From the NCBI GenBank assembly GCA_044228445.1, contig JBGAUV010000001.1, positions 143,827 to 207,826 of the forward strand: DNA of 64,000 nucleotides. The letters run 5' to 3'. Numbering within the stretch: position 1 is the stretch's first letter; the number at the start of each line of letters is the position of its first letter. Below the pieces are notes generated by a model, which made no database searches, was not told the DNA's origin, and saw nothing but the letters and a program-made list of their open reading frames with translations. This DNA comes from Minisyncoccia bacterium. GTDB lineage: Bacteria; Patescibacteriota; Minisyncoccia; Phycocordibacterales; PALSA-1337. The translations under genes and the position numbers were made by a program. This document shows, one piece after another, positions 1 to 64,000 of this stretch.

Positions 1-318
1 ATACATGTAAATGATCCAGGAAAAGTGGAGGGTAATGTTGTTTTTACTTATTTAGATATATTTGATACTGATAAGGCAGAAGTTGCAAATTTAAAACAAC
101 AATATAAAAAAGGAGGACTAGGTGATGTTGCTATTAAAAATAGATTAATAGAAGTTTTGGAAAAAATAATTGCTCCAATTAGAAGTAAAAGACTTGAACT
201 AGAAAAGAATCCTGAAAAGATAATGGAAATATTGAAGCAAGGAAATGAAAAGGCTAGAGAAATAGCAAAACAAACTATGGATAAAGTTAAAAAGGGTGTC
301 AGAATTGACTATTTCTAG
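1..318 (+). CDS. trpS: Tryptophan--tRNA ligase, C-terminal fragment (5' end outside window)
   Basis: ORF open to the window start; translation ...KKGGLGDVAIKNRLIEVLEKIIAPIRSKRLEL... resembles the TrpRS C-terminal anticodon-binding region. Confidence 0.7.
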   Translation: MHVNDPGKVEGNVVFTYLDIFDTDKAEVANLKQQYKKGGLGDVAIKNRLIEVLEKIIAPIRSKRLELEKNPEKIMEILKQGNEKAREIAKQTMDKVKKGVRIDYF

Positions 319-376
319 ATTTTAACGTACTCTCTTTTTTAGGTTAGTAAACGAAACTTCAGAATAAGGAGGTAGT

Positions 377-946
377 GTGAGTGTTATAACCAGATATTTT
401 CTTGCAATCCAAACGTACGGCCGGGTGAATAGTGATCCGAATAATAGTGGGTCAAATGGAACTAAAGCAAGAATTGATTATGCAGTGAATCTCATTCGGT
501 TGGGGATCATTCCTCATCAAAACTTAATAGCAATTTTCCCTCAAGGATATAGTAAGAGAAATCCCAGAAAAGATAATGGCAATGAAAGTCTGGGACGAAA
601 TGCTAGCAGATACTTTTCTGAAGTATCTAGAGGTTTAAATATTTCGATACTGAATGAACCTCTTACTTGGGGCACAGACAGAGATGTTGAAATGACTATG
701 TTTCAGGTGGGAATGTATCTTAATGATATCAATCAAAACGCAATTGGTTGTGTACATTTTGTATCAGACCCATGTCATATTCAAAGGGTAATGATTTGTG
801 CTTGCGCAAATAGTTCCTTTAATACCAGACTGGTCTTTCACTCCGCTACTTCTCATAGACTGCCGAATTTTCAAAGGTTTGTGAGAGAACCTGTAGCGAG
901 GTTATATGCTCGATTTATCTTCAGAGGGATGACTAGATTTACTTGA
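377..946 (+). CDS. Hypothetical protein, tentatively DUF218/YdcF-like
   Basis: GTG start preceded by aggagg; weak resemblance to DUF218 motifs (DPCHIQRV vs the DPtmqRa-type motif); low certainty. Confidence 0.3.
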   Translation: MSVITRYFLAIQTYGRVNSDPNNSGSNGTKARIDYAVNLIRLGIIPHQNLIAIFPQGYSKRNPRKDNGNESLGRNASRYFSEVSRGLNISILNEPLTWGTDRDVEMTMFQVGMYLNDINQNAIGCVHFVSDPCHIQRVMICACANSSFNTRLVFHSATSHRLPNFQRFVREPVARLYARFIFRGMTRFT

Positions 947-971
947 GAATTTAGTAGTGATCCCAGTTACA

Positions 972-1012
972 AAAGACCGCCAGCACGATGTGCTTTGGCG
1001 GTTTTTCTTTTT
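972..1012 (+). terminator. Rho-independent terminator (copy 1 of a repeated element)
   Basis: aaagACCGCCAgcacgatgtgctTTGGCGGTttttcttttt; GC stem plus T-run; near-identical copy at 2995..3039. Confidence 0.6.
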
Positions 1013-1117
1013 AATAAATTTAATATTTTTACTTGATATAAATAATTTATTGTGTTATAATTTTGTTGGCTTTTGAAATTTAAAAAAACAACAAAACAAC
1101 GTTAAAGAGGAGGAAGT

Positions 1118-2983
1118 TTGAAAAAAATCAAAGAAACAGCGAAAACAATATTTTTCGCAGCTAAGTACTCGTTTTCTTTTTGCTATCGGAATTGCAAAAC
1201 GGAAACATTGTTACGAATAAATCTAGTATTGTTCGGAACATTCATGTCTTATTTGACCATATATTCGGTTGGATATATCGTAAATACAGTACAAAAAGTA
1301 CTGTTAAATAAGACAAAGTTTGATTCACTCACTGAATTTTTATTTGGTGATATGAATAAACCTTTAACTTTTCTAGTGGTATTACCTTTTGTGGGTGTAT
1401 TACTAGGAAGATTAAATTGGTTTTTTAGGTCGAGATGGAATCAAAAACTTCGGTTTGCAAATAGTAGAGAGGTTAATGATCATCGAGCTAAACTCGATAT
1501 AGCAACAATTAAGAGTAAGAAGTTTGATGATCTTACTAGGAGAATCACTGAACTACCTGATTCTTGGCAAACAAGAATTTTGTTTTCTGAAGAGATGTTC
1601 AGTTTGTTAGGAACAATAATCTCTTTTGTCTTGTTCGGAACTTCATTAATTTGGTATAAGCCAGTGTACGCACTAATTCTTTTTCTCACAGCCTTACCTA
1701 TGGCTATAGCTGAGGTTAAGTATGTGAGTATGTGGTGGATTTTATTCCAAGAACTGGTACCGATTAACAAACAGAGAAGTGTACTTGAAAAAGCGTTTGG
1801 AGGACAAACTGCTTTTGTTCAAGGAAAGATGTTCGGTCAGCACAAAACCTTGAGAGATTGTATTGATAAAAATATCTCTGATGTGATTGGAAGGAATGAT
1901 AGGATTAGAAAGATAGGAATGATTAGGGAATTCATTACTTTCACTATATCTCAAATGGGGTTTTGTGCAGTAATAATTCATGCAATTTGGTACATTGTTA
2001 ATAATGGCGGTGAAGTCGGAACATTAACAGTTATTATTGCATCAGCTAGGACTTTTCAAGGAAACTTGGAGTCAATTGTATCTCTTATTGCTGATCAATG
2101 GAATTCAGCAAAGGGAGTTAATCTCATAGAAGAAGAATTTTTTGCAACAAAATCGTCCATCAGCACACCTTATCCAGTTGTGCCGAGGTTTGATATTGTT
2201 CCTAAGATTACTTTTAAAAATGTTGGTTTTACTTACCCAGAAGGTAAAAAACAAGTACTTACGAATCTAGACTTTACCATAAATCCAGGTGAGAAAGTTG
2301 CAATTGTAGGAGATAGTGGAAATGGTAAGTCTACATTAATGGCTCTACTACTTAGACAATACGATCCAACTGTAGGAAGGATTGATATTGAAGGTGTAGA
2401 TTTGAGAAATATTGAGCCTGATGTTTGGTGTAAACTAATATCAGGTTTAACGCAAGAGTATGCCATTCTACAAAGACCTATCGGTGAAGAAATTGCTTCA
2501 TCAAGGCTTGATGCTGATTATGATGAAGAGCGTGTTCGTAAATCGGCTGAATTCGCATGTTTTCTTGGTGTTGTTAATTCTGATCCGAAGGGTTTCAGAT
2601 TACAGATAGGAACAGAATTTGGTGGTAAAGATTTCTCTGGTGGCGAAACCCAGAGACTCGCTCTTGCTAGGGTGTTTTATCGGAATACTCCTATACTCAC
2701 ATTGGATGAACCTGATGCTAGACTTGATCCTGAATCTGCAAATGAAGTAATGGAAAATATATTTGCAATCCAGGGCAAAACTATCATTATCATAACTCAT
2801 CACGTATCACGCGCTTTGCGTTGTGATAAGGTGATAGTCATGAAAAATGGTAGGGTGGTTGAAATAGGTGCTCCAGGTGAACTCAGAGACAAGCAAGGTT
2901 TTTTCTCAAGAATGCTTGTTGCTGATATGAAACGTCAGGGGAAAGATAAATCTCCTGAATCAGATACTGCAGGATCTGAATAA
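1118..2983 (+). CDS. ABC transporter, fused permease/ATP-binding protein (peptide/bacteriocin-type exporter family, no peptidase domain)
   Basis: TTG start after agaggaggaag RBS; N-terminal multi-TM region; Walker A GDSGNGKST; ABC signature FSGGETQRLALARV; Walker B ILTLDEPDARLD. Confidence 0.9.
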   Translation: MKKIKETAKTIFFAAKYSFSFCYRNCKTETLLRINLVLFGTFMSYLTIYSVGYIVNTVQKVLLNKTKFDSLTEFLFGDMNKPLTFLVVLPFVGVLLGRLNWFFRSRWNQKLRFANSREVNDHRAKLDIATIKSKKFDDLTRRITELPDSWQTRILFSEEMFSLLGTIISFVLFGTSLIWYKPVYALILFLTALPMAIAEVKYVSMWWILFQELVPINKQRSVLEKAFGGQTAFVQGKMFGQHKTLRDCIDKNISDVIGRNDRIRKIGMIREFITFTISQMGFCAVIIHAIWYIVNNGGEVGTLTVIIASARTFQGNLESIVSLIADQWNSAKGVNLIEEEFFATKSSISTPYPVVPRFDIVPKITFKNVGFTYPEGKKQVLTNLDFTINPGEKVAIVGDSGNGKSTLMALLLRQYDPTVGRIDIEGVDLRNIEPDVWCKLISGLTQEYAILQRPIGEEIASSRLDADYDEERVRKSAEFACFLGVVNSDPKGFRLQIGTEFGGKDFSGGETQRLALARVFYRNTPILTLDEPDARLDPESANEVMENIFAIQGKTIIIITHHVSRALRCDKVIVMKNGRVVEIGAPGELRDKQGFFSRMLVADMKRQGKDKSPESDTAGSE

Positions 2984-2994
2984 TAATCCTCAAA

Positions 2995-3039
2995 CAAAAA
3001 GACCGCCAGCACAATGTGCTTTGGCGGTTTTTCTTTTTA
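2995..3039 (+). terminator. Rho-independent terminator (copy 2; one mismatch versus 972..1012)
   Basis: aaagACCGCCAgcacaatgtgctTTGGCGGTttttcttttt immediately 3' of the ABC exporter. Confidence 0.6.
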
Positions 3040-3042
3040 TTT

Positions 3043-3087
3043 TGTGCGCCTAGTTGGAATCGAACCAACGACCCACTCCTTAAAAGG
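3043..3087. repeat. attR-like 45-bp direct repeat, identical to the 3' portion of tRNA-Lys at 14087..14131
   Basis: tgtgcgcctagttggaatcgaaccaacgacccactccttaaaagg matches the tRNA-Lys gene from the acceptor 3' end through the anticodon stem; sequence diverges right after. Confidence 0.85.
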
Positions 3088-3266
3088 AAACAGCAATAGC
3101 TGTTTTCTTAGGAAACGCTTATATTATCTTGCTTAAATTAACTTTCGGTTGAAAAAGAGCGGACCTTTGAACGACCTGTTTTCCAAATTTATAAACTTTA
3201 GAAAACTATTCGTTTTTAGACTAATTAACTTGTAAAATGTCCGACTGACGTAGACATTATACCAAG

Positions 3267-4199
3267 CTATCCAAATGATAGCTTGTCTATATCTTCTCCC
3301 ATGGATTCAGTTCTCATGGAACGAATGTATTTCATTGTCATTAAAATACTGGTATGACCCAACAGTTTTTGTATCTTGAAGGCGCTTACATTGTTCTCGT
3401 CGAGTTTGCAGGCAAAAGTATGTCGAAACATGTGGAGGTGTAGTTTGACCCCCGACTTTTTTATAAGAGCATTTGTCCAGTGTTTTAAACCTTGACGGCT
3501 CAATCCCTTGTCTCCTTTGTTGGAGGCTATCAAACATTCCGTTCGTAAGCCGAGCGCCTCCCTTGCTTCAAAGTACTCCTGTATGTGTAAGAGTAGAGTG
3601 GGGTGAATTTTGAGCTTCCTAGTAATCTTGGATTTCGAGGTTTCTCCTCTTATCGTCATGACAGCTCTATCCTTGTTAAAATCAGAAACACGTAGAGATA
3701 TAAATTCACCCTTTCTTATTCCCAGAAATAATAAAAGACTCACCATCATAGTATCCCGTCGCCGGATAAATGAGTTACTCGATTTTAGTACGATTGCGCT
3801 ATAAATTTTTTGAATATCAGAATCTTCTATTTTTCGAAAATCATCATACTTTACGCTAGGTGGTCTTATGTCATTTAAAGGATTAACAGATATACAACCT
3901 TTTTTCTCTAGCCAATTAAAAAATACATTCAATTTACTCCACTGCGTTTTAATAGTTGAGTTCTTTACTCCTTTCTTTATTTTATTTTTTCCGACTATTC
4001 TCGTTCGAGTCTGGATTCGTTTGAAAAACTCTATAAGCATTTCGGTGCTTAAAAACTTAAGTGTAGAAATTTCTGGCATTATTTTTAAAAAGAGATTGAA
4101 TACAGCTCTATAACCCCTGAGCGTTTCAGGGCTTAGTCGTGTAGAGTATTGCATTACATCCTCAAACTCATTAAAGAGTTTTCGTAGATCATTCTCCAT
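3267..4199 (-). CDS. Tyrosine-type site-specific recombinase/integrase
   Basis: C-terminal catalytic region ...HLHMFRHTFACKL...LLGHTSILMTMKYIRS (R..H..R..Y); N-terminal SAM-like core-binding domain. Confidence 0.9.
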   Translation of the reverse strand: MENDLRKLFNEFEDVMQYSTRLSPETLRGYRAVFNLFLKIMPEISTLKFLSTEMLIEFFKRIQTRTRIVGKNKIKKGVKNSTIKTQWSKLNVFFNWLEKKGCISVNPLNDIRPPSVKYDDFRKIEDSDIQKIYSAIVLKSSNSFIRRRDTMMVSLLLFLGIRKGEFISLRVSDFNKDRAVMTIRGETSKSKITRKLKIHPTLLLHIQEYFEAREALGLRTECLIASNKGDKGLSRQGLKHWTNALIKKSGVKLHLHMFRHTFACKLDENNVSAFKIQKLLGHTSILMTMKYIRSMRTESMGEDIDKLSFG

Positions 4200-4705
4200 A
4201 ACAAATAGAAAAACTAGGTCGGGGCGGTTATTTAATTGTGCTTACCTAGTTAGAGAAACAGTGATGGTGAGAGATGGTGAGTGTGTGGCGTGCAATGATT
4301 GGGCAAACGACTATGATTATTTGTAATTATGGTCTATCTAATTTTTCCGTCAATTCTATTTTTAATTCGCATTCGCAGTTCTCGGCTTAACTAAGCGATC
4401 TTTTTAAAATCAACAATGTGGATAACCCTGTGGAGATTATAGTTTTTGAAGCCAAGAAACAAATTTTCCAATTGCAAGTAAAGGGATGACCTACGTCGAA
4501 TGGTCAATATTGTTTTTGACAGACTGCGTATCGCTCATTCATTGCAAGATAGCGCACCAACTAATTTTAACAAAATGCTTCAGTGGAATAATAAAGAAAT
4601 AAAGAAGTTCGTTATAATCTAATCCAGACTTTTTGAGATGCCGCTCGGTAATTTTTATGCTGACGAAAGGAAAAGGTTAGTAGCTATAAATCTACGACAA
4701 AATCT

Positions 4706-4745
4706 TACTTTTTTTCACGAAAAAAGCCGCCAAGCAGGGTTGCTG
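4706..4745 (-). terminator. Rho-independent terminator (minus strand) 3' of the tautomerase-like gene
   Basis: Minus-strand read GCCGCCtcgcagcaaccctgcttGGCGGCttttttcgtgaaaaaaa; marks the left edge of the GC-rich cassette. Confidence 0.55.
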
Positions 4746-4783
4746 CGAGGCGGCGTGATTTTGCGTTGATGAACATTGCGAGA

Positions 4784-5170
4784 CTACTTGAAGTCCTCGG
4801 TGGTCGGCTTGTGTCGCCGGCCCATTCGAGGGTTGGTCCAGAAGCCCTGCTTGGGATCGAAGGGGAACACGAAGCATTCGACCATTGCCTTCGGAAAGTG
4901 CTCCTTGAGCGTTTTCCCGAGGCGTTCGGCCAAACGATTGCGAACCTCTGCGGTCCGTTCCGGCTTTTTGAATAGGCCGGTCACTTCGATGATGATCTCG
5001 GTTCCAAGACCAAACTTCATCATGTCGGGCGGAAAGAGAACTGTCATCGAATGCTTGCCTTTTAGGCCAAGCTCGGGGACACCCTCAACGGCTTTGACGA
5101 TGCCTTCGAAGACCTGGTTGAGCTTACGCTCAGTGGACTTCGGAAGGCACCAAATTTTGATTATGGGCAT
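4784..5170 (-). CDS. Tautomerase-family protein (tandem 4-OT/MIF-like halves, Pro1)
   Basis: Begins MPIIKIW...; second half IIEVTGLFKKPERTAEVRNRLAERLGKTLKEHF resembles a 4-oxalocrotonate tautomerase unit; ~55% GC. Confidence 0.5.
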   Translation of the reverse strand: MPIIKIWCLPKSTERKLNQVFEGIVKAVEGVPELGLKGKHSMTVLFPPDMMKFGLGTEIIIEVTGLFKKPERTAEVRNRLAERLGKTLKEHFPKAMVECFVFPFDPKQGFWTNPRMGRRHKPTTEDFK

Positions 5171-5174
5171 GCGG

Positions 5175-6032
5175 TTATCCCTTTTCTTTTGTTGATGGTT
5201 GAGGTTTCTTTGCCAGCCACTGACTCAAGTACCACGCTCCGAAAAGCGAGATAGCAACGCCAGTCCACTGAACAAATGTGAGGTGTTCTCCGAGCATGAA
5301 GTATGCCCCGATGATGACCGCAGGAGTTTCCCCCTGAGCTAAGACACTGGCTTCAGTTATTCGAAGGTTCTCAAAGGCCAGCATGTTTGCTATCCAATAG
5401 AGAAAACCTCCGACGAACGCAAAGCCGAGAAGCAGAACTGTAAGCTTGGGAGTCATGGTGCTGATCAAGGGCGTATTAACGCTTAAGATCAGTCCAAGTG
5501 TTCCCATGCCAATCCCTGCAAAAAACCCTTTCTGCAAAGATGTAGTTTTCGCTTTTGCGAACAACTCGTACAGGACGCCGCTCATTACTGTTCCGAAAAC
5601 ACTCCAGACGAATCCTTCCCATTGGAAGAGTCCACCCTTGCGTGCAATCAGCACTCCGCCGAGCATAAGCACAAGGCCGATGATTGAAGCCTCTGAAATC
5701 TTTCGTCCCAGAAATAAACTGATGGCGAAATTAATAAGAGGTGTCGCGGTAATGATGATGATCGTGGGACCTGCGCCCCAATGCCGGATACCCTGGAAAA
5801 GTCCCAGCGTTGCAAATGGCAGCGTGATTGCGATCAGCCAGGTGTATTTGTCCACCTTGCCGATAACTCCACGGAGTCCAATGAATGCCGCGATGGTAGT
5901 CATGAATCCACGGAATATCATGAGTTGTTCCGGAGTGAACATGTGAAGGACGTTGACGAACGGGAGGGCGAGCCCTGCTGTAAGCCAAATCCCAACTACT
6001 CCGAAAAGACCGATAAAAGTCTTTGGTTTCAA
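5175..6032 (-). CDS. EamA/DMT-family transporter (10 TM, drug/metabolite exporter)
   Basis: Two internally repeated 5-TM halves with glycine-rich helices typical of EamA; GC-rich. Confidence 0.8.
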   Translation of the reverse strand: MKPKTFIGLFGVVGIWLTAGLALPFVNVLHMFTPEQLMIFRGFMTTIAAFIGLRGVIGKVDKYTWLIAITLPFATLGLFQGIRHWGAGPTIIIITATPLINFAISLFLGRKISEASIIGLVLMLGGVLIARKGGLFQWEGFVWSVFGTVMSGVLYELFAKAKTTSLQKGFFAGIGMGTLGLILSVNTPLISTMTPKLTVLLLGFAFVGGFLYWIANMLAFENLRITEASVLAQGETPAVIIGAYFMLGEHLTFVQWTGVAISLFGAWYLSQWLAKKPQPSTKEKG

Positions 6033-6182
6033 GGTGCACCCTCCTTTCTTGGTTAAGCTTTAAGTCAATGAACTGCTAACTCGACCAAAATACCATGGAT
6101 TATTGACTATGGCAAGTTTTTATGCTAGTTTAAGCACAGAATTTCTGAACGAAAAAACAATCAAAAACGAAAGGACTTTGTC

Positions 6183-8054
6183 ATGAAAAAACAGCATTGG
6201 ATCATCCCGCTTCTCTTGGTGGCATTCATCAGGGCGGAATTCACCACAGTCCAGGCCTACTCGGCTTGGGACCAGTCGCAGGTCACGTATGATGCCTCTC
6301 GGGGTGTTTACGTCGATCACTACAAAATCCCTTTGGACAATTTCATTGCAGCAGGTGCGGCCAGTAACCCTGACCAAGCCAAAGAAATCGCTGCAATGTA
6401 TAACGGTCCTCGGGACATTCCGGCGAAGCGAAAGCTCGTCGTGAAGTTTCGGACAGACGTGTTCCGTAAGGAAGAGAACTACGCATGCGCAAGTATGATG
6501 TTTCTCACCAAGCCTGTCTCGAAGCGTCGTCTCGTTCTCGTGAACGTCGAACAGACAATTAACGAGAATATCCCAACTGACGATCGTCAGTATCGGGCCT
6601 GGCCTCATCTCGGACTTCTCTTTGTGGGCACAGCTGCTCAAGAAGAAGGCTGGGAGGTAGTCATGTGGGACGAGCTCGTCAAAGGCTTCGCGCCGATGGA
6701 GCAGCTCGTTCAGCCAGGTGACGTTGTTGGTTTCAGTTGTGTTGTGACAGGAATGGAACGTAGCATTGAGTTGGCTCGGAAAGCAAAGGAACTTGATGCT
6801 CGGTATGTGATCGTGGGAAATGATTCCGCGATCTTCCGAGCAAACCAGATTCTAGCGCTGCCCGACAAGCCGGTTGATGTTGTGTTCACTTCGAATAGCC
6901 TCACGGCCATTCGGAGATTCTTCCGAGAGATTGAAAACGCAAATCTCGAATCGCTGCAAATTCCTGGTGTCCAAGTGACATTGGGGCAAGTGCCGCAATC
7001 GAATGAGCGTGATCGTCTCTTGGTGGATCTTTCCATTCGCAAGCGCGACAAAGCTGAAGGACGGTTTGAAAACGACGACGTGTTCGTTGTTCCGAAGCTC
7101 GATCTCTATCCGCACTGGAATGAGGTCTGGTCCAACTACCGCGCGACGTTCGGACACAAGCACAGTAATCCTGATACGGTGAAGAACGGCATGAGCCTCT
7201 TCGCCCAGGGTTGCACCCGAACTCGTGGAAGTGATGTTTGCAGCTACTGCACCATCTACGGCGTTGCGGACATCCGCATGCCACAGAGGGAATACCTTCG
7301 TCGGACCGCTGAGGCCTACAAAGCTTTCGGCATCGACATGGTGTTCAACGTAACTGACAGCGTCTACGAGATGGGCGGTGTGGCTAAAGCGCTCCAGGAG
7401 CTCGGTATTACCTGGAATGCAATGACCATCTACGGTCGATCGCAGGGAATAACTCAGAACCCAGGTCTTCTCGAACAATGGCAACGAGTCGCAACAGAGC
7501 GACTCCTCGTCAACGTTGGGATGGACTCGGGAGACGACAAACTTCTGCGAGAAGGAGTTGTGAAATCCTCGATCAACAGAAAGAGGACTCGCCTTGAGGA
7601 AAACCAAGAGGCGGTGCGACTCATCCGGCAAGCCGGTGCGCATCTTCACTACTCACTCATCTTCGGAACGCCCGGCGAGACATTGGAGACCTGCGAAAGC
7701 AGTATCCGGTTTCTCGAGTGGACGATTGCGACACTCGGTCACCAGTTGGACATCTGCGAAACAGACATCTACTGGCTTAACTTCGGGTCACCTGCAAGCA
7801 AGGTGTTCCATGACTATTCGGAAGCGCAGCGACTTGCTGCGATGGCCGGAAAGTCGATCTCCAGAGAGGAGTGGTACGAAAACTTCGCTCGTCACCAAGA
7901 GGCACTCGTCGTGCCCGAGGCGACGGAAGAAGCCTGGTACCGCCACTTCACGAAGATCGATCTTGCGACTGCGCAGGCTTATAACCAGCGTTGCGTCGAG
8001 ATCATGGCTCGCCATAACGGCAGCATTCGAGGTCGTGCGTACAAGCCGATCTAA
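6183..8054 (+). CDS. B12-binding-domain radical-SAM-like enzyme with atypical cysteine motif and a signal-peptide-like N-terminus
   Basis: PHLGLLFVGTAAQEEGWEVVMWDE...GFSCVVTGMERSIELARKAKELDARYVIVGNDSA resembles the cobalamin-binding domain of class B rSAMs; cysteine cluster is C-x8-C-x2-C (GCTRTRGSDVCSYC) instead of CxxxCxxC; N-terminus MKKQHWIIPLLLVAFIRAEFTTVQA/YS looks like a Sec signal; ~55% GC. Confidence 0.5.
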   Translation: MKKQHWIIPLLLVAFIRAEFTTVQAYSAWDQSQVTYDASRGVYVDHYKIPLDNFIAAGAASNPDQAKEIAAMYNGPRDIPAKRKLVVKFRTDVFRKEENYACASMMFLTKPVSKRRLVLVNVEQTINENIPTDDRQYRAWPHLGLLFVGTAAQEEGWEVVMWDELVKGFAPMEQLVQPGDVVGFSCVVTGMERSIELARKAKELDARYVIVGNDSAIFRANQILALPDKPVDVVFTSNSLTAIRRFFREIENANLESLQIPGVQVTLGQVPQSNERDRLLVDLSIRKRDKAEGRFENDDVFVVPKLDLYPHWNEVWSNYRATFGHKHSNPDTVKNGMSLFAQGCTRTRGSDVCSYCTIYGVADIRMPQREYLRRTAEAYKAFGIDMVFNVTDSVYEMGGVAKALQELGITWNAMTIYGRSQGITQNPGLLEQWQRVATERLLVNVGMDSGDDKLLREGVVKSSINRKRTRLEENQEAVRLIRQAGAHLHYSLIFGTPGETLETCESSIRFLEWTIATLGHQLDICETDIYWLNFGSPASKVFHDYSEAQRLAAMAGKSISREEWYENFARHQEALVVPEATEEAWYRHFTKIDLATAQAYNQRCVEIMARHNGSIRGRAYKPI

Positions 8055-8077
8055 TCCATCAGTTCTTTAACTCAAAC

Positions 8078-8117
8078 ACAGTACTCCGCGAGGTGATCCC
8101 TCTCGGAGTATTTTTTC
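8078..8117 (+). terminator. Rho-independent terminator 3' of the rSAM-like gene
   Basis: tACTCCGcgaggtgatccctctCGGAGTAttttttctt; marks the right edge of the GC-rich cassette. Confidence 0.6.
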
Positions 8118-8639
8118 TTAAGCTTGTCATGCACGGTGTGACTATACAGTCTCGGGGAAAGAAGTGGGTGAGAAACTCGATATTAATCTTAGTTTCTCCT
8201 TTACACCCGTCATATACTCCAGATCTGTGAAATGACCATAATCTATTTTCCTGTTTTCTTAACTTCGTAACCATTGTGAATGGCCACTTTAGTTGTTCCT
8301 CCAATACCCAACCATGTTCCGACTATCAGTATAGCTAGACCACCTACGATTGAGATCATAAGTTCGCTCATGTGCAGGATTATAGAGGAAAGGAAATACA
8401 AGGGTACTGGTAAATATGTAAAATACATTGTATTATTTTAGAACAATTAAATATAGAAGTAGCCTAACCCCCCAAGCAATTGGCGGCATGGCGAAGAAGT
8501 CCTATCGAGCACAGAAACCCGTCACGGGTCGCTTGATAGGCCGTATAGGGAAACTTATACGAGAGGCTTCGAGCCTCTACCGTGGCGGATTTCTGTTCAC
8601 GCCTCGGATTACAAGCCCTATCAAGCTAAAAATATCAAT

Positions 8640-8876
8640 ATGTTTGGAAAAGATTTTGTGTGCCTCAATTGTGGTACTGTGGGGAAGCGTAAGTTGCAGG
8701 TAAGGGGTAATTTAGTATTAGAAATACTGCTTTGGTTCTTCTTTCTTATTCCAGGTATTATTTATTCAATATGGCGCCACGCCTCTACTAAACAGATATG
8801 CAAAGCTTGTGGTAGTCTTAATATGGTTCCAGTCGATTCTCCGAAAGGACAAGAGGTGGTGAAGAAAAATAAATAA
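8640..8876 (+). CDS. Zinc-ribbon membrane protein (two CxxC pairs flanking one TM helix)
   Basis: CLNCG...TM(LVLEILLWFFFLIPGIIYSIW)...CKACGS; stop abuts the thermonuclease start. Confidence 0.4.
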   Translation: MFGKDFVCLNCGTVGKRKLQVRGNLVLEILLWFFFLIPGIIYSIWRHASTKQICKACGSLNMVPVDSPKGQEVVKKNK

Positions 8877-8877
8877 C

Positions 8878-9738
8878 ATGAAAAAACTATTTTTGTTTGG
8901 GGCGAGTAGCGTCTTTGTCCTTTTTCTTACTGTACTTTTCTTTTCCTCGACACCTACGGAACAGGGGATTAAGGCACTGGAGAGTAAGTCTACACTTGTA
9001 AGCGAAGCGACAATTCCTTCCGTTGCACCAATTGCAGAAGGTCCGAAGGTTTATTCTGTGGTAAGTGTAATTGATGGTGATACTTTGAAAATAAGTATGA
9101 ATGGTAAAGAGGAGACTCTTCGTCTGATCGGTATTGATACCCCGGAGACAGTTGATCCACGAAAGACGGTGCAGTGTTTTGGAAAAGAAGCATCAAACAA
9201 AGCAAAGGAGTTGCTGGTCGGTAAGAGGGTTCGCATTGAAGTTGATCCTACACAAGGGGAACGAGATAAGTATGATCGTCTGCTCGTTTACATTCATCGT
9301 GAGGATGGGCTTTTTTACAACAAACATATGATCGAGCAGGGATATGCTCATGAGTATACTTACAACACCCCCTACATATATCAAGCTGAATTCAAAGCTG
9401 CTCAAGCTAGAGCTCGTACGAACCAGAAAGGACTATGGTCTCCAGCAACCTGTAATGGAGATACAACATCTAGCCCGATTGTTTTGACTCCTCCGCCCAC
9501 ACAAAGCCCCGCGGTAGCCCCTACACCTGCACCTACAGTATCACCTGTTCAAGAGCCTGCATCTGCTCCTCAATCAGTGGGGAAGTATTACACTTCTTCT
9601 TACGGCAGTTCCAAATACTACTACCCAGAAGCGTGTGGTGGTTGGAAAAGTCTCTCGCCGAAGTATTTAAAATCCTTTGACTCGCTAGAGGCGTTACTCG
9701 CCACATATTCGCGAACAAAAAGCCCTCAGTGTCAGTAG
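8878..9738 (+). CDS. Secreted/membrane-anchored thermonuclease (staphylococcal nuclease fold) with Pro-rich linker and C-terminal Cys-containing Ada-like metal-binding motif
   Basis: N-terminal TM/signal; SNase motifs VIDGDT and RLIGIDTPE; C-terminus KYYYPEAC...FDSLEALLATYSRTKSPQC. Confidence 0.85.
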   Translation: MKKLFLFGASSVFVLFLTVLFFSSTPTEQGIKALESKSTLVSEATIPSVAPIAEGPKVYSVVSVIDGDTLKISMNGKEETLRLIGIDTPETVDPRKTVQCFGKEASNKAKELLVGKRVRIEVDPTQGERDKYDRLLVYIHREDGLFYNKHMIEQGYAHEYTYNTPYIYQAEFKAAQARARTNQKGLWSPATCNGDTTSSPIVLTPPPTQSPAVAPTPAPTVSPVQEPASAPQSVGKYYTSSYGSSKYYYPEACGGWKSLSPKYLKSFDSLEALLATYSRTKSPQCQ

Positions 9739-9898
9739 GGCAGTATTCAGGATATTTCTGACCCATTAGTTTCTTTGTGAAGTCTTCATTCTGAAATAAC
9801 GCGCTTCGCATCCTGGATTCCCGAGTCTTTTAAAAAGATGACCCTTGAATTCCAGATTTAAGGACCATTCACGCAGGTGTGTGACCCTTTCTGGTTAC

Positions 9899-10417
9899 CT
9901 AGATTGGATCAGGTTCGTGTATTTTTCCCTGAACTCTTTCTCTCGCTTCTTCAAATGATTTGTTGTCAGTGGGAGGAGAGTATCGGACGATATCGTTATA
10001 TCGATCATGTATGTGTCTTGTCGCAGTTTCGAGTTCTTTATCGGTCATTGCTTTCGAAAACGTATCTCTAAGAGACCTTACATCCTGTTTGAGAGTCGTA
10101 AAATTCTTTGCGGCATTCAAGTGATCGTAATATTCCTTGAGTGGATTTAGTACGCTACCAACTGCGGCGACGACCGCAGAGATGACGCCTAGCCAAACGA
10201 CCCATTCAGGTGCATCTTTTATTCCAATATATGTACCAGATACAGCAGCAATAACAGCCGGAATCGTCTGGAATCTTGTGAGTCGTCGTCGTTGTTTATC
10301 CGCGATGACATGATGAGTTTCAGCAGTATAAACGCAATTTTGATATATCACCTCGCATTCTTCTGTGTATGTTTCTTTCATGATAGTGGAATTAATTCTC
10401 CGAATATTTTTCTCCAC
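9899..10417 (-). CDS. 2TM effector with SLATT-like architecture (predicted membrane-disrupting partner of the SMODS cyclase)
   Basis: Soluble N-terminal region, two adjacent TM helices (IPAVIAAVSGTYIGI / WVVWLGVISAVVAAVGSVL) and a conserved C-terminal helix; overlaps the upstream cyclase gene by 40 nt in an operon. Confidence 0.55.
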   Translation of the reverse strand: MEKNIRRINSTIMKETYTEECEVIYQNCVYTAETHHVIADKQRRRLTRFQTIPAVIAAVSGTYIGIKDAPEWVVWLGVISAVVAAVGSVLNPLKEYYDHLNAAKNFTTLKQDVRSLRDTFSKAMTDKELETATRHIHDRYNDIVRYSPPTDNKSFEEARERVQGKIHEPDPI

Positions 10418-11304
10418 GCTAGGTGTTTTCCCGCATCGGTTGAGGCGGTAAGAGCGTCACGACTATGGTATTTCAAATATTCCAATGCTTGTAAAACCTC
10501 TAGTTTTGTTGCAAGGTCTATTCGAATTACCGGAGAATTACTCCCTGGGATTGAGAGGTGATTATCCAGATAAGATTCGATATTGTGGATGAATCCAGCC
10601 ACAATTGCAGGGTACGTCACAAGTATAGCGTTCTTTTTGCAGCCTGCAATGATCTCGGGTACGAGCTTCGTGGCCATTATTTCAATTGGGAATGACTTGA
10701 GAGAAGGGAAGTATTCTCGCCGGATTGCCTTCATCATTTTTATTACTGGAGTAAGAATTCCACCCGTTTGGTTATTTACAGCCGAAATGTATTCGGCGTC
10801 ATGATCGTAGTCAGCCAATTCCCATGTTCCAAGGCTGTTTGGTATCCAGTAACCTCTACCTTTCGGACTATGAATAATTCCGTTTGGAGAATGTCCAATA
10901 TTATCGATGTATGCAGGTACAATTTCTACTTTGACGTTATTTGCATATTCGAAAGTGACGGTGGGGTGATCTTGTTGTGGTGACATGGCACCGTACCGTT
11001 CGCTTTCTCGCACGATTGAATGAACATGATCCATCGCCATTTGAGCGGTAACACCGCCTGGACCCCAACGATCAAATTGACCGAGTACAACCAGGATATC
11101 AATATCGAAAGCGTCGTCTTCTCGTGGCTGTATTCTCGTCTTTCGATAGTTGTGGAGAGAACCAATCAATTTGGTGTCTTTGATGTTTTGACCATTATTT
11201 TCAATAACGCCCCTGACAGCGTTGTGCTGCCGTGATATGGTTTCACTAAACGTGTCGGTCAGTTCAAGATTCGCTTTCAGTTTTAAAAAGGTATCAGTGA
11301 TCAT
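10378..11304 (-). CDS. SMODS/CD-NTase-like nucleotidyltransferase (cyclic oligonucleotide synthase, CBASS-type)
   Basis: Pol-beta NTase signature G-S-x14-D-x-D: LIGSLHNYRKTRIQPREDDAFDIDILVV; ~300 aa single domain; directly followed by the 2TM effector. Confidence 0.7.
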   Translation of the reverse strand: MITDTFLKLKANLELTDTFSETISRQHNAVRGVIENNGQNIKDTKLIGSLHNYRKTRIQPREDDAFDIDILVVLGQFDRWGPGGVTAQMAMDHVHSIVRESERYGAMSPQQDHPTVTFEYANNVKVEIVPAYIDNIGHSPNGIIHSPKGRGYWIPNSLGTWELADYDHDAEYISAVNNQTGGILTPVIKMMKAIRREYFPSLKSFPIEIMATKLVPEIIAGCKKNAILVTYPAIVAGFIHNIESYLDNHLSIPGSNSPVIRIDLATKLEVLQALEYLKYHSRDALTASTDAGKHLAWRKIFGELIPLS

Positions 11305-11305
11305 T

Positions 11306-11578
11306 TTAGAGGTAGTTTTTTAACCAAGTTACAGTATCGGAATCGATACTCTTCGTAGCCCAATCGCATTTTGTGATGTCAATTGCAATAAGCTTGTCAT
11401 TTGTATCTAAATGAAGCTTGGCCGCATCTCGCACTTGTCCGGCGGTGTAGGAGGTTTTTAAAAGCCAGACAGATTCGACGGGTCTTGCATAGCCACTATA
11501 GGTTTTAAGATGCTTCCATAGTTCGGAGTAGTCCTTTCCGGGCTTTCGAAGATCGTATGATATGAGTATTGTGTTCAT
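11306..11578 (-). CDS. Small alpha/beta protein with Cas2/VapD-like sequence pattern; first gene of the SMODS operon
   Basis: ILISYDLRKPGKDYSELWKHLKTYSGYARPVESVWLL follows the YD[IL]..(K/R)..L..yG.R...SV[FW] pattern of Cas2-fold proteins; stop is 2 nt before the cyclase start. Confidence 0.3.
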   Translation of the reverse strand: MNTILISYDLRKPGKDYSELWKHLKTYSGYARPVESVWLLKTSYTAGQVRDAAKLHLDTNDKLIAIDITKCDWATKSIDSDTVTWLKNYL

Positions 11579-11708
11579 GTGTTATGATTTGGTGAATAAA
11601 TAATCAAAGGGTGAGGTTCCCAACTGGGAAGATTACTCTCTGTTGAATATAGTTTATCAAAATGATTAATAATTTGTCAAATCACTTTGAAAAAGGTATG
11701 ATATCTAC

Positions 11709-12050
11709 ATGAAAAATGAATCAAATAAGGCTTCCTCAATAGGAGGGCAAATTAGACAGGCGCGCGAAGAAATGAATATGTCGCAATTGGACTTGGCTAA
11801 GGCGACAGGATTTGAGTCAGCCACTGCCATTTCTCTCATGGAAAGCGATCAGAGAAAAGTGACAATCGATACTTTACAGAAACTCGGGGATGTTCTTCAT
11901 AAAGATATAAAATATTTTCTTGGGGCAGAAGAAAAGCCAACAGTGACTACCGAGTTTGCGTTAAGAGCAGATCCTCATCTAAACAAAGAAGACAAAGAGG
12001 CACTTCTTCATCTTATTGATTTGGCTAAGAAGCGTAAAAATGGAAAATAA
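11709..12050 (+). CDS. XRE-family HTH transcriptional regulator (ImmR-like)
   Basis: IRQAREEMNMSQLDLAKATGFESATAISLMESDQRKVTIDTLQKLGDVL is a Cro/C1-type HTH. Confidence 0.8.
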   Translation: MKNESNKASSIGGQIRQAREEMNMSQLDLAKATGFESATAISLMESDQRKVTIDTLQKLGDVLHKDIKYFLGAEEKPTVTTEFALRADPHLNKEDKEALLHLIDLAKKRKNGK

Positions 12051-12540
12051 CATTGATGACCTCGGTCCTCGTAAAAAATTCGCAAAAGGTCTCGCAGAGA
12101 AGCTTTTAAAAGATGTTGGAATTACGGAAGTTCCTGTTTCGTTGCAGATAGTAATAGAGTATCTTCAAACCCAGTATGACCTCGATGTGCGAAAAGTCTC
12201 GTTGAGTAATGCCGTCTCCGGATTACTAGTAACTTGTAGAGACGTCGATGGAGAATATTCCACGATCATTTTTAATGAAAATCATCCTTGGTGCAGGAAG
12301 AGATTTACGATTGCACATGAAATTGGTCACCTATTGATGGGTCATACTTGTAATAAAAATGATCCCACAGCCACTTATAATGAAAAGGAAGCAAATTGCT
12401 TTGCGGCGGAACTTCTCGTGCCATGTAAGATTTTAAAAAAGACCTTTAAAACTGTCACTAAAATTCCTGACCTATCAAAACTTTTTAGGGTTAGTGCTGA
12501 AACGATGGGATATCGAATAATGGAATGTCGTCTAATTTAA
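12040..12540 (+). CDS. ImmA/IrrE-family metallopeptidase (COG2856; anti-repressor protease)
   Basis: HEIGHLLMGH (HExxH) and downstream EANCFAAELLVP; start chosen at internal ATG (MENNIDD) overlapping the XRE gene by 11 nt. Confidence 0.75.
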   Translation: MENNIDDLGPRKKFAKGLAEKLLKDVGITEVPVSLQIVIEYLQTQYDLDVRKVSLSNAVSGLLVTCRDVDGEYSTIIFNENHPWCRKRFTIAHEIGHLLMGHTCNKNDPTATYNEKEANCFAAELLVPCKILKKTFKTVTKIPDLSKLFRVSAETMGYRIMECRLI

Positions 12541-12542
12541 AG

Positions 12543-13043
12543 TTAATCAGTAGAGATAATCTTAGGCATCAGTCTCGCCCATTTTTTCGTACTGCTCTCT
12601 TTTGATGCTGGAATCATCATTAGCTCAGGCTTTTCAAAACTAGTTGATTCTTCTATAAAAAATAAAGCCGAGTCCCATTTCATAATGGTATTTGCTGCTG
12701 CAATTCGTTCGCTTTGTGTGGTGGAGCGGACCTCACCGAAGCTGGTTATCTGCTTTCCTTTGACTATATCAACCAATTCATCCGTAAGAAGGCGGTGGCG
12801 CTCCCTAAGTGCAGTCAAGCGTGCCTCCCTTGTCTGTCTACCCACTAATTCAATATTTTCTTTTCGAACTTTGGATACGAGACGTGAGACATAGTGCCAA
12901 TCAAGAGTACCACCATTTACATTTCTATATCCCACAAGGTAGAGCTGAACCCGTAGTTTTTGGACCGAGATAAGTGGATGAAGAGCCAACTCATCTCTTA
13001 TTGTACTTTTTATTCCGTCTTCTACTTCTGGTTGTTTTCTCAT
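12543..13043 (-). CDS. Hypothetical protein (island cargo, immediately downstream of the integrase gene, overlapping it by 4 nt)
   Basis: ORF only; no recognisable motif. Confidence 0.3.
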   Translation of the reverse strand: MRKQPEVEDGIKSTIRDELALHPLISVQKLRVQLYLVGYRNVNGGTLDWHYVSRLVSKVRKENIELVGRQTREARLTALRERHRLLTDELVDIVKGKQITSFGEVRSTTQSERIAAANTIMKWDSALFFIEESTSFEKPELMMIPASKESSTKKWARLMPKIISTD

Positions 13044-13969
13044 TTAAGTTCGTGGTTATTCGCGGTTATTAATGGCGTAATGTCGTTGAGAGGGTGCTTT
13101 ACCATCTGCGACCTCAGGTGTTCTGCACTTGCTGCCAAGTAGATCGTTGTAGTCTTTATATCACTATGACCCATCATTTTTGAGAGGGAATAGATGTCAC
13201 AGCCTCCTTCGAGCATTAAGGTGGCGAAGGTGTGTCGTAGCTTATGAACGCTGAACGCTGTCCCTGAAGCCTGCCGCATCTGCGCCACCAGTCTTTTTAA
13301 ACCATTTGCAGTGAATCCTGTATCTCTTCGAAGGGAAGAAAAGAATTCTGGATTTACTTTATTGAGTCTCTTTCTTTCCTCCACGTACTTCTTCAGACTT
13401 TGAGCAAGGGTGTAGCTTATTGGCACGATCCGGTCTTTCGCTCCTTTGCCTTGCCTCACAAAGAGAGTGAGATTGTCCAGATCGATATCTGTATATTTTA
13501 AATTCAAGAGTTCCTGCTTACGGAGACCAGCAAAAATGAAGGTTGCGAATATGGCGTGGTTTCTATAGCGAAGGAATTTATACTCATAGGGGTAGTTATA
13601 GACTATCTCGAGAAGCCTGAGAGTGCTTTGCTGTGAGAGTTTGGGAGGTAACCGTTTCTCCATCTTTGGTTTTTCAATATTCAAGATGGGATTTTTCTCC
13701 ATGTAGCCTTGCTTTACGCACCAGCGAAAGAAAACTAGAAGTGATTTGTGGTAGACGATATAAGTATTTACAGTCCACTTCCGCTCTGTACGGCCGCGAT
13801 AAAATAAAGCTCGTATATTCTCTTCATTCACATCATTTAAATTCGTGATTCCTGAAAACTTACTGAAGCACCTCGTTACATATCTGTATCTCCGTATGGT
13901 GTCTTTGGAATAACCTCGGATTGATAGGGAGTAGTCACAGAATTTCTGCGACAAAATTTCAATATCCAT
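13040..13969 (-). CDS. Tyrosine-type site-specific recombinase/integrase (tRNA-proximal)
   Basis: ...HKLRHTFATLMLEGGCDIYSLSKMMGHSDIKTTTIYL... (R..H..R..Y); 5' end lies 118 bp from the tRNA-Lys 3' end. Confidence 0.9.
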   Translation of the reverse strand: MDIEILSQKFCDYSLSIRGYSKDTIRRYRYVTRCFSKFSGITNLNDVNEENIRALFYRGRTERKWTVNTYIVYHKSLLVFFRWCVKQGYMEKNPILNIEKPKMEKRLPPKLSQQSTLRLLEIVYNYPYEYKFLRYRNHAIFATFIFAGLRKQELLNLKYTDIDLDNLTLFVRQGKGAKDRIVPISYTLAQSLKKYVEERKRLNKVNPEFFSSLRRDTGFTANGLKRLVAQMRQASGTAFSVHKLRHTFATLMLEGGCDIYSLSKMMGHSDIKTTTIYLAASAEHLRSQMVKHPLNDITPLITANNHELK

Positions 13970-14087
13970 GTTTTTTCTCGACGAATACTTATCCCCAGTT
14001 TATTTTGACCCTACGGCCTGTTCACCGCAGGAGGTGGTCGTTCAAAATCTCTCTTTTTCCGAATCAGCCCTAGAAATATAACGAATG

Positions 14088-14160
14088 TGCGCCTAGTTGG
14101 AATCGAACCAACGACCCACTCCTTAAAAGGGAGATGCTCTACCAACTGAGCTATAGGCGC
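14088..14160 (-). tRNA. tRNA-Lys (anticodon UUU)
   Basis: Reverse complement GCGCCTATAGCTCAGTTGGTAGAGCATCTCCCTTTTAAGGAGTGGGTCGTTGGTTCGATTCCAACTAGGCGCA; anticodon loop CUUUUAA; good acceptor/D/T arms. Confidence 0.9.
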
Positions 14161-14336
14161 ATTTAATTTACTTACTAACTTTAAACCATACTACCATAGT
14201 TTGTTCTGGTCCTACCAAAACAGCTATAGGCGCATTTATTTATTTGTAAAAATACAATTTAACTTCTATAACCGTCGCTTGTCTACCAAAACAGCTACAG
14301 GCGCATTGAAACACAACAAAAAAGAATATACCTTTT

Positions 14337-14698
14337 TTATAACGGTAAGTCAAAAGCAAATGTACCCGCACCACTTACTATAAGACAAAAAGATATAATA
14401 AGTAGAATTATATAATAATTAACTCCATCAGTAAGAAATGCTTTCTCTTTTAACTTACCGTAGAGCTTTATACCAAAATATATAAATGAAACTATACCTG
14501 CTAGTTGAACAAATAGACCAAAAATGAAGAGTAAACCTAGTACACCAAATAGGATTGAATATACTGCTTCAGAACTCTTGGTTTTTACTTTCCATGTTTT
14601 ATATGCCCAATGAATAAAGATAAAACCTAGTGTTAAACGTAGTAAAAATGGGGCAAGTTGTTCAAAAGCTAATAATCCTGGAAGTAGTGAAAGCATGT
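14337..14698 (-). CDS. DoxX-family membrane protein
   Basis: LRLTLGFIFIHWAYKTWK... is DoxX-like with 3-4 TM; start placed at the internal Met to avoid overlap with the divergent neighbour. Confidence 0.45.
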
Positions 14699-14731
14699 TG
14701 ATGTTTATAAAATCTAATATATAGTAGGGAT

Positions 14732-15214
14732 ATGATAACACAAAAGCCAGAGATTTGTCTCGCTTTAAACAATATACGCAGTACTCATAATGTTGGGTCA
14801 ATATTTAGAACTGCTGATGGTGTAGGAATAAAGAAGATCTATATATGCGGGGTAAGTCCAAGTCCTGTAGATCGCTTTGGTCGTGAAAGGAAAGATCTGG
14901 CAAAGGTGGCATTGGGTGCTGAAAAGACCATTGTTTGGGAATATTGTAAGGATATAAAAGATTTAATTGAAATAAAAAAGAAACAAGGATTTGAAATTTT
15001 TGCTTTAGAACAAAATGAAAATTCAGTTGATTATAAAGATGTAAAAATCGTGAAAGATACACTTATAATCCTTGGAGAAGAGACAAGGGGTATAGATAAA
15101 GAAATATTAAATATGTGTAATAAAATAGTAGAGATTCCAATGAGAGGGAATAAAGAATCACTAAATGTTTCGGTGGCCTCAGGTGTCTTACTCTATCGTT
15201 TGCTTGATAAATAA
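14732..15214 (+). CDS. SpoU/TrmH-family RNA 2'-O-methyltransferase (TrmL-like size)
   Basis: IRSTHNVGSIFRTADGVG ... LILGEETRGI ... ESLNVSVASGVLLY (SPOUT motifs). Confidence 0.85.
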   Translation: MITQKPEICLALNNIRSTHNVGSIFRTADGVGIKKIYICGVSPSPVDRFGRERKDLAKVALGAEKTIVWEYCKDIKDLIEIKKKQGFEIFALEQNENSVDYKDVKIVKDTLIILGEETRGIDKEILNMCNKIVEIPMRGNKESLNVSVASGVLLYRLLDK

Positions 15215-15255
15215 TTATATTGACATTGTATATACATTGTATATACTTATATTAT

Positions 15256-15540
15256 ATGTCAATAATTAATGATTCAATAATAAGTATTCGTATTGATAAA
15301 GACACAAAAGCTAAAGCACAGAAAGTTGTAGAGAGTATTGGTCTTGATATATCATCAGCTATAAAGGCTTTTTTAACCAAAGTAATTCAGACCGAATCCA
15401 TACCTTTCAATTTAGAAAATAAAGGAGTATTGAATAATCCTAAATTTATTTTAGATATAAAAAAAGAGAGTTTATATACAAAAAGACATGGAAAGAGGTT
15501 TTCTTCAACAAAAGAAATGTTAAATGATATACTCAAATAA
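15256..15540 (+). CDS. Type II antitoxin, DinJ/RelB family
   Basis: ISIRIDKDTKAKAQKVVESIGLDISSAIKAFLTKVI; abuts the toxin gene. Confidence 0.7.
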   Translation: MSIINDSIISIRIDKDTKAKAQKVVESIGLDISSAIKAFLTKVIQTESIPFNLENKGVLNNPKFILDIKKESLYTKRHGKRFSSTKEMLNDILK

Positions 15541-15821
15541 TGCCGTATGAATTATCTTATACTTCAAAATTTAGAAAATCACTTAAAAAGATAGTTTTAT
15601 CTGGAAAATTTAAAATTGAATTGCTTGAAACTGTTTTAAATATATTAAAAGAGAGAAGTCTTTTACCGGAAAAATACAAGGATCATGAATTAAATGGAAA
15701 ATTAAAAGGTTTGAGAGAGTGCCATATAAAAGGTGATCTGTTATTAATTTATGAAGTAGATAAAGACGAAAGATTAATAATATTACATGAAATAGGCTCA
15801 CACTCTTATTTATTTGGATAG
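15540..15821 (+). CDS. Type II toxin, YafQ/RelE-family mRNA interferase
   Basis: KDHELNGKLKGLRECHIKGDLLLIYEVDKDERLIILHEIGSHSYLF. Confidence 0.75.
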   Translation: MPYELSYTSKFRKSLKKIVLSGKFKIELLETVLNILKERSLLPEKYKDHELNGKLKGLRECHIKGDLLLIYEVDKDERLIILHEIGSHSYLFG

Positions 15822-16682
15822 TTTTTGGTGTTTGTTGCAGTAATGAGTTGACCTAGTACCTAGAACTATTCTTTCTATAATTCCATCACAGTTTTTCATT
15901 AAACAATTTTTTCCTTTTCTTTTATATACCATATGTTGTTCTTGAAACTTACCTCTTTTTCCATGAATATTTCTATAATCAGACATTGAATCACCTCCAA
16001 AATCAATTCCTTTTTTTAAGGTAGTTTTAATTGCATTATATAAATCCCTCATTTTATCTTCAGGAATTTTATTTACTATACTTCTTGGGTCTATACTTGA
16101 ACGACAAAGACTTTCATCGGCATAAATATTTCCAATACCAGCAATTATTGTTTGATCCATTAAAACAAGTTTGATTTTTCCATTAGGTTTTCTATTTATA
16201 CAATTTAAAAACTTTTTGAAAGTAAAACTTTTTTCAAGTGGTTCTGGACCAATATCTTTTAAATGATCTGATAAATGAAGTGTATCAGTAGGGATTAAAC
16301 TTACTTTTGCAAACCTTCTTGTATCACATAGTTCCAGAGTTTTTCCATTTGATAGATTAAATATAAGTCTAATAAAACGATTATATGGATCATTTTTATC
16401 ATAATCCCCATAAAGCAAATGCCCAGTCATTTTCATATGAATAAGTATTGTTTTATTATCTGAAAGATTTATAAGGACATTTTTTGCTCTTCTATTTACA
16501 CTTATTATTTCTTTATTTAAAATCTCTTTTTTAAAATATTTAAAGAAATTAGGGTCTTTTATATTATCTTTACCCTTAAAATATGAGCTTTTATAGTCAT
16601 TCCAAATATCGACTATTTTAAGTCCCGGTAGAACACTATGTAATCCACTAGCTGTGGTTTGTACTTCTGGTAATTCTGGCAT
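15810..16682 (-). CDS. mutM: Formamidopyrimidine-DNA glycosylase (Fpg/Nei family)
   Basis: N-terminal MPELPEV; C-terminal zinc finger CLMKNCDGIIERIVLGTRSTHYCNKHQ. Confidence 0.9.
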   Translation of the reverse strand: MPELPEVQTTASGLHSVLPGLKIVDIWNDYKSSYFKGKDNIKDPNFFKYFKKEILNKEIISVNRRAKNVLINLSDNKTILIHMKMTGHLLYGDYDKNDPYNRFIRLIFNLSNGKTLELCDTRRFAKVSLIPTDTLHLSDHLKDIGPEPLEKSFTFKKFLNCINRKPNGKIKLVLMDQTIIAGIGNIYADESLCRSSIDPRSIVNKIPEDKMRDLYNAIKTTLKKGIDFGGDSMSDYRNIHGKRGKFQEQHMVYKRKGKNCLMKNCDGIIERIVLGTRSTHYCNKHQKLSK

Positions 16683-16705
16683 ACAATTCTTATATCATAT
16701 TTCAT

Positions 16706-17953
16706 ATGAAGCACATAATTATCGCATTTCTGGCTATTATACTTTTATTATCACCTTGGGTAGTAAAGAGTTTTCCTAATACAATAAAATACGTTAGTGA
16801 AAACTATATAAAGAATGCTAGTGATTTTTTGGCTTCAGTAATTCACAAACCTGTGCAAGTTGCTGATATGAAGTCTAGATATAGTAATTCTACAAATAAA
16901 ATAAATATCTTAATTGTTCCAGGACATGAACCTAGTTTTGGTGGGGCAGAGTATTTGGATTTAAAAGAAAGAGATATGAATGTTGAACTTTCAAATAGTT
17001 TGGCTGAATTTTTTTCTAGAAATAGTCACTACAATGTAAATATTTCTCGTGATAAACAAAGTTGGAATCCTATTTTAAGCGATTATTTTAAAAATCATTG
17101 GGATGAAATCGTTGCTTTCTTAAAAGATAGTAAACAAGAAGTTTTAACTTCAATTCAAAATGGAAGTATGAAGCTTGATAATAATGGATTATTTCATAAT
17201 AATGCCCCAAGAGATGTGGCTTATAGACTTTATGGAATAAATAAATGGGGTAATGAAAATAATATTGATATTGCTATCCATGTTCATTTCAATGATTATC
17301 CAAGAAGAAATGCTTCAATTCCTGGAAAGTATTCGGGTCTTACTATTTATGTACCGGAATCAAGTTTTCAAAATAATGCTAGTACAGTTGCTGTTGCTGA
17401 CACTATATTTAAAAGACTTACAAAATACAATGCAAAAAGTAATTTACCAAAAGAAGATGATGGTATAGTCGAGGATAGTGATCTTATAGCTATTGGTGCT
17501 TATAATTCTTCAAATGCAGCAAGTATGTTAATTGAATATGGTTATATTTATGAACCACAATTTGCTGATCAATATGTTAGAGAAGCTAGTCTGAGAGAAT
17601 TGGCTTATCAAACATACTTGGGTGTAGAAGATTTCTTTAATCAAAATAATCAAAATGGAATTGCTTATGATACCTTGGTTTTGCCATATACATGGAAAAA
17701 TACCCTGGATGAAAAATCTATAGAAAAAAATGATATATTTGCACTTCAAACTGCTCTAACGTTAGATGGTGTATATCCACCACAAGGTAAACAAAAAAAT
17801 GATTGTCCAAGAACAGGAAAGATTGGTCCTTGTACTAAAGCTTCAATACTAGAATTTCAAAAGAAATATGGAATAACAGGAGAGGGTGGGGTGGTTGGTA
17901 AAAAAACACTAGATATACTAAACAATAAATTTTCAGTAAAACAAGTTATATAG
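16706..17953 (+). CDS. Putative cell-wall hydrolase (amidase-like core) with C-terminal peptidoglycan-binding domain
   Basis: N-terminal signal/TM; VPGHEPSFGGAEY resembles the Amidase_3 GHGG.D.GA motif; C-terminal PG_binding_1-like ALQTALTLDGVYPP...ILEFQKKYGITGEGGVVGKKTLDIL. Confidence 0.5.
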   Translation: MKHIIIAFLAIILLLSPWVVKSFPNTIKYVSENYIKNASDFLASVIHKPVQVADMKSRYSNSTNKINILIVPGHEPSFGGAEYLDLKERDMNVELSNSLAEFFSRNSHYNVNISRDKQSWNPILSDYFKNHWDEIVAFLKDSKQEVLTSIQNGSMKLDNNGLFHNNAPRDVAYRLYGINKWGNENNIDIAIHVHFNDYPRRNASIPGKYSGLTIYVPESSFQNNASTVAVADTIFKRLTKYNAKSNLPKEDDGIVEDSDLIAIGAYNSSNAASMLIEYGYIYEPQFADQYVREASLRELAYQTYLGVEDFFNQNNQNGIAYDTLVLPYTWKNTLDEKSIEKNDIFALQTALTLDGVYPPQGKQKNDCPRTGKIGPCTKASILEFQKKYGITGEGGVVGKKTLDILNNKFSVKQVI

Positions 17954-19160
17954 TTTTTGTATTTTTTAATTCTTGTTTTGCAACTTCTTCATCACTCCAA
18001 GGTTGCTTTTCTCCATTTGGACCCATTATATATGGATCAGTCCCTTTACCAGTGATTAAAACTACATCACCTTTTTTTGCTAACTTTATTCCTTGGCGTA
18101 TAGCTTGTCTTCTATCCATAATTATTTCGAGTGGATGATTCTTTATTCCTTTTGCAACATCATCAACTATATTTTGAGGATTTTCATCATAAGGATCTTC
18201 ATTCGTAAGTATTATGTAATCACAATATTGATCAGCTATTTTTCCCATTTCTGATCTTTTCCAAGTATCTCTACCGCCACCTGTACCACCAAGAATTGCA
18301 ATCTTTCTTTTATTTGGAAATGCTTTATATAGTTTTTCTAGAGAATCAGTTGTATGAGCATAATCTACAACTACATCAAAATCCTGACCTTGTTTTATAA
18401 ACTGCACTCTTCCTAGAACTTGTTTGAATTTTTTTATACCAAGTCTTATTGTATTTTCATCTATACCAAGTTCTTTACAGAGACTATATGCGCCGGAAAC
18501 ATTGTATTTATTAAAATCTCCAATAAGTGAAGTTTCAATATCATTTCTCATATTGAACTTTATTTTTTTATCAAATTCATAAGATAAAAATTTATCACTT
18601 TCTTTATCGTCACTATTAACTACAATTATTCTCGGTCTTTTATTTGATTTGCTTAATTCTTTTGCAATTTTTAATTTTGCATCTCTATAGTTTTCATATG
18701 AACCATGAGCTTCAATATGTTCAGGTGAAAGATTGGTAAAGACTAGGGAATTGGGGTAAATAAATTTATGACGGAAGTTCAATACACCCTGTGATGTTAC
18801 TTCCATAACTATATAGTCACAACCAGATTTTACAGCATTGTATATAAAGTTTTGAATAAAGAATCTTCCAGGCATAGACATTTTATATAAATTTGGTTTT
18901 GTCTCATCACCGATCTTTATTCTTATAGTATTTGAAACTGCAGTTTTATATCCAGCTTTTTCTAAAATTGCATTTATTATTTCTGTAGTTGTACTTTTTC
19001 CTTTTGTTCCTGTAACAGTAATTATATTTATTTTTTTTCCTGGGAAACCATAAAGTATTGCCCCGGTTAGACTCAATGAATAGTGATACATAGGTTGAAA
19101 AAAACTATATATATTTTTAGGTATTAACTTTCTTATTTGACCTAGTATTTTATCAAGCAT
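17946..19160 (-). CDS. Mur ligase family protein
   Basis: P-loop TGTKGKSTTTEII; Mur ligase middle and C-terminal domains. Confidence 0.8.
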   Translation of the reverse strand: MLDKILGQIRKLIPKNIYSFFQPMYHYSLSLTGAILYGFPGKKINIITVTGTKGKSTTTEIINAILEKAGYKTAVSNTIRIKIGDETKPNLYKMSMPGRFFIQNFIYNAVKSGCDYIVMEVTSQGVLNFRHKFIYPNSLVFTNLSPEHIEAHGSYENYRDAKLKIAKELSKSNKRPRIIVVNSDDKESDKFLSYEFDKKIKFNMRNDIETSLIGDFNKYNVSGAYSLCKELGIDENTIRLGIKKFKQVLGRVQFIKQGQDFDVVVDYAHTTDSLEKLYKAFPNKRKIAILGGTGGGRDTWKRSEMGKIADQYCDYIILTNEDPYDENPQNIVDDVAKGIKNHPLEIIMDRRQAIRQGIKLAKKGDVVLITGKGTDPYIMGPNGEKQPWSDEEVAKQELKNTKTI

Positions 19161-19174
19161 GTATTTAATTTATT

Positions 19175-19741
19175 TTAATTTTTTCCTAGTTCCTTTAAGG
19201 CTAGTTTAACTCTTGCTCCAGTTCCTATGTCTTTTGGAATTTTACGCAAGACATCTCTTGCTTCTTCTGGGGAATAGCCAAGAGCCTTCAGTGCTTCTAT
19301 AACATCAATATCACCTGAAACTTCAACACTATCTATATCTACTGCTCCAAGTTTATCTCTCAATTCTAATACTATTTTTTCAGCTGTCTTTTTTCCAATT
19401 CCAGATATTTTTACAAGGTGAGCAACAGAACCACCTTTTATAGAATTTATAAGAGTATCAACACTAGCAAGGGATAGTATGTTTTGAGCACCTTTAGGTC
19501 CAATTCCTGAAACAGAGATCAAGAGTTCAAAAAAGTCTTTATCCCTTTTTTCTATAAAACCATAAAGATCCATAGCATCATCCCTTACTACCATGTATAT
19601 CCAAAACATAGTCTCAAATCCTTGTTTTAGGCTCTGTATAGCATCAGAAGTTAAAAATACCTTATACCCAACACCTGATACATCAAGCACTATGTATTTA
19701 TTATCTTTATGTATGATTTTACCTTGAAGTGAAGCTATCAT
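19175..19741 (-). CDS. ruvA: Holliday junction branch-migration protein RuvA
   Basis: MIASLQGKI...YVVLDVSGVGYKV...ISGIGPKGAQNIL. Confidence 0.9.
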   Translation of the reverse strand: MIASLQGKIIHKDNKYIVLDVSGVGYKVFLTSDAIQSLKQGFETMFWIYMVVRDDAMDLYGFIEKRDKDFFELLISVSGIGPKGAQNILSLASVDTLINSIKGGSVAHLVKISGIGKKTAEKIVLELRDKLGAVDIDSVEVSGDIDVIEALKALGYSPEEARDVLRKIPKDIGTGARVKLALKELGKN

Positions 19742-19811
19742 GGTTCAATCATATATCAAGTCTTGTGTTTTTTGAAGCTGTATGTTAATTTGTAAGACAC
19801 ATAACAAATAT

Positions 19812-20084
19812 ATGCCTATAACATCTGGAGCAAAAAAAGCATTAAGAGCAAGCTATAAAAAGCGCGTTTTCAACCTTCGTATGAAGGCAAACATGGATTT
19901 GAACATTAAAAAGTTTAGAAAGTTAATTTCAGAAAAGAAAGTAGCAGAAGCAAAAGCACTTGTACCTAGTATATATCAAGCATTTGATAAAGCAGTAAAG
20001 AAAGATTTCATAAAAGCAAATGCAAGCTCAAGATATAAGTCTAGAGTAATGCATGCTCTAAAGAAAGCAGAGGGAGTTAAATAA
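19812..20084 (+). CDS. rpsT: 30S ribosomal protein S20
   Basis: Basic helical protein, AKKALRASYKKRVFNLRMK...KANASSRYKSRVMHAL; start at internal Met. Confidence 0.85.
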   Translation: MPITSGAKKALRASYKKRVFNLRMKANMDLNIKKFRKLISEKKVAEAKALVPSIYQAFDKAVKKDFIKANASSRYKSRVMHALKKAEGVK

Positions 20085-20087
20085 AAC

Positions 20088-20118
20088 AAAAAGACCGGTA
20101 GTACCGGTTTTTTTGTTG
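20088..20118 (+). terminator. Rho-independent terminator
   Basis: aaaaagACCGGTAgTACCGGTttttttg. Confidence 0.6.
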
Positions 20119-20199
20119 ATTACTTATTATTTATACATAATTATAAATAGTTGATAATTCGCTACTTATTTAGCAGTAATTGAGTTAATATTATGGTAT

Positions 20200-21009
20200 A
20201 TGAAAAATAATTTTTTATCAGTATCTGTTCTTTTTTGGATTATAATCGGGTCAGTTTTATGGAATTTACTTTACAACGACTCTTTTAAAGGAATTCTGGA
20301 TTCGGAGCATATACTTTATTTTATATTGATTTGTCTCGCTACTTATACTCTAGGAACTATAATGTATTTACAGCTAACAAAAAAATATAAGAACGTTGTT
20401 ATTGATATTAAAAATAGTGATAAAAGAACTTATTATGAAAGTAAAACACAATACTATTTTGTTTCGATAATAGCTTTTGTTGTTTTTTCTGCACTCTCTT
20501 TATTTAATATTAAAGGATTAAGCAGTGTTTCCATTTACTTTGTTGGTGTAAGTTTATTAGCTTTGGTATTAGTTTATTTCTACAGAACTTCTTCTTTTAT
20601 TCTTAGTCAGGATAAGTTTATATGGAAAAAAGGTTTTACAAAAATAGAGTGTCCTTGGTCTGATGTTATAGCTATTCATCATGATATTGAACCTAGTTTG
20701 GTAAATGCCGGTAGAAAGTTTAAATCATCTTCATTTTTTATAGAAACAAAACAAGGTTTTACTGGATATGCTGATCTCACAAATATAAAAGTAAAAGGAT
20801 ATTTTACTTTATTAAATCAAGGTAATAAATTAATTGAAGAGATAAAATTAAAATCAGGTTCTTTAGAAAAAGCCGGTGATATTTCAATGTTTAAGCAAAC
20901 AAAAAAACTTAAAGATTTAGTTCTATTATTACTTGGCATTTTTCTTATTCCTGTAGTTATAGTAACTATGTATTCATTCTTTACTGGTTTCAATTTATTT
21001 AATTTTTAA
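20200..21009 (+). CDS. Hypothetical membrane protein
   Basis: Multiple TM segments; no motif. Confidence 0.4.
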   Translation: MKNNFLSVSVLFWIIIGSVLWNLLYNDSFKGILDSEHILYFILICLATYTLGTIMYLQLTKKYKNVVIDIKNSDKRTYYESKTQYYFVSIIAFVVFSALSLFNIKGLSSVSIYFVGVSLLALVLVYFYRTSSFILSQDKFIWKKGFTKIECPWSDVIAIHHDIEPSLVNAGRKFKSSSFFIETKQGFTGYADLTNIKVKGYFTLLNQGNKLIEEIKLKSGSLEKAGDISMFKQTKKLKDLVLLLLGIFLIPVVIVTMYSFFTGFNLFNF

Positions 21010-21014
21010 TTAAT

Positions 21015-21338
21015 ATGAAAAAATATATTTTATTCTCAAGTCTTACTACTTTCTTTTTTCCATTAATAATGTTCTTTCCCTTATTCTTTCTTAGTTTATT
21101 TATACATAACCCTCTTCTTTTACTTACCAATATAACAGGTACAGATTCTACCGGTTTTATATTAGCGGGATTTATTTGGATTATTATTGGAGGTTTAATT
21201 GGTTATCTTATATTTACTTTTCGTAACATTACTTATACAAAAAAGGGTATACCTGTTCCATCTTTTGGCTTTTCAGCAATTATATTAACTATTCTTATTC
21301 AATTAGTAATTACCTATATAGTTTCGTATTTAATATAG
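21015..21338 (+). CDS. Hypothetical membrane protein
   Basis: 3 TM; followed by terminator aaaaaACCGGCAGTACCGGTttttt at ~21345..21375. Confidence 0.4.
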   Translation: MKKYILFSSLTTFFFPLIMFFPLFFLSLFIHNPLLLLTNITGTDSTGFILAGFIWIIIGGLIGYLIFTFRNITYTKKGIPVPSFGFSAIILTILIQLVITYIVSYLI

Positions 21339-21507
21339 TAAAACAAAAAAACCGGCAGTACCGGTTTTTTGTTGGCGTTACCTTTTTATTCTTAGTACTT
21401 TTTTAGTATAAGAAAATTTTAGATAGGTCATCTATATGTACTATTTGGATTATTTTAAAATATTAGATTGAGGTACTTTCATTTAAACTCAAAATTAGAC
21501 TTTAAAT

Positions 21508-22383
21508 CTACTGAACGTTAACTTTTATGCTTGAAGTTGCGTTTTTTCCATAAAAATCTGAAGCTGTAAATTCTAATAGATAAGTTCCAGCTTTATCAAA
21601 TTTCCAATTTATAGACGAAGAGTAGGGTTCCGTTGATTTGATGCCCGCTATTTTTGATAGGTTTGTTTGAATTGGTAATGTTTGTGTGATTGACATGCTA
21701 TAGCTTATTTTTTGTCCCTCGGGATCATTAGCAACAATAGTCCAGATTCCATTCTCATTTATTTTTAGATTGGTTGGACCTGTAACATTTGAGATTACAG
21801 GTATTTTATTTGCCATTTCTATAGGGTCTAAAACTGTAATTAAGCTATCGCTTGTATCACAAGAACTTGAGGTCTTTTCTGACCCCATACAAATTCTTAG
21901 GTAATAGTTTCCCTTATTTGTTGGAGTCCATGAATAGGTGTTCGTGTTGGAAATGTTTGAAGCTAAAATAATTTCAGGATCTACAACAGCAAGACACGCT
22001 TGTCCTGACTTCAAATTAAAACATCCTGAAAGATTTTGTATTAAATAAATTGTAACATCCCCCTTAGATGAAATACTAGAATTTGTCCAGGTGATACCAA
22101 CCTTATTTCCAATTTTTATATTTTCTCCGTTGTTTGGATATGTAATTTTTAGCTTAGAAGTAGTTTTTGTATTTTGAACTGGTGTTGAAGGTTTAATTTC
22201 GATACGGTTTGTTGATGTGGTTGAGGTGTGTTGATCGGATGGAGTGTTTGTGTCTGTAGGCATTAATAAATCAACTTTTTTATTTTTATAATAAAACACA
22301 CTAATACCTATTGATAAAATAGCTATCATTACAATAACTAATGGGGCAACAAAACCTTTTTGTTTATTTTTCATGTGATTCAT
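21508..22383 (-). CDS. Hypothetical secreted protein with N-terminal anchor and Ser/Thr-rich linker
   Basis: N-terminal TM followed by TS-rich low-complexity stretch and beta-rich body. Confidence 0.4.
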   Translation of the reverse strand: MNHMKNKQKGFVAPLVIVMIAILSIGISVFYYKNKKVDLLMPTDTNTPSDQHTSTTSTNRIEIKPSTPVQNTKTTSKLKITYPNNGENIKIGNKVGITWTNSSISSKGDVTIYLIQNLSGCFNLKSGQACLAVVDPEIILASNISNTNTYSWTPTNKGNYYLRICMGSEKTSSSCDTSDSLITVLDPIEMANKIPVISNVTGPTNLKINENGIWTIVANDPEGQKISYSMSITQTLPIQTNLSKIAGIKSTEPYSSSINWKFDKAGTYLLEFTASDFYGKNATSSIKVNVQ

Positions 22384-22454
22384 ATACTAACTTAATTTGA
22401 AGGGTTTGAGTAGTAACTTTTCTATTTCACCAACTTAAGTCTTTCTCACTAAAG

Positions 22455-22528
22455 GGTGCCCCCGGTAGGAATCGAACCTACATCACAACTTCCGCAAAGT
22501 TGTGTCCTATCCATTGAACGACGAGGGC
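22455..22528 (-). tRNA. tRNA-Arg (anticodon GCG as read from the loop)
   Basis: Reverse complement GCCCTCGTCGTTCAATGGATAGGACACAACTTTGCGGAAGTTGTGATGTAGGTTCGATTCCTACCGGGGGCACC; anticodon loop UUGCGGA. Confidence 0.55.
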
Positions 22529-22553
22529 ATATAAATACTTTGCTACACTACCA

Positions 22554-23012
22554 TTAAAATCCAAATCTCTCAAGAATCTTCTGAAATATTGATTCATGAT
22601 GCTCAGTTTCGGCAATATAGTTTAAAAGTATATCTCTAACTTCTTCTGGATCGACTTCATCAATATGAACAATAATATATGGTGAAAAAGTCTTTAAAGA
22701 TTTTAATATTATTTTAGCTGGACGTTCATCTGCATCTATCCAGAATGATTCTAGGCTAAGAAAAGGGTATAGAACATTGTCAATAATTATTCCTCTATCA
22801 TTTATTTCACATTGAATATCTCTATTTGCTCTACTAGCATGAACAATTAATGAAAATACTCCAACAAGTATAAATACACCAAAAATAAAGTTACCGAAGA
22901 TAAATGAAAGGGCAGTAGCAGTAACAGTAATAATACCAACTGACCAATACCAATCATTATCTTTTTCTGATTTAAAATGTTGTTTTGCTACCCAAGATAT
23001 GAGGGGTTTCAT
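22554..23012 (-). CDS. Hypothetical membrane protein (bacterial PH-domain-like)
   Basis: Two N-terminal TM helices then soluble domain. Confidence 0.35.
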   Translation of the reverse strand: MKPLISWVAKQHFKSEKDNDWYWSVGIITVTATALSFIFGNFIFGVFILVGVFSLIVHASRANRDIQCEINDRGIIIDNVLYPFLSLESFWIDADERPAKIILKSLKTFSPYIIVHIDEVDPEEVRDILLNYIAETEHHESIFQKILERFGF

Positions 23013-23081
23013 AACGATATTATAGCACTAGATTTGGTACAAATAAAAAATACCAGCATAAGCTGGCATTTTTTAATTTTG

Positions 23082-23168
<87 letters not shown>

Positions 23169-23249
23169 ATTTACAATATAATTAATATACTGAGTATTTA
23201 GATATTCTCATACTTTGCTCATATTTTCAATATGCAGTAAGATTACCAT

Positions 23250-23645
23250 ATGAGATTACTAGGAATTGATTATGGTTCAAAGAGAGTAGGAATAGCAATA
23301 TCTGATGTTGATGCAGGCTTCGCAATACCAACAAGTGTAATAAAAAACCAAGGAGATATAGAAAAACTTTTAAAAGAAGTAATAGAATTGGCGACTAAAA
23401 ATTCAATAAAAGAAATAGTAATAGGGGAGTCAAAAGATTTTAAAGGGAAAGATAATTCTATTATGAATGAAAGTTTGGAATTTAAAAAAAGACTAGAAGA
23501 TAAAGGTTATACTGTACATATGGAACCAGAATTTCTAACAAGTTTTCAAGCAGAGAAAATTCAAGGTAAAAATGATTTATTGGATGCTTCAGCAGCGGCA
23601 ATTATATTGCAAAGCTTTATAGATAAAAGAAAGTTTCAAAAATAA
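23250..23645 (+). CDS. ruvX: Putative pre-16S rRNA nuclease / Holliday junction resolvase-like YqgF (RuvX)
   Basis: MRLLGIDYGSKRVGIAISD... Confidence 0.85.
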   Translation: MRLLGIDYGSKRVGIAISDVDAGFAIPTSVIKNQGDIEKLLKEVIELATKNSIKEIVIGESKDFKGKDNSIMNESLEFKKRLEDKGYTVHMEPEFLTSFQAEKIQGKNDLLDASAAAIILQSFIDKRKFQK

Positions 23646-23687
23646 TACAGAGTGGAAATGAGTTTTCTATTGTGCTAGATTAAATAT

Positions 23688-24074
23688 ATGAACCCACAAA
23701 AAATCTCATATGATGATTTTGCAAAAGTAGAAATAAAAGCTGGTAAAATACTTTCAGCAGAAAAAATACCAGATACTGATAAGCTTTTAAAGTTATCAGT
23801 AGATTTTGGTGAAAATCAAGAAATTCCAAGTGTTGAAGAGGGAAAGACAGTTTTAGTTTCAAAACCAAGACAAATAGTCTCAGGTATATCTATGTATTTT
23901 TCTGATCCTACAGTTTTAATAGGTAAAACATGTATGTTTGTTACGAATCTTGAACCAAGAATGATAAAAGGTTATGAAAGCAATGGTATGCTTTTTGCAC
24001 TTTCAACAAATGATGGTAATTTTTCTTTACTTGAACCAAATCAAACTATACCAGTTGGAACTAAAGCAAAATAA
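23688..24074 (+). CDS. tRNA-binding domain protein (CsaA/EMAP-like)
   Basis: FAKVEIKAGKILSAEKIPDTDKLLKLSVDFGE is a tRNA_bind OB fold. Confidence 0.75.
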   Translation: MNPQKISYDDFAKVEIKAGKILSAEKIPDTDKLLKLSVDFGENQEIPSVEEGKTVLVSKPRQIVSGISMYFSDPTVLIGKTCMFVTNLEPRMIKGYESNGMLFALSTNDGNFSLLEPNQTIPVGTKAK

Positions 24075-24698
24075 ATGAATATACAAGACATTCTTGATCC
24101 ACAAAAAATAATTAGCCTATTTGGTGTTATTGGCGTAATAGCAATAGTATTTGCTGAATCAGGTTTATTCTTTGGCTTCTTTTTACCTGGAGATTCACTA
24201 CTTTTTACAGCAGGACTTTTATCTTCACAAGGAATACTGCCATTTTGGATTTTATTGATCGGAGTATTTGTGGCTGCTGTACTTGGGGATAATGTTGGAT
24301 ATTGGTTTGGTAAAAAACTCGGTCCAGCTTTATTTGTAAAAGAGGATTCTTTTTTCTTCAAGAGAAAATATATTGCTCAAGCACAACACTTTTATGAAAA
24401 GCATGGTAAAAAGACAATTATTCTTTCAAGATTTATTCCAATAATTCGTACTTTTGCACCAATAGTTGCAGGAATAGGGAATATGAATTATAAGATTTTC
24501 TTTTTATACAATGTTATAGGAGGATTCGTATGGTCTATAGGTCTAACTGTGCTCGGTTATATACTAGGCTCAACAATACCTGGAATAGATAAATATCTTT
24601 TACCAATCATACTACTCATAATCCTCATATCCTTTTTACCTGGTATATATCACTTGTTTAAATCATATTCAGTTAAAAACAAAAATATAGTACAATAG
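24075..24698 (+). CDS. DedA-family membrane protein
   Basis: FLPGDSLLFTAGLL... DedA/SNARE-associated signature. Confidence 0.85.
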   Translation: MNIQDILDPQKIISLFGVIGVIAIVFAESGLFFGFFLPGDSLLFTAGLLSSQGILPFWILLIGVFVAAVLGDNVGYWFGKKLGPALFVKEDSFFFKRKYIAQAQHFYEKHGKKTIILSRFIPIIRTFAPIVAGIGNMNYKIFFLYNVIGGFVWSIGLTVLGYILGSTIPGIDKYLLPIILLIILISFLPGIYHLFKSYSVKNKNIVQ

Positions 24699-24712
24699 TA
24701 GGAAAGTACTAT

Positions 24713-25660
24713 ATGTTTACAAGAACATTTTTCAAATTATTTCCACCACCACATTATTTGAATATTCCTTATTCAGGTTTGGATATTTCTGATGATGCAA
24801 TACGTGCGGTTGATATGCATAAAACCAGTAAGGGTTTTATTGTTAAAAATTATGGAATTGAGCCTCTAGCTCAAGGTGTAATAGAGTCTGGTCAAATAAA
24901 AGACATGGACGCTCTAGTTCAAGGTCTTAAGAATATAAAAGAAAGAATAAAATTAAATATAGTAAGAGCTTCTTTGCCTGAAGAGAGAATGTATTTGTTT
25001 AAAACTGAAGTTCCAACCACTGATGAAAATGAAATTAGACAACTTATAGAGTTTAAACTTGAAGAAAATGTTCCACTATCACCAAGTGAAGCAATATTTT
25101 TCTTTGATTTAATTCCAAATGCAAATACAAGTAAACAGCATTTTGCTAGTGTTTCTGTTGCTCCACAAGATCTTGTAAATAGTTATCTTGAAGCAATAAA
25201 AAAAGCCGGAATAACAGTAATAGCATTCGATATTCAACCAAAAGCTATTGCTAGAGCTATAGTACCAAAAGGATCACTTGATACAGAAATGATTGTACAT
25301 ATTATGAATAAAAGCACTGGTGTATATATAGTTACAGGAGGTGTACTTTGTTTTACATCAACTATACCTTGGGGTAAAGAGAATGTTGAAAATTCAAATG
25401 ATTTAAAGAAAGAGTTAGGTAGAGTTTATGAATATTGGAAAGATAGGGGACAGAGTTCTATAGGTCGAATAGTTTTATCTGGTAGTTCAGCTTTAAAAGA
25501 TGGTTTGCTTTCACAAATTGCTCCTGATCCACATATTCCAGTTGAACTAGCTCAAGTGTGGAGAAATGCATTTTCAACCGATGAATATATACCTCCAATA
25601 CCATTTGAAGAATCACTTGATTATGCTGTAGCAATAGGACTTTCATTACCAATACAATGA
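24713..25660 (+). CDS. pilM: Type IV pilus assembly protein PilM
   Basis: Actin-like ATPase fold; typical PilM N-terminus DISDDAIRAVDMHKTSKGFIVKNYG; followed by pilN/pilO-like genes. Confidence 0.85.
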   Translation: MFTRTFFKLFPPPHYLNIPYSGLDISDDAIRAVDMHKTSKGFIVKNYGIEPLAQGVIESGQIKDMDALVQGLKNIKERIKLNIVRASLPEERMYLFKTEVPTTDENEIRQLIEFKLEENVPLSPSEAIFFFDLIPNANTSKQHFASVSVAPQDLVNSYLEAIKKAGITVIAFDIQPKAIARAIVPKGSLDTEMIVHIMNKSTGVYIVTGGVLCFTSTIPWGKENVENSNDLKKELGRVYEYWKDRGQSSIGRIVLSGSSALKDGLLSQIAPDPHIPVELAQVWRNAFSTDEYIPPIPFEESLDYAVAIGLSLPIQ

Positions 25661-26208
25661 TACACTATACACTTTTACCAGAATCAGAAATAAGAGTTTT
25701 AAGAAGAGAATATAGAGTCAGGCTTTTTGTTATTCTTCTATTCTTTTTATCAATTGCTATTGTTATAGGAATAATATCTTTAGTACCATCTTTTACTGTT
25801 TCTAGAACAGAAGAGTCTAAAATTATTGAACAAGTAGAGAAAATGAAAAAAGATAGAATAGCAAAAGGTGTAAGTAAAATTGATAAAGAATTAACCCAAA
25901 TTCAATTTATAGTTTCAAGAGTCTTAGTTAAAAAAGATTATATACCGTTTTCAGAAGCAATAGAAAAAATAGGTAAATATAGAACAAATGGTTTATTTAT
26001 AAAATCATTTGAACTTTCATATGAAGACAGTTCAGCGACTACAACAAAAGCATATATTCAAGGTAATTCACTTACAAGAGAAGCATTAATTCAATTTAAA
26101 AAGAATATAGAAAGTGATAATGGTTTTAAAAATATTGAATTACCTATATCAGATTTGGCAAAAAATAAAAATATTACTTTTAGTATGAGATTTAATATTA
26201 TTAAATAA
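25657..26208 (+). CDS. PilN-like pilus assembly protein
   Basis: Single N-terminal TM then periplasmic domain; position after pilM. Confidence 0.5.
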   Translation: MIHYTLLPESEIRVLRREYRVRLFVILLFFLSIAIVIGIISLVPSFTVSRTEESKIIEQVEKMKKDRIAKGVSKIDKELTQIQFIVSRVLVKKDYIPFSEAIEKIGKYRTNGLFIKSFELSYEDSSATTTKAYIQGNSLTREALIQFKKNIESDNGFKNIELPISDLAKNKNITFSMRFNIIK

Positions 26209-26209
26209 A

Positions 26210-26812
26210 ATGAAAATAGGACATAAACACTACATACTACTTATAATGTCGATACTAGCTTTTATAGTATCAGGAACAGCCTATTTTATTATGTATAAAA
26301 ATATAGTTAAACAAGGAAGCATTACTTCAAAAGCACATGCTGAACTTCAATATCAAAATGAAATGAAAAAACATGAAGAAGACTTGGTTGAACTATATAA
26401 TAATTCTGAAAAGGATAGACAAAATATAAATAGTATAATTATATCTGAAGATAAAATTGTTGATTTTATAGAAGCAGTTGAAAATATAGGTAAACAATCG
26501 GGGACTGATATAACAATATCAAGTATTAATAAAGAGAATAAAGATTCAAAGGATGCAAAATTAAAAAATTTTAATATCGGCAACACTATAACAGCAAAAA
26601 TTGATGCAAAAGGAAGTTTTGCTTCAATTATGAAGTCACTAATTTTATTAGAAAATATTCCTTATCAAGTCTATTTAAATAATGTTGTTATAACTACTGA
26701 TGTTTCAGACAATGTTGGGAATGGAGATATAGTAGTGTCTACAAAAAAGAAGGTAGTAACAAATAGTAAATGGTCAATGTCATTACAAATAAAAGCATTA
26801 TCAACAAAATAA
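26210..26812 (+). CDS. PilO-like pilus assembly protein
   Basis: N-terminal TM, coiled coil, C-terminal domain; synteny. Confidence 0.4.
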   Translation: MKIGHKHYILLIMSILAFIVSGTAYFIMYKNIVKQGSITSKAHAELQYQNEMKKHEEDLVELYNNSEKDRQNINSIIISEDKIVDFIEAVENIGKQSGTDITISSINKENKDSKDAKLKNFNIGNTITAKIDAKGSFASIMKSLILLENIPYQVYLNNVVITTDVSDNVGNGDIVVSTKKKVVTNSKWSMSLQIKALSTK

Positions 26813-26813
26813 T

Positions 26814-27140
26814 ATGAATGAAAGATTAAAAAATATTCATTTACCGAGTTTAGGCTTAGGTAAAGCAATAAAAGAAATAGGTAGAAATGCCTATGTTGAT
26901 TGGGTAATTATATCTTTAGTTTTTATATTAATAGCTGGTCTTTCAGTAGCTTTTGGTGTTAAAGTTTATTATGACATGATAAATGGTAAGCTAGGTGAAA
27001 AGCAATTTGACTCTTCTGTTACAACAAAAGACTTTAATATTAAGGATTTTGAAATAGTTACAAAAAAACTTGAAGCAAAAGCAATAAATAGAGATAGGGT
27101 TAAATCAGGTTATATAGGTTTGCGAGATCCGTCTATATAG
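26814..27140 (+). CDS. Hypothetical membrane protein (pilus operon member)
   Basis: Single TM; synteny only. Confidence 0.3.
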   Translation: MNERLKNIHLPSLGLGKAIKEIGRNAYVDWVIISLVFILIAGLSVAFGVKVYYDMINGKLGEKQFDSSVTTKDFNIKDFEIVTKKLEAKAINRDRVKSGYIGLRDPSI

Positions 27141-27166
27141 GTTATATTCTATTTGTTACGGCATAT

Positions 27167-27241
27167 GCCCCTGTAGTTCAATGGATAGAACTGCGGACTT
27201 CTAAGCCGTCGATGTTGGTTCGATTCCAACCGGGGGCACCA
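27167..27241 (+). tRNA. tRNA-Arg (anticodon UCU)
   Basis: GCCCCTGTAGTTCAATGGATAGAACTGCGGACTTCTAAGCCGTCGATGTTGGTTCGATTCCAACCGGGGGCACCA; CCA encoded. Confidence 0.85.
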
Positions 27242-27467
27242 AATATAAAAAACCCAAAGCAGATTGGGTTTTTTATATTTGGTGCCAGACGGAGCCATGT
27301 TTTTCTACCAAGAAAAACAGGCGAGTCAGGCCCGTAGAAATTTCCGAGCGTCGGCGAGGAAATTATCTACGGGCACCAAGCTAAGATTCTATCTTATTGA
27401 TAGTGTTTTTTTGCTTCATATTTAATAAATAAAATAATTGAGAATATAATGGTTTTGTGTTAATTTA

Positions 27468-27800
27468 TTGTTAGAAAGAGAGGTTATCATGAACGTCGAC
27501 AAACAAAATTCTATAAATCGAATTAGGTCACTGTATGGTGATGAAACTGCCCAAGTCTATTCGGGTTTAGTTAATGATTATCCTGAAACTATCCCAATGA
27601 GTGTCATGTTTGCCAAATTTTCTGAAGCACGCAGGATAGTCCAAGCAAAGAATCCTGCGCTATCACCAGCTGTTGTGTCTTTCAGATCAAAACCGGCAGA
27701 TACAAATATCAATGAGGGGAAAGTACTTACTTCGTTAGAAGCAGAACGAAGGCGAGTGAGGTTGATGTTTAGGTCACAGGATGTGCCTTTTAACAGTTAA
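27468..27800 (+). CDS. Hypothetical protein
   Basis: ORF followed by terminator gaCCCCGTGttcgCACGGGGtttttt (27817..27842). Confidence 0.35.
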   Translation: MLEREVIMNVDKQNSINRIRSLYGDETAQVYSGLVNDYPETIPMSVMFAKFSEARRIVQAKNPALSPAVVSFRSKPADTNINEGKVLTSLEAERRRVRLMFRSQDVPFNS

Positions 27801-28352
27801 AATTTTCTTACTAAAGACCCCGTGTTCGCACGGGGTTTTTTAAATAGAAAACCTATCACGATGTGACACGTGATAGGCCTACCAATTTTGGTATTTATCA
27901 TTACGAGTGATGTTCGAACGGGTTTTTTTACCCTCCATACCCCAGCCTTACTTGGCGGTTCCTCGGGATGACTAGATTTCATTATTTTACTAATCCTCTA
28001 GCAATCACATTCCGCATAATTTATATCATAAAAATTTATTTATTTTAAATGAAAAAGCCGAGGATATAGTCCTACGGCTATAAACTATCTTATTCCCGCA
28101 ATTAAATATTTGTACCATGCGGCCTTTGTCCGATGAATGGCTTTTCAAATATATTTCTATATGAAGAATTTCTAATTGATCTCAATAGTAACTTCCTGTT
28201 CTTTTGTCTAAACTTATTTGGTTGTGGTATTGCAACTGTGTATATAGTTGCATCGGAGTCTGACTGGTTTGTATTCATTATTTCTACTCTATTTTTATTC
28301 TAATTTGAAGATATAACTGAGTCAAATAATTTTAGAGGTTCGTATAAAAGTG

Positions 28353-28425
28353 TGGGCGATACAGGACTTGAACCTGTGACCTTCGCTGTGTAAAAGCGCT
28401 GCTCTACCAACTGAGCTAATCGCCC
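28353..28425 (-). tRNA. tRNA-Val (anticodon UAC)
   Basis: Reverse complement GGGCGATTAGCTCAGTTGGTAGAGCAGCGCTTTTACACAGCGAAGGTCACAGGTTCAAGTCCTGTATCGCCCA. Confidence 0.8.
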
Positions 28426-28501
28426 GCAGAACAACTATAGAACATAATTAGTTTTTTTTCAATCTTGTATTTTAAAGTAATTACGATACAATATATTATA
28501 T

Positions 28502-29167
28502 ATGAGTTCAGATAATATTCAAAAAGCAATAGATTTGAGGAAAAAAGGATATTCAGTATCTGATATTTCAACCAATTTGCATGTTTCTAAAGGTAGTGTG
28601 AGTACGTGGGTTAGAAGTGTTGCGCTAACAAATAAACAAAGATCAATTTTAAAGTATAGATCATACACTCCAGAAATTATTGAAAAAAGAAGACAGACCA
28701 GAATAAAAAATGAAATGGAAAAAAGAGAATCAATCATTTTAAATCATTCTATAGAAATTAGTAAAATAGATAAAAATATGCTTAAAATGATAGGTATAGC
28801 TTTGTATTGGGGTGAGGGAGCTAAAACCATGAAGGGTATGGCCAGGATAAGTAATAGTGATCCTTCAATTATCAAAATAGGAATGAGGTTTTTTAGAGAA
28901 ATATGTGGAGTAGATAATTTAAGATTTAGAGCACATATTCATATTCATTCTAAGGAGGCTGTTGCATCAGCAGAAAAGTACTGGTCAGATATAACTGGTA
29001 TACCTATTGCACAATTCTACAAGACTTACCACATAAAGAGTAAAAGCTCTAAAAATACAAAGAACAACTTGAAATACGGAACGATTGATATTGGAGTCTG
29101 TGACACAAGTCTATTACTTAAGATATTGGGATGGATAGAAGGATTAAAAAAACAATTAATAATATGA
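28502..29167 (+). CDS. Hypothetical protein with N-terminal HTH-like region
   Basis: LRKKGYSVSDISTNLHVSKGSVSTWVR is HTH-like; remainder unassigned. Confidence 0.35.
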   Translation: MSSDNIQKAIDLRKKGYSVSDISTNLHVSKGSVSTWVRSVALTNKQRSILKYRSYTPEIIEKRRQTRIKNEMEKRESIILNHSIEISKIDKNMLKMIGIALYWGEGAKTMKGMARISNSDPSIIKIGMRFFREICGVDNLRFRAHIHIHSKEAVASAEKYWSDITGIPIAQFYKTYHIKSKSSKNTKNNLKYGTIDIGVCDTSLLLKILGWIEGLKKQLII

Positions 29168-29913
29168 ATAATATAATAAAACTTTATGAGGACAGTGATA
29201 TTGTCGCTATAAATAAACCTGCAGGTCTTGTTGTGCATAGTGATGGAAGAACACAAGAACCAAGTATAGTGGATTGGGTAGAAGAAAATTATCCAAGTAC
29301 AAAAGGAGTAGGTGAACCAACTGTTATGGCTTCAGGTGAGGTTATACATCGTTCTGGAATAGTCCATAGATTGGACAGAGAAACCTCAGGAGTAATGCTT
29401 ATAGCAAAGACAACAAAGGGTCATGAAGAATTGAAAAAACAATTCCAAGATAGAACAATAAAAAAGAAATATTTAACTTTTGTTCATGGTGATATGAAGG
29501 ATGATTTTGGAATAATAAATAAACCAATAGGTAAAAGTCCTGCTGATTTTAGAAAATGGTCAGCGACTCGTGGAGCAAAAGGGGAAATGAGAGAAGCAGA
29601 AACTTGGTGGACTAGGTTGTCTTTTAAAGACGGAATATCTTTTTTATTAATCGAACCAAAGACAGGGAGAACACACCAGATTAGAGTGCATATGAAAGCC
29701 GTAAATCACCCTGTGGTTTCAGATAAGCTTTATGCAAGAGAAAAGCCACAAGCTTTAGGTTTTATAAGAACAGCTTTGCATGCTTGGTCTATTATTTTTA
29801 TAAATTGTGAAGGTAAAAAGATAACAGTAAAAGCACCAATTCCACCTGATTTTATAAATGCAATAAAAGAATTAAATATAGAGGATATTGCTAAAAAAGA
29901 AGGTATATGTTAA
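29164..29913 (+). CDS. RluA-family pseudouridine synthase
   Basis: DIVAINKPAGLVVH ... HRLDRETSGVMLIAKT catalytic-Asp motif. Confidence 0.85.
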   Translation: MNNIIKLYEDSDIVAINKPAGLVVHSDGRTQEPSIVDWVEENYPSTKGVGEPTVMASGEVIHRSGIVHRLDRETSGVMLIAKTTKGHEELKKQFQDRTIKKKYLTFVHGDMKDDFGIINKPIGKSPADFRKWSATRGAKGEMREAETWWTRLSFKDGISFLLIEPKTGRTHQIRVHMKAVNHPVVSDKLYAREKPQALGFIRTALHAWSIIFINCEGKKITVKAPIPPDFINAIKELNIEDIAKKEGIC

Positions 29914-29925
29914 TTTAGTCATACT

Positions 29926-30354
29926 ATGTCAGTAAAAAACAATACTATAACACCAGCAAATACAGAAGAGAGATCAAAGCTTGATATGAGAGCAGGTGAT
30001 ACTGTTCGTGTATGGCAAAAGGTTAAAGAAAAGGATAAGACACGTCTACAGGCTTTTGAAGGTCTTGTACTAGCTAGAAAGCATGGCACACAGTCAGGAG
30101 CTAGTTTTACAGTAAGAAAAGTTATGGATGGAGTAGGGGTAGAAAGAATATTTCCACTATACTCACCAATGATAGATAAAATAGAGTTAGTACGCCGTGC
30201 AAAGGTTCGTCGTTCAAAACTATACTTCGTACGTGAAAAAGCTACAAAAGAAATCCGTCGTCAAATGAGAAGACTACTAGCAATTGAACCAGGACAAAAT
30301 ACAGATACAAAGATTGCAAAGACAGAAGAAGTAAAAGAAGAGGTAAAAGCATAA
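29926..30354 (+). CDS. rplS: 50S ribosomal protein L19
   Basis: [45 protein letters not shown]...; terminator aaCCGCgaaaGCGGtttttt follows. Confidence 0.9.
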
Positions 30355-30419
30355 ACAAATAACCGCGAAAGCGGTTTTTTGTTTGAAAATAAAATATTAT
30401 TCATATATATTTTAATTAT

Positions 30420-30501
30420 GCCCAGGTGGCGAAATTGGTAGACGCATACCCTTGAGGTGGGTACGCCGTAAGGTGTGGAGGTTCGAGTCCTCTCTTGGGC
30501 A
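30420..30501 (+). tRNA. tRNA-Leu (anticodon GAG)
   Basis: GCCCAGGTGGCGAAATTGGTAGACGCATACCCTTGAGGTGGGTA...long variable arm...GTTCGAGTCCTCTCTTGGGCA. Confidence 0.85.
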
Positions 30502-30551
30502 CATTGACATATTTAATATTTAAATGTAATTTTTAGTTAGAAAGGAAACCC

Positions 30552-30764
30552 ATGGAATTAAAAGCTTTCGTAATGAGTGATGGTGAAGTTGCAAGAGTAA
30601 CAGTGTGGATAAGAGAACACGATCTAGAATGTCCAATTAGAAGCCAAGGTTCGATTCCTGGAAAATTTACATATTCATTCACACCAAATTCTCTCGGTTT
30701 GGTTAAAAAAGTGACTTGTGCTTGTGGTCAGTTAATTGATCTAACCGATTATGAATCATGGTGA
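30552..30764 (+). CDS. Hypothetical small protein
   Basis: ORF with aggaaacc RBS-like sequence; Cys pairs (C-x20-C...CAC). Confidence 0.3.
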   Translation: MELKAFVMSDGEVARVTVWIREHDLECPIRSQGSIPGKFTYSFTPNSLGLVKKVTCACGQLIDLTDYESW

Positions 30765-30878
30765 GTGTAATGGATAATAAAAGCCCTACCGGACAAAGGT
30801 GGGGCTTTTAAATTTTAATTCTGATATAAAAAATTAATTGTATATACTTTTTAATTAAATGTGGTATAAATAAACTAT

Positions 30879-30953
30879 GGTGGCTATAGTTTAGTGGTAA
30901 AACCTCGGTCTGTGGATCCGAAGTTGTGGGTTCGATTCCCACTAGCCACCCCA
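30879..30953 (+). tRNA. tRNA-His (anticodon GUG) with extra 5' G
   Basis: GGTGGCTATAGTTTAGTGGTAAAACCTCGGTCTGTGGATCCGAAGTTGTGGGTTCGATTCCCACTAGCCACCCCA. Confidence 0.8.
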
Positions 30954-32531
30954 TTCGAGAATCAGTTGTTGAAAAGCGATATTTCGCGCGTCAACAGAGC
31001 TGTATTCTCTCAGTCCTAACCTCTCAAATTCAGCCTTGAATTCAGGGTATACCTTTTTGATTGGCTGTAACCACTCATTGCCGGTGATAAAGACTTTTCC
31101 GCCCTTTATGTAGAAGTTCTGGCCTAATGCCGAGAATATTTCACGCTTTCTTTGAAGATCACCGACAATAAACTCCTTTCGAGCATAACAAGCAAAGCTA
31201 AAGACTTGTTCGGTAAGGTCCAGCCACTTTGAAGCACGTCCCTCGGTTTCTCGGAGTTTTGCCTGGAGTCTCGCAATCTTATCTTTCAGGATGTCACGCT
31301 CTTTGACGAATGTCTCGTCGTCAATAAGATCGCGATAACGCATCTTGGTTAAGTTATCGAGTTCGGTTTGCGACTCTACAACAGTCTTGTGTTGCATCTC
31401 ATAGATTTTAGTACGGTCCTCAATTTCTTTATCATTATTACGATTGAGAGCCTCAATAGCCCAGATCTGAAACTCGGGGAGTATGGTGTACTCCTCAAGT
31501 AAAAGTTCAATCTGTGTTTCTAAATCATCTAGTCTGATCGGGTTTCTTCTTGAACATCGCTCAACACCTTTCTTGTTTCCGCCACAGTGGTAGTAAACAT
31601 AATTTTTCATTTGACCAGTGCTTTTGATTTTCTTCATCCTTTCGGTGGCGGTATACATCGAACCACACAAACCACAGCGAATAAGCCCGGTGAAAGCGAA
31701 CTCATGAGTTTTAGCTCTTGGTTTTCCGGTCCTATCAAAGATAGCCTGGACCTGATCGAATTCCTCAAGAGTGATCATCGGCTTATGATTGCCTTTATAT
31801 ATTTTCTTACCCCAATGGAAGTTGCCGGTGTAGAAAATATTATTAAACATTTTGTAAATCACGCTCGGTGCCATCTCAACTCCACCACTGTGCTTACTCT
31901 TAAGGGAACGATAGCCCCACTCTTTACTTGCTATCTCTGCAATCTTTTTCGGAGTGTAACTACCAGTAAGCATGAGGTCCCACATTTTACGAACTAGGTG
32001 AAAACGTTCTGGATCGGGAAGGATTGTGTGCTCAAGTCGCTCGTTGATATAGCCAGCCGGTGCCTTTGAAGGGAACCATCCACGCTCTGCCTTGCCATGC
32101 ATGCCTCGCTTGGTATTCTTGCGAAGTTCGATAATGAACTGATTTGCCATTCCACTCTCAACACTAAAAAGCAGGACGTTATCATCTGGCAAATATTCTC
32201 GTTCCATTGTTTGGATAGATTGAATGATTCCTTTCTGAAGCATCCAGCTTAGCTTTCCGCTATCAATAGGATTGCGTGCTAGGCGATTGATTTGCCAGCA
32301 GAGAATTCCTTTTGCTTCGCCTTTTTCAATACGCCGAAGCATATCATTAAAGATTGGTCGCCCGGGTTGCTTGGCCGATTTTGCCTCGGTCAGTATTTCT
32401 TTGATTGAAATACCAAGAGAGTTGGCTCGCTCTTTGAGCCTATTAACCTGATCCTCGATTGATTGCTCTTGTCGGTCCTCTGATTCAGAAGACTTGCGAG
32501 CATACATGAAATATTCAACATTTGTAGCCAT
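30942..32531 (-). CDS. Large serine recombinase/integrase (resolvase catalytic domain + recombinase domain + Zn ribbon)
   Basis: N-terminus YARKSSESEDRQEQSIEDQ (catalytic Ser); C-terminal Cys cluster CGLCGS...YYHCGG...C; stop overlaps the 3' end of tRNA-His by 12 nt. Confidence 0.9.
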   Translation of the reverse strand: MATNVEYFMYARKSSESEDRQEQSIEDQVNRLKERANSLGISIKEILTEAKSAKQPGRPIFNDMLRRIEKGEAKGILCWQINRLARNPIDSGKLSWMLQKGIIQSIQTMEREYLPDDNVLLFSVESGMANQFIIELRKNTKRGMHGKAERGWFPSKAPAGYINERLEHTILPDPERFHLVRKMWDLMLTGSYTPKKIAEIASKEWGYRSLKSKHSGGVEMAPSVIYKMFNNIFYTGNFHWGKKIYKGNHKPMITLEEFDQVQAIFDRTGKPRAKTHEFAFTGLIRCGLCGSMYTATERMKKIKSTGQMKNYVYYHCGGNKKGVERCSRRNPIRLDDLETQIELLLEEYTILPEFQIWAIEALNRNNDKEIEDRTKIYEMQHKTVVESQTELDNLTKMRYRDLIDDETFVKERDILKDKIARLQAKLRETEGRASKWLDLTEQVFSFACYARKEFIVGDLQRKREIFSALGQNFYIKGGKVFITGNEWLQPIKKVYPEFKAEFERLGLREYSSVDARNIAFQQLILEWGG

Positions 32532-32599
32532 AAGTGGGTAATGTTAATTAATAAAGGATGTTGCTGTATTAGCTTCTTCGTGGGCTAATTGCAAGTCCT

Positions 32600-33958
32600 T
32601 TAAAAGGGAACATCGTCGGCTTTTATCTCATCTTCAGCTTTTGCAATCTCTACCCCCGACTCGTACGCACTATTTATTTTTTCAGTTTGCTCAAGCTTTC
32701 TAATGGCTGTCGTAGGGTATGTCAGGAGTTGTCGGCGATCATTCGGGTCCGGCTCTTGAAAGATAAGGCCAGCTGATTCGATGTTTGGTAGATAATCATA
32801 ACGAAGTCTGAACATGCCCAGATTGCCACCATAGACGTGAGCGTATTGTTTGAGCATGTCTTGTCGACTTACACCGACTTTCTTTTCTTCGGGTACAGGA
32901 TCACCGAATTCATCAACTTGGTCCCGATTCCACAGAGGCATAATAATCTGCTGGTAGAACTCGTAGAGATAAGGAGAGATTTCAAGCTCTTGAAAGAGTG
33001 ATATCTTGTCCCAAATTTCAAAACCGGTATCAATATCAAGTTCGGAAGCATACACCGTTGAACCTTCACGCTTACGATGCCAAACATTGAGAAGGGTGAC
33101 GGACTTTATGATGGAATAAATACGTTTGATATCGCGTTGATTTCTCGGTTGCGGATTTTTAATGTGAGCCAGGAATCTGTCTTGGACCATTTTCTCATTT
33201 TCAATAATGATCTCATCGATACCTTCTGCTTTGATTGCTTGTATACGTTTTATAAGAGCCTTACGGAGAGGGTTCTCGTTTAGCTCTTTGTAGTTCTTTT
33301 TGTCTGACTCTTTACGAGAAGATTGATGAATACCGGCAAAGATTTTCTCCTGATTTATTTCAGGGCTAAGAAGTAGGAAACGAGTCATTTCTTGTTGGTC
33401 CATTTTGGCATTGGCTGAGCAGAATATGACAGAAGGGAAACCTCTTACAACAGCCGTCTTTGTTTTGGTCCCACCTTTTTGAGTTTTGTCGGTGATTTTG
33501 TGTCTTGTTTCTTTCTCGTCGTGAGATAGAAGCGATCGAAGTTTTGTTAAGAGAGTTGAGTGGGGCATATCAAGGAAAATGATGATCTTTCTTGATAGGT
33601 CGATGAAGTGTTCGTTCGTCTCTTTTTTGTATACGCCAGTCTCATGCAGAAATGAAGTTGGTGATGCACCGGCTAGCTTCATTACATCCTCTTGAGGAAA
33701 GAGGTGAGATATCTCGAGAGGGATGAAGCTTTTTCCTGAAGATGAGGGTGCGTTAAAACTGATATTGAATTGCGCGTTGTCGGTGTATGCCGCAAGCATG
33801 GCAAGAAACGTGATGATTTTATTACCGTCATCTTTTTTGATAGTAAGGTCCAGCACTTCCCGGACCTGATCGAGAGTGATAGGTTCTGGTGGAGTAATGC
33901 GATCCTTAATTTTGTTGAGTTCCTCGTTGATTGTAAGTGACTCTAGGTTCTGATTCAT
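32600..33958 (-). CDS. P-loop NTPase, putative element replication (primase/helicase-like) protein
   Basis: Walker A FNAPSSSGKSF; size and context as for plasmid/phage D5/P4-type primase-helicases; family not resolved. Confidence 0.4.
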   Translation of the reverse strand: MNQNLESLTINEELNKIKDRITPPEPITLDQVREVLDLTIKKDDGNKIITFLAMLAAYTDNAQFNISFNAPSSSGKSFIPLEISHLFPQEDVMKLAGASPTSFLHETGVYKKETNEHFIDLSRKIIIFLDMPHSTLLTKLRSLLSHDEKETRHKITDKTQKGGTKTKTAVVRGFPSVIFCSANAKMDQQEMTRFLLLSPEINQEKIFAGIHQSSRKESDKKNYKELNENPLRKALIKRIQAIKAEGIDEIIIENEKMVQDRFLAHIKNPQPRNQRDIKRIYSIIKSVTLLNVWHRKREGSTVYASELDIDTGFEIWDKISLFQELEISPYLYEFYQQIIMPLWNRDQVDEFGDPVPEEKKVGVSRQDMLKQYAHVYGGNLGMFRLRYDYLPNIESAGLIFQEPDPNDRRQLLTYPTTAIRKLEQTEKINSAYESGVEIAKAEDEIKADDVPF

Positions 33959-34172
33959 GATTTTGTAATTTATGTGTTAATAAAGGAATGGTTTCGATTC
34001 GTCGCTTTTGGACGAGTTCGTATTCTTCTTTGCTCATCGGCTTGTAGACGAGTTCCATCAAGCGCAAAAGCTGAGTCCCTTTTGCAAGAGCCTCATCTTT
34101 GCTTATATCCACTCCAAAACGAGCCTTGTAGAGCTCTTGGAATTTCTTGATATCTGCGTCCAAAAGTAACAT
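33906..34172 (-). CDS. Small conserved hypothetical protein (paralog of 46550..46804)
   Basis: Shares F.E.Y....G.DI...EA...G..LL.LM..VY.P..KEE pattern with the ORF at 46550. Confidence 0.35.
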   Translation of the reverse strand: MLLLDADIKKFQELYKARFGVDISKDEALAKGTQLLRLMELVYKPMSKEEYELVQKRRIETIPLLTHKLQNHESEPRVTYNQRGTQQN

Positions 34173-34174
34173 GG

Positions 34175-34456
34175 CTATTCCGAGTAAAGTTTGTTCTTCA
34201 GAGCTTTAATGCTGTCGAACATAGAACGAGCCTTCACCTCGACCTCGTCAGTGAAGTATTTGTTGGCGTATTCCTCGATGCGAGGCTCACGCTTGAACAT
34301 AAACAAGGCTTTGCGCGGATTGTCGCGGTCCAGAGATTCAAGTTTGAATCCGAGACACAGCAAAAAACTGGCACAGCCCAAGTCGTATGTCGTAAAGACA
34401 TCTGATGGATCAACGGAATCATCCGAGGACCATCGTGTGGTTTTCTTTTTGATCAT
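34175..34456 (-). CDS. Hypothetical protein (DUF5659-like TYDLGCASFLL motif)
   Basis: VFTTYDLGCASFLLCLGFKLESL resembles a phage-associated small-protein family. Confidence 0.3.
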   Translation of the reverse strand: MIKKKTTRWSSDDSVDPSDVFTTYDLGCASFLLCLGFKLESLDRDNPRKALFMFKREPRIEEYANKYFTDEVEVKARSMFDSIKALKNKLYSE

Positions 34457-34592
34457 GGGTAATCGAATTAATTGGTAATGAATGCTCTAAACAAAAAGCC
34501 AAAGCATTGTGCTTTGACTGTAGTCGTCCGGGAGAAATAAATGGACGGAACGATTATGGGTTTAATGTGGGTTCAATGTGACCCGATAAAAA

Positions 34593-35216
34593 TCATGGCG
34601 CGAGCTTGTATCCGACACCTTTGATGTTCTTAATTATGTCTTTATTTTTAGCTTTCTTTGCTGGCAAAATACCGAGTGCCTCTTTGATGTTACGGATTAC
34701 AAAAGTGAGATTGCGCTTGGTGGTCTTTGAAACAGGTGCACCGAGTATATCCGCATAGGTCACCTGATTATTTTTAGCCATCGCTAGTTTGAGAAGTACC
34801 GCAAACTCCTGGCTCTTAGGATTGAAAATAGCTTGAACTGTATTCAAACGGACCGTAGCAGTAACTTTATCGATAGAAAGAGTGTTGGTTCCGATGGTGA
34901 TAGAGATAAGATCGGTGTCCGGCTTGCTTACCCTTACATGATCACCAAAAGTGCTGATGACCCAGAAACTGACCGCCTTACCAATAACATTAAGGTCCTT
35001 GATGAGATTCTCTTGTTCAAGTTTTTTCAGAACGAGTATCTGTTCGTTTGCAGGGAATGAAGGTTGGTCTTTGAGTTGAAACTTTAAAATACCAGCCGGG
35101 CTTATCTGAGCTCTTTCATGTATCAAATCTTTGATTAATTGTAATTTTTCCCCAGCTTTCATTTTATGGTAATAGTAATATTCCCTTAATCTACTCTTTT
35201 TTAGCAGATTTTCCAA
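34593..35216 (-). CDS. Hypothetical protein
   Basis: ORF only. Confidence 0.3.
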   Translation of the reverse strand: MENLLKKSRLREYYYYHKMKAGEKLQLIKDLIHERAQISPAGILKFQLKDQPSFPANEQILVLKKLEQENLIKDLNVIGKAVSFWVISTFGDHVRVSKPDTDLISITIGTNTLSIDKVTATVRLNTVQAIFNPKSQEFAVLLKLAMAKNNQVTYADILGAPVSKTTKRNLTFVIRNIKEALGILPAKKAKNKDIIKNIKGVGYKLAP

Positions 35217-35273
35217 TATAGTGAGCCTAAGTGTGGGGTAGCTCGGCTTTTTCGTTCTTTGAACATTGTATGG

Positions 35274-35302
35274 TTGACATATACCCCTAGGGGGTATATA
35301 CT
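35274..35302 (+). promoter_or_regulatory. Sigma70-like promoter (TTGACA-17-TATACT) with a CsoR-type GC-rich palindromic operator in the spacer
   Basis: ttgacATATACCCCtagGGGGTATATact; palindrome ATATACCCC/GGGGTATAT resembles the known CsoR operator (TACCC..GGGTA). Confidence 0.7.
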
Positions 35303-35309
35303 ATTGTTT

Positions 35310-35585
35310 ATGAAATACATAGATGAAAAAGGAAAAGAGAAAATTATTAAGCAACTCAAGCGAATTGAGGGGCAGGTTCGCGGTTTACAAAAATTAGTCG
35401 AGAATGATACTTATTGCATTGATGTTATCACTCAAACATCGGCGGTTAAGCAGAGTTTGTCCTCTGTTGAGGATGTATTAATGGAGAATCATTTAGGTCA
35501 CTGTGTTCACCATCAGATGTCTTCTGGTCAAGTTGATAAGGCAAAAGGTGAAGTTCTTAAGGTTTATAAATTAAAAAGAAAATAA
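35310..35585 (+). CDS. csoR: Copper-sensing repressor, CsoR/RcnR family
   Basis: VRGLQKLVENDTYCIDVITQTSAVKQSL...HLGHCVHH (C-H-C metal ligands); the annotated upstream Met would place the operator inside the ORF, so the internal start is used. Confidence 0.8.
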   Translation: MKYIDEKGKEKIIKQLKRIEGQVRGLQKLVENDTYCIDVITQTSAVKQSLSSVEDVLMENHLGHCVHHQMSSGQVDKAKGEVLKVYKLKRK

Positions 35586-35586
35586 T

Positions 35587-36147
35587 ATGAAGATATCAAT
35601 ATATTTAGCATTAGGTTTAGTAGTTGTTGGCGCAATATTGGGCGTTGCTTTTGGATATTATATAACTCCTGATTATAAAGTATCGATGTATGATAAAAAT
35701 ACTATGAGTCTTGGCCAGGCTGACAGAACTTTTGATCTTCGATATGTAAATGCCATGATTTCTCACCATAGAGGTGCCATGCTTCTTGCTGAACAGTTGG
35801 CTAAAAATACTACACGTCCAGAAATGAAGACTTTGGCACAGAATATTCTTGCAGATGAGCCAAAAGCTATCGCTGAACTTTATTCATGGAAAAAGGATTG
35901 GTATGGAGATACTAAAAGCGTGAGAGATCCGATTGTGGCGAATCTAGGTCCAGCAGGAGAGACATTTGATTTACGTTTTCTCAACGCGATCATAGCTCAC
36001 CATGAGGCTGGTATTGTTATGACAAAAGAGACACGACTAAAATCTAGTCGAGCTCAGGTATTGGATAATGCTAATGCGGTCGAGGCATTTCTTTCAAATG
36101 GCCTGCAAACCCTCAAAGGTCTTAGAAGTACTTGGTACAACATTTAA
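35587..36147 (+). CDS. DUF305-family protein (copper-resistance associated)
   Basis: Two repeats of F(D)LRY/FLNAMI.HH..A..M. Confidence 0.8.
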
Positions 36148-36152
36148 TAATC

Positions 36153-38411
36153 ATGACTACACAAATTTTAAAAGTTAAAGGAATGCATTGTGCTAGTTGT
36201 GCTTCAATCATTACCAAGAAGCTCAGTGCAATGCCTCATGTTAAATCGGTCTCGGTAAATTATGGAAATGAAAAAGCTAAGATCGATTATGATGACGCTC
36301 ACATATCGATTGACTCAATGAATGATGAGATAAGTAAGCTCGGATACTCTTTTGTCTCGGAAAATAATCAGGCTAATAGTGGACATGATCATGCTCTCAT
36401 GAAAGCAGATGAACTGGATGAACTTAGAAATAAGACTTCATTTATTATCCCAGTCACAATCACAGTGTTTGCTCTTATGATGTGGGACATTCTTGCACGA
36501 ACAACTGCATGGATGCCAAGTTTGCCAATTCCGATGGCGCTTTTTAATACCATTTCAATGGTTATGGCAACCGTAGCTTTATTTTGGGTTGGCAAACCGT
36601 ATTTGCTTGGCGTAACAAGATTCATAAGACATCGTGTTGCGAACATGGACACCCTCATTGGCCTCGGTACGCTTGTTGCTTATACCTACAGTATCCTTAT
36701 AACACTTTTGCCATCCTTGGGGACTTTATTGCGCGTACCTGAGTATACCTATTTTGACGTAACAATTGTTGTCATCGGTTTTATAACATTAGGCAAATAT
36801 CTAGAAGCACGATCGAAGAAGAAAACTGGAGATGCTATTGAAAAATTACTGAATCTTCAAGCAAAAACAGCCTTAGTTATTCGTAATGGCAAAGAGGTGG
36901 AAGTAAAAATTGATGAAGTTGTTCACGGTGACAGAATTATTATAAAGCCGGGTAGTAAAATCCCGGTTGATGGACTAGTCCTCGAGGGTAGTTCATTTGT
37001 TGATGAATCAATGGTCACTGGTGAACCGATTGCCGTTGAAAAAAAGATTGGTGATAGTGTTGTTGCTGGAACGATTAATACTAGCGGCTCATTTATATTC
37101 GAAGCTAAAAAGGTTGGTAAAGAAACTCTGTTGTCTCAAATTATAAAAATGGTTGAAGATGCACAAGGCAGCAAAGCGCCTATTGAGGCTCTTGCAGATA
37201 AGATATCGGGCATATTTGTTCCTATTGTGCTCATTATTGCTCTCGTTTCTCTCATTGTCTGGCTTGCAGTCGGATCTCAATTCATCGGTTTTTCTCAATC
37301 TGTGTCTCTGGGTATTTTGTCTTTTGTAAGCGTCCTCGTCATTGCTTGTCCTTGTGCTCTTGGTCTTGCAACTCCTACCGCCATTATTGTTGGTGTTGGT
37401 AAAGGCGCTCGAAATGGAATTCTTATCAAAGATGCAGCGTCACTTGAACACTTACATAAGGTAGATACCGTTGTGGTGGACAAAACAGGCACTATTACGC
37501 TAGGCAAGCCAACAGTTGTTGATATTCATAATGAATCCAAATTGAGTAATGATGATTTCATCCGCATTATTGCGTCGCTCGAAAGTAAATCTGAGCACCC
37601 GATTGCACATGCAGTTACTCAATATGCTCATGACAAAAATATAACTTTAGCGAAAGCATTAAGCTTTTCAATTATTCAAGGTAAGGGTCTGAAAGGTGTT
37701 GTGGATGGTACAGAGTATTTTATTGGAAATGCTCAATTGATGAGTGAACTTAAAATTTCTTTCAATCAAAACCAGTTAGACCAGTATACCTCTCAAGGGA
37801 AGACACCCGTTCTTATAAGTACCAAAGACAACTTTCTTGGATTTGTTATGGTCGCAGATGAAGTGAAGAAAGAATCAAAAGACGCAGTGGCGAGTTTGCA
37901 CAAGCTCGGAATAAAAGTAGTTATGCTTACAGGTGACGAAGAGAAAACTGCAAAATACATAGCCTCGCAAGTTGGTATAGACGAAGTGATTGCTCATGTT
38001 TTGCCACAAGACAAAATGGACAAAATTAAGGCGTTACAAGCACAAGGTAAAATCGTGGCCATGGCTGGTGATGGTGTGAATGATGCACCAGCGCTCGCAC
38101 AAGCCAATGTTGGTATTGCTATGGGTACTGGAACTGATGTGGCGATAGAATCAGCAGGCATAACGCTTCTTCATGGTGATATCTCAAAACTGGTAAAGGC
38201 TATTAAACTCTCAAAGATAACTATGCGAGGGATTAAACAAAATCTTTTCTGGGCCTTTATCTACAATATTATTGGCATTCCACTTGCCGCCGGTTTGTTT
38301 TACCCACTCTTCGGTTGGTTGCTAAACCCAATATTCGCAGGCTTTGCCATGGCTATGTCGTCGGTATCGGTTGTATCAAATTCACTTCGTATTAAGGCTA
38401 AAAAATTATAA
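36153..38411 (+). CDS. copA: Copper-translocating P1B-type ATPase
   Basis: N-terminal [11 protein letters not shown]; CPC motif ACPCALG; DKTGTIT; [10 protein letters not shown]. Confidence 0.95.
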
Positions 38412-38416
38412 TTACT

Positions 38417-39448
38417 ATGAACATACAAACACAAAAATACACCTTCCACGTTCACGGCATGCACTGCAATGCATGTGTGCTTATGATAGAGAGCGAGCTT
38501 GGCGATCTGCCAAATATCACTCATGTTAAGTCGAGTCTCAACAATCATTCGGTAGAAGTTATTGGTGATTTTGGAAATAAAACACCAGAACAGATCGCTA
38601 CAGAACTTACGATACCACTCAAATCACACGGATATACTGTATCAGTTGAAAAACAAGTTCATGACAAGAAATGGTCAGACTTTAAGATTGCGATACCCAT
38701 AGCTCTGGGTTTTGCCGTACTCTTTGTTATGTTGCAGAAAATGGGAATCGTAAATCTTGTCAGTGCGGGAAACGTAACTTATGGCACAGCATTTGTAATT
38801 GGTGTTATTGCATCACTTTCGACATGTATGGCGGTTGTTGGTGGTTTAGTTCTCTCAATGTCAGCTACATTTGCTAAAGAGGGAGATAAGGTAAGACCTC
38901 AGCTCATGTTCCATATTGGGAGAATAGTTTCTTTTTTCATTCTCGGTGGTGTTATTGGCGCAATTGGATCAGCATTTACATTAAACACTTCCGCAACATT
39001 TATACTGGGTCTAATTATTGGAATAGTTATGCTTATTCTCGGTATTAATCTTCTTGATACATTCCATTGGGCTAAAAAACTTCAGCCTTCGATGCCAAAG
39101 TTTATTGCAAAACATGCCCACGGTGTTTCAAGATTCAATCATACACTTACTCCGCTTCTTGTCGGTATCGCAACATTCTTCTTGCCATGCGGATTCACTC
39201 AATCAATGCAACTTTATACACTCACAACAGGAAGTTTCCTGCAGGGCGGGCTCACCATGCTTGCATTTGCGCTCGGCACATTACCGGTCCTAGCTCTTAT
39301 TAGCTTCAGTTCATTCAGTATTCAGAAAAGCTCAAAGGCTGGAATCTTCTTCAAAACCGCTGGATTGATAGTCATTATGTTCGCAATATTCAATCTCATT
39401 AATAGCTTGGTGGTGATCGGAATCTTACCTCCAATATTTAATTTTTAG
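38417..39448 (+). CDS. HMA-domain fused to DsbD/CcdA-like thiol-disulfide transporter membrane domain
   Basis: N-terminal HVHGMHCNACV (HMA); membrane domain with FLPCGF and second Cys-containing helix typical of the DsbD_2/CcdA family. Confidence 0.6.
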   Translation: MNIQTQKYTFHVHGMHCNACVLMIESELGDLPNITHVKSSLNNHSVEVIGDFGNKTPEQIATELTIPLKSHGYTVSVEKQVHDKKWSDFKIAIPIALGFAVLFVMLQKMGIVNLVSAGNVTYGTAFVIGVIASLSTCMAVVGGLVLSMSATFAKEGDKVRPQLMFHIGRIVSFFILGGVIGAIGSAFTLNTSATFILGLIIGIVMLILGINLLDTFHWAKKLQPSMPKFIAKHAHGVSRFNHTLTPLLVGIATFFLPCGFTQSMQLYTLTTGSFLQGGLTMLAFALGTLPVLALISFSSFSIQKSSKAGIFFKTAGLIVIMFAIFNLINSLVVIGILPPIFNF

Positions 39449-39461
39449 TATAATCATATTT

Positions 39462-39851
39462 ATGAAAGCAACCGTAATATCAATAATAATTGCAATCGTT
39501 CTCATCGGCGGGGCTTTCATGCTCGCAAATAACAGTGGTGGTACAAATTCTACAGCGAATGCCAACAATGTCAGCATTGTAGATGGTAAACAAATAATCG
39601 AGATTACCGCGCGTGGTGGTTATCAGCCGAGAAATAGTGTAGCCAAAGCGGGCGTACCAACAATAATAAGATTCGAAACCAGTGGAACATTTGATTGTTC
39701 ATCGTCCATTAGGATTCCAAGTTTGAACATCTTCAAATCTCTTCCTCAAACAGGATCTACAGATATTGATGTCGGAACTCAATCAGTTGGTAAACTTGTG
39801 GGTTCCTGCGGAATGGGAATGTATCCTTTTTCAGTTGAATTCAAGAGCTAG
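39462..39851 (+). CDS. Secreted small beta-rich protein with C-terminal Cys/Met cluster (putative copper-binding, cupredoxin-like)
   Basis: N-terminal TM/signal; ...FDCSSS...GSCGMGMYPF; assignment by context in the cop cassette. Confidence 0.3.
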   Translation: MKATVISIIIAIVLIGGAFMLANNSGGTNSTANANNVSIVDGKQIIEITARGGYQPRNSVAKAGVPTIIRFETSGTFDCSSSIRIPSLNIFKSLPQTGSTDIDVGTQSVGKLVGSCGMGMYPFSVEFKS

Positions 39852-39862
39852 ACTTCTTCGAA

Positions 39863-40222
39863 ATGTTCCGGTATGTTCGTCGTGCGATGAAAACATTTGT
39901 AAAAGCGCAAGCGAAAGACGTGAATGGTACGAGCTTCGTTGGATATCTCCAAGCTGATTACGAGCATATGTTCGCGCTTTTCAGCTTTCCTAATGATCGG
40001 ACCCGAGATGATGAGTGGAGATCATCAGACCAAAAGACTCGCTTTGAGTGGGCGTTCAAGATCAAGGGAAAGAAACCAACGGTAGTCACAATTTATGACT
40101 ATAAGGATAATCGGTCGATCGAAGATATTGATATGTGGCATGTGGGCTTAAAGGGGGACCAAGAGAAACTCGAAGTATTTTTCAGAGAACAGCACTTGTT
40201 TGTGATGACCAATCAAAAGTGA
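39863..40222 (+). CDS. Hypothetical protein
   Basis: ORF, GC higher than neighbours; followed by an 18-bp inverted repeat. Confidence 0.3.
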   Translation: MFRYVRRAMKTFVKAQAKDVNGTSFVGYLQADYEHMFALFSFPNDRTRDDEWRSSDQKTRFEWAFKIKGKKPTVVTIYDYKDNRSIEDIDMWHVGLKGDQEKLEVFFREQHLFVMTNQK

Positions 40223-40226
40223 ACTG

Positions 40227-40264
40227 GATGTTAGGTTTAACCTAACATCCAGTCACAATTTAGA
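40227..40264. repeat. Near-perfect inverted repeat (14-18 bp arms)
   Basis: gtgaaCTGGATGTTAGGTTtAACCTAACATCCAGtcac; no T-run after it. Confidence 0.6.
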
Positions 40265-40492
40265 AAAATAGGAACTTTTAATTTGAAATCGATGTATTAA
40301 AGGTTGAGAGCTTAACTTTTAATAAAGATTAGTGAATGGGACCTATTTTGAGGGTGCTTTTCACTGAATATTAGCAAAAAGTGGTGAAAACTTTCGGTTG
40401 CTGGACTTGTTCGTATATTCTTGGCATGTTCATACACATATTGGTTTTAAAGCGTTTCAAGGGCCTTTAGTTAAGTTAATAAAAATGATAAA

Positions 40493-41458
40493 ATGAGCCC
40501 AATGACTACACAGCAAGCAATAAAAGAAATACAGAATAAATTTGATGTGAATGCTATTTTTGCATACAGGGTTTATTCTCTTGCTGATAAGAAGAATTTA
40601 TTTGAAGATGTAGCTAAAATTATTGCTGAAAAACCAAAACCTTTTGTGAAGTGGGTTGGCGGTAAGAGACAACTTCTTGCGCAGTTTCGAAAATTAAACT
40701 TATACCCACCCGAGTTATTCGATATAAAGACTGGTAGATATTTTGAACCATTTGTAGGTGGCGGTGCTGTATTTTTTGATTTACTTCCTGAGAAAGGATT
40801 CCTATCTGATTTAAATAAGGAACTCGTTACTACATACAATGTAATTAAAAATGATGTTGAGGGTTTAATTGCATCACTTAAGAAACATAAGACTGATAAG
40901 GAATATTTTTTGAAGGTCCGAGCACAAGATCCAAATAAACTTAGTGACCTAGCTGTTGCATCACGTTTTATATTCCTGAATAGAACCTGTTTCAATGGAA
41001 TGTATCGAGTAAACAGTAAAGGTGGATTCAATGTGCCGTATGGTAAATACACTAATCCTTTGATTTGTGATGAAAGTAATCTCAAGAAAGTTAATAAAGC
41101 ACTTCAAGATATTGAAATAAAACATCAAGATTACAAAGAGGTTTTGAAGAAGGCTAAAAAGGGAGATTTTATATATTTTGACCCACCCTACTATCCAGTA
41201 AGTAAGACTGCATCATTCACATCGTACACAGCAGAATCATTCCTTGATAAAGAACAAATAGAACTTAGAGATACGGTCCTCGAATTACATAAGCGAGGAT
41301 GCTATGTGATGCTATCAAACTCAGACACGCCATTCATAAATAAGATTTATTCAGGTTTCAAAGGAATACGAATTAACAAAGTTGAGGCTGGCCGAGCCAT
41401 TAACTCAAAAGGATCAGGTAGAGGTAAAATCACCGAGGTTCTTGTAACAAATTACTAA
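40493..41458 (+). CDS. Dam-family N6-adenine DNA methyltransferase (DpnM-like, GATC)
   Basis: VKWVGGKRQLL; FEPFVGGGAVFFDL (motif I); IYFDPPYY (DPPY motif IV). Confidence 0.9.
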   Translation: MSPMTTQQAIKEIQNKFDVNAIFAYRVYSLADKKNLFEDVAKIIAEKPKPFVKWVGGKRQLLAQFRKLNLYPPELFDIKTGRYFEPFVGGGAVFFDLLPEKGFLSDLNKELVTTYNVIKNDVEGLIASLKKHKTDKEYFLKVRAQDPNKLSDLAVASRFIFLNRTCFNGMYRVNSKGGFNVPYGKYTNPLICDESNLKKVNKALQDIEIKHQDYKEVLKKAKKGDFIYFDPPYYPVSKTASFTSYTAESFLDKEQIELRDTVLELHKRGCYVMLSNSDTPFINKIYSGFKGIRINKVEAGRAINSKGSGRGKITEVLVTNY

Positions 41459-41460
41459 AT

Positions 41461-42318
41461 ATGAAAAAAGACTTTAATAATTTAATATCAACATTCAAAA
41501 GCTCAATTAAGACTTGGGATTATTTCGTTAATTGGAATAAAGTATTTTCAAATAGTTCAGAATTAGAAATTGCTTTAAATAAGCTTAACTACCTACTCGG
41601 TAAAGAAAACCTAAAAGAGGAATTTAATAAGTTATACAGCTCAAATCCTGATATTGTGAAAGCTTTACCTGTTTTATTAGCGGTCCGAGAAAATAAACTT
41701 GAAGTATTTGATAAGGCTACTAAGAACTCTGAATTCTTTGATTTTTCGGGTAAGGAAAAAGATTCTGATAAATATTTTGAATTTCTAAGTAAATCAGGTC
41801 TTGCAAAATTATTCCAAAAGGATGGAATTAAAAATCTTGTTGATTATGTTATGGGAGTAGAAGTTGGTCTTGATAGTAATGGACGAAAGAATCGAGGTGG
41901 TACTTTGATGGAAGAAATAACGGGTACATTCCTCAATGATTTCTGTAAAAAGAATGGGTTTGAATGTTTATCTCAAGCACGTTCAAGTGCTATAAAAGCT
42001 AAGTGGGGTTTTGATGTAAGGATAGATAAATCTGAGAGAAGTTTTGATTTTGCTATCTATAATGCAAAGAATAAAAAGCTGAAATTGTTTGAGGCTAATT
42101 TTTATAATGGTGGCGGTTCAAAGTTAAAAGCTGTCTGTGGTGAATTCAAAAGCCTTCATGATGAGCTTAAGTCCCAAGGGATAGATTTTATATGGGTAAC
42201 TGATGGACTAGGTTGGAATACAGCCAAAAGACCACTTGAAGAAACATACAATCACAATGAGTACGTATTTAATCTTAATATGCTCGAATCGGGCGTTCTA
42301 AACGAACTAAAATGGTAA
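41461..42318 (+). CDS. Type II restriction endonuclease, DpnII/MboI family (GATC)
   Basis: NLVDYVMGVEVGLDSNGRKNRGGT...FDFAIYN...FEANFYNGGGSKL...IWVTDGLGW closely tracks the DpnII family. Confidence 0.85.
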   Translation: MKKDFNNLISTFKSSIKTWDYFVNWNKVFSNSSELEIALNKLNYLLGKENLKEEFNKLYSSNPDIVKALPVLLAVRENKLEVFDKATKNSEFFDFSGKEKDSDKYFEFLSKSGLAKLFQKDGIKNLVDYVMGVEVGLDSNGRKNRGGTLMEEITGTFLNDFCKKNGFECLSQARSSAIKAKWGFDVRIDKSERSFDFAIYNAKNKKLKLFEANFYNGGGSKLKAVCGEFKSLHDELKSQGIDFIWVTDGLGWNTAKRPLEETYNHNEYVFNLNMLESGVLNELKW

Positions 42319-42324
42319 CCACCC

Positions 42325-43089
42325 ATGGCAATAAAGAAAGCTACAGAATTAAAACTGCATCCGGAAGAATTCGAACTAGAATGTACAACGGTCTGGGCTT
42401 TTCCTCGTCGTGGTAATTGGGCAACTCACACATCAGATTGGCGTGGTAACTGGTCCCCGGAAGTAGCTCGAAACCTCATTCTTCGATACTCAAAAGAAGG
42501 TGATGTTTTACTTGATTCAATGATTGGTGGTGGTACTACTGCTATTGAGGCAAAGATTTTAAATAGAAATATTATTTATTCTGATGTAAATCAGGTGGCG
42601 CTTGATCGCACAAAGAAAGCTCTCAATTTTAAAGTTGATAATAAGGCATGGCAAAGAGGTTTTAAATGGGATTCACGTAATCTATCCAAAATAAAAGATG
42701 AGACTATAGACTTTGTACTCACTCATCCACCATACGTAGATATTATTAAATACAGTGAAGGAAAATTAGTTGATGATCTGTCTAACATAAGTGATATAGA
42801 TGCTTTCTGTGATGAGATGGAAAAAGTAGCAAAAGAGTTTTATAGGGTCCTAAAACCTGGTAAGTTCTGTGCAATTCTCATAGGAGATACTAGACGAAAG
42901 AAAATGTACCAACCGCTCGCCTACAGGGTAATGGACAGATTTCTTAAAGCAGGACTACTTCTCAAGGAAGATATCATTAAGCGACAATTCAATTGTAAGG
43001 CTACTGGATTCTGGGTGACCAAGTCTAAAGAGGCTAACTTCCTACTTATAATGCATGAGCATCTTTTTGTGTTTCAGAAGACAAAGTAA
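42325..43089 (+). CDS. Second N6-adenine DNA methyltransferase of the DpnII-type system (DpnA-like)
   Basis: DSMIGGGTTAIEA (SAM-binding) and LTHPPYVDII (motif IV). Confidence 0.7.
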   Translation: MAIKKATELKLHPEEFELECTTVWAFPRRGNWATHTSDWRGNWSPEVARNLILRYSKEGDVLLDSMIGGGTTAIEAKILNRNIIYSDVNQVALDRTKKALNFKVDNKAWQRGFKWDSRNLSKIKDETIDFVLTHPPYVDIIKYSEGKLVDDLSNISDIDAFCDEMEKVAKEFYRVLKPGKFCAILIGDTRRKKMYQPLAYRVMDRFLKAGLLLKEDIIKRQFNCKATGFWVTKSKEANFLLIMHEHLFVFQKTK

Positions 43090-43116
43090 CCTAAAAATAT
43101 CCACCAAGAATTTTAG

Positions 43117-43779
43117 TTGAATGATGTTATTCGTGCTAAAATATGTAGAGTCATTTTTATGGAAACAAAAAATATTAAAAAAATTTATTCTACAAATGAT
43201 TTTTTAATAAGATCTGTTTTGCGCGGTATTTTAGAAAAAAAACGAGAGCAATATAGAAAACAAGGTCATAAGGCAGAAATTTTTGATGAGCTTGGTGTAC
43301 AACATGGGGCAAATAGAGTTGACTACGCTATTGTGAATGGAATCATGTGTGGCTTCGAAATAAAAAGTGATCGCGACACGTTGGACCGTCTACCAGAACA
43401 GGTAAAAGAATTTAGTGAAGTATTTGATGAGTTAACTCTTGTTGTTGGAAAAAAACATCTCTATCACGCAATTCATCAGATACCAGATTGGTGGGGTGTT
43501 TGGCTTGCAAAGGAAGATGGGACTGGCTTAGTGGAGATTCAAGTTATCCGCGAGCCTCAGAAAAATAAGTACCAGGATATTAAATCCATCGCTAGATTGC
43601 TTTGGAAAGAAGAAGCTCTGAGAATTTTAGAAGAACGCAACGAAGCAAAGGGTTTAAGAAATAAATCTAGGGAAATTATCTATACAAGGATTAAAGATGT
43701 CTTTGCTTCAGAATTGGATACTTTCAAAGCAAGAGTAAGTCTTACTTTGACTTCGAGAGAAGGTTGGAGAGTTGATTAA
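43117..43779 (+). CDS. PD-(D/E)xK nuclease-fold protein (sce7726-like)
   Basis: RVDYAIVNG...GFEIKSDRD gives a D...E.K catalytic signature. Confidence 0.45.
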   Translation: MNDVIRAKICRVIFMETKNIKKIYSTNDFLIRSVLRGILEKKREQYRKQGHKAEIFDELGVQHGANRVDYAIVNGIMCGFEIKSDRDTLDRLPEQVKEFSEVFDELTLVVGKKHLYHAIHQIPDWWGVWLAKEDGTGLVEIQVIREPQKNKYQDIKSIARLLWKEEALRILEERNEAKGLRNKSREIIYTRIKDVFASELDTFKARVSLTLTSREGWRVD

Positions 43780-44857
43780 TCACCATTGTGATATGGTGAT
43801 TAATACCTGCTGTTAGCCATGTTTGAGGGCTACCAGTGGTCTTTGCATTCACGTCAGCTTTTTCATGTATATATTCATCTCCAAAACTGAAATCTTTTCC
43901 TTTGAAAAAATTCTGTCCAGCAAGAAGTTGTGCTTGTGCGGGGTACTGTTTATATCCTGCACCTTTTTTATTTTTCAGTCCTTCTCCTCTTAATACTTCC
44001 CAAGTATCTTCATTCGTATAGCGAATGCTAGCGCTCGTGTTAACCCCGACCATATGACCATAATAAATAGGGTGTTGAATCGTATAGTCAGAAAATATAG
44101 GCTTTCTAGTTATTGTTGGATTTCCAAGTATATCCTTCCAAACCTTCCAATCGTATCTTTCGATTTTGTAGTGCCCATGTTTTTCATAGTCGGATAAGTC
44201 TCTGGGAAATGAGCCTCCGGTTAGTATTACAGAACGCCATTTATCAAGATGAGGTATCAATGAAAGTTTGCTTGATACAGCTTGAGATGTCATTTGTTGA
44301 TCTACTATCTTTAAATCGATTAGAAGATCAATGTTGCTATGGTCCAAACCCTCATCTTTTATAAACTCATTTATCTTTGTCGCTGTTTCGTTGTTTAGGT
44401 GTGAATCATCAATGCGAATACACAGACCTCTATCATTAGACTTGGCAAATTTCATAGCGATTTTTTTAGTCTCAGCGTCTGCATCCGTACTTATGGCCGG
44501 AATGATATAAGTAACTGGAATGGAGAACAGATCGGACTGGTTTGCTGTAGTCAGTATCTGATCAAAAGCAGATGCACGTATATCACCATCCAAGAGGTGA
44601 ACATCAACAAAGAATGGTTCTTTGCCCCAGTGCTCAATAATGCCAGATGTTATTTCTGGTAGGTTTCTTAAAAACTTAGTCTTTGAGTCTTCAAGAATTT
44701 TTTTATAGTCAGTTTTATCAATCTTGGGTGGTGGCAAGATGAACTCAAACAATGGTGTAACGTTTGTACGGTCCTTACTGAACAAATGTTTGAGAGCTCG
44801 CGTCTCAGCTGGTCTCCATCGGATTATAGGCACGTAAGATTTTATTGGATTTTTCAT
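43742..44857 (-). CDS. Beta-protein-family (sce7725-like) protein
   Basis: N-terminus KSYVPIIRWRPAETRALKHL matches the Beta_protein family opening (YVPILK.K..E..AL); convergent with and overlapping the sce7726-like gene by 38 nt. Confidence 0.45.
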   Translation of the reverse strand: MKNPIKSYVPIIRWRPAETRALKHLFSKDRTNVTPLFEFILPPPKIDKTDYKKILEDSKTKFLRNLPEITSGIIEHWGKEPFFVDVHLLDGDIRASAFDQILTTANQSDLFSIPVTYIIPAISTDADAETKKIAMKFAKSNDRGLCIRIDDSHLNNETATKINEFIKDEGLDHSNIDLLIDLKIVDQQMTSQAVSSKLSLIPHLDKWRSVILTGGSFPRDLSDYEKHGHYKIERYDWKVWKDILGNPTITRKPIFSDYTIQHPIYYGHMVGVNTSASIRYTNEDTWEVLRGEGLKNKKGAGYKQYPAQAQLLAGQNFFKGKDFSFGDEYIHEKADVNAKTTGSPQTWLTAGINHHITMVINQLSNLLSKSK

Positions 44858-44878
44858 GTTGGGTAATTTTAATAGTAA

Positions 44879-46111
44879 TTATTTGCTAGCGAATATATCC
44901 GGGAAGAGCCATTGGACACGAGACTCAGCATTCGTAACTATTTTATTAAGGTAATAATAGTTTTGATGTTTGAAGCGAATGATTCCAGCGACTACGGATA
45001 TGTGTACACCTAACTCATTTGCAAGACTTTGTGCGGCCATAGCTGAAGGTATGACTTTTGCGGGACTGATTTCCCATTTTGCCTTCGGTAGAATAGCTTC
45101 CTCAGCAAGCTCGTCAGCTTCTTCTTCTGTATCTTTAGAACTAAACTCAACACCTTTTTTGTCTTGGAGTTTTTCATCAAAGAACGAATCAAAGTCGCCA
45201 CCATAGTGTTTGATTATGTGTGCCAATTCGTGAAGAAGGGTGAACCAGAAATTATCTAGTCGATCGTGTCTTAGAGTTAGTCCAATTATAGGATTTTCTT
45301 TTTCAGTTAATATTGCGGCACCATCGAGGTGTGTTTTAGGAAGATGGGGTTCAATAACAAGTTTGATACCTACGTCTGCTAACATTTTAATAGCTTTTCT
45401 CGGACCATCTGTGTCTACACTGAGCTTGATTAAAGCTCTCATAAAAGAAATATCTAATGAACCATGTTTATATTTAACAGGAACTTTCATTTTGTCGGCT
45501 TTCTGCACTACACGAATTTGCCAAGCAAGCAAAGCATCTTTATCGGTTAAGATTGCTGATCTGTAGCTTGTTTTTCTTAATAACGCAACAGGTTGAAGTC
45601 TTAATGATCCTAATGAAGTAAATAAGCCATCAAGCAAATCTGATTTTGTATTGTTCTTTAGTGTTTTCTTACCAAAATATCCTCGGTTTTCCATTAACTT
45701 AACAAGTCGAATATCCCAACGCTCATATTTTGAGTCTGGGTTAGCGTCAGTCTTTTGAATTAATACTTTTGCAGGTATACCGAGACCTGTTTCAAGGGCA
45801 CGTATCATCTCGAGAGATAATGGTCGTTTGCCTGAAAGTACTTCTGAGACTCTGCTACGACTACCGATGTAAGGTATTAGATCTGCTGGTTTGAGATCGG
45901 CTTGTTCCATTCGGAAATTGATAGCTTCAATGGGGGTGGGTAGTGATTGGGGGAGTGTCCTAGATTCATATTCTTGAATAAGAGTAGTAAGGAGTGTAAG
46001 TTGTTCACCTTCAACAGATTCTGGATTAGGATCAAGATTCATTAACTCCTCAACTGATTTGAGGGCGTCACGATAGTCTTGTTCGGTTTTTATTACTTTG
46101 ATGTTGTTCAT
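44879..46111 (-). CDS. HigA-like antitoxin: N-terminal HTH fused to DUF955/ImmA-like Zn-peptidase domain
   Basis: HELAHIIKH (HExxH) in the C-terminal half; immediately downstream of the HigB toxin gene. Confidence 0.65.
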   Translation of the reverse strand: MNNIKVIKTEQDYRDALKSVEELMNLDPNPESVEGEQLTLLTTLIQEYESRTLPQSLPTPIEAINFRMEQADLKPADLIPYIGSRSRVSEVLSGKRPLSLEMIRALETGLGIPAKVLIQKTDANPDSKYERWDIRLVKLMENRGYFGKKTLKNNTKSDLLDGLFTSLGSLRLQPVALLRKTSYRSAILTDKDALLAWQIRVVQKADKMKVPVKYKHGSLDISFMRALIKLSVDTDGPRKAIKMLADVGIKLVIEPHLPKTHLDGAAILTEKENPIIGLTLRHDRLDNFWFTLLHELAHIIKHYGGDFDSFFDEKLQDKKGVEFSSKDTEEEADELAEEAILPKAKWEISPAKVIPSAMAAQSLANELGVHISVVAGIIRFKHQNYYYLNKIVTNAESRVQWLFPDIFASK

Positions 46112-46118
46112 ATTTTTG

Positions 46119-46406
46119 CTAACCTATATCCCAGTTATCATATTCCTTGTGTGTGCCGACCTTTTTTATAAGCACAACCTGGTTTTTGTAGTTTATCTGT
46201 ACTAGGACTCGGTACTTATTGTGACAGATGTCGAATATTACATGCTGGTTCTTTACTAAACTTGCCTTCCTATATCTTTCCTTGAGTTCATGAGGGGTTT
46301 GCCACTTAGCATTCTCAACTTCAGCTTCCCACGAGTCTATGTGGGACCTTGCATCGGTGTGCCTCTCTTTGAAATCTTGTGTAATTTTTTTGCCTAGTAA
46401 TTTCAT
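46119..46406 (-). CDS. higB: HigB-family toxin (RelE/ParE superfamily)
   Basis: FDICHNKYRVLVQINYKNQVVLIKKVGTHKEYDNWD. Confidence 0.7.
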   Translation of the reverse strand: MKLLGKKITQDFKERHTDARSHIDSWEAEVENAKWQTPHELKERYRKASLVKNQHVIFDICHNKYRVLVQINYKNQVVLIKKVGTHKEYDNWDIG

Positions 46407-46549
46407 TTGTCACAGAAGGGTCCACTGATACATTAATAAATGTTCCCATAGTGGGAATACTATACCTAGTACGATTGGAAGTCAAGATTCTTTTCATAAT
46501 GGTCCATTTTTGATATAAAAGACCCCATAATTAGCCCCTAAATGCCCCT

Positions 46550-46804
46550 GTGTACGCTTTTCAGGCGAGGTTCGGGGGTAATTACAAACATATGATTTCA
46601 AAACAAGCGTTAGAAGAATTCAAAGAGATTTGGCGAAAGGAAAACCCTGGCCAAGATATCGACGATGCAACTGCAATGGATCAGGCAGTAGCTTTGCTTA
46701 CTCTCATGGATACAGTCTACAGACCAGTGAAGAAAGAATGGCTCGAAAAGTATAAGAGCGAAGTGGTTGAAGAAAATAGTGAAGACAAGGGTAGGGTGAA
46801 ATAA
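46550..46804 (+). CDS. Small conserved hypothetical protein (paralog of 33906..34172); 3' end overlaps a DGR-flanking repeat
   Basis: Shared motif with the other element's small ORF; last 22 nt are one copy of the AGTGAAGACAAGGGTRGGGT repeat. Confidence 0.35.
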   Translation: MYAFQARFGGNYKHMISKQALEEFKEIWRKENPGQDIDDATAMDQAVALLTLMDTVYRPVKKEWLEKYKSEVVEENSEDKGRVK

Positions 46805-47043
46805 CCTAAGGTCGTTATTTACGATAAAACTTTACAACTTGATAACGCCTGATCATGCCTGTTAACTCCTGACCGTCAATACGGTTAAATTACGGTGGTC
46901 GACCTGATAGAACAGGAAAATAACAGGTGAACTGGTCCGCAAAGAATTTGCGGTGATTACGGTCACTTAGAAGTAGTCCGAAATAGTGAATGAGACAGTG
47001 GGGTAATAGCCTAAATTACCCATATTAGTCTGTTTTATCGGTA

Positions 47044-47072
47044 TTGACAATAGTGCAATATGGGTGTATAAT
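47044..47072 (+). promoter_or_regulatory. Perfect consensus sigma70 promoter upstream of the DGR target gene
   Basis: TTGACAatagtgcaatatgggtgTATAAT (17-nt spacer); 5' UTR contains a 9-bp perfect stem GGTCATAGC...GCTATGACC. Confidence 0.65.
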
Positions 47073-47212
47073 AGTTACATAGTTCTTTGATAAGAATTGC
47101 GAGTTGGTCATAGCGAAAAGCGGCTCAATCTTGGGCCCCTCCTTGCTATGACCACACCGGCCCATAGTGCCTCCTCGGCGTAGAGGGAAACCAAAAAGAA
47201 AGGAAACTGACC

Positions 47213-47926
47213 ATGAATACCATGCTCAGCAAGGCGCTCCGCGAATTCACAACCGGACCGCTCAATCAGCTCATTGTGAACCTCGGTGGCCAGGAAGGCG
47301 ACCAATGGGAAGAGGAACTGAAGAAGTTTCTCCGCAAGGAACCCTGTTGGAGTAACGGACAGGTCGCGCAAGTGACCCAACCGAAAACCAAGCCCTCGAT
47401 CCTCGAGCTCGTCTCGACTGTCGTGGTCTCGGCAACCACCAGCAAGTTCATCGCCAAAGATAAGTTCGTGGTCAACACCAAGCGCAACGCTCCGGTGAAG
47501 ATCTCGGCAGTCTGGGACAACTTCACCAGCTGGTTCCTGTCGGGCGACGGCAAGACCGAAGACCCTATCAGCGAACAGACGCTCCGCTACCACAAATTGC
47601 GGAAGTCTTCAGTTGATGGTCCCATCATTACCGAACTGGGTGGCGAGGAGAAATCCGAAACCACTTTGACGGAAATGTTCTCCTTGATGGAGAAGCAGAA
47701 GAATGGTGAAGACGGTGTTCTCTTGAACAACGGCTACGCCAACATCTTCTACATTCGGGACCAGAATGGTGTGCTTCGCGCGGTCGACGTGTGCTGGTTC
47801 GACGACGGCTGGGACGTCGATGCGTTCTCCGTCGAGAACCCGGGCAGGTGGTCTGATGGCTACCAGGTGTTCTCTCGCAATTCTGTTCTCGAATCCTCGG
47901 AACCTTCGGCTCCGGCGCAAGCCTGA
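47213..47926 (+). CDS. DGR target (variable) protein with C-terminal variable region
   Basis: C-terminus ...GVLRAVDVCWFDDGWDVDAFSVENPGRWSDGYQVFSRN is the VR counterpart of the TR; ~55% GC in an AT-rich genome. Confidence 0.85.
   Translation: MNTMLSKALREFTTGPLNQLIVNLGGQEGDQWEEELKKFLRKEPCWSNGQVAQVTQPKTKPSILELVSTVVVSATTSKFIAKDKFVVNTKRNAPVKISAVWDNFTSWFLSGDGKTEDPISEQTLRYHKLRKSSVDGPIITELGGEEKSETTLTEMFSLMEKQKNGEDGVLLNNGYANIFYIRDQNGVLRAVDVCWFDDGWDVDAFSVENPGRWSDGYQVFSRNSVLESSEPSAPAQA
47768..47877 (+). repeat. DGR variable repeat (VR), 110 bp
   Basis: Aligns to the TR with 14 mismatches, every one at a TR adenine (AAC to GAC/TGC/TTC/GGC/TAC; AAT to GAT/TCT). Confidence 0.9.
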
Positions 47927-48243
47927 TCCTTTGTCCCTTGGACCCTTTGACCCTCGGTCTGCTTCGGCGGATTGGGGGTCAATTTTTTATATTTAAATTT
48001 CTCTTGCTATACTTATTTCCGAAATCATGTGTTACGTGACGGTTACGGCTTTCACGTCATGGTCTTAAGATATTTTTCTCGAGAGTCACACTGGGTATGC
48101 CTTGTGTGAGAGTGGGGAAAGTCTCTTCAAAAAAATAACAAGAATTGGTATATGAGATTAGCGGACTTTGAGGTCCCAGATAAAATTCAGCTGGTCATGG
48201 TTTGGCTGGCGGTGATATAGATGATCTTGTATACGATAACGCT

Positions 48244-48353
48244 GGTGTGCTTCGCGCGGTCAACGTGAACTGGAACGACGACGGCTGGAACGTCAATGCG
48301 AACTCCGTCGAGAACCCGAACAGGTGGAATGATGGCAACCAGGTGTTCTCTCG
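48244..48353 (+). repeat. DGR template repeat (TR), 110 bp
   Basis: Asn-codon-rich (AAC/AAT) copy of the VR; the enclosing ORF 48202..48483 is not considered coding. Confidence 0.9.
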
Positions 48354-48376
48354 AAACTGTTGGTTTTCTCCTCGGC

Positions 48377-48768
48377 TTAAGGTCGGGGAGTTTTTGCTTG
48401 CAAACCCTTCTTCCAACCACCAAGTTGTCGCCCTATTTCCTCAAGTTTTCCGATTAAGTCCGAGTATGTATCAGTTGGAATAATTTTACTTTCCCATGCG
48501 AGTTGTACAAAGAACTTCACAATATCAAGTTTTGTGATGGCTTTGTTTAATATTGGTATTTTGTGTTCAGGTGGGAGATAAGAAAGACAGAATGTGTATT
48601 CAAGTACATCAAGAAAAGCCTGTTCAATTCTGTTTCCAATTCCATACCGCTCGACTTTCGGAAAATCACGATAGATAGAGAGCCAAAAACGATATGTCTC
48701 TTTCGATTTGAGAATTACCTGTGGTAATTCTCGGGGGGGGTAATATGATCCTTATTAGTATGAGTCAT
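48377..48768 (-). CDS. avd: DGR accessory variability determinant (Avd), antisense to TR/RT; frame interrupted at a G8 tract
   Basis: Minus-strand translation ...ELPQVILKSKETYRFWLSIYRDFPKVERYGIGNRIEQAFLDVLEYTF...VKFFVQLAWESKII...IGKLEEIGRQLGGWKKGLQAK is an Avd four-helix bundle; no canonical in-frame start, but the ATG at 48768..48766 joins this frame if the 48733..48740 G8 run were G9. Confidence 0.65.
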
Positions 48769-49755
48769 GAGTATAAGAATATCATATCCATCAAAAATCT
48801 ATGCGATGCGTGGACCGAATTTATATGTGGCAAGAAATCTAAAAAGGACGTTGCTGAATTTTCTCTGAATCTCTCTCAAAACATTTTCAAATTGCACGAG
48901 GAACTGCGAACAAAAACGTATAGACATGGTGCATACGAAGCTTTTTCGATAAGTGATCCGAAACCGAGAAGTATTCACAAGGCTACGGTCCGAGATAGAT
49001 TATTGCATCATGCTATTTACAGGATTTTGTATCCCTATTTTGATAAAAAGTTTATTTATGATTCTTACTCCTGTCGACAGTTCAAAGGAACACATCGAGC
49101 GTTAAATCGGTTCAATGATTTCGTGATGAAAGTATCACAAAGTAATAGCAGGGCATGCTGGGTTTTGAAATGCGATGTAAGAAAGTTTTTCGCATCTATT
49201 GATCATGAAAAGCTTATTGAAATATTCAAGCGACATATTAATGATATGGAAACGATCTGGCTTGTTGAACGCATTGTTGAGAGTTTTCAAAGTACTGGTC
49301 CAGGAAAGGGTTTGCCTTTAGGTAACCTGACCTCGCAACTCTTGGTAAATGTTTACATGAATGAGTTCGACCAGTTTGTGAAGCACAAGCTCAAAGCTAA
49401 GTATTATATTCGGTATGCCGATGACTTCGTTATTATGCACCATGAGAAAGATGTGTTGGTGGATATTCTGCCAAAGGTCCAGAGCTTTCTCAGTGAGCAA
49501 CTAAAGCTGTCTCTTCATCCAGATAAGGTGTTTATAAAGACAGCTTCATCAGGCGTAGATTTTCTGGGCTGGGTCCATTTTCCGCACCATCGAGTGATAC
49601 GGACAACAACAAAAAATCGTATGTTCAAGAAAATCAAAGATTCTCAAGAAAAGCCGGAAGTCGTCCAGTCGTACCTCGGACTTTTGAGTCATGGTAATGG
49701 TTGGAAATTGAAACAGAGAGTTAAGGATAAAATAGTGAAGACAAGGGTGGGGTAA
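48745..49755 (+). CDS. DGR reverse transcriptase
   Basis: RT motifs LKCDVRKFFASIDH, LPLGNLTSQLLVNVYMNEFD (DGR-type [LI]GxxxSQ), YIRYADDFVIM (YxDD), LHPDKVFI, FLGW; start taken at ATG 48745 (or 48760). Confidence 0.9.
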   Translation: MILISMSHEYKNIISIKNLCDAWTEFICGKKSKKDVAEFSLNLSQNIFKLHEELRTKTYRHGAYEAFSISDPKPRSIHKATVRDRLLHHAIYRILYPYFDKKFIYDSYSCRQFKGTHRALNRFNDFVMKVSQSNSRACWVLKCDVRKFFASIDHEKLIEIFKRHINDMETIWLVERIVESFQSTGPGKGLPLGNLTSQLLVNVYMNEFDQFVKHKLKAKYYIRYADDFVIMHHEKDVLVDILPKVQSFLSEQLKLSLHPDKVFIKTASSGVDFLGWVHFPHHRVIRTTTKNRMFKKIKDSQEKPEVVQSYLGLLSHGNGWKLKQRVKDKIVKTRVG

Positions 49756-50254
49756 CCCAATAAATTTACCCGTAATAACGGGAAATTAACGGGAAGTCAC
49801 TTTTTTGCAACATAGTGAGTGAGAGTGTGGGGTAAGACTGATAAAGCAGTTAAAAAGCAGTCTCGCACTCCGTTGTTAATACAACGTGAAAACAACGGCA
49901 GTTATTGCCGTTAAAAAACAGTGAAAAAACGGTTAACACCCGCCCTTTAAAAAGGGTAAAAAAGGGCGTAGTTATTATAAATACAGATCTGATACAGAGA
50001 AGAAATTACTTTTTAGATACAGTGAGTGCTGGTGTAGGGTAACAATCTTTGAAGCTTGGAATGTAGATCGTAGCATCGTCGATTTTTCGGAAGATTTCTG
50101 TAACTTGAGCGACCACGCGACCCCAAGAAATGTCTCAAAAATATAGAATTATTATTAGTATGTTTTAATAAAAAACAGTTTTAAATTAATTTGATTTAAT
50201 CTAATACTAAACAAAATTCTATTGTATAATATAAACATAATATTATATTAAAAA

Positions 50255-50749
50255 ATGCTTAATTTTGGCTCATATTTATTATCAAGTGCTTATTCTTCAA
50301 TTTTACCTCTATTTAATTTAGGTAGTTCTGTTGCTTCTGTAAGTAATGCTGGCGATTCTTTGAATGCTATTCCTGTGGCTATATTTACTTTATTTGGTTT
50401 CTTTTGGTTTATTACATTGGCTTTAGGAATACTTATTTATGTATCAATGTGGAAAGTATTTGTCAAAGCGGGGAAACCTGGTTGGGCTTCACTTATTCCT
50501 ATTTATAACGTTATTGTTTTATTTGAAATAACAAACAAACCTACTTGGTGGATTATTCTAATGTTTATTCCATTTGTAAACATCGTTATTGCTTTTATTT
50601 TAACTCATGATTTAGCAATTTCTTTCGGTAAGGATATTGGTTTTGCAATAGGGCTTATATTATTACCTTACGTATTTTATCCAATACTTGCTTTTAGTGA
50701 TGCAAAATACGTTGGTATAAATTCAAATAACGCTATGTCTAATAAATGA
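50255..50749 (+). CDS. Membrane protein (DUF5684-like)
   Basis: KAGKPGWASLIPIYNVIVLFEITNKPTWWIILMFIP. Confidence 0.4.
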   Translation: MLNFGSYLLSSAYSSILPLFNLGSSVASVSNAGDSLNAIPVAIFTLFGFFWFITLALGILIYVSMWKVFVKAGKPGWASLIPIYNVIVLFEITNKPTWWIILMFIPFVNIVIAFILTHDLAISFGKDIGFAIGLILLPYVFYPILAFSDAKYVGINSNNAMSNK

Positions 50750-51636
50750 AAAAAAGTATCAAAATAATAATTGCAGTTATATTAGCAATAATACTTGGTA
50801 TTATTTTGTATAAAAATTATTATTTTTTCTTACCAAATTTATTTATTTCAAAACCTCCAGTTTCAATTTACCCTGAAACTATTTACCCAGGAGATCCTAT
50901 TTTTATTACTATAAACGCTAGTTCAACACCCAAGAAAATAAGTTTTGATAATAAAGTTATTCCAAGTTTTTATTTTAACGGTGCAAACAATGCTCTATTT
51001 GCAACTGATTTTTATGAAAAGAAATTGCAACATAGAGTCTCAGTCGAACTTAATAATGGAATGATAATCAATAAAGATATAGTTTTGACCAGTAGAGAAA
51101 AAATAGAAAAACCACTAGGTATACCAGAAAAACTCGGAGGCAATACTCCACAAGCAGGGAAGGCTCTTGTAAATAATTTAGCAAATGAAAACTACGTTTT
51201 AAATAATATTCAGAGTTCTTCAAAAATGATATGGAAACAACCTTTTGCAAAACCACTTCAAAATTTATTTATAACTGATACTTATGGTTATGATAGAAAA
51301 ACAGTTGGCTATACTATAGTTCATAAAGGAACAGATTTTAGAGCTGAAATTGGTACACCTGTATATGCTATGAATGATGGAATTGTAAGAATAGCGAGAA
51401 ATTTTACTGTATATGGAAATGTTATTGCTATTGATCATGGACAAGGATTAATTACTTTATATATGCATTTATCAAAGATAAATGTTAAACAAGGTGATAT
51501 GGTAAAAATAGGTGAAAATATCGGTGAGAGTGGTCAAACAGGATATGTATCAGCACCACATTTACATATAAGTATAAAGATAAATGGTATATCTATAGAC
51601 CCTGCAACATTTATGAAATTTTTCAAGATTATATAA
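50746..51636 (+). CDS. M23-family peptidase (LytM-like)
   Basis: HKGTDFRAEIGTPVYAMNDGIV...IDHGQGLITLYMHLS...GESGQTGYVSAPHLH. Confidence 0.9.
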   Translation: MKKSIKIIIAVILAIILGIILYKNYYFFLPNLFISKPPVSIYPETIYPGDPIFITINASSTPKKISFDNKVIPSFYFNGANNALFATDFYEKKLQHRVSVELNNGMIINKDIVLTSREKIEKPLGIPEKLGGNTPQAGKALVNNLANENYVLNNIQSSSKMIWKQPFAKPLQNLFITDTYGYDRKTVGYTIVHKGTDFRAEIGTPVYAMNDGIVRIARNFTVYGNVIAIDHGQGLITLYMHLSKINVKQGDMVKIGENIGESGQTGYVSAPHLHISIKINGISIDPATFMKFFKII

Positions 51637-51719
51637 AATATTATGTATGTTAGTATGTTATTCATAAATAAATAAAAATATGCAAAAAAATAATAATAAC
51701 AGCAGTAGTAATAGTAGCA

Positions 51720-52145
51720 GTGATAGGGGGTGTGTTTTATATGAAGAATAAATCAAGTTCGACACCACAGACCTCAATACCAAGTGAAAGTATAAACACA
51801 GCAAGTTCTACACAAGCAACTAGTACAATTCAAAATAATACAAATGCTAGCACAACAACAAGTACAAAGATAAATACTGCAACAAGTACTATGGCAAGTA
51901 CAACAGTAAAGACATATAAGATATCAGATATTGCTATGCATAAAGATAGTAAGGATTGCTGGACAACTATAGATGGAGAGGTATTTGATCTTACTGCTTG
52001 GATAAAGCAGCACCCAGGAGGGGATAAAGCTATATTATCTATTTGTGGAATAGACGGAACAAAAGCTTTTGAAGGTCAACATGGTGGAAAAGCAAAGATA
52101 GAAATGAAGCTTGAAACATTCAAGATCGGAAATCTTTCAAAATAG
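51720..52145 (+). CDS. Cytochrome b5-like heme-binding domain protein with Ser/Thr-rich N-terminal linker
   Basis: DCWTTIDGEVFDLTAWIKQHPGG...GIDGTKAF; start may be the internal Met at 51741. Confidence 0.7.
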   Translation: MIGGVFYMKNKSSSTPQTSIPSESINTASSTQATSTIQNNTNASTTTSTKINTATSTMASTTVKTYKISDIAMHKDSKDCWTTIDGEVFDLTAWIKQHPGGDKAILSICGIDGTKAFEGQHGGKAKIEMKLETFKIGNLSK

Positions 52146-52173
52146 TTAAAATAACATGTTATAATACTACCAA

Positions 52174-52734
52174 ATGAGAGGTGGTAAAAATAAAAAATCT
52201 AGCGCAATTTTAGAGGATGTATTTTATATCTTTGTAGGTATAGTAATAGCTATTGTTTTTTCAAGGTCAGGTTTGGTTGATCAGATATATGGAGTTTTGG
52301 GAAATAGTGTTCTTGCTTGTTTTATTGCTGGAATATTTTTTACTTCTGCTTTTACTATTGCCCCTAGTTCAATATTTCTTGTGCATATTGCTCAATCACT
52401 TCCATTACAAACAGTTGCATTATGGGGAGCTCTAGGGGCGGTGGTGGGGGATCTTATATTATTTCTATTTATTAGAGATAAATTTGCTGAAGATTTATTA
52501 AAAAGCTTCAAACCTAGTTTTACAAAACACATCTTTAAATCTTTTCATTTAGGATTTTTAAAATGGTTTTCTCCAATACTAGGTGCTTTTATTATTGCTT
52601 CACCTTTACCTGATGAACTTGGCCTTACTCTTATGGGTTTATCAAAGACAAGACTTTATATACTTATACCTGTATCATTTATCATGAATATGATAGGTAT
52701 TAATGTGATTGTTTGGTTTTCACATATTATATAG
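52174..52734 (+). CDS. Hypothetical membrane protein
   Basis: 5-6 TM. Confidence 0.4.
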   Translation: MRGGKNKKSSAILEDVFYIFVGIVIAIVFSRSGLVDQIYGVLGNSVLACFIAGIFFTSAFTIAPSSIFLVHIAQSLPLQTVALWGALGAVVGDLILFLFIRDKFAEDLLKSFKPSFTKHIFKSFHLGFLKWFSPILGAFIIASPLPDELGLTLMGLSKTRLYILIPVSFIMNMIGINVIVWFSHII

Positions 52735-52771
52735 TTTTTAATTTGATTTATGTGCTAAAATTAAAGGAAAT

Positions 52772-55126
52772 ATGTCGCACATTTCTTCCAATACAGCATA
52801 CGATTCAAAAATAATAGCTTTTGATCTTGATGGTACTCTCTCAAAGAGTAAAGAAAAAATTTCCCCTAGTATATCGTCATTATTAAACTCTCTTAGTAAA
52901 AAAAGAAAGATATTGATAATATCTGGAGGATCTTTTGAACAATACAATAAACAATTAATTCCTTTTATTGAACCCAATGAAAACTTTATTTTATTGCCAC
53001 TTGAGGGTAGTGAAAGGTTTGAGTATTCAAGAAAAACAGAAAAATGGGAAATGACTTTCAAAAAAGAATTTCCAAAAGATATTAAAAAGGATGTAGTAAA
53101 TGTTTTAAATAAAATAATAAATTCAGGTAAATATGATATACCAAGTATTCACGAAGGATCATACATAGAAGACAGAGATACAGAAATAGCCTTTTCTGCT
53201 TTAGGTCAAAATGCTAATATAAAAGAGAAAGAGAATTGGGATAAAGATCATAAAAAAAGGGAAAAAATAAAAAAAGAGATTGAAAGTGAAATTCCAAATG
53301 TTGCTGTAACAATAGGTGGTACTACAACAATAGAAGTTCTGACAAAAGGTTGGAGTAAAGCTGTAGGCCTAATTTATTATATAAAACAACATAACTATAA
53401 TAATAACGATATATTATTTATTGGCGATGCAATATTTCCTGGAGGTAATGATTATTCAATTTTTGAGAAAAATATTCAATGTATAAAAGTGAATAGTCCA
53501 CAAGATACAGAAATGATACTTGAAAAAATTTTATTAATAAACAGCACACCAAAATCTAATAATCCAATTGCGTATTTTTCTATGGAATATGCTCTAGATC
53601 ATAATCCTTTAATGTATGCAGGAGGTTTGGGTGTATTATCTGGAGATTATTTATTACAAGCAAGTAAGGATAAAGTTCCTTTATTTGCTTTTGGTTTGAA
53701 ATATAGTGACGCTCCACCAGATGATTTTTTTGAATTAAAAGATAAAGAAGGAAATATTGTTATTTTTTCAATACCTATTGAACAAAGTATAGTAAAAGCA
53801 AAAGTATGGCAGAGAAATATTGATAAAGATGGAATAGTAAAGCTTTACCTTTTTGATACTGATGTAAAAGAAAATAATGAAAATGATAAAAAAATAACTA
53901 GAAATCTTTATGATCCTATTTTTTTATCTAGATTAAAACAACAAATAGTTTTAGGAATTGGTAGTGTTAAACTCATTAAATATTTGGAAATTAATCCAAG
54001 TATTTACCATTTAAATGAAGGACATACAAGTTTTGTTGGTTTTGCTATTTTAAATGAAATGCCTATTTCAGAATGTACAAAAATAGTTGGAACAAAACAT
54101 ACTATTCTTCCAGAGTCAGGTTTATTTATAAAATATTTTGATTTAAAAAATATTCTTGAGAAATATTGTGAAAGTAATAAAAAAGATATTAATAATCTAT
54201 TTGATATGGGTAAATATGAAGGGGATCCAGAGTTGTTTTCTACTACAAAGTTTTTAATGAAAATATCAATAAGATCAAATGGTGTAAGTATTCCACATGT
54301 TGATTTTGAAAAAAAAGCTCACCCAAATAGTAAATTAATTCCAATAACCAATGGTGTGTATATAGATCGTTGGCAATCAAAAGAATTAAAAAATATTAAT
54401 TCAATAACAAATGAGGAATTGGCAAATATAAGAAAGAAGCTACGTTCAGTTATGATTGATTTTGTAAAAGAGAGAACAGGAATAACATTAAATAAAAATA
54501 TCTGCACACTTGTTTGGGCAAGAAGATTTGCTATGTATAAGAGACCATATTTATTATTTTCTGATGAAGAAAGAATAATAAATATTCTTTTAAATAAACA
54601 CTATCCAATGCAAATAATTATTTCAGGCAAACCTCATGAGGCAGATATAGAAGGACAAAAGATTATGAATAAAATTATTGAACTTGAAAAGAACCCAAGA
54701 ATAAAAGGAAGGTTGGCATATATAAAAGGTTATTCAACAGAAATATCTGAAAACTTAGTAAAGGGTGCTGATATATGGATAAATACACCTGAAATGGGTA
54801 AAGAAGCTTGTGGAACAAGTGGTATGAAATCAGGATTAAATGGAGCGGTACAATTAACAGTTCCAGATGGTTGGGCGGGTGAGGTTAATTGGAATGGAAT
54901 GGGTTATGTATTACCACAGGATGATCCAAAAGAAATGCTTTATGATTTACTCGAAAATGAAATCGCTCCTAGCTTTTATGAAAAATCTCTTGATAAAAGT
55001 GAAAATAAAGAATACGTTTCTGAAAAGTGGTTACAAATGTCTAGAAGTACAATTGAATTAGTAATGAAAAACTACACCACAGATAAAATGTTATCTGAAT
55101 ATATCCAAAAGCTGTATCATTTGTGA
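52772..55126 (+). CDS. HAD-like phosphatase domain fused to alpha-glucan (glycogen) phosphorylase
   Basis: N-terminal IIAFDLDGTL (HAD motif I) and FIGDAIFPGGND; C-terminal phosphorylase EACGTSGMKSGLNGAVQLTVPDGWAGE (PLP site). Confidence 0.75.
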   Translation: MSHISSNTAYDSKIIAFDLDGTLSKSKEKISPSISSLLNSLSKKRKILIISGGSFEQYNKQLIPFIEPNENFILLPLEGSERFEYSRKTEKWEMTFKKEFPKDIKKDVVNVLNKIINSGKYDIPSIHEGSYIEDRDTEIAFSALGQNANIKEKENWDKDHKKREKIKKEIESEIPNVAVTIGGTTTIEVLTKGWSKAVGLIYYIKQHNYNNNDILFIGDAIFPGGNDYSIFEKNIQCIKVNSPQDTEMILEKILLINSTPKSNNPIAYFSMEYALDHNPLMYAGGLGVLSGDYLLQASKDKVPLFAFGLKYSDAPPDDFFELKDKEGNIVIFSIPIEQSIVKAKVWQRNIDKDGIVKLYLFDTDVKENNENDKKITRNLYDPIFLSRLKQQIVLGIGSVKLIKYLEINPSIYHLNEGHTSFVGFAILNEMPISECTKIVGTKHTILPESGLFIKYFDLKNILEKYCESNKKDINNLFDMGKYEGDPELFSTTKFLMKISIRSNGVSIPHVDFEKKAHPNSKLIPITNGVYIDRWQSKELKNINSITNEELANIRKKLRSVMIDFVKERTGITLNKNICTLVWARRFAMYKRPYLLFSDEERIINILLNKHYPMQIIISGKPHEADIEGQKIMNKIIELEKNPRIKGRLAYIKGYSTEISENLVKGADIWINTPEMGKEACGTSGMKSGLNGAVQLTVPDGWAGEVNWNGMGYVLPQDDPKEMLYDLLENEIAPSFYEKSLDKSENKEYVSEKWLQMSRSTIELVMKNYTTDKMLSEYIQKLYHL

Positions 55127-55142
55127 TATAATATCATGACGT

Positions 55143-56669
55143 ATGTCTATATTCGGCTCAAGAAAAGGTTTAAAAATCCTTTTTGTCGGAACGGAAGTTT
55201 CTCCTTTTGCAAAGGTTGGTGGTCTTTCTTCGGTTGCACATTCTTTACCTAGCGCTTTAAATAAACTTGGTCACGATGCTAGGGTAATGATTCCAAGATA
55301 CTTATTTATTGAAGATCAGAAATACCATTTAGAAATGGAATATCAAAATCTAAATGTACCCACAGGAGTTTTGGAAGGGGAAGAAGGTCAAAAAACACTT
55401 GTATGTAATGTAAAAAAGTTTATACCAAATGATGAAGATAATATTTCAAATAACTTTATTACATATTTTCTTGAAAATATGGAATATTATGAACAAAGAG
55501 CAAATGTGTATGGATATGCAGATGATCCAATACGCTGGGCATTATTATGTAGAGGAGCGCTTGAATTTATAAAACAAAGTAATGATTGGGTTCCAGATAT
55601 TATTGTTGGCCTAGATTGGCAAGCTGGTCTTATTCCAAACTATATAAAAACAATATATGCAAAAGATCCGGTAATAGGCGGAATATCAACTGTATTTTCA
55701 ATTCATAATTTATTTTTTCAAGGAATGTTTGACCATCATTTTGTCTCTGAAATGGATTTTGATGATGGTCATTCAGCAATACCAAGTTTCTTTAACCCAA
55801 GACTATTCAAATTGAATTTGATGCGAAGAGGAATTATGTATGCCAATGTAGTAAATACAGTTTCTCCAAGTTATGCAAAAGAAATAATGTCAAAAGAGTA
55901 TGGTGAGTTACTAGATGAATTGCTAAGAGAAAGAAGGGCTGTTTTAACAGGAATATTGAATGGTATTGATTATGATGTTTGGGATCCAGAAAATGATCCC
56001 CATATATCTTTTAAGTACAATAAAAGAAATATATCTGAAAGATCAAAAAATAAAACTGCTCTTCAAGAAAGATTCAATCTCCCAGTAAATAAAGATGTAT
56101 TTTTACTTTCAATAGTTAGTAGACTAACTAGACAAAAGGGTTTTGATTTACTCATGAGTACACTAGATTTAATTGCACAAGAATTACCAATTCAGCTAAT
56201 AGTAGTAGGTGAAGGCGATTCTGATCTAATGGCATTTTTTCATGGTTTAGAAACAAAATATCCAGATAAAGTTGCTACACATTTGAAATTTGATAGTGTT
56301 TTACCGCATCTTGTTTATGCAGGAGCAGATGCGGTTCTTGTTCCATCTCGTTTTGAACCTTGTGGTTTAGTTCAAATGGAAGCTATGAGAATGGGTTGTA
56401 TTCCTATTGTTCGTAAAACAGGAGGATTGGCTGATAGTGTTGAAGATTATAATCCAAATAAAGGAACTGGAACAGGTTTTGTATTTGAAAGATTTGATCC
56501 GTATTCACTTATGATTGCTCTAGTTAGAGCTTTTGAAAATTTCCGAGATAAGAAAAAGTGGCAAGAACTTACGAAAAGAGCAATGTTGAAGGATTTTTCT
56601 TGGGATAGTTCAGCAGAAAAGTATTTGGAATTAATGAGAAGAGCTATAAAAATTCATAATAAAAATTAA
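55143..56669 (+). CDS. glgA: Glycogen synthase (GT5)
   Basis: KILFVGTEVSPFAKVGGLSSV... Confidence 0.9.
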   Translation: MSIFGSRKGLKILFVGTEVSPFAKVGGLSSVAHSLPSALNKLGHDARVMIPRYLFIEDQKYHLEMEYQNLNVPTGVLEGEEGQKTLVCNVKKFIPNDEDNISNNFITYFLENMEYYEQRANVYGYADDPIRWALLCRGALEFIKQSNDWVPDIIVGLDWQAGLIPNYIKTIYAKDPVIGGISTVFSIHNLFFQGMFDHHFVSEMDFDDGHSAIPSFFNPRLFKLNLMRRGIMYANVVNTVSPSYAKEIMSKEYGELLDELLRERRAVLTGILNGIDYDVWDPENDPHISFKYNKRNISERSKNKTALQERFNLPVNKDVFLLSIVSRLTRQKGFDLLMSTLDLIAQELPIQLIVVGEGDSDLMAFFHGLETKYPDKVATHLKFDSVLPHLVYAGADAVLVPSRFEPCGLVQMEAMRMGCIPIVRKTGGLADSVEDYNPNKGTGTGFVFERFDPYSLMIALVRAFENFRDKKKWQELTKRAMLKDFSWDSSAEKYLELMRRAIKIHNKN

Positions 56670-56687
56670 TTAAATATTTTAATATAT

Positions 56688-58184
56688 ATGAAGTGGGCCA
56701 ATTTTTTACATATTTATCAACCTGCAGATCAACAACCAGATATTTTAAAGGCAATACTTGATCAATGTTATAGACCGATCATTTCTCATATAGCAAATAC
56801 TGATAATATAAAAATTACTTTAAACATTACGGGTGCTCTTATAGAACTTTTTGATAAGAATGGTTATAGAGATATTATTGAACAATTAAAACAAGCGGGG
56901 GAACAAGGAAAAATCGAATTTACTAGTTCAGCAAAATATCATGGTTTCCTACCTTTACTTAGTGATGAGGATATAGTTAGACAAATAAAAGCAAATGATG
57001 AAACTATGGTTCAGTATCTCGGTAAAAAGGCCTATAAACCAAAGGGATTTTTTCCACCAGAAATGGGTTTTAACAATAACATTGTTCCAATTATAGAAAA
57101 GCTTGGATATAAGTGGATTATTCTGGATGAAATTTCAGGTTATGGAGAGCCAGAGAGAATTGATTATACAAAAATATATAAAATAAAAGATTCAAGTTTG
57201 AATGTATTCTTTAGAGAAAGAAGATTGAGTAATCTTATAATGTCCGCAGTTGTAAGATCAAAAGAAACTTTATTACAAGCAATGAAACAAGATTTGCAGA
57301 GTGAAAGATATATAGTCACTGCCATGGATGGTGAGACATTCGGACATCATAGACCAGGTCTTGAAAAAATGCTTTTTGACATACTTGATACAAAAGATTT
57401 TAATCTTGTGACAATTTCAGATTTATTAAAAGATAAAAGAGAAGTAGTAGAAATTTCTCCAGTACCTTCAACATGGGCAAGTAGTAAACAAGATATAGAA
57501 AAGGGGATTCAGTTTTTATCCTGGAAAGATCCTGAAAATAAAATCCATACTTGGCAATGGGAATTATTTTATTTAGTTAGAAATGAAGTTGAAAAAATAG
57601 ATAAAAAGAGTCCAGTATATGAAGAAATAAAAAAGAAAATGGATATTGGGACAGCAAGTGATCACTTTTGGTGGGCTTCAGCGAAACCATGGTGGAGTCT
57701 TGAAATGATAGAAGATGGTGAATATAGACTACTTGAAACTGTAAGAATGATACCTGGTGTTTCTGAAGATGTTTTACGTAAAGCTAGAGATTTGTATGAA
57801 AAAATAATTTCAACTGCTTTTCAATGGCAAAGAACAGGAAAAATAAGATCAATGATGACAAGTCAAAATTCAATTCTAAGAATTCCATTTAAAGATAGAA
57901 CTATTGGTCGTGGTGGTGCAGAAGAAGGCGTTTATCATGCTTTTATAGATATGATGAAAACACAAGAAAAACTGGCTTCATTAAAAGGTGAATATGAAAA
58001 AGCTATACTCTGGAGAGATGCAATTTATAAACTAGAAAATAAACTAGATATTTATGACACTATAAATGCTATAGATTTATTGAGAATAGAATTACCAAAT
58101 GAAGAGGTAGAAAAAACTATATTGAAGTATAAAGAAAAATATACAGCTATTAGAGGAGGTCAGCCAGAACAAAGGGGAAGTTAA
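56688..58184 (+). CDS. Glycoside hydrolase family 57 protein (alpha-glucan branching/processing)
   Basis: ANFLHIYQP... N-terminus and overall GH57 pattern. Confidence 0.75.
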   Translation: MKWANFLHIYQPADQQPDILKAILDQCYRPIISHIANTDNIKITLNITGALIELFDKNGYRDIIEQLKQAGEQGKIEFTSSAKYHGFLPLLSDEDIVRQIKANDETMVQYLGKKAYKPKGFFPPEMGFNNNIVPIIEKLGYKWIILDEISGYGEPERIDYTKIYKIKDSSLNVFFRERRLSNLIMSAVVRSKETLLQAMKQDLQSERYIVTAMDGETFGHHRPGLEKMLFDILDTKDFNLVTISDLLKDKREVVEISPVPSTWASSKQDIEKGIQFLSWKDPENKIHTWQWELFYLVRNEVEKIDKKSPVYEEIKKKMDIGTASDHFWWASAKPWWSLEMIEDGEYRLLETVRMIPGVSEDVLRKARDLYEKIISTAFQWQRTGKIRSMMTSQNSILRIPFKDRTIGRGGAEEGVYHAFIDMMKTQEKLASLKGEYEKAILWRDAIYKLENKLDIYDTINAIDLLRIELPNEEVEKTILKYKEKYTAIRGGQPEQRGS

Positions 58185-58186
58185 TA

Positions 58187-58744
58187 TTAAAAATTTATTA
58201 ATTCAACTTCAGGTAGTTTTTTATAATTAGGATTTTTTATAAATTCAATTTTACCGTTTTTTTCTATAACATAATATCCAGCACCATGAAGTCTTTTGAA
58301 TGGTTCATAATCAGCATGTCCAGGAAATGATACTGCATTATTTTCATCTAGATTTACAGGGCTATCATCACGAGTAACTAACCATGTTTTTCCTATATTT
58401 ATACCAAGATGACCCATGCCTGAAGGAATAAATACACTATCCCCAGATTTTACCTTTATTGCTTTAAAACTTTTTAATAAATCATCTGATCCGTCTCTCT
58501 CTTGAAGTATTATTATTCCCTCACCTGAAAGGATATGATAAGTCTCATCTAGCTTTCCGACATGATAGTGTCCATAAGTTTTTATATATTCTCCATCAAC
58601 ACTTCCTGTTTCCCAAACTGTAATATTACCTTTATCACTACCTCCACGAATCATATAATAATGGTTTTCTGGCCCTGCTGCTTCAGGATTCATGAGCACA
58701 TCTTTCATCTCTTTTTGACTTCTACATGCATATGGTGATTTCAT
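58187..58744 (-). CDS. Cupin-type glucose-6-phosphate isomerase (archaeal-type cPGI)
   Basis: TYGHYHVGKLDETY (TxGHxH...ExY); start at internal Met, because the longer ORF would overlap the divergent dsbA. Confidence 0.8.
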   Translation of the reverse strand: MKSPYACRSQKEMKDVLMNPEAAGPENHYYMIRGGSDKGNITVWETGSVDGEYIKTYGHYHVGKLDETYHILSGEGIIILQERDGSDDLLKSFKAIKVKSGDSVFIPSGMGHLGINIGKTWLVTRDDSPVNLDENNAVSFPGHADYEPFKRLHGAGYYVIEKNGKIEFIKNPNYKKLPEVELINF

Positions 58745-58790
58745 ATATATAATAGTAGCATTAGAATAAAAATTAGCATATAATGCGTTT

Positions 58791-59441
58791 ATGAATATAA
58801 AAAGATTTTTAAATTGGGGAATATTTATAGTTATTTTAGGACTTATTGTTTGGGGTATGGTTGCTGCATCAAATAAGCAAGCAAGAGATGGAGCAAATTT
58901 AAATCTTCCAAGCAAGATTGTTGAAACTGATCATATACTTGGTCTAAAAGATGCACCTGTAACATTGGTAGAATATGGTGATTTCGAATGCCCAGCTTGT
59001 GGTATGTATTATCCTGTTGTTAAAAAACTTACTGATGAATACGGAACTTCTAGTCTGAGATTTGTATTTAGACATTTCCCTTTAACTCAACATGCAAAAG
59101 CAATTCCAGCAGCAAAGGTTGTAGAAGCAGCAGGTAGACAAGGAAAGTTTTTTGAAATGTATGATTTACTATATGAAAATCAGGATGAATGGATAAAAGC
59201 CAGTTCCTCAGATATTGTATTTGAAGGTTATGCAAAGAAACTAGGATTAAATATAGAAAAGTTTAATAGTGATATAAAGGATCCAGCTATTGATATTATA
59301 ATTGATAATGATTTTAAAGGTGGAGCAAAAGGTGGTGTAAAAGCTACTCCAACTTTCTTTGTAAATGGTAAATCAATACCAAATCCACAAAGTTATGTAG
59401 ACTTTAAGAAAATAATAGAAGATGCAATTATTACCAAATAA
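58791..59441 (+). CDS. DsbA-family thiol:disulfide oxidoreductase
   Basis: YGDFECPACGMYYP (CxxC). Confidence 0.85.
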   Translation: MNIKRFLNWGIFIVILGLIVWGMVAASNKQARDGANLNLPSKIVETDHILGLKDAPVTLVEYGDFECPACGMYYPVVKKLTDEYGTSSLRFVFRHFPLTQHAKAIPAAKVVEAAGRQGKFFEMYDLLYENQDEWIKASSSDIVFEGYAKKLGLNIEKFNSDIKDPAIDIIIDNDFKGGAKGGVKATPTFFVNGKSIPNPQSYVDFKKIIEDAIITK

Positions 59442-59874
59442 TATTCCAAAATGGGTTTTTGTTTTATTGTTTACAGTAGCAAGTATAGGTTTTGCTGATG
59501 CTACATTTCTGACTTTTGAACACTATAGAAATACTATTCCACCATGTCTTACATCGGGTTGCGAAAGTGTTCTTACTAGTGTTTATTCAGAAATATTTGG
59601 TATACCTGTAGCCTTGGGTGGAGCATTGTTTTATGTAGGAATGCTTATTGGTCTATTCTTATATTTTGATTTTAAAAAAGAATGGATATTACGAAGTACT
59701 TTAGCTTTTACTTCCGTAGGATTTTTATTCTCTGTATGGTTTGTTTATGTTCAAGCATTCTTATTGAAAGCATTTTGTCAGTATTGTATGCTTTCTGCTA
59801 CGACTTCAACTATATTATTTATTACAAGTCTATTTATTTTTATTAAGTATAGAAATAAAGAAATTCCAGTTTAG
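59422..59874 (+). CDS. Vitamin K epoxide reductase (VKOR) family protein (DsbB analogue)
   Basis: 4 TM, loop cysteines CLTSGC and TM CQYC. Confidence 0.75.
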   Translation: MQLLPNNIPKWVFVLLFTVASIGFADATFLTFEHYRNTIPPCLTSGCESVLTSVYSEIFGIPVALGGALFYVGMLIGLFLYFDFKKEWILRSTLAFTSVGFLFSVWFVYVQAFLLKAFCQYCMLSATTSTILFITSLFIFIKYRNKEIPV

Positions 59875-59896
59875 GCTATTTTTTTAAATTAAATAA

Positions 59897-60772
59897 ATGG
59901 ATAAAATAATTGATATAACAAAACCAAGTAAAGGCTATAGTCTAATAGATTCTGGTGATGGGGAAAAGCTAGAGAAATTCAGTGAATATATATTGAGAAG
60001 ACCAGATCCACAAGCTCTTTGGAAAAAGAGACTTGATGAAAAAGAATGGAAAAAGGCCAATGCGAGTTTTGAAAGAAATGAAGCACAAGCTGAATGGAAG
60101 TATAAAGATAAAAAACTAGATAAATGGTCTATAGATTTTTCTGATTTAAAATTTTGGATAAAACCAACAGCCTTTAAACATACTGGGATATTTCCTGAAC
60201 AAACAGTTAATTGGGATTGGACTAGAAAAATTATAAAAGAAAATATTGATAGGAAAGAAATAAATGTATTAAATTTATTTGGTTATACAGGTGGAGCAAG
60301 TTTGGCTTGTGCTCAAGCAGGAGCAAAAGTAGTTCATGTTGATAGTTCAAAATCAGCAATAACTTGGGCAAAAGAAAATGCAGAAATATCAGGTTTACAC
60401 GATAAACCAATAAGATGGATACTAGAAGATGTAAGACTTTTTGTTGAAAGAGAAATAAAAAGAGGGAATAAGTACGATGCCATAATTATGGATCCTCCAG
60501 CTTTTGGACATGGAGCAAATGATGAAGTTTGGAAAATAGAAAATGATTTAATTCCTTTAATAGATAAATGCATTGAAATTTTAAATGAAAAACCTTTATT
60601 CTTTTTGATAAATGGTTATTCAGCAGGTTATTCTTGTATAGCATATAAAAATATTTTAGATGTTTTGGTTAATAAATTCGGCGGAAGTACAGAAATAGGG
60701 GAATTGGCTATACAAGAAAATGATTCAAATCGTTTATTGCCTTGTGGTATTTTTGCTAGATGGAAAGGGTAA
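59897..60772 (+). CDS. Class I SAM-dependent methyltransferase (RlmI/RlmL-like rRNA MTase)
   Basis: LNLFGYTGGASLACA...IIMDPPAFG. Confidence 0.7.
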   Translation: MDKIIDITKPSKGYSLIDSGDGEKLEKFSEYILRRPDPQALWKKRLDEKEWKKANASFERNEAQAEWKYKDKKLDKWSIDFSDLKFWIKPTAFKHTGIFPEQTVNWDWTRKIIKENIDRKEINVLNLFGYTGGASLACAQAGAKVVHVDSSKSAITWAKENAEISGLHDKPIRWILEDVRLFVEREIKRGNKYDAIIMDPPAFGHGANDEVWKIENDLIPLIDKCIEILNEKPLFFLINGYSAGYSCIAYKNILDVLVNKFGGSTEIGELAIQENDSNRLLPCGIFARWKG

Positions 60773-60791
60773 AATATGATAGTATGTCTGC

Positions 60792-61589
60792 ATGGAAAAT
60801 CAAAAAAATAATGTTTGGAAACTTGCCTATTATGTAGGTATATTATTAGCCGTATTTTTAGCTGTAATATCTATAAAAGAGCTAAAGTCTATTAGTTACG
60901 TAGGAGATGAATTAAACTATGTAAAACAGATATCAGTGAATGGCAGCGGAGAAGTTGTTGCTATACCTGATATAGCTAGCTTCTCATTTTCAGTAACAGA
61001 AAATGCAAAGGTAATATCTGATGCACAAAATAAAGCTAGTGAAAAAATCAATAAAGCTTTGGATGCTCTAAAGGCAGAAGGAATAAAAGAAACTGATTTA
61101 AAAACAACTTCATATTCAATCAATCCACATTATGAATATACTCAAGGTATATGTACTAACTATTCATGTCCTCCAGGAAAATCAGTATTGTCTGGTTATG
61201 ATGTAGTACAAAGTGTTGAGGTAAAAGTAAGAGATACAAAGAAAATTGGAAAAGTATTGGAAATACTTGGTAGTCTAAATGTTCAAAATATAAACGGTCC
61301 AATATTCTCAGTTGATGATATAAAGAAAATAAAAGAACAAGCAAGAAATAAAGCTATAGAAAATGCTCAAATGAAAGCAAAAGAATTGTCTGATAAACTT
61401 GGAATAAAACTTGGAAAGATTACAAGTTTCTATGATTCGAGTGATGATACCGTATACCCTTATGCTAGAGAAGGAATGGGAGGTGATATGATATATTCAG
61501 CAAAAGTAGCAACAGCTGTAGCACCTCAAGTACCACAAGGTGAACAAAAGATAGTTGTTAACGTATCTATAACTTATCAAATAAAATAA
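60792..61589 (+). CDS. SIMPL-domain (DUF541) protein
   Basis: N-terminal TM then SIMPL-like periplasmic domain; terminator CAGACCTttcAGGTCTGtttt follows. Confidence 0.75.
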   Translation: MENQKNNVWKLAYYVGILLAVFLAVISIKELKSISYVGDELNYVKQISVNGSGEVVAIPDIASFSFSVTENAKVISDAQNKASEKINKALDALKAEGIKETDLKTTSYSINPHYEYTQGICTNYSCPPGKSVLSGYDVVQSVEVKVRDTKKIGKVLEILGSLNVQNINGPIFSVDDIKKIKEQARNKAIENAQMKAKELSDKLGIKLGKITSFYDSSDDTVYPYAREGMGGDMIYSAKVATAVAPQVPQGEQKIVVNVSITYQIK

Positions 61590-61723
61590 TATTTGGTAAA
61601 ATATAAGAGCAGAGCAGACCTTTCAGGTCTGTTTTGCTTTGTGTGTATTTATATTGACATTGGTCTTAAAAAAGCATATATTATACATACATCCCCGGGA
61701 GGGGTTTTTTAATAGAAAAAAAT

Positions 61724-61899
61724 ATGAAAATAGGAGAATATATAAAAGAAACAAAAGCAGAAATGAGTCACGTTAGCTGGCCAACAAGAAAGCAGGCAAT
61801 ATCATATACAATTATGGTTATTGGTGTATCTGTTATTACCGCTTTATTGTTAGGATTATTTGATTATATATTCAGCAGACTTCTAACCCTCCTTTTCTA
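61724..61899 (+). CDS. secE: Preprotein translocase subunit SecE (58 aa; below the ORF-track cutoff)
   Basis: MKIGEYIKETKAEMSHVSWPTRKQAISYTIMVIGVSVITALLLGLFDYIF; conserved secE-nusG-rplK order. Confidence 0.7.
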
Positions 61900-61926
61900 G
61901 TTTAAAATAAATATTTAAATAAAAAT

Positions 61927-62472
61927 ATGAATAAACAACAAAACGACGGAAAAAGAAATTGGTATGCAATACATACATATGCTGGATATGAAAATGCAGT
62001 TGCCCGCAATCTAAAACAGCGTATTGAATCTCTAGGAATGGAAGAAAATATCTTCAATGTAATAGTTCCTACAGAAAAGAAGATAAAAATAAAAGCAGGT
62101 AAAAGAGTAGAGGAAGAAGAAAAGATTTATCCTGGATATGTACTTGTTGAAATGATAGTTACAGATGATTCTTGGTTTGTTGTTAGAAATACACCAAGAG
62201 TTACAGGTTTCGTTGGTTCAGGAGTAGTACCAGTTCCTCTTGAAAAGAAAGAAGTTGATGCTCTATTTAGCAGAATGAATAAAGAAGAGATAAAGCATAC
62301 TATAGATCTTACTGTAGATGATGTTGTAAAGATTACAGATGGTCCTTTCAAGGATTTGGAAGGTAAGATAAGTGGTGTAGATGACAATAGAGGTAAGGTA
62401 AAGGTCTTAGTATCAATGTTCGGTAGAGAGACACCAGTTGAGCTAGACTTTTTGCAAGTTAAGAAGATTTAA
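61927..62472 (+). CDS. nusG: Transcription termination/antitermination factor NusG
   Basis: NWYAIHTYAGYENAV (NGN) plus C-terminal KOW. Confidence 0.9.
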   Translation: MNKQQNDGKRNWYAIHTYAGYENAVARNLKQRIESLGMEENIFNVIVPTEKKIKIKAGKRVEEEEKIYPGYVLVEMIVTDDSWFVVRNTPRVTGFVGSGVVPVPLEKKEVDALFSRMNKEEIKHTIDLTVDDVVKITDGPFKDLEGKISGVDDNRGKVKVLVSMFGRETPVELDFLQVKKI

Positions 62473-62510
62473 GGTAATGTAGTATTTACGAAAGAAATAA
62501 CATAAAAAAC

Positions 62511-62936
62511 ATGGCAAAGAAGATAATCAAAAAAGTAAAAGTAAGTGCTCCAGCAGGAAAAGCAACTCCAGCTCCACCACTTGGTCCTACACTAGGTCAG
62601 GCCGGTGTTAATATTGGTGATTTCACAAAGAAATTCAACGATGCTACAAAAGGCATGATGGGGGATATAGTTCCAGTTGTTATTACTGTATACGAAGATA
62701 GAACTTATGATTTTGTCCTAAAGACTCCACCAGCAAGCTCACTTATTTTAAAAGCAGCAGGTGTTGAAAAGGGTGCAGGAAAACATGCAGTAAAGAAAGC
62801 GGGAAGCATTACAAAAGCTCAAATAAAGGCTATAGCAGAAAAGAAAATGCCTGATCTAAATGCAAATACAATAGAAGGTGCAATGAAGATTATAGAAGGT
62901 TCATGTAGATCACTAGGTATAGAGATAAAAGGATAA
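62511..62936 (+). CDS. rplK: 50S ribosomal protein L11
   Basis: [22 protein letters not shown]; terminator ACACTCGattgaCGAGTGTttttttg follows. Confidence 0.95.
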
Positions 62937-62982
62937 ATTTAAAACAAAAAAACACTCGATTGACGAGTGTTTTTTTGTTTTA

Positions 62983-63510
62983 TTAATCCTTCATCTTATG
63001 TGTTCCTGAATAATTTACATTATATTCTAAAAGTAAACTTCCTGAACTTTCAGATTGAACTGAATTCACAAGCTCTAAATGAAATAACATATCATCATCA
63101 AAAAGCTTTAACCCTTTACCAAAGACAATTGGTTCAATAGTCAAAAAGATTTTATCTACTAATCTTGCTTTCATAAACATAGTGTAAATATGTGTACCAC
63201 CACATATTGCTACTTCTTTATATCCTTCAGATTCTAGTTTTTGTAGTAATGTTGCAGGATCATCATTTGTCATTCTTGCACCTTCATTACTAAAATCTTG
63301 GGTTCTAGAATAGACTATATTCACTCTATCTTTTAAAGGTTTGCCAAGAGTTTTCCAAGTATGTGAACCCATAACTATCACTCCTGCCTTCTTTGTAAGT
63401 TCAACAAAACGCTTTTTATCAGATTTACTAGTCCACATAGCAGGGTGATGCTCATCTTTGGCTATAAAGCCATCCATAGTAACCGCTGCAATGATATAAG
63501 ACTTGATCAT
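62983..63510 (-). CDS. Dihydrofolate reductase-family protein (RibD C-terminal-like)
   Basis: MIKSYIIAAVTMDGFIAKDEH...VIVMGSHTWKTLGKPLKDRVNIVYSRT. Confidence 0.65.
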   Translation of the reverse strand: MIKSYIIAAVTMDGFIAKDEHHPAMWTSKSDKKRFVELTKKAGVIVMGSHTWKTLGKPLKDRVNIVYSRTQDFSNEGARMTNDDPATLLQKLESEGYKEVAICGGTHIYTMFMKARLVDKIFLTIEPIVFGKGLKLFDDDMLFHLELVNSVQSESSGSLLLEYNVNYSGTHKMKD

Positions 63511-63575
63511 GGTTTTATTTATAAATATATGTTTATATTATATCCTATTTAATTTTTCTATCCATAATATAATCA

Positions 63576-64000
63576 CTATTTATTAATGCTTTTCTTTCTT
63601 TCATCTTCAACTTCGCTTGCCCATATTTTTATAAATTCCTTATCTCTAAAGTTATCAGCTAATTCTGGAAGAAATACTTTTTTTATACCTGCTTTAATCA
63701 TCTTTTCCCAACAGTCTCTACAACACCAAAAATGACCATACATATATACGTTTGAATTTTTCAGTTCATCATATTTATTCATTTTCTTTGCAGTACTAAT
63801 TAAATTTGCTTCTGCATGACTATCAGTATGACAACCAGGACATAATTCGAATCCTTCACCACTTTTAAATTTATCTAAACCCATCTTTTCTCTTTCATCA
63901 TTCAGGTATCTCCTAATGCAACCTTTTCTGTGTTTTGGAGTATTGAGATTATTCTCATGATATCCATTTCCATTTCCTGCTCTGGCTATTATATTTCCGT
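63576..64000 (-). CDS. CMP/dCMP deaminase-family zinc-binding protein (5' end beyond window)
   Basis: HAE...CCRDC zinc motifs; reading frame stays open upstream to the window edge. Confidence 0.6.
   Translation of the reverse strand, partial: GNIIARAGNGNGYHENNLNTPKHRKGCIRRYLNDEREKMGLDKFKSGEGFELCPGCHTDSHAEANLISTAKKMNKYDELKNSNVYMYGHFWCCRDCWEKMIKAGIKKVFLPELADNFRDKEFIKIWASEVEDERKKSINK

Follow-up and report, generated by a model that had tools for sequence, protein, structure and literature searches.

The locus lies within a 64-kb window, the whole stretch of DNA that was analysed, and comprises two gene sets facing away from each other. On the minus strand, a leader gene with a Cas2-like fold (ORF-A) is followed by a CD-NTase/SMODS cyclase gene and a SLATT_4 membrane effector gene, while an XRE-family helix-turn-helix (HTH) gene and an M78 metallopeptidase gene are encoded on the plus strand. 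The three minus-strand ORFs of the initial annotation (11578..11306, 11304..10378 and 10417..9899) were all recovered. Its description of a minimal operon was mistaken, as the divergent CapH/CapP-like regulator pair had been overlooked.

These genes are carried by a mobile island of ~11 kb that is integrated at a tRNA-Lys gene of a probable Patescibacteria genome, the host being placed by the named relatives of a single native protein. The 3' half of the target tRNA-Lys(UUU) (14087..14160, minus strand; ARAGORN and Rfam) forms the proximal att repeat (14086-14130), and an identical copy at the far end of the island forms the distal one (3043-3087). For this perfect direct repeat of 45 bp, 0 matches are expected by chance. 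A tyrosine integrase gene (13040..13969, minus strand; Pfam Phage_integrase, 6.7e-30) adjoins the tRNA, and the GC content is 38-56% within the island compared to ~30% outside. The integrase gene overlaps by 4 nt with a 166-aa ORF of unknown function (12543..13043, minus strand), which has no match in Pfam or PADLOC. This ORF is also present in an identical copy of the island from an independent sample (L015). The att repeats, the integrase at the tRNA and the GC contrast confirm that the system is located on a mobile island, as first proposed, and fix its exact ends at 3043 and 14086.

The cyclase and its SLATT effector

The cyclase gene (10378..11304, minus strand) encodes a protein of 308 aa with the nucleotidyltransferase motif LIGSLHNYRKTRIQPREDDAFDIDIL, containing G48, S49, D67 and D69. 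The protein scores 53.8 bits against Pfam SMODS (PF18144; cutoff 26.5, E 3.5e-14) and matches the PADLOC CBASS cyclase profile at 1.5e-30. It falls short of the NCBIfam equivalog CBASS_cyclase_b (80.8 bits, cutoff 200), which points to a divergent CD-NTase clade. A PDB sequence search retrieved CdnC/CdnD-type nucleotidyltransferases, CdnD at 1e-5, and the nearest solved CD-NTases are 14-22% identical to the protein (CdnD 22%). The AlphaFold (AF2) model (pLDDT 94.3, pTM 0.91) adopts the CD-NTase fold. It was matched by Foldseek to CdnD, CdnB, CdnG, CdnC, CdnE and DncV with TM-scores of ~0.73-0.79, the best PDB match being CdnD 6p82 (E 2e-14, TM 0.73-0.75), and all of the top 47 PDB matches are bacterial CD-NTases.

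Residue conservation across 41 relatives agrees with the motif, with G48, D67 and D69 present in 41/41 sequences and S49 and E127 in 40/41. In CdnD, the DIDI motif is the counterpart of D67 and D69 in the alignment, in agreement with the D62N/D64N mutant that PDB entry 6p8j names in its title. The initial annotation had found the third acidic residue not obvious and suggested the glutamate in VKVEIVPAY. The reservation can be dropped and the suggestion stands, with this glutamate, E127, being the predicted third catalytic residue; it was matched to the Asp of CdnD VSVDAVPAF by inspection only. Its signature and the agreement of Pfam, PADLOC and AlphaFold/Foldseek thus identify the protein, as judged from sequence and model, as a CD-NTase of the SMODS type as initially proposed, which by analogy with its family would synthesize a cyclic oligonucleotide.

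The SLATT gene (9899..10381, minus strand) adjoins the cyclase gene in the same orientation and encodes a SLATT_4 two-TM effector of 160 aa. Like SMODS for the cyclase, the SLATT family is matched above its curated Pfam cutoff (SLATT_4 PF18186; 38 bits, cutoff 27), and the same holds for NCBIfam SLATT_4 (NF033632; 72.6 bits, cutoff 55). PADLOC recognizes the protein as a 2TM effector (4e-18) and as an RT-associated SLATT (2.3e-24), so that its original designation as a SLATT-type effector is retained. The 40-nt overlap with the cyclase gene that was reported alongside it arises from the longest ORF (10417..9899), which yields 172 aa from the GTG at 10417. Most likely, the protein starts at ATG 10381, which shares 4 nt (ATGA) with the TGA end of the cyclase gene, rather than at the upstream codon that produces the 40-nt overlap. 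The 160-aa form is present in a public protein collection, from an NCBI contig, and the SLATT relatives are 158 aa long, align from residue 1 and show the same 4-nt cyclase overlap. The two adjacent TM helices noted earlier correspond to hydrophobic segments at ~37-54 (FQTIPAVIAAVSGTYIGI; mean KD ~1.4, hand-calculated) and 60-78 (Kyte-Doolittle 2.25), separated by the loop KDAPE and called from hydropathy. A recognized nucleotide-sensor domain such as SAVED is absent from the protein. SLATT4 is listed among the CBASS effector classes (PMC12480259), and SLATT proteins are thought to form membrane-breaching assemblies by oligomerizing (bioRxiv 10.64898/2025.12.03.692087).

In 22 of 25 related loci, the cyclase gene is immediately followed by a SLATT homolog. 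The genes flanking the pair in the island encode ORF-A, the HTH protein, the M78 peptidase and an SNase; Pfam, PADLOC and NCBIfam revealed no Cap2/Cap3 (E1/E2/JAB), HORMA/TRIP13 or QueC/TGT/OGG among them. Both the recurrence of the pair and the lack of ancillary Cap genes among its neighbours indicate type I CBASS. The initial reading of a cyclase coupled to a membrane effector is therefore supported, and phage resistance would be expected from what is known of the family. The type I class was reportedly defined by Millman et al. in 2020, and SMODS-SLATT pairs are said to have been described by Burroughs et al. in 2015.

The system resembles other type I CBASS systems with a SLATT/2TM effector in its CD-NTase fold with a GS...DxD...acidic triad and in its ~160-aa SLATT_4 two-TM effector, encoded immediately downstream with a 4-nt overlap and without ancillary genes. 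It differs in that the cyclase clade is divergent, with 22% identity to the nearest solved CD-NTase, and carries a Glu instead of an Asp as the predicted third catalytic residue throughout. In addition, the operon contains a Cas2-like leader gene, the host is Patescibacteria-like and the system resides on an 11-kb tRNA-Lys island. The CBASS itself is of an already catalogued two-gene kind, and several CPR genomes are already known to carry its cyclase family. Among GTDB species representatives, which do not include the genome of the window, 5 of the 21 genome loci with this family belong to CPR/Patescibacteria MAGs, and one NCBI entry of the family is named 'SMODS domain-containing nucleotidyltransferase [Patescibacteria group bacterium]'. 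The earlier remark that such systems are rarely reported in reduced-genome lineages is thus true only in part, those five loci speaking against it. The cyclase-SLATT pair also occurs in many chromosomal, non-island contexts beside restriction-modification genes (e.g. L011).

A nucleotide-signal-responsive SLATT membrane effector is also found in type VII Thoeris, which combines a TIR protein with the SLATT effector ThsH (bioRxiv 10.64898/2025.12.03.692087). A sister of the regulatory module described below (P0001 contig) has a ThsB-type TIR in place of the cyclase. The two systems differ in their signal generator, which here is a CD-NTase and not a TIR domain.

The divergent regulator pair

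The first gene of the plus-strand pair (11709..12050) encodes a 113-aa XRE-family HTH protein (Pfam HTH_3, 5.2e-12), a putative CapH-like repressor that matches PADLOC capH at 1e-9 over profile positions 2-102 of 103, CapH being an XRE-HTH repressor whose C-terminal region serves dimerization. The second (12040..12540, plus strand) encodes, from ATG 12040, an M78 zinc metallopeptidase of 166 aa with a HEIGH motif (HExxH; Pfam Peptidase_M78, 7.1e-18), and its homologs are likewise called as 166 aa. Its PADLOC capP match (1.5e-23) covers only profile positions 5-153 of 242. Escherichia coli CapP is composed of a peptidase domain (1-141), an HTH (142-182) and a GAF domain (182-288), the latter providing half of the ssDNA-binding groove (bioRxiv 10.64898/2026.05.16.725639). 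The pair thus resembles CapH/CapP (Lau et al., bioRxiv 10.1101/2022.04.27.489752) in its XRE-HTH protein with a full-length capH match and in a peptidase domain that matches capP and retains HExxH. However, the C-terminal GAF domain of canonical CapP is missing and the central HTH probably as well, both of which form the ssDNA-binding groove. The short length, the partial profile match and the lack of a GAF domain classify the enzyme as CapP-like or ImmA-like rather than as canonical CapP. Its trigger is therefore probably sensed otherwise than in CapP, and its ImmA-like length makes a different activating signal likely.

The CapH/CapP genes precede the defence operon that they regulate and are oriented away from it (bioRxiv 10.1101/2022.04.27.489752), and the HTH/M78 pair holds the same position relative to the CBASS operon, across a divergent intergenic region of 130 bp (11579..11708). 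This region, a putative operator, contains two sigma-70-like promoters back to back with -35 boxes that overlap at 11674-11680. The minus-strand promoter reads TTGACA-18-TAAACT with a TG element and the plus-strand promoter TTGTCA-17-TATGAT, each with 10/12 matches. An inverted-repeat search identified a palindrome at 11660-11675, and the promoter core is conserved in a related locus (L037). The number of promoters in the scanned region is not in excess of that expected from shuffling (7 compared to 6.1), so the promoter calls rest on position and on the conservation in L037. No terminator-like site was found in 9600-12200. By analogy with characterized members of the families, the pair would act as a repressor/peptidase switch on the CBASS operon; in CapH/CapP, DNA damage stimulates the cleavage of the repressor.

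The leader gene ORF-A

ORF-A (11306..11578, minus strand; 90 aa) ends 1 nt from the cyclase ATG, which indicates that both genes are co-transcribed and possibly translationally coupled. Residues 1-89 match positions 1-87 of 90 in the profile of the phage protein family phrog_1090 (E 1.1e-22), which is matched by all 102 ORF-A relatives. The fold of the protein is ferredoxin-like, its beta-1 strand ends with a conserved Asp, and the acidic residues D9, D58 and D61 are near-invariant; together these features suggest an enzyme or nucleic-acid binder. The family is large, as a full HMMER profile search returned 4,532 representative sequences. The apparent rarity of ORF-A in a word-indexed search, which gave 6 relatives, is a sensitivity artefact, and ORF-A is not an orphan. 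A profile scan with an alignment of 7 sequences recovered 5 loci, all viral. Comparison with PDB sequences, whether of ORF-A alone or of a profile, yielded chance matches only, and no viral fold in BFVD was matched at E<0.1. NCBIfam contains no match, and neither DUF2188 nor DUF3892 was matched in Pfam. These two domains were reportedly associated with an HTH protein and a metallopeptidase by Burroughs and Aravind in 2020.

A role of ORF-A as a CRISPR-adaptation Cas2 was rejected. Its score against Pfam Cas2 (PF09827) is 15.2 bits, below the cutoff of 23.8, and the TIGRFAM Cas2 threshold is missed as well. The 64-kb window lacks CRISPR-like repeat arrays, Cas1 is absent among the island genes scanned (all of which matched other families or none) and no cas genes were seen in the ORF-A-related contexts that were read. 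These features set ORF-A apart from Cas2 and from stand-alone Cas2-like proteins (VapD, BPSL1038, GhoS), as does its membership of a large family of its own, phrog_1090, found in phage immunity regions and before diverse defence operons. No paper was found in the literature that joins a Cas2-like protein with CBASS or CapH/CapP.

The Cas2-like ORF, counted with the CBASS in the initial annotation, does not belong to its conserved genes, since ORF-A is present in 0 of the 25 related cyclase loci, though 22 keep the SLATT partner. Two candidate relatives show no similarity to it, namely the 99-aa gene that precedes the cyclase in L009 and an additional gene of 90 aa in L005/L006. ORF-A relatives are instead associated with varied defence cargo: TIR, Shedu SduA, Ymh-HEPN proteins that match PADLOC PD-Lambda-3_B, MBL/LmuA-like proteins, type III Res and type I RM. 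The M78-HTH/ORF-A module itself, at 47-54% identity, precedes an MBL-fold protein (L037) and a TIR protein (P0001 contig). Roughly half of the relatives stand alone. Relatives in the temperate phages phiFL1A and SN8 are located ~0.5 kb from an XRE-HTH, ImmA and integrase. ORF-A thus appears to belong with the regulator module, as an accessory that does not depend on the cargo, and not to be a part of the CBASS.

At low confidence, this ~90-aa Cas2-like family (phrog_1090, >4,500 representatives) may constitute an unrecognized, cargo-independent front-end of defence operons. It can be proposed just as tentatively that ORF-A and an XRE-HTH, often with a short ImmA-like peptidase, form a portable control cassette before interchangeable toxic cargo. 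One might speculate that ORF-A acts after transcription as a brake similar to GhoS, limiting downstream expression as a small nuclease or by binding nucleic acids, and that the copies standing alone in temperate phages and small plasmids are used for superinfection or anti-defence purposes.

Proposed mechanism and alternatives

The analysis establishes the gene identities, the cyclase fold and its conserved catalytic residues, operon coupling, conservation of the pair and the structure of the island. The locus probably represents a type I CBASS under transcriptional regulation, an abortive-infection module that is cargo of the ~11-kb tRNA-Lys island in a Patescibacteria-like host. From what is known of the families, a course of events can be proposed that runs from repression and its relief by cleavage through nucleotide synthesis and pore formation to the anti-phage effect. 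The CapH-like repressor would bind the 130-bp region and hold the operon of ORF-A, cyclase and SLATT low, with ORF-A co-transcribed as its leader gene, and probably also lower its own operon. Upon a stress or infection cue, the short M78 peptidase would become active and cleave the repressor, thereby de-repressing the operon. The CD-NTase (G48-S49, D67, D69, E127) would sense phage infection and produce a cyclic oligonucleotide. The SLATT_4 protein, with its two-TM hairpin and cytoplasmic helices, may bind this nucleotide and oligomerize, and the assembly would breach the membrane and cause cell death before phage release.

The HTH/M78 pair could also be the island's own ImmR/ImmA-type switch for induction or excision instead of a dedicated CBASS regulator, with the CBASS genes in an 'early gene' position and expressed on element induction. 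The two readings differ in the purpose of the switch and not in the identity of the CBASS genes. As in ICEBs1 and temperate phages, a short M78 peptidase (166 aa, without GAF, like ImmA) and an XRE repressor are found in an integrated element, with the integrase 0.5 kb away. Furthermore, the phiFL1A and SN8 relatives of ORF-A adjoin such modules, and the CapH/CapP study treats ImmR/ImmA as the same regulator family (bioRxiv 10.1101/2022.04.27.489752). However, the ICEBs1 switch governs excision and transfer genes, whereas only ORF-A, the cyclase and SLATT follow the divergent promoter here, with no excision-, replication- or transfer-like gene, and the integrase gene points towards the HTH-M78 operon and is not co-transcribed with it. 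The occurrence of the module before other defence cargo (L037, P0001) also fits a defence-operon regulator. An element-intrinsic switch is considered possible but unlikely.

More improbable is a three-gene system in which ORF-A belongs specifically to the CBASS as a new 'Cap' protein, for sensing infection or for regulating the CD-NTase. The 1-nt gap to the cyclase ATG and the conserved Cas2-like fold with D9, D58 and D61 would suit such a role, but the absence of ORF-A from all 25 related cyclase loci, the unrelated cargo behind its relatives and the solo state of about half of them argue against it. Toxic abortive-infection effectors can in principle stabilize mobile elements. For this reason, and given the perfect att repeats of the island and its identical copy in another sample, the cyclase-SLATT pair might act mainly as an addiction or stabilization module of the island (post-segregational killing, competitor exclusion) rather than in anti-phage immunity. 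This is very improbable: no antitoxin-like partner of differential stability is encoded, unless ORF-A takes that role, and the chromosomal, non-island pairs beside restriction-modification genes (L011) are typical of defence islands.

Read as a regulated type I CBASS, the locus illustrates that ultra-small Patescibacteria-like genomes take up abortive-infection immunity on tRNA-targeting islands. As the regulatory peptidase has no GAF domain, the published mechanism of sensing through the ssDNA groove is not applicable as such, and this CapP/ImmA-like enzyme offers a naturally minimal version with which to ask what triggers such switches. The CBASS itself adds little, and the ORF-A leader gene is the only part worth more work. 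Leaders of this type precede defence cargos of at least seven unrelated mechanisms and also occur in phage immunity regions, without a curated family. If ORF-A is indeed a general control element, it would add a new level of regulation that different bacterial immune systems have in common, and would be useful as a marker in the search for new defence genes.

The cyclase and its membrane effector

Three minus-strand genes occupy positions 11578 to 9899 of the window, as the initial annotation had described. The leader gene ORF-A (11578..11306, 90 aa) ends 1 nt ahead of the ATG of the cyclase gene (11304..10378, 308 aa). Read as the longest ORF, the third gene starts at GTG 10417 and encodes 172 aa, which gave rise to the claimed 40-nt overlap with the cyclase gene. 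An alternative start, ATG 10381, shares the sequence ATGA with the cyclase TGA (4-nt overlap) and yields a 160-aa product, the form found in the public protein collection on a 371-kb NCBI contig. Relatives of this SLATT protein are 158 aa long, can be aligned from residue 1 and show the same 4-nt overlap of cyclase and SLATT genes. Because the public form and both features of the relatives favour ATG 10381, the 40-nt overlap is regarded as a longest-ORF artefact. With such tight packing, the three genes must be co-transcribed.

The assignment of the 308-aa protein to the SMODS/CD-NTases is upheld by profile searches and by structure. With 53.8 bits, the protein clears the Pfam SMODS threshold of 26.5; it also matches the PADLOC CBASS cyclase models (best 1.5e-30), while its score against the NCBIfam equivalog, 80.8 bits, lies below the strict cutoff of 200 and points to a divergent clade. 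A sequence search of the PDB returned only CdnC/CdnD-type nucleotidyltransferases (E 1e-5). With 41 relatives, AlphaFold gave a model with pLDDT 94.3 and pTM 0.91, for which the top 47 Foldseek matches in the PDB are all bacterial CD-NTases, including CdnD, CdnB, CdnG, CdnC, CdnE and DncV (best E 2e-14, TM ~0.73-0.79). G48, D67 and D69 are kept in all 41 relatives, and S49 in 40. The third acidic residue, about which the initial annotation had been in doubt, is E127 in VKVEIVPAY, likewise kept in 40 of the 41. By inspection of the sequences, E127 appears to be the counterpart of the D in VSVDAVPAF of CdnD; judged from the alignment, the whole clade of the window cyclase and its relatives has Glu here, in contrast to the Asp of CdnD, and the residue is no lesion.

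The proposed SLATT-type effector with two transmembrane helices is also confirmed. The protein exceeds the thresholds of both Pfam SLATT_4 (38 bits against 27) and NCBIfam SLATT_4 (72.6 against 55), and PADLOC matches it to 2TM CBASS effectors (4e-18) and to an RT-associated SLATT model (2.3e-24). Its two hydrophobic segments (residues ~37-54 and 60-78) are adjacent, joined by a five-residue loop and followed by a hydrophilic helical tail. A SLATT homolog lies directly downstream of the cyclase in 22 of 25 related loci from metagenomes and genomes, and the pair is therefore the conserved functional unit. Searches with Pfam, PADLOC and NCBIfam found no Cap2/Cap3, HORMA/TRIP13 or other ancillary Cap gene near the operon, which identifies the system as type I CBASS, in agreement with the original interpretation. 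SLATT4 proteins are already among the CBASS effector classes (PMC12480259), and SLATT proteins are thought to oligomerise into membrane-breaching assemblies upon binding of a nucleotide signal (bioRxiv 10.64898/2025.12.03.692087).

Divergent regulators and the Cas2-like leader gene

The description of the system as minimal has to be abandoned, since a divergent regulator pair is present and the operon is thus regulated. Across a 130-bp spacer from ORF-A, the plus strand carries two overlapping genes, encoding an XRE-HTH protein (11709..12050, 113 aa; full-length match to PADLOC capH, 1e-9) and an M78 zinc peptidase (from ATG 12040, 166 aa, HEIGH; PADLOC capP, 1.5e-23). CapH and CapP form a repressor/peptidase pair through which CBASS is de-repressed after DNA damage, and their genes typically lie upstream of the operon and in the opposite orientation (bioRxiv 10.1101/2022.04.27.489752). 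Canonical CapP consists of a peptidase (1-141), an HTH (142-182) and a GAF domain (182-288), and binds ssDNA in the peptidase-GAF groove (bioRxiv 10.64898/2026.05.16.725639). The window peptidase, in contrast, covers only positions 5-153 of the 242-position capP profile and is therefore a short, GAF-less, ImmA-like form, better called CapP-like; from its sequence, its trigger probably differs from that of CapP. The spacer contains a palindrome (11660-11675) and two back-to-back promoter-like sites whose -35 boxes overlap at 11674-11680; the promoter count shows no excess over shuffled expectation. The core TTGACA-N17/18-TGnTAAAnT is nevertheless kept in the homologous module of locus L037, which is only ~50% identical at the protein level.

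The label Cas2-like for ORF-A stands at the level of the fold. Its AlphaFold model (pLDDT 88, pTM 0.80) has the order beta-alpha-beta-beta-alpha-beta-beta-alpha, and Pfam Cas2 matches all seven close relatives and 33 of 102 broader ones (best 2.8e-7). Strand 1 ends with a Y8-D9-L10 motif that is all but invariant. Cas2 proper is ruled out, as ORF-A itself scores 15.2 bits against a threshold of 23.8 and the 64-kb window contains no CRISPR array. ORF-A belongs to the phage family phrog_1090 (E 1.1e-22), as do all 102 relatives; the family comprises 4,532 representative sequences at E<=1e-3 and has no annotated function, no dedicated Pfam or NCBIfam model and no literature that could be found.

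Relatives of ORF-A that act as leader genes lie 0-20 nt upstream of very different cargo. In the P0001 contig this is a ThsB-type TIR gene, with the same M78-HTH pair upstream, and in L037 an MBL-fold PDC-M48B/LmuA-like cargo, the module being 54% (M78), 47% (HTH) and 46% (ORF-A) identical to that of the window. Further cargos are Shedu SduA (L056), a type III restriction Res subunit (L060), Ymh-type HEPN proteins (L052, L058, L062) and, at 45 nt and after a small HTH gene, a type I restriction-modification system on an Acinetobacter plasmid (L078). Together with CBASS in the window, the cargos behind these tightly coupled leaders comprise TIR, Shedu, Ymh-HEPN, MBL/LmuA-like, type III Res and type I RM, defence systems of unrelated mechanism; a divergent XRE-HTH gene is often present, and a short M78 peptidase in some cases. 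At least seven distinct loci share the divergent M78-HTH arrangement, namely the window itself, the P0001 contig, and L037, L048, L054, L063 and L066. Of 39 related loci, at least 14 have an XRE-HTH gene within ~1.1 kb of the ORF-A relative; since many contigs are short, the true number may be higher. Roughly half of the relatives occur as solo genes. In the temperate phages phiFL1A and SN8 the relative lies ~0.5 kb from an XRE-repressor/ImmA/integrase immunity module. CPR-like chromosomes carry it in divergent orientation to an HTH-Panacea gene, and ColE1-type plasmids of 5 kb have it as a lone gene. ORF-A is best understood as a leader gene that is independent of the cargo and moves together with HTH-type regulator modules.

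Several neighbourhoods of ORF-A relatives hold further gene pairs. In the CPR-like loci L001/L002 and L005-L007 the divergent gene, ~200-250 bp away, encodes HTH_3 plus SocA_Panacea (257-259 aa) and overlaps a family-less ORF of 113-117 aa, resembling a PanA-type toxin-antitoxin pair. In Staphylococcus phage SN8 (L013, 5927-6765) a DUF4231 (SLATT-related) gene overlaps a ThsB-like TIR gene (PADLOC ThsB 6e-13) in the lysogeny module, between an ImmA-like protease and the integrase; this prophage moron is similar to the recently described type VII Thoeris (TIR + SLATT). Pasteurella phage Pmp11 (L014, 5487-6996) encodes a 'Beta protein' (PF14350; PADLOC beta 3.6e-115, PD-Lambda-2_C-like), preceded by a 131-aa ORF with weak likeness to the window SLATT protein (phmmer E 1.4e-3), and the two may be another phage-borne defence pair.

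The island and its host

Location on a mobile island is borne out by att repeats, an adjacent integrase and a shift in GC content. A 45-bp perfect direct repeat of the tRNA-Lys(UUU) 3' half is found at 3043-3087 and 14086-14130, a tyrosine integrase adjoins tRNA-Lys, and GC is 38-56% within the ~11-kb island against ~30% outside. A copy of the island segment from an independent sequencing run (L015) encodes eight proteins, all 100% identical. Just within the distal repeat there is a second tyrosine integrase (3267-4199, minus strand) that shares 27% identity with the first. An EamA-type transporter (5175-6032) and a B12-binding radical-SAM enzyme (6183-8054) are encoded in a much more GC-rich block (4800-8054, 49-56%). 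The island looks like a composite of two fused or nested elements. A full-length LOOT RNA (8461-8578, plus strand; Rfam RF03000, 76 bits, gathering score 46.4) separates the radical-SAM gene from a 78-aa zinc-ribbon/membrane ORF (8640-8876). The ORF is immediately followed by a gene for a secreted staphylococcal-nuclease homologue (8878-9738, plus strand) with an N-terminal hydrophobic leader (PADLOC candidate C3a212 'SNc+LTD', 4e-46), which is convergent with the CBASS operon and may be a further defence or competition gene.

Just beyond tRNA-Lys, at 14139-14312, two extra ~72-nt units copy the tRNA-Lys 5' end in their first ~22 nt (87% and 77% identity over 30 nt) and have diverged in the remainder. 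Neither ARAGORN nor Rfam calls a tRNA there; the units may have arisen by decay of tandem tRNA copies or may be left over from earlier recombination at this hotspot. On the distal side, two copies (98% identical) of a 43-nt GC-rich, terminator-like hairpin with a T-run, at 971-1013 and 2997-3039, flank a 621-aa ABC-ATPase gene (1118-2983), the second ending 4 nt ahead of the att repeat. Farther away, a 529-aa large serine recombinase (Resolvase + Recombinase + Zn_ribbon_recom; 30880-32531) ends 12 nt inside the tRNA-His 3' end and opens a region of raised GC (~40% against 30%, ~30-40 kb), which is probably another integrated element or a prophage. GC is also raised in a patch at 46-48 kb, within 44-50 kb.

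A native 784-aa protein in which a HAD-IIB phosphatase-like domain is fused to an alpha-glucan phosphorylase (52772-55126, plus strand) served only as a taxonomic marker. Its named relatives come from Patescibacteria, Paceibacterota and Saccharimonadia MAGs, with the same architecture in those from Patescibacteria, a signal that fits the ~30% GC background. The cyclase family spans many phyla, and CPR account for 5 of 21 genome loci (Saccharibacteria, a Patescibacteria-group MAG, Woesebacteria, Uhrbacteria and Liptonbacteria); for one relative, from a Patescibacteria MAG, the NCBI annotation already reads SMODS nucleotidyltransferase. In a full-text literature search CBASS and Patescibacteria occurred together in four papers, with a single mention of Patescibacteria in each. 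The remark that such systems are rarely reported in reduced-genome lineages may thus be true of publications, but it does not apply to the sequence databases.

Proposed mechanism and alternatives

In the proposed mechanism, the HTH repressor would hold the operon down until the short M78 peptidase cleaves it on a cue. Upon infection, the CD-NTase would make a cyclic oligonucleotide, and the SLATT_4 protein would then oligomerise and breach the membrane, leading to abortive infection. The analysis establishes gene identity and fold, the conservation of residues, operon coupling and synteny, and all activities are drawn from family knowledge. On this basis the CBASS core is most likely correct, and the regulatory part is held with lower confidence.

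The HTH/M78 pair could instead be the island's own ImmR/ImmA switch, a reading that is partly compatible with the main model and that we consider a tentative, minority possibility. That ORF-A is a specific CBASS accessory, as its inclusion in the CBASS operon had implied, is improbable, given that it is missing from all 25 related cyclase loci; the Cas2-like gene belongs with the regulator cassette. A role of the cyclase-SLATT pair as an island-addiction module seems very improbable. We find the initial observation confirmed and its interpretation supported, with corrections to the SLATT start (ATG 10381), the third acidic residue (E127), the regulated state of the system and the grouping of ORF-A with the regulators.

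The CBASS described here is a further member of a well-known kind. What makes the locus a modest variant is its GAF-less regulator together with the promiscuous Cas2-like leader gene, the latter being the part worth following up.

Follow-up and report, generated by a model that had tools for sequence, protein, structure and literature searches.

A Cas2/VapD-superfamily gene leading a CapH/CapP-controlled CBASS operon belongs to PHROG 1090, a family of repressor-adjacent genes on mobile elements

In the 64-kb window (the whole 64,000-nucleotide stretch of DNA analysed here), a small gene encoding a 90-aa protein directly precedes a CD-NTase cyclase gene. The original prediction described this protein as Cas2/VapD-like and proposed that it might serve a CBASS system as a sensor, an antitoxin-like regulator or a nuclease partner. 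This raises the question of whether the gene is a component of CBASS, or whether it belongs with something else in its surroundings and only happens to stand in front of a cyclase here.

The operon and its integrative island

The ORF was located exactly where it had been predicted, at 11,306..11,578 on the minus strand, with an ATG start at 11578, a TAA stop at 11308-11306 and a 90-aa translation that contains the peptide ILISYDLRKPGKDYSELWKHLKTYSGYARPVESVWLL. It is the first gene of its operon. Its stop had been placed 2 nt from the cyclase start; the gap that we measured is 1 nt, with the cyclase ATG at 11304, so that the exact distance changed while the close coupling of the two genes stood, and the proposed co-transcription is plausible given this gap. 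In L069, an independent assembly with identical gene order, the gene was called automatically by the gene caller. The ORF is a genuine gene rather than a chance reading frame, because its family profile matches 4,532 sequence-cluster representatives, its N-terminus (MNTILISYD) is conserved in homologs, and its structure is modelled with confidence.

The cyclase (308 aa, 10,378..11,304, minus strand) matched the Pfam SMODS model (3.5e-14) and the PADLOC Cyclase model (1.5e-30), as well as the NCBIfam model CBASS_cyclase_b (1.2e-22, under the model's cut-off). It is followed by a gene for a 160-aa 2TM SLATT_4 effector (9,899..10,381, minus strand; Pfam SLATT_4 1.8e-9, NCBIfam SLATT_4 3.2e-20, PADLOC 2TM Effector 4e-18), which overlaps the cyclase stop by 4 nt. 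The mechanical ORF of the effector reaches a GTG at 10417, and the gene caller on L069 also gives a protein of 160 aa. A CD-NTase that is paired with a single effector and lacks E1/E2/JAB, HORMA/TRIP13 and other known accessories is a type I CBASS, and the CD-NTase and the 2TM SLATT effector form a complete two-gene system on their own. We agree with the original prediction that the 90-aa gene lies outside the defined CBASS accessory sets.

Upstream of the 90-aa gene is a 130-bp divergent control region (11,579..11,708) with back-to-back promoter-like sites and inverted repeats. A promoter scan by consensus match identified TTGACA(11680)-18-TAAACT on the minus strand and TTGTCA(11674)-17-TATGAT on the plus strand. 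Two 22-bp TGATT..AATCA inverted-repeat arms (inverted repeats I1 and I3) lie at 11585-11606 and 11663-11684, and the distal one, which overlaps the -35 hexamers of both promoter-like sites, is a candidate CapH operator. The scan of 9700-12700 revealed no terminator-like sites and no promoter-like site at the junction of the 90-aa gene and the cyclase; weak 9-of-12 promoter-like matches inside the operon occurred at the frequency expected from shuffled sequence. Rfam had no match in the control region.

On the other side of the control region, divergently oriented, are genes for a 113-aa CapH-like Xre-type HTH repressor (11,709..12,050, plus strand; Pfam HTH_3 5e-12, PADLOC capH 1e-9) and a 166-aa CapP-like M78 (ImmA/IrrE) metallopeptidase (12,040..12,540, plus strand; Pfam Peptidase_M78 7e-18, PADLOC capP 1.5e-23). 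The latter has an alternative TTG start at 12016 and was also gene-called on L069. An Xre HTH protein and an M78 peptidase encoded on the opposite strand, upstream of a defence operon, constitute a CapH/CapP module, and the gene arrangement predicted here is the one described by Lau et al. 2022 (10.1101/2022.04.27.489752). In the published systems, CapH represses the operon and CapP cleaves CapH upon DNA damage (10.1101/2022.04.27.489752), and CapP is described as an ssDNA-stimulated peptidase in a 2026 preprint. The surroundings of the 90-aa gene are those of an ordinary CapH/CapP-regulated type I CBASS, and within them the gene is the promoter-proximal member of the operon, across the control region from the CapH/CapP pair.

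The operon is carried by an integrative island of approximately 11 kb inserted at a tRNA-Lys gene, a conclusion based on the tRNA-Lys repeats, the adjoining integrase and the contrast in GC content. The tRNA-Lys gene (14087-14160, minus strand; ARAGORN, and Rfam tRNA at 73.8 bits) has its 3' end in a 45-nt direct repeat, D1 (14086-14130, minus strand), of which a perfect copy (100% identity) lies at 3,043..3,087, a spacing of 11,043 nt; the two copies are the att repeats at the ends of the island. Next to the tRNA gene is a tyrosine integrase gene (13,040..13,969, minus strand; Pfam Phage_integrase 6.7e-30), and the stop of the integrase is overlapped by 4 nt by the gene for a further 166-aa protein (12,543..13,043, minus strand), which is conserved on L069 and has no significant match in Pfam, PADLOC or NCBIfam. 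GC content is 0.40-0.55 over most of the island and 0.37 in its first kb, compared with 0.27-0.32 in the flank at 15-24 kb.

Fold and family of the 90-aa protein

The Cas2/VapD-type fold that had been proposed from residue patterns was borne out by an AlphaFold2 model, by a Foldseek list of PDB matches that is almost entirely Cas2, and by PF09827 matches at the level of the family. The model, built from a 7-sequence alignment (pLDDT 88, pTM 0.80), has the element order β1-α1-β2-β3-α2-β4-β5-α3, i.e., the β1-α1-β2-β3-α2-β4 core of Cas2/VapD proteins followed by β5 and α3. Its best PDB match was the Cas2 chain 5vvj_F (E 4e-3, TMq 0.57). The E-values are modest, with TM at about 0.55-0.6 (TMq 0.5-0.6 for the top Cas2 chains), and ranks 1-36 were all Cas2 except for GhoS at rank 9 (2llz, E 3e-2, TMq 0.48) and BPSL1038 at ranks 19 and 30. 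The BFVD viral structure library contained no meaningful match.

The Pfam Cas2 model scored the 90-aa protein at 15.2 bits (E 0.024), below its gathering cut-off of 23.8; at family level, 40 of 108 sampled relatives matched PF09827 at E<=0.01 (best 2.8e-7), and some homologs carry a precomputed PF09827 match. The family profile lines up its SYD with the SYD of the type I-C Cas2 7mi4_E. PDB sequence searches with 7- and 108-sequence profiles returned a marginal Cas2 match (E 0.55), together with de novo TIM barrels and GH48, which we treated as noise; a Pfam INT_SG_DDX_CT_C match (E 0.0034, 22 residues) was dismissed on the same grounds, and NCBIfam had nothing for the protein.

The 90-aa protein matched phrog_1090, a phage protein family of unknown function, over residues 1-89 (E 1.1e-22), as did all 108 sampled relatives. 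The 4,532 representatives mentioned above are 50%-identity clusters retrieved at E<=1e-3 by an exhaustive profile search (1,503 at E<=1e-10), nearly all of them 85-100 residues long; a word-indexed search yielded just six relatives. In public records the homologs are named "hypothetical", "SinR family protein" or "CRISPR-associated Cas2", and we found no functional study of the PHROG 1090 family in the literature on Cas2-like, orphan Cas2, phrog_1090 and sinR-like proteins.

Residue conservation was assessed in 249 members at ~30-70% identity. Y8 (99%), D9 (100%, 248/249), L10 (100%), Y17 (100%), S36 (99%) and D61 (100%) are practically invariant, and W38 (96%), D58 (96%), R50 (86%), N60 (84%) and W85 are also conserved. 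The Y-D-[IL]...G.R...S-V-W residues that were noticed originally are present and fall on the most conserved columns of the family (Y8, D9, L10, S36 and W38). D9 ends strand 1 and corresponds to the conserved Asp, catalytic or metal-binding, that marks the superfamily at the C-terminal end of β1, S36 lies in the β2-β3 turn, and D58, N60 and D61 lie in the α2-β4 loop, before strand 4. From the topology of the ferredoxin fold, D9, S36 and D58-D61 would be expected at the same edge of the sheet, the one that carries the Asp pair and SST motif of Cas2 and BPSL1038 (PMC10491678). The invariant D9, S36, D58 and D61 suggest that the protein may be a dimeric Cas2-like enzyme; the homodimers of the superfamily have their two Asp residues opposite each other. 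Some members are tandem fusions of two or three copies of the domain (P0007, P0052, P0034 and P0153), and P0153 adds an HhH DNA-binding domain; these architectures hint at an oligomeric protein that may be directed at nucleic acids. The median pI of the family is 5.85, and caution is warranted as this acidic value speaks against a general nucleic-acid binder. A relationship to ChrB_N was seen in a single tandem-duplicated member.

By its predicted fold and its strand-1 Asp, the 90-aa protein belongs to the Cas2/VapD superfamily (PF09827 / IPR019199). It shares with Cas2 a ferredoxin-like β-α-β-β-α-β core of ~90 residues, the "hYD" motif and the strand-1 Asp, but it adds β5 and a C-terminal α3, has its own invariant residues (S36, D58, N60 and D61) and comes from a family with an acidic pI, whose members are encoded alongside repressors, transposases and defence genes. 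In layout (an appended α3, and an Asp with a Ser in the β2-β3 turn) it is closest to BPSL1038 of Burkholderia pseudomallei (PDB 7VXR; PMC10491678), a non-CRISPR nuclease with a stand-alone Cas2 fold and a likewise appended C-terminal α3. The proposed site of BPSL1038, D11(X20)SST (PMC10491678), can be compared with D9(X26)S36 here. However, the family profile does not detect 7VXR, the two structures superpose poorly (rmsd ~10 Å; 7VXR is a domain-swapped dimer), and BPSL1038 has no described tie to repressors or defence operons.

Genomic context of the homologs

The homolog loci compared here come from metagenomes, genomes and viral contigs, from records of phages and plasmids, and from look-ups by exact protein; we annotated their neighbours using Pfam, PADLOC and HMM searches. 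The sample comprises 51 non-redundant loci and two homologs without DNA; as the locus scans used the 7-sequence alignment, it is biased towards close relatives that share the N-terminal pattern.

The co-occurrence of homologs with NTases had been proposed as a check, and it did not favour a role in CBASS. Among the ~51 loci, none but this island and its identical copy L069 carries a cyclase; the ~50 other non-redundant homolog loci contain no CD-NTase, and the proposed CBASS component (sensor, antitoxin or nuclease partner) is not supported. The closest two cyclase relatives among the loci examined (L070 and L071; 61% and 54% identity) keep the SLATT effector (56% and 53%). A six-frame HMM search found no homolog of the 90-aa gene within 4 kb in either locus, tblastn found no CapH or CapP in them, and a scan of viral contigs for the cyclase returned nothing. 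Three other loci (L022, L033 and L048) keep CapP, CapH and the 90-aa gene with different cargo, at 46-52% identity for the 90-aa protein, 45-52% for CapH and 38-55% for CapP. What the 90-aa gene accompanies is thus the repressor module, not the cyclase: L022, L033 and L048 retain the regulator and the gene, L070 and L071 retain CBASS alone, and the gene belongs with the regulator rather than with CBASS.

This association extends to other regulator types. In approximately 20-25 of the 51 loci the homolog adjoins a regulator of one of three kinds: a LexA/CI-type HTH-S24 protein (L016, L017, L024, L026, L034, L035, L041, L043 and P0006), an HTH protein with an M78 peptidase (this island, P0001, L022, L033, L039, L044, L048, L051 and L057) or an HTH-Panacea protein (L001, L006 and L012). 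The gene directly downstream is defence-related, or a candidate for defence, in about 9-10 loci, and a same-strand follower within 0-13 nt is usually a defence gene, which differs from locus to locus. These genes encode ThsB-TIR (P0001), TIR-AGS_C past two small ORFs (L017), an MmeI-type enzyme (L015), Shedu SduA with PDC-S65 (L041), Ymh/HEPN (by itself in L037, together with PDC-S65 in L043), type III Res (L045) and two methylases (L048); the follower in L022 is an MBL-fold protein without a defence-model match. L001, L008, L012, L016 and L034 have no downstream gene on the same strand.

Other homologs lie on mobile elements of several kinds. Three are located after IS1595 transposases and four after overlapping PIN_8 genes. 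The homologs of Enterococcus phage phiFL1A (gp05) and Staphylococcus phage SN8 (gp35) are inside the immunity region, beside HTH, ImmA and integrase genes. A Microbacterium prophage carries a homolog as a moron in the opposite orientation, and further copies are found on 4.8-kb ColE-type plasmids. No locus contains a second paralogue of the family.

We are confident of the identity of the 90-aa protein and of this description of its family's context. The family is a large uncharacterised clade of the Cas2/VapD superfamily, which in the reading favoured below would function as an autonomous small module of mobile elements. Its address as a repressor-adjacent leader of diverse defence operons appears not to have been described before. 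Small DUF2188 and DUF3892 genes are known to adjoin HTH and metallopeptidase pairs, and several non-CBASS operons encode a small uncharacterised protein between their regulator and their cargo (10.1101/2022.04.27.489752), but the 90-aa protein matches neither domain in Pfam. Term searches of two CapH/CapP-related papers returned no mention of Cas2.

Candidate roles of the family

Since some public records call homologs "CRISPR-associated endonuclease Cas2", the gene could be taken for a remnant of a decayed CRISPR-Cas adaptation module. We give this almost no credence: the 64-kb window contains no CRISPR-like array, none of the 51 loci has a conserved Cas1-sized partner, and the family is a large clade of its own, distinguished by a separate set of invariant residues. 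Without cas1 or an array, the 90-aa protein is not a CRISPR Cas2. A CBASS-specific accessory that works with the CD-NTase, whether by sensing phage, by regulating activity or as a partner nuclease, would define a new CBASS subtype. The 1-nt gap makes coupled expression with the cyclase likely, the gene order is kept on the second assembly of the island, and three loci are tied to modules of the nucleotide-signalling type (SMODS here, ThsB-TIR in P0001 and TIR-AGS_C in L017). However, the cyclase is present in one of ~51 loci, its two closest relatives examined lack the gene, the cyclase and 2TM effector are already a complete type I CBASS, and the gene is placed equally tightly before genes of systems that involve no nucleotide signal (Shedu, HEPN/Ymh, MmeI and type III restriction). 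The co-occurrence test largely refutes an accessory of this kind, which retains only a slim chance; both it and the CRISPR remnant are contradicted by the tests made here. A ring-nuclease or signal-degrading role was also set aside, given that the gene heads operons without a nucleotide signal.

Three further explanations draw on the relatives and neighbours of the protein. VapD toxins (VapXD, VapYD and VapWD; PMC11980593) are small, mobile and sometimes stand-alone members of the same superfamily with a catalytic Asp near the N-terminus, where the 90-aa protein likewise has its conserved Asp, and they induce SOS when overproduced (PMC11980593), which would fit a link to SOS-type repressors. 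The gene could then encode a toxin that has its antitoxin in the HTH protein next to it and is near CBASS only through a shared defence island, and the two-gene modules in which an S24 gene precedes the homolog by 3-5 nt (L016, L017 and L035) do resemble toxin-antitoxin operons. Against this, the best 50 fold matches listed include no VapD structure and the model is without the VapD helices α1' and α2'. Partnerless stand-alone copies are common, and the neighbours are HTH repressors, transposases, PIN_8 genes, defence genes or none at all, with no VapX-, VapY- or VapW-like partner seen beside the homologs. A separate 113-aa gene holds the toxin position in the HTH-Panacea loci, and the varied downstream defence genes follow after 0-6 nt or overlap, which speaks for a real place in the operon rather than mere proximity. 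By its partner genes the 90-aa protein is not a VapD toxin of a toxin-antitoxin system, and this explanation as a whole is quite unlikely. GhoS, the type V antitoxin RNase that is among the structural matches, also combines a Cas2-like fold with a position as leader gene of an operon encoding a membrane-damaging protein: ghoS lies ahead of ghoT, a membrane toxin gene, in a shared operon, and a 2TM membrane effector is encoded downstream here. A GhoS-like RNase would cleave the mRNA of its own operon and buffer leaky expression of a toxic effector, but we think this very unlikely, as the genes downstream of PHROG 1090 members vary too widely for the RNase to have a sequence-specific target in their mRNA, and in many cases there is no downstream same-strand gene. 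GhoS is also not known to have the strand-1 Asp that the PHROG 1090 family keeps, and the operon's 5' leader is without significant RNA structure (z = -1.55). The protein might instead be a non-enzymatic partner, an anti- or co-repressor that binds CapH, LexA-like or Panacea-HTH proteins as the third part of a regulatory cassette and provides feedback. It co-travels with CapP and CapH at similar divergence, lies beside three unrelated sensor-domain types that all have an Xre or LexA HTH, and occupies the "Cro position" in divergent arrangements as well as sites inside phage immunity regions. We nevertheless consider such a partner rather unlikely, because the invariant Asp, Ser, Asp, Asn and Tyr resemble a catalytic or metal site and not a protein-protein interface, the gene also occurs without a nearby regulator, in copies that follow IS1595 or PIN_8 genes, in those of small plasmids and in a prophage moron, and published CapH/CapP systems function as two-protein modules (10.1101/2022.04.27.489752).

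The reading that we favour, with a probability of roughly 55%, is that the gene is an autonomous mobile-element module kept under a cleavable repressor, which here heads a CBASS-carrying operon, and whose product is a Cas2-like nuclease acting as an effector or amplifier. A PHROG 1090 gene would typically be placed beside, and expressed under, the DNA-damage- or phage-responsive cleavable repressor of its element, be this of the LexA/CI-type HTH-S24, the ImmR/ImmA (= CapH/CapP-type) HTH and M78, or the HTH-Panacea type. In this island it is the promoter-proximal gene of a CapH/CapP-controlled operon that happens to have the type I CBASS as its cargo, and cleavage of CapH by CapP after DNA damage or infection would lead to the 90-aa protein being made first. 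As deduced from its topology, the protein may form a Cas2-like dimer in which a pocket of D9, S36 and D58/N60/D61 cuts or processes nucleic acid. It could then act as a small stand-alone exclusion effector, or as an amplifier that makes more of the damage signal (ssDNA) and locks the repressor switch in the ON state; neither role would require the cyclase.

The stand-alone copies in phages, plasmids and IS elements argue for an autonomous activity, and the fidelity to damage-sensing repressors suggests an activity that is kept off until stress or that feeds back on the switch. Strong toxicity is unlikely, since many homologs stand alone without an obvious antitoxin. The codirectional arrangement of an S24 gene followed by the homolog would have the protein co-expressed with the repressor, a poor fit to the amplifier model. 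The nuclease effector or amplifier mechanism itself is tentative, and we consider it possible rather than probable. An extension of it, in which the protein is the third component of portable stress-sensing cassettes (LexA/S24, CapH/CapP and HTH-Panacea) and its nuclease activity raises the ssDNA or damage signal, or inactivates the repressor, to bring about an all-or-none commitment to suicidal defence, is improbable in our estimation.

If the favoured reading is correct, a tempting mis-annotation would be corrected, in that a Cas2-fold gene before a cyclase does not make a new CBASS subtype, and the labels "CRISPR-associated Cas2" and "SinR family protein" in some databases would be unsuitable. 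The CBASS-specific novelty drops out, and what remains is a family-level pattern that is a concrete, testable lead: how abortive-infection systems are controlled in transcription is under active study (CapW, CapH/CapP and CapK/CapS), and an extra gene common to such cassettes would be directly open to experiment. The family would then stand as a non-CRISPR branch of very large size within the Cas2/VapD superfamily, with thousands of sequence clusters, enzyme-like invariant residues and a consistent address beside damage-responsive repressors, at the heads of unrelated anti-phage operons, in prophage immunity regions and next to IS1595 transposases, and would bear on what Cas2-type proteins did prior to their recruitment by CRISPR.

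Boundaries and flanks of the integrated island

The 3' end of the tRNA-Lys gene (window 14087-14160) is a perfect 45-nt direct repeat, with copies at 3043-3087 and 14086-14130, and this repeat pair bounds an island of approximately 11 kb. The GC content of the island is mostly 0.40 to 0.55, higher than the 0.27 to 0.32 of the flank at 15-24 kb. The island contains an integrase gene beside the tRNA-Lys gene, the CapH/CapP-CBASS unit (repressor and M78 peptidase, divergent from the Cas2-like gene, CD-NTase and SLATT effector), an SNase-like gene and a radical SAM gene. A second tyrosine integrase gene (3267-4199, minus strand; Phage_integrase match, 1.5e-24) is located just inside the distal att repeat. 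The island may be composite, or there may be two elements in tandem; we searched for an att copy internal to the island and found none.

Three copies (within 14139-14300) of an 18- to 30-nt segment that resembles part of tRNA-Lys (CTACCAA..AGCTATAGGCGCATTT), spaced 71 to 73 nt apart, lie beside the intact tRNA gene. ARAGORN and Rfam called only one tRNA in this region, and the segments may be tRNA remnants of earlier integration events.

Outside the island, on the side of the distal att repeat, a GC-rich hairpin of 43 nt with a T-run after it (AAAAGACCGCCAGCAC.ATGTGCTTTGGCGGTTTTTCTTTTTA) is present in two copies that are 98% identical (971-1013 and 2997-3039). The copies flank an ABC-ATPase gene (1118-2983), the second of them ends 4 nt short of the att repeat, and both look like terminators. 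Just beyond the opposite end of the island are two abutting small ORFs of 106 and 93 aa (15220-15821, plus strand), where the stop codon of the first and the start codon of the second share 1 nt. The 93-aa product has what we take to be a RelE/YafQ-like sequence (…HELNGKLKGLRECHI…), which suggests that the two ORFs are a putative type II toxin-antitoxin pair.

Other cargo of the island

The segment of the island with the highest GC content (0.49 to 0.55) encodes an EamA-type transporter (5175-6032, minus strand) and a 623-aa B12-binding radical SAM protein (6183-8054, plus strand), cargo that has no relation to defence. A LOOT RNA motif (RF03000; 8461-8578, plus strand), a full-length Rfam match scoring 76 bits (gathering score 46.4; E 3e-13), is situated between this radical SAM gene and a zinc-ribbon/Pmp3-like membrane ORF of 78 aa. 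One nucleotide after the 78-aa ORF comes a gene whose 286-aa product combines a hydrophobic segment at the N-terminus with a staphylococcal nuclease (SNase) domain (4.8e-24), and this pair (8640-9738, plus strand) is convergent with the SLATT gene. A 166-aa ORF without a family match (12543-13043, minus strand) overlaps the stop of the tRNA-Lys-proximal integrase gene by 4 nt and is also kept on a second, independent assembly of the same island; its product may be the island's excisionase or a regulator.

The Cas2-like family at other loci

Cas2-like domains also occur in fused proteins. A 1507-aa relative (P0034) has tandem copies together with Baseplate_J and CBM_5_12 domains, and a 324-aa relative (P0153) has a ComEA-type helix-hairpin-helix domain fused to three degenerate copies.

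In the lysogeny module of Staphylococcus phage SN8 (23619-25667), genes for an HTH protein and a metalloprotease are followed by those for a 217-aa unknown protein, a DUF4231 (SLATT-related) protein, a TIR protein and an integrase. Here a temperate phage carries a SLATT-TIR unit under CapH/CapP-like regulation, located approximately 600 nt from a Cas2-like gene.

At four loci (L038, L045, L046 and L049) a PIN_8 (PF18476) protein of approximately 345 aa is encoded directly upstream of the Cas2-like gene, with a 5-nt gap in L038 and a 4-nt overlap in the other three. A gene for a type III restriction Res subunit comes next in L045. The PIN_8 and Cas2-like genes form a recurrent two-gene unit. 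On three contigs that are not related to one another (from a phage, an Aestuariivirga and an Acidiferrum; L004/L005, L018 and L020), the gene directly upstream on the same strand encodes an IS1595-family transposase, and the Cas2-like gene may travel as a passenger with this IS family.

Follow-up and report, generated by a model that had tools for sequence, protein, structure and literature searches.

Two convergent ORFs were found in the window, by which we mean the whole 64,000-nucleotide stretch of Minisyncoccia bacterium DNA that was analyzed. They are located at 43117–43779 on the plus strand and 43742–44857 on the minus strand, and their tails overlap by 38 nt (43742–43779), as an earlier note on this DNA had described. 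The plus-strand gene, cII, has a maximal ORF of 220 aa that begins with TTG at 43117. Given that its homologs are 204–214 aa long and that gene callers begin the 100%-identical P0121 at ATG 43159, the latter is probably the true start, which yields a polypeptide of 206 aa (43159–43779). The overlap with the minus-strand gene, which encodes a Beta protein, was kept in 74 of the 76 loci measured, with a median of 50 nt and a range of 26–137 nt, and its length was 3n+2, which corresponds to one relative frame, in 73 of the 74 overlapping pairs. Phage P4 was one of the two pairs without overlap. In addition, a palindrome with perfect 12-bp arms (ATTAATCACCAT-N6-ATGGTGATTAAT; 43775–43804) spans the cII stop codon and lies within the Beta codons for INHHITMVIN. 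A conserved terminator at this position was considered and rejected, as a significant hairpin followed the cII stop codon in just 4 of 76 loci (median z-score of -0.17). The palindrome is lineage-specific.

The 220-aa ORF matched NCBIfam NF033832 (sce7726_fam) with an E-value of 4.6e-44 (150.5 bits; cutoff of 70), and thus the sce7726-like identity proposed for it previously was confirmed by HMM search. It also matched the PADLOC model "cll" (1.8e-26), and PF26915 (Phage_P4_cII) is the precomputed Pfam family of a protein identical to the cII of the window. The predicted catalytic residues, numbered on the 206-aa polypeptide, are D55 (43321–43323, plus strand) and E67-x-K69 (43357–43365, plus strand). 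E44, E67, and K69 were invariant in all 76 cII homologs, including that of P4, and D55 was kept in 75 of them, so that the D...ExK signature noted before held up. In a structural model of cII with a pLDDT of 72, the catalytic-type residues were on strands 55–59 and 62–68, and the model matched MmcB-like repair proteins when Foldseek was run against BFVD. The Foldseek search against PDB returned nothing at E ≤ 0.001. Moreover, nothing relevant came from Pfam scans of 30 cII-family members at E ≤ 10 or from PDB chain sequences, which were searched both by sequence and by profile. The attempt to prove from sequence that cII belongs to the PD-(D/E)xK nucleases was therefore abandoned, as the Pfam and PDB searches were empty and the support came from BFVD only. 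The structural support for a nuclease fold is moderate; the cII model resembles MmcB-like nucleases, and cII is predicted to have nuclease activity. Many Listeria and Bacillus phages also carry genes similar to cII but no Beta.

The minus-strand ORF, gene C, encodes the 371-aa Beta protein (43742–44857), which corresponds to component C of the E. coli defense system PD-λ-2 and is a homolog of P4 β. PF14350 (Beta_protein) covered it from end to end (E-value of 1.9e-62; 212 bits; cutoff of 27), in agreement with the family named in the earlier note. Of the PADLOC models, PD-Lambda-2_C matched at 2.3e-53 and "beta" more weakly at 4e-13. The family matches of both ORFs are well above the level of chance. 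The accompanying label of "sce7725-like," however, had to be withdrawn: NCBIfam sce7725_fam (NF033831) gave no match to the Beta of the window even at E ≤ 10, and membership in that family was rejected. The Beta of the Rac prophage matched the same model over 35 N-terminal residues only (E-value of 0.099). An AlphaFold2 model of Beta (pLDDT of 86.6; pTM of 0.89) predicts a TIM barrel of divergent (β/α)8 type, in which conserved Asp residues are located where the strands end on their C-terminal side. Close structural relatives were not found with Foldseek against PDB, which returned weak, generic TIM barrels with TM-scores of 0.3–0.39. The HHpred results in the supplement of Vassallo et al. likewise give nothing for Beta past PF14350.

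Two further genes, A and B, share the minus strand with gene C; just 7 nt separate A from B, and 21 nt separate B from C. Gene A (46119–46406) encodes a HigB-like protein of 95 aa that matched Pfam HigB_toxin (PF09907; 3.1e-27) and PADLOC PD-Lambda-2_A (1.4e-35), and its GTHxEY motif was conserved at 90% or above across 53 loci. Gene B (44879–46111) encodes a polypeptide of 410 aa in which an Xre-type HTH is fused to an M78 (ImmA/IrrE) metallopeptidase. PADLOC PD-Lambda-2_B matched residues 1–398 of B (1.1e-136), and capP (2.5e-09) and capH (1e-03) matched more weakly. Pfam Peptidase_M78 was above cutoff (7e-06) and HTH_3 was sub-threshold. The HELAH motif of B is located at 45218–45232 (minus strand), and the H, E, and H of HExxH were invariant in 53 of 53 loci. 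These two genes had been read as a separate, downstream HigBA. They are instead the A and B of PD-λ-2, co-oriented and tightly spaced with Beta. The partner of the HigB-like protein is not a small, HTH-only HigA antitoxin but the 410-aa protein with its M78 peptidase domain. The roles of a type II HigBA are, moreover, inverted in the E. coli homolog, where B is toxic and A is protective.

A promoter-like site of the A-B-C operon, consisting of TTGACT, a 17-nt spacer, and TAGTAT, was identified by consensus scan at 46457–46485 (minus strand). It is the position of this site that singles it out, as such sites were not above the chance number in the region. Immediately after the -10 hexamer is an operator-like palindrome, TTCCCA-CTA-TGGGAA (TTCCCACTATGGGAA; 46443–46457, minus strand), which is predicted to be the binding site of the Xre HTH of B. 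In 39 of 63 loci, the motif TTCC(C/T)-N1-9-(A/G)GGAA was present in the 150 nt that precede A, and its density there was 4.1 per kb vs. 0.04–0.07 per kb elsewhere in the loci, or ~80-fold. Upstream of cII, it was found in 0 of 63 loci, and thus there is no sign of regulation of cII by B. Moreover, the longest words common to the sequences preceding A and cII averaged 8.15 nt when both came from one locus vs. 7.84 nt in cross-locus controls. Given the lack of the motif and the near-control level of the shared words, a shared operator for A and cII was dropped.

The order of A-B-C plus a convergent cII was kept in 63 loci of Patescibacteria, Acidobacteriota, Chloroflexota, Bacteroidota, Gammaproteobacteria, and others, a share that is biased upward because the genome loci were gathered with peptide patterns from window-like Beta proteins. 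A first alignment was too divergent for pattern design. The four proteins co-diverged, with pairwise-distance correlations of r = 0.63–0.84 over 53 loci. Convergent Beta/cII pairs were also found in P4, the Rac-SA53 prophage, Gordonia and Mycobacterium phages, and plasmids as well as the genome loci examined, which agrees with the earlier statement that the two families travel together. The proposal that the pair forms a stand-alone, two-gene module was not sustained, given that four genes recur together. In two loci, L061 and L071, Beta was frameshifted or truncated, and the adjoining cII was intact.

That A and B form a HigB/HigA-like type II toxin-antitoxin that merely adjoins a self-sufficient Beta/cII pair is quite unlikely. 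The two halves can occur separately: HigB and Xre-M78 genes are present without Beta/cII on Limnohabitans and Acinetobacter plasmids as well as ~12 viral contigs, and Beta and cII are present without A/B in Rac prophages, Gordonia phages, and a Rhodococcus plasmid. Such independence, however, is at odds with the same order, tight spacing, and correlated divergence in 63 loci of many phyla, with the very short gaps in the window itself, and with the requirement of E. coli PD-λ-2 defense for Beta along with A and B.

PD-λ-2 of E. coli ECOR42 ("PD-Lambda-2" in PADLOC and DefenseFinder) is an abortive-infection defense against λvir that requires C (Vassallo et al., 2022; PMC9519451). In this system, B is toxic alone and is neutralized by A (PMC9519451). 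The locus of the window agrees with it in all three components, A, B, and C, and in how they are ordered and oriented, an order also present in the E. coli locus L086, which was located with a 41-nt probe joined from two published primers. B of the window is 39% identical to B of E. coli PD-λ-2, and a related palindrome is upstream of A in L086. The two systems differ in several respects. The identity between E. coli Beta and Beta of the window is merely 25%. In the window, and in a total of 63 loci, C overlaps at its 3′ end with a nuclease-like gene, whereas cII is missing from the E. coli lineage, where Beta is followed by a gap of 251 nt and an unrelated ORF of 317 aa in convergent orientation (NZ_CP180604.1). 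The published clone of PD-λ-2 extended only 396 bp beyond C and was still protective. As the E. coli lineage lacks cII and that clone protects, cII is only a putative contributor to defense. Viral contigs related to PD-λ-2 were likewise without cII.

The other characterized relative is gop-β-cII of satellite phage P4 ("Rst_gop_beta_cll"; Ghisotti, 1990; Rousset et al., 2022), in which homologous β and cII genes are also convergent. This system protects against λ and P1, and its Beta restrains the toxin Gop (PMC9122126); a preprint shows that phage orf184 sets off gop-β-cII cell death. P4 cII scored 151 bits on NF033832, carries the RefSeq name "sce7726 family protein," and has the catalytic-type residues in common with cII of the window. 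Beta of the window aligned with P4 β at 20% identity, and the invariant residues were common to both. Different from P4, however, the window has HigB-like and Xre-M78 genes at its front end in place of gop, and a tblastn search with P4 Gop did not find a gop homolog in the window region or in 74 genome loci. In P4, β and cII also do not overlap but are separated by 27 nt with a terminator, which the P4 record annotates for cII between the β and cII stop codons. Ghisotti et al. are said to have found in 1990 that mutation of the P4 cII terminator impairs β expression.

Given that cII is missing from E. coli PD-λ-2, and A and B from gop-β-cII, the locus of the window is a hybrid variant, of which no description was found. 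Given that the convergent pair is half of a conserved locus joining two validated E. coli systems, it is not an uncharacterized novelty. The characterization of "essentially uncharacterised" that it had been given is accordingly too strong: gop-β-cII and PD-λ-2 are both validated, and the description applies to their molecular mechanism alone. Literature searches did not find mechanistic work on sce7726, PF14350, or gop_beta_cll. The phage-defense role that had been suggested is, by analogy, well grounded in the protection conferred by the homologous systems (PMC9122126; PMC9519451).

The reading that we consider reasonably probable takes the pair as the β-cII core of a locus of four genes and of abortive-infection type, PD-λ-2 A-B-C plus a convergent cII. 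It builds on the families of the four genes, their order and co-divergence, the fixed-frame overlap, the operator at A only, and the intact motifs observed in this study. By analogy with the E. coli homologs, the system would kill or arrest infected cells, with B being toxic, A neutralizing it, and Beta being required. Similar to ImmR/ImmA and CapH/CapP, B of the window carries both an Xre-type HTH and an M78 peptidase with its HExxH motif, and a conserved operator is at its own promoter. Following this resemblance, the HTH of B may repress the operon at TTCCCA-N3-TGGGAA, and its peptidase domain may be the switch or the toxic activity. Different from ImmR/ImmA and CapH/CapP, however, B is one fused protein with a HigB-like gene in front, and a toxic B rescued by A, as in E. 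coli PD-λ-2, is not known for CapH/CapP. Beta would probably be a metal-dependent TIM-barrel enzyme or an adaptor, through which a phage cue would lead to release of the toxic activity. cII could be an accessory DNA-cleaving effector under its own promoter, whose expression would be inverse to transcription of the operon if, across the obligatory overlap, the polymerases collide or the transcripts pair in antisense. L061 and L071, in which a damaged Beta is beside an intact cII, count against this reading, as do the absence of cII from the E. coli lineage, the absence of the operator motif upstream of cII, and the moderate structural support for its nuclease fold.

The same two loci also count against a different division of labor, in which Beta/cII would resemble a toxin-antitoxin or restriction-modification system, cII being the toxic nuclease, Beta its enzymatic or binding antidote, and A and B regulators only. 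The intact nuclease signature of cII and the enzyme-like look of the Beta model are consistent with such roles, as are the occurrence of the Beta/cII pair alone on mobile elements and the neutralization of the toxin Gop by P4 Beta. Convergent gene pairs are also common in restriction-modification systems. In addition to the broken Beta genes beside intact cII, however, each partner is found without the other, cII-like genes in the Listeria and Bacillus phages and Beta in the E. coli PD-λ-2 lineage. We regard this alternative as unlikely.

The window locus is located in a tRNA-His-associated mobile island with a serine recombinase and other defense genes, so that the defense-island setting described earlier was borne out. 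Such a location, together with the homologs on prophages, plasmids, and satellites, would also suit a locus that serves the mobile element itself through addiction and stabilization of the island or through control of lysogeny, as the P4 name cII recalls, and HigAB plus Beta was read as an island stabilizer in Acinetobacter (PMC7643966). Both homologous systems are anti-phage, however, when cloned off their elements, and stabilization and defense are compatible with each other. A role confined to the mobile element is very unlikely.

PD-λ-2 and gop-β-cII, both validated anti-phage systems, are filed apart in databases and surveys, and the locus of the window and its 60-plus relatives bring out a Beta/cII core common to both. 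In lineages other than that of E. coli, a PD-λ-2 architecture usually comes with a conserved nuclease-like gene in obligatory convergent overlap, as seen in a search biased upward, and its A-B-C operon has a candidate operator spanning phyla. The function of the predicted Beta TIM barrel could be approached through point mutants of the nuclease, through separation of the overlapping genes, and through binding to the operator. Our results also suggest that annotation pipelines should count an orphan "cll" match beside PD-Lambda-2_C as part of the system.

A broader reading, possible but doubtful, sees in Beta/cII an ancient and portable core that an abortive-infection superfamily has in common. 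In this core, a PD-(D/E)xK nuclease would be paired with an enzyme or adaptor of TIM-barrel fold, switched by the fixed-frame overlap and provided with swapped front ends. PD-λ-2 and gop-β-cII would then be one family, and the E. coli prototype would be derived by loss of cII. Transcript collision or antisense pairing would be the switch, and the nuclease would be unleashed when transcription of the Beta operon drops or changes on infection. The front ends would include Gop, HigB-like plus Xre-M78, PDC-M63A-like plus Xre-M78, and split HTH plus ImmA.

Similar to the window, Rac-type prophages and actinophages have a convergent, overlapping pair of Beta and sce7726-family genes. They differ from the window in the lack of A/B, and their identities to the proteins of the window were 20–29% for Beta and 36–43% for cII. 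Used as a search probe, Rac Beta/cII DNA retrieved Rac-type pairs only and no E. coli PD-λ-2; of 5426 complete E. coli genomes, 93 carried the Rac-type beta/cII pair. Finally, a split version was observed on an Agrobacterium plasmid, in which an HTH gene is followed by an ImmA/IrrE gene, a Beta-like ORF, and a convergent sce7726 gene.

The convergent, overlapping gene pair described in the earlier note is present in the window. The maximal open reading frame of the plus-strand gene starts at TTG 43117 and encodes 220 amino acid residues (43117–43779), and the minus-strand Beta gene encodes 371 residues (43742–44857); their 3′ ends overlap tail-to-tail by 38 nt. Both family assignments also held in HMM searches. 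Pfam Beta_protein covered the entire Beta polypeptide (E = 1.9e-62), and the 220-residue protein scored 150 bits against NCBIfam sce7726_fam, for which the cutoff is 70. Moreover, an identical protein in public assemblies is precomputed as a member of PF26915 (Phage_P4_cII). Beta had also been called sce7725-like, for which no NCBIfam sce7725_fam match was found even at E ≤ 10. Given that the cII homologs ranged from 204 to 214 residues and that gene callers place the start at ATG 43159, the cII gene probably encodes 206 residues.

The pair is part of a larger locus. A PADLOC defense model scan identified the two genes upstream of Beta on the same strand as A and B of PD-λ-2: a HigB-like gene of 95 residues (46119–46406, minus strand; PD-Lambda-2_A, 1.4e-35) and an Xre-HTH/M78 peptidase gene of 410 residues (44879–46111, minus strand; PD-Lambda-2_B, 1.1e-136). 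Beta matched PD-Lambda-2_C (2.3e-53), and the plus-strand gene matched cll, the cII component of gop-β-cII of satellite phage P4 (1.8e-26). The gaps between A and B and between B and C were 7 and 21 nt, respectively. Thus, what had been taken for a separate HigBA module downstream is A and B of PD-λ-2, which precede Beta in transcription.

PD-λ-2 of E. coli ECOR42 provides abortive-infection defense against λvir; its B alone is toxic and is rescued by A, and defense also needs its C, which the paper calls "related to a P4 phage antitoxin" (PMC9519451). Similarly, gop-β-cII confers resistance to λ and P1, and its Gop protein is toxic when β is missing (PMC9122126); a preprint reported that the phage gene orf184 sets off its cell-death activity. 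A survey of 2024 does not group the two systems but lists them under unrelated classes. The P4 record shows gop and β in one orientation and cII, which RefSeq names a sce7726 family protein, converging on β. Different from the overlap in the window, however, β and cII of P4 are separated by a 27-nt gap with a terminator inside it. The locus in the window therefore combines the front end of PD-λ-2 with the Beta/cII core of P4 type, a combination for which no description was found in the literature. The earlier interpretation thus stands in part: a defense role is well grounded, but the locus is a new architectural variant of validated systems, neither a stand-alone two-gene module nor essentially uncharacterized. 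It is useful because it brings PD-λ-2 and gop-β-cII together and offers concrete tests of mechanism.

The validated E. coli form of PD-λ-2 was also examined. A 41-nt probe for its A/B junction, made by joining two published primers, matched one complete genome, NZ_CP180604.1, where a convergent open reading frame of 317 residues lies 251 nt beyond the HigB, ImmA/IrrE and Beta genes. Beta of E. coli PD-λ-2 was only 25% identical to Beta of the window. The viral contigs of this lineage lacked cII, even those that extend 2 kb or more downstream. As the published clone ended only 396 bp past C, A, B and C suffice against λvir in this lineage, and cII is not indispensable according to the E. coli data. 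The 317-residue open reading frame (8625–9578 of the E. coli locus, L086) occupies the usual place of cII, matched no family, was dissimilar to cII in hhalign (probability 0.1%) and was not found in the viral contigs of the lineage.

The two families do travel together, as the earlier note held. Convergent overlapping Beta/cII pairs were found by tblastn of phage and plasmid records in E. coli prophage Rac-SA53, Gordonia phages Powerball and DumpsterDude, mycobacteriophage Mycofy1 and plasmids of Rhodococcus, Agrobacterium, Rhizobium and Sinorhizobium; the Rac-type pair was carried by 93 of the 5426 complete E. coli genomes. The 3′ ends overlapped in 74 of 76 pairs, with a median of 50 nt and a range from 26 to 137 nt; the two exceptions were P4, with its gap, and one locus with a disrupted Beta. 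The overlap length was 3n+2 in 73 of the 74 overlapping pairs, where one in three is expected by chance, which means that the frame of one gene relative to the other is fixed. Within cII, the conserved C-terminal SREGWR motif faces the variable tail of Beta on the other strand. One main rival explanation takes cII as a toxin and Beta as its antidote. The question of whether cII is toxic without Beta is touched by two metagenome-assembled genomes (L061, 6001–7689; L071, 6001–7312), in which cII is intact and Beta is frameshifted or N-terminally truncated; either the system has decayed there or the assembly is faulty.

With one genome per species and patterns derived from Beta proteins similar to that of the window, 74 loci were identified from Patescibacteria, Acidobacteriota, Chloroflexota, Bacteroidota, Atribacterota, Gammaproteobacteria and other phyla. 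The order HigB-like, Xre-M78 and Beta with a convergent cII was complete in 63 loci, a count that takes in the one in the window and three nearly identical public contigs; among the remainder, about ten are cut by a contig end. For the 53 loci that passed length filters, the pairwise distances of the four proteins correlated (r = 0.63–0.84), with cII following B (0.81) about as closely as Beta follows B (0.84); the four genes are evidently inherited as a unit. The other main rival is that the A/B and Beta/cII halves are independent. Each half also occurs alone, HigB with Xre-M78 on plasmids and about a dozen viral contigs. The front end is modular. It is gop in P4; Agrobacterium fabrum and one viral contig have PDC-M63A-like, PD-Lambda-2_B-like, Beta and cII genes in order; and on an Agrobacterium tumefaciens plasmid HTH and ImmA/IrrE are split and followed by a Beta-like open reading frame and a convergent sce7726 gene.

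The Beta structure was predicted with confidence (pLDDT 86.6, pTM 0.89) and alternates β and α elements. Foldseek matched it in the PDB only to generic TIM barrels with TM-scores of 0.3–0.39, including de novo designed barrels, xylose-isomerase-like and AP-endonuclease-2-type proteins, sugar epimerases and type I dehydroquinase; no sequence relative was found in the PDB. Conserved D85, D181, D220 and D257 are at or just past the C-terminal ends of strands in the model, which matches the usual active-site pattern of TIM barrels and makes an enzymatic role of Beta plausible. R148, R208, R234, H262 and H354-H355 are also conserved. The cII model is weaker (pLDDT 72; core residues 43–61 poorly defined) but has the order α-β-β-α-β, with D55 and E67-x-K69 on neighboring strands. 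E44, R53, E67, K69, S70 and D73 were invariant in 76 of 76 homologs and D55 was kept in 75 of 76, with P4 cII among the homologs. Foldseek matches of cII among viral models were named MmcB-like DNA repair protein or nuclease; none was found in the PDB at E ≤ 0.001, and sequence and profile searches of PDB chains and Pfam scans returned nothing relevant. The HExxH motif of B is invariant, B is weakly similar to CapP and CapH, and the GTHxEY motif of A is conserved.

Upstream of A, the palindrome TTCCCA-CTA-TGGGAA (46443–46457) immediately follows a −10-like TAGTAT. In 39 of 63 loci, the 150 nt preceding A contain the motif TTCC(C/T)-N1-9-(A/G)GGAA; its density there is 4.1 hits per kb compared with 0.04–0.07 per kb elsewhere, and none of the 63 has it upstream of cII. 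The operator palindrome, with half-sites TTCCC and GGGAA, spans many phyla in this position, and the E. coli locus has a related one; no description of it for PD-λ-2 was found in the papers examined. The simplest reading predicts that A-B-C is autoregulated by the HTH of B and that cII has its own promoter. The two transcription units are physically joined only by the obligatory 3′ overlap. We infer a mechanism in which B would repress the operon, with its peptidase activity as toxin or switch, and A would restrain B. Hypothetically, Beta, which is common to both validated systems, would couple a phage cue to activation, and cII would be an accessory DNA-cleaving effector whose expression is inversely tied to operon transcription through the overlap.

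The setting fits a mobile island loaded with defense and accessory genes. The GC content from about 31 to 50 kb is 35–44%, compared with about 30% in the flanks. At 30880–40222 this composition suggests that an island has integrated, and a search for att repeats was negative. The region begins with tRNA-His followed directly by a large serine recombinase (30942–32531, minus strand) and contains copper/heavy-metal genes (DUF305, P-type ATPase, DsbD_2/HMA and cupredoxin). The restriction-modification genes noted earlier upstream of cII are a complete DpnII-type cassette on the cII strand (40493–43089), comprising a Dam-family methyltransferase, DpnII endonuclease and a second N6/N4 methyltransferase; it ends 27 nt before TTG 43117 and 69 nt before ATG 43159. 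Just past A, a diversity-generating retroelement (47213–49755) adjoins the defense locus. It consists of a target open reading frame (47213–47926) with the variable repeat at 47767–47880, a template repeat (48243–48356) and a reverse transcriptase (48721–49755), and 15 of 15 template-to-variable differences are at template adenines. A 25-nt direct repeat, 96% identical, brackets this cassette (46773–46797 and 49729–49753), its copies lying at the 3′ ends of an 84-residue open reading frame (46550–46804) and of the reverse transcriptase; this repeat may be the scar of an insertion or duplication.

Elsewhere in the window, ARAGORN called a 95-nt tRNA-Thr(TGT) at 60272–60366, where the Rfam tRNA model was silent at its gathering threshold; the tRNA may contain an intron or be atypical, or the call may be false. 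Finally, a LOOT RNA match (Rfam RF03000; 8461–8578) scored 76 bits, above the gathering score of 46.4, and adjoins a GC-rich stretch at 5–8 kb (50–55% GC).
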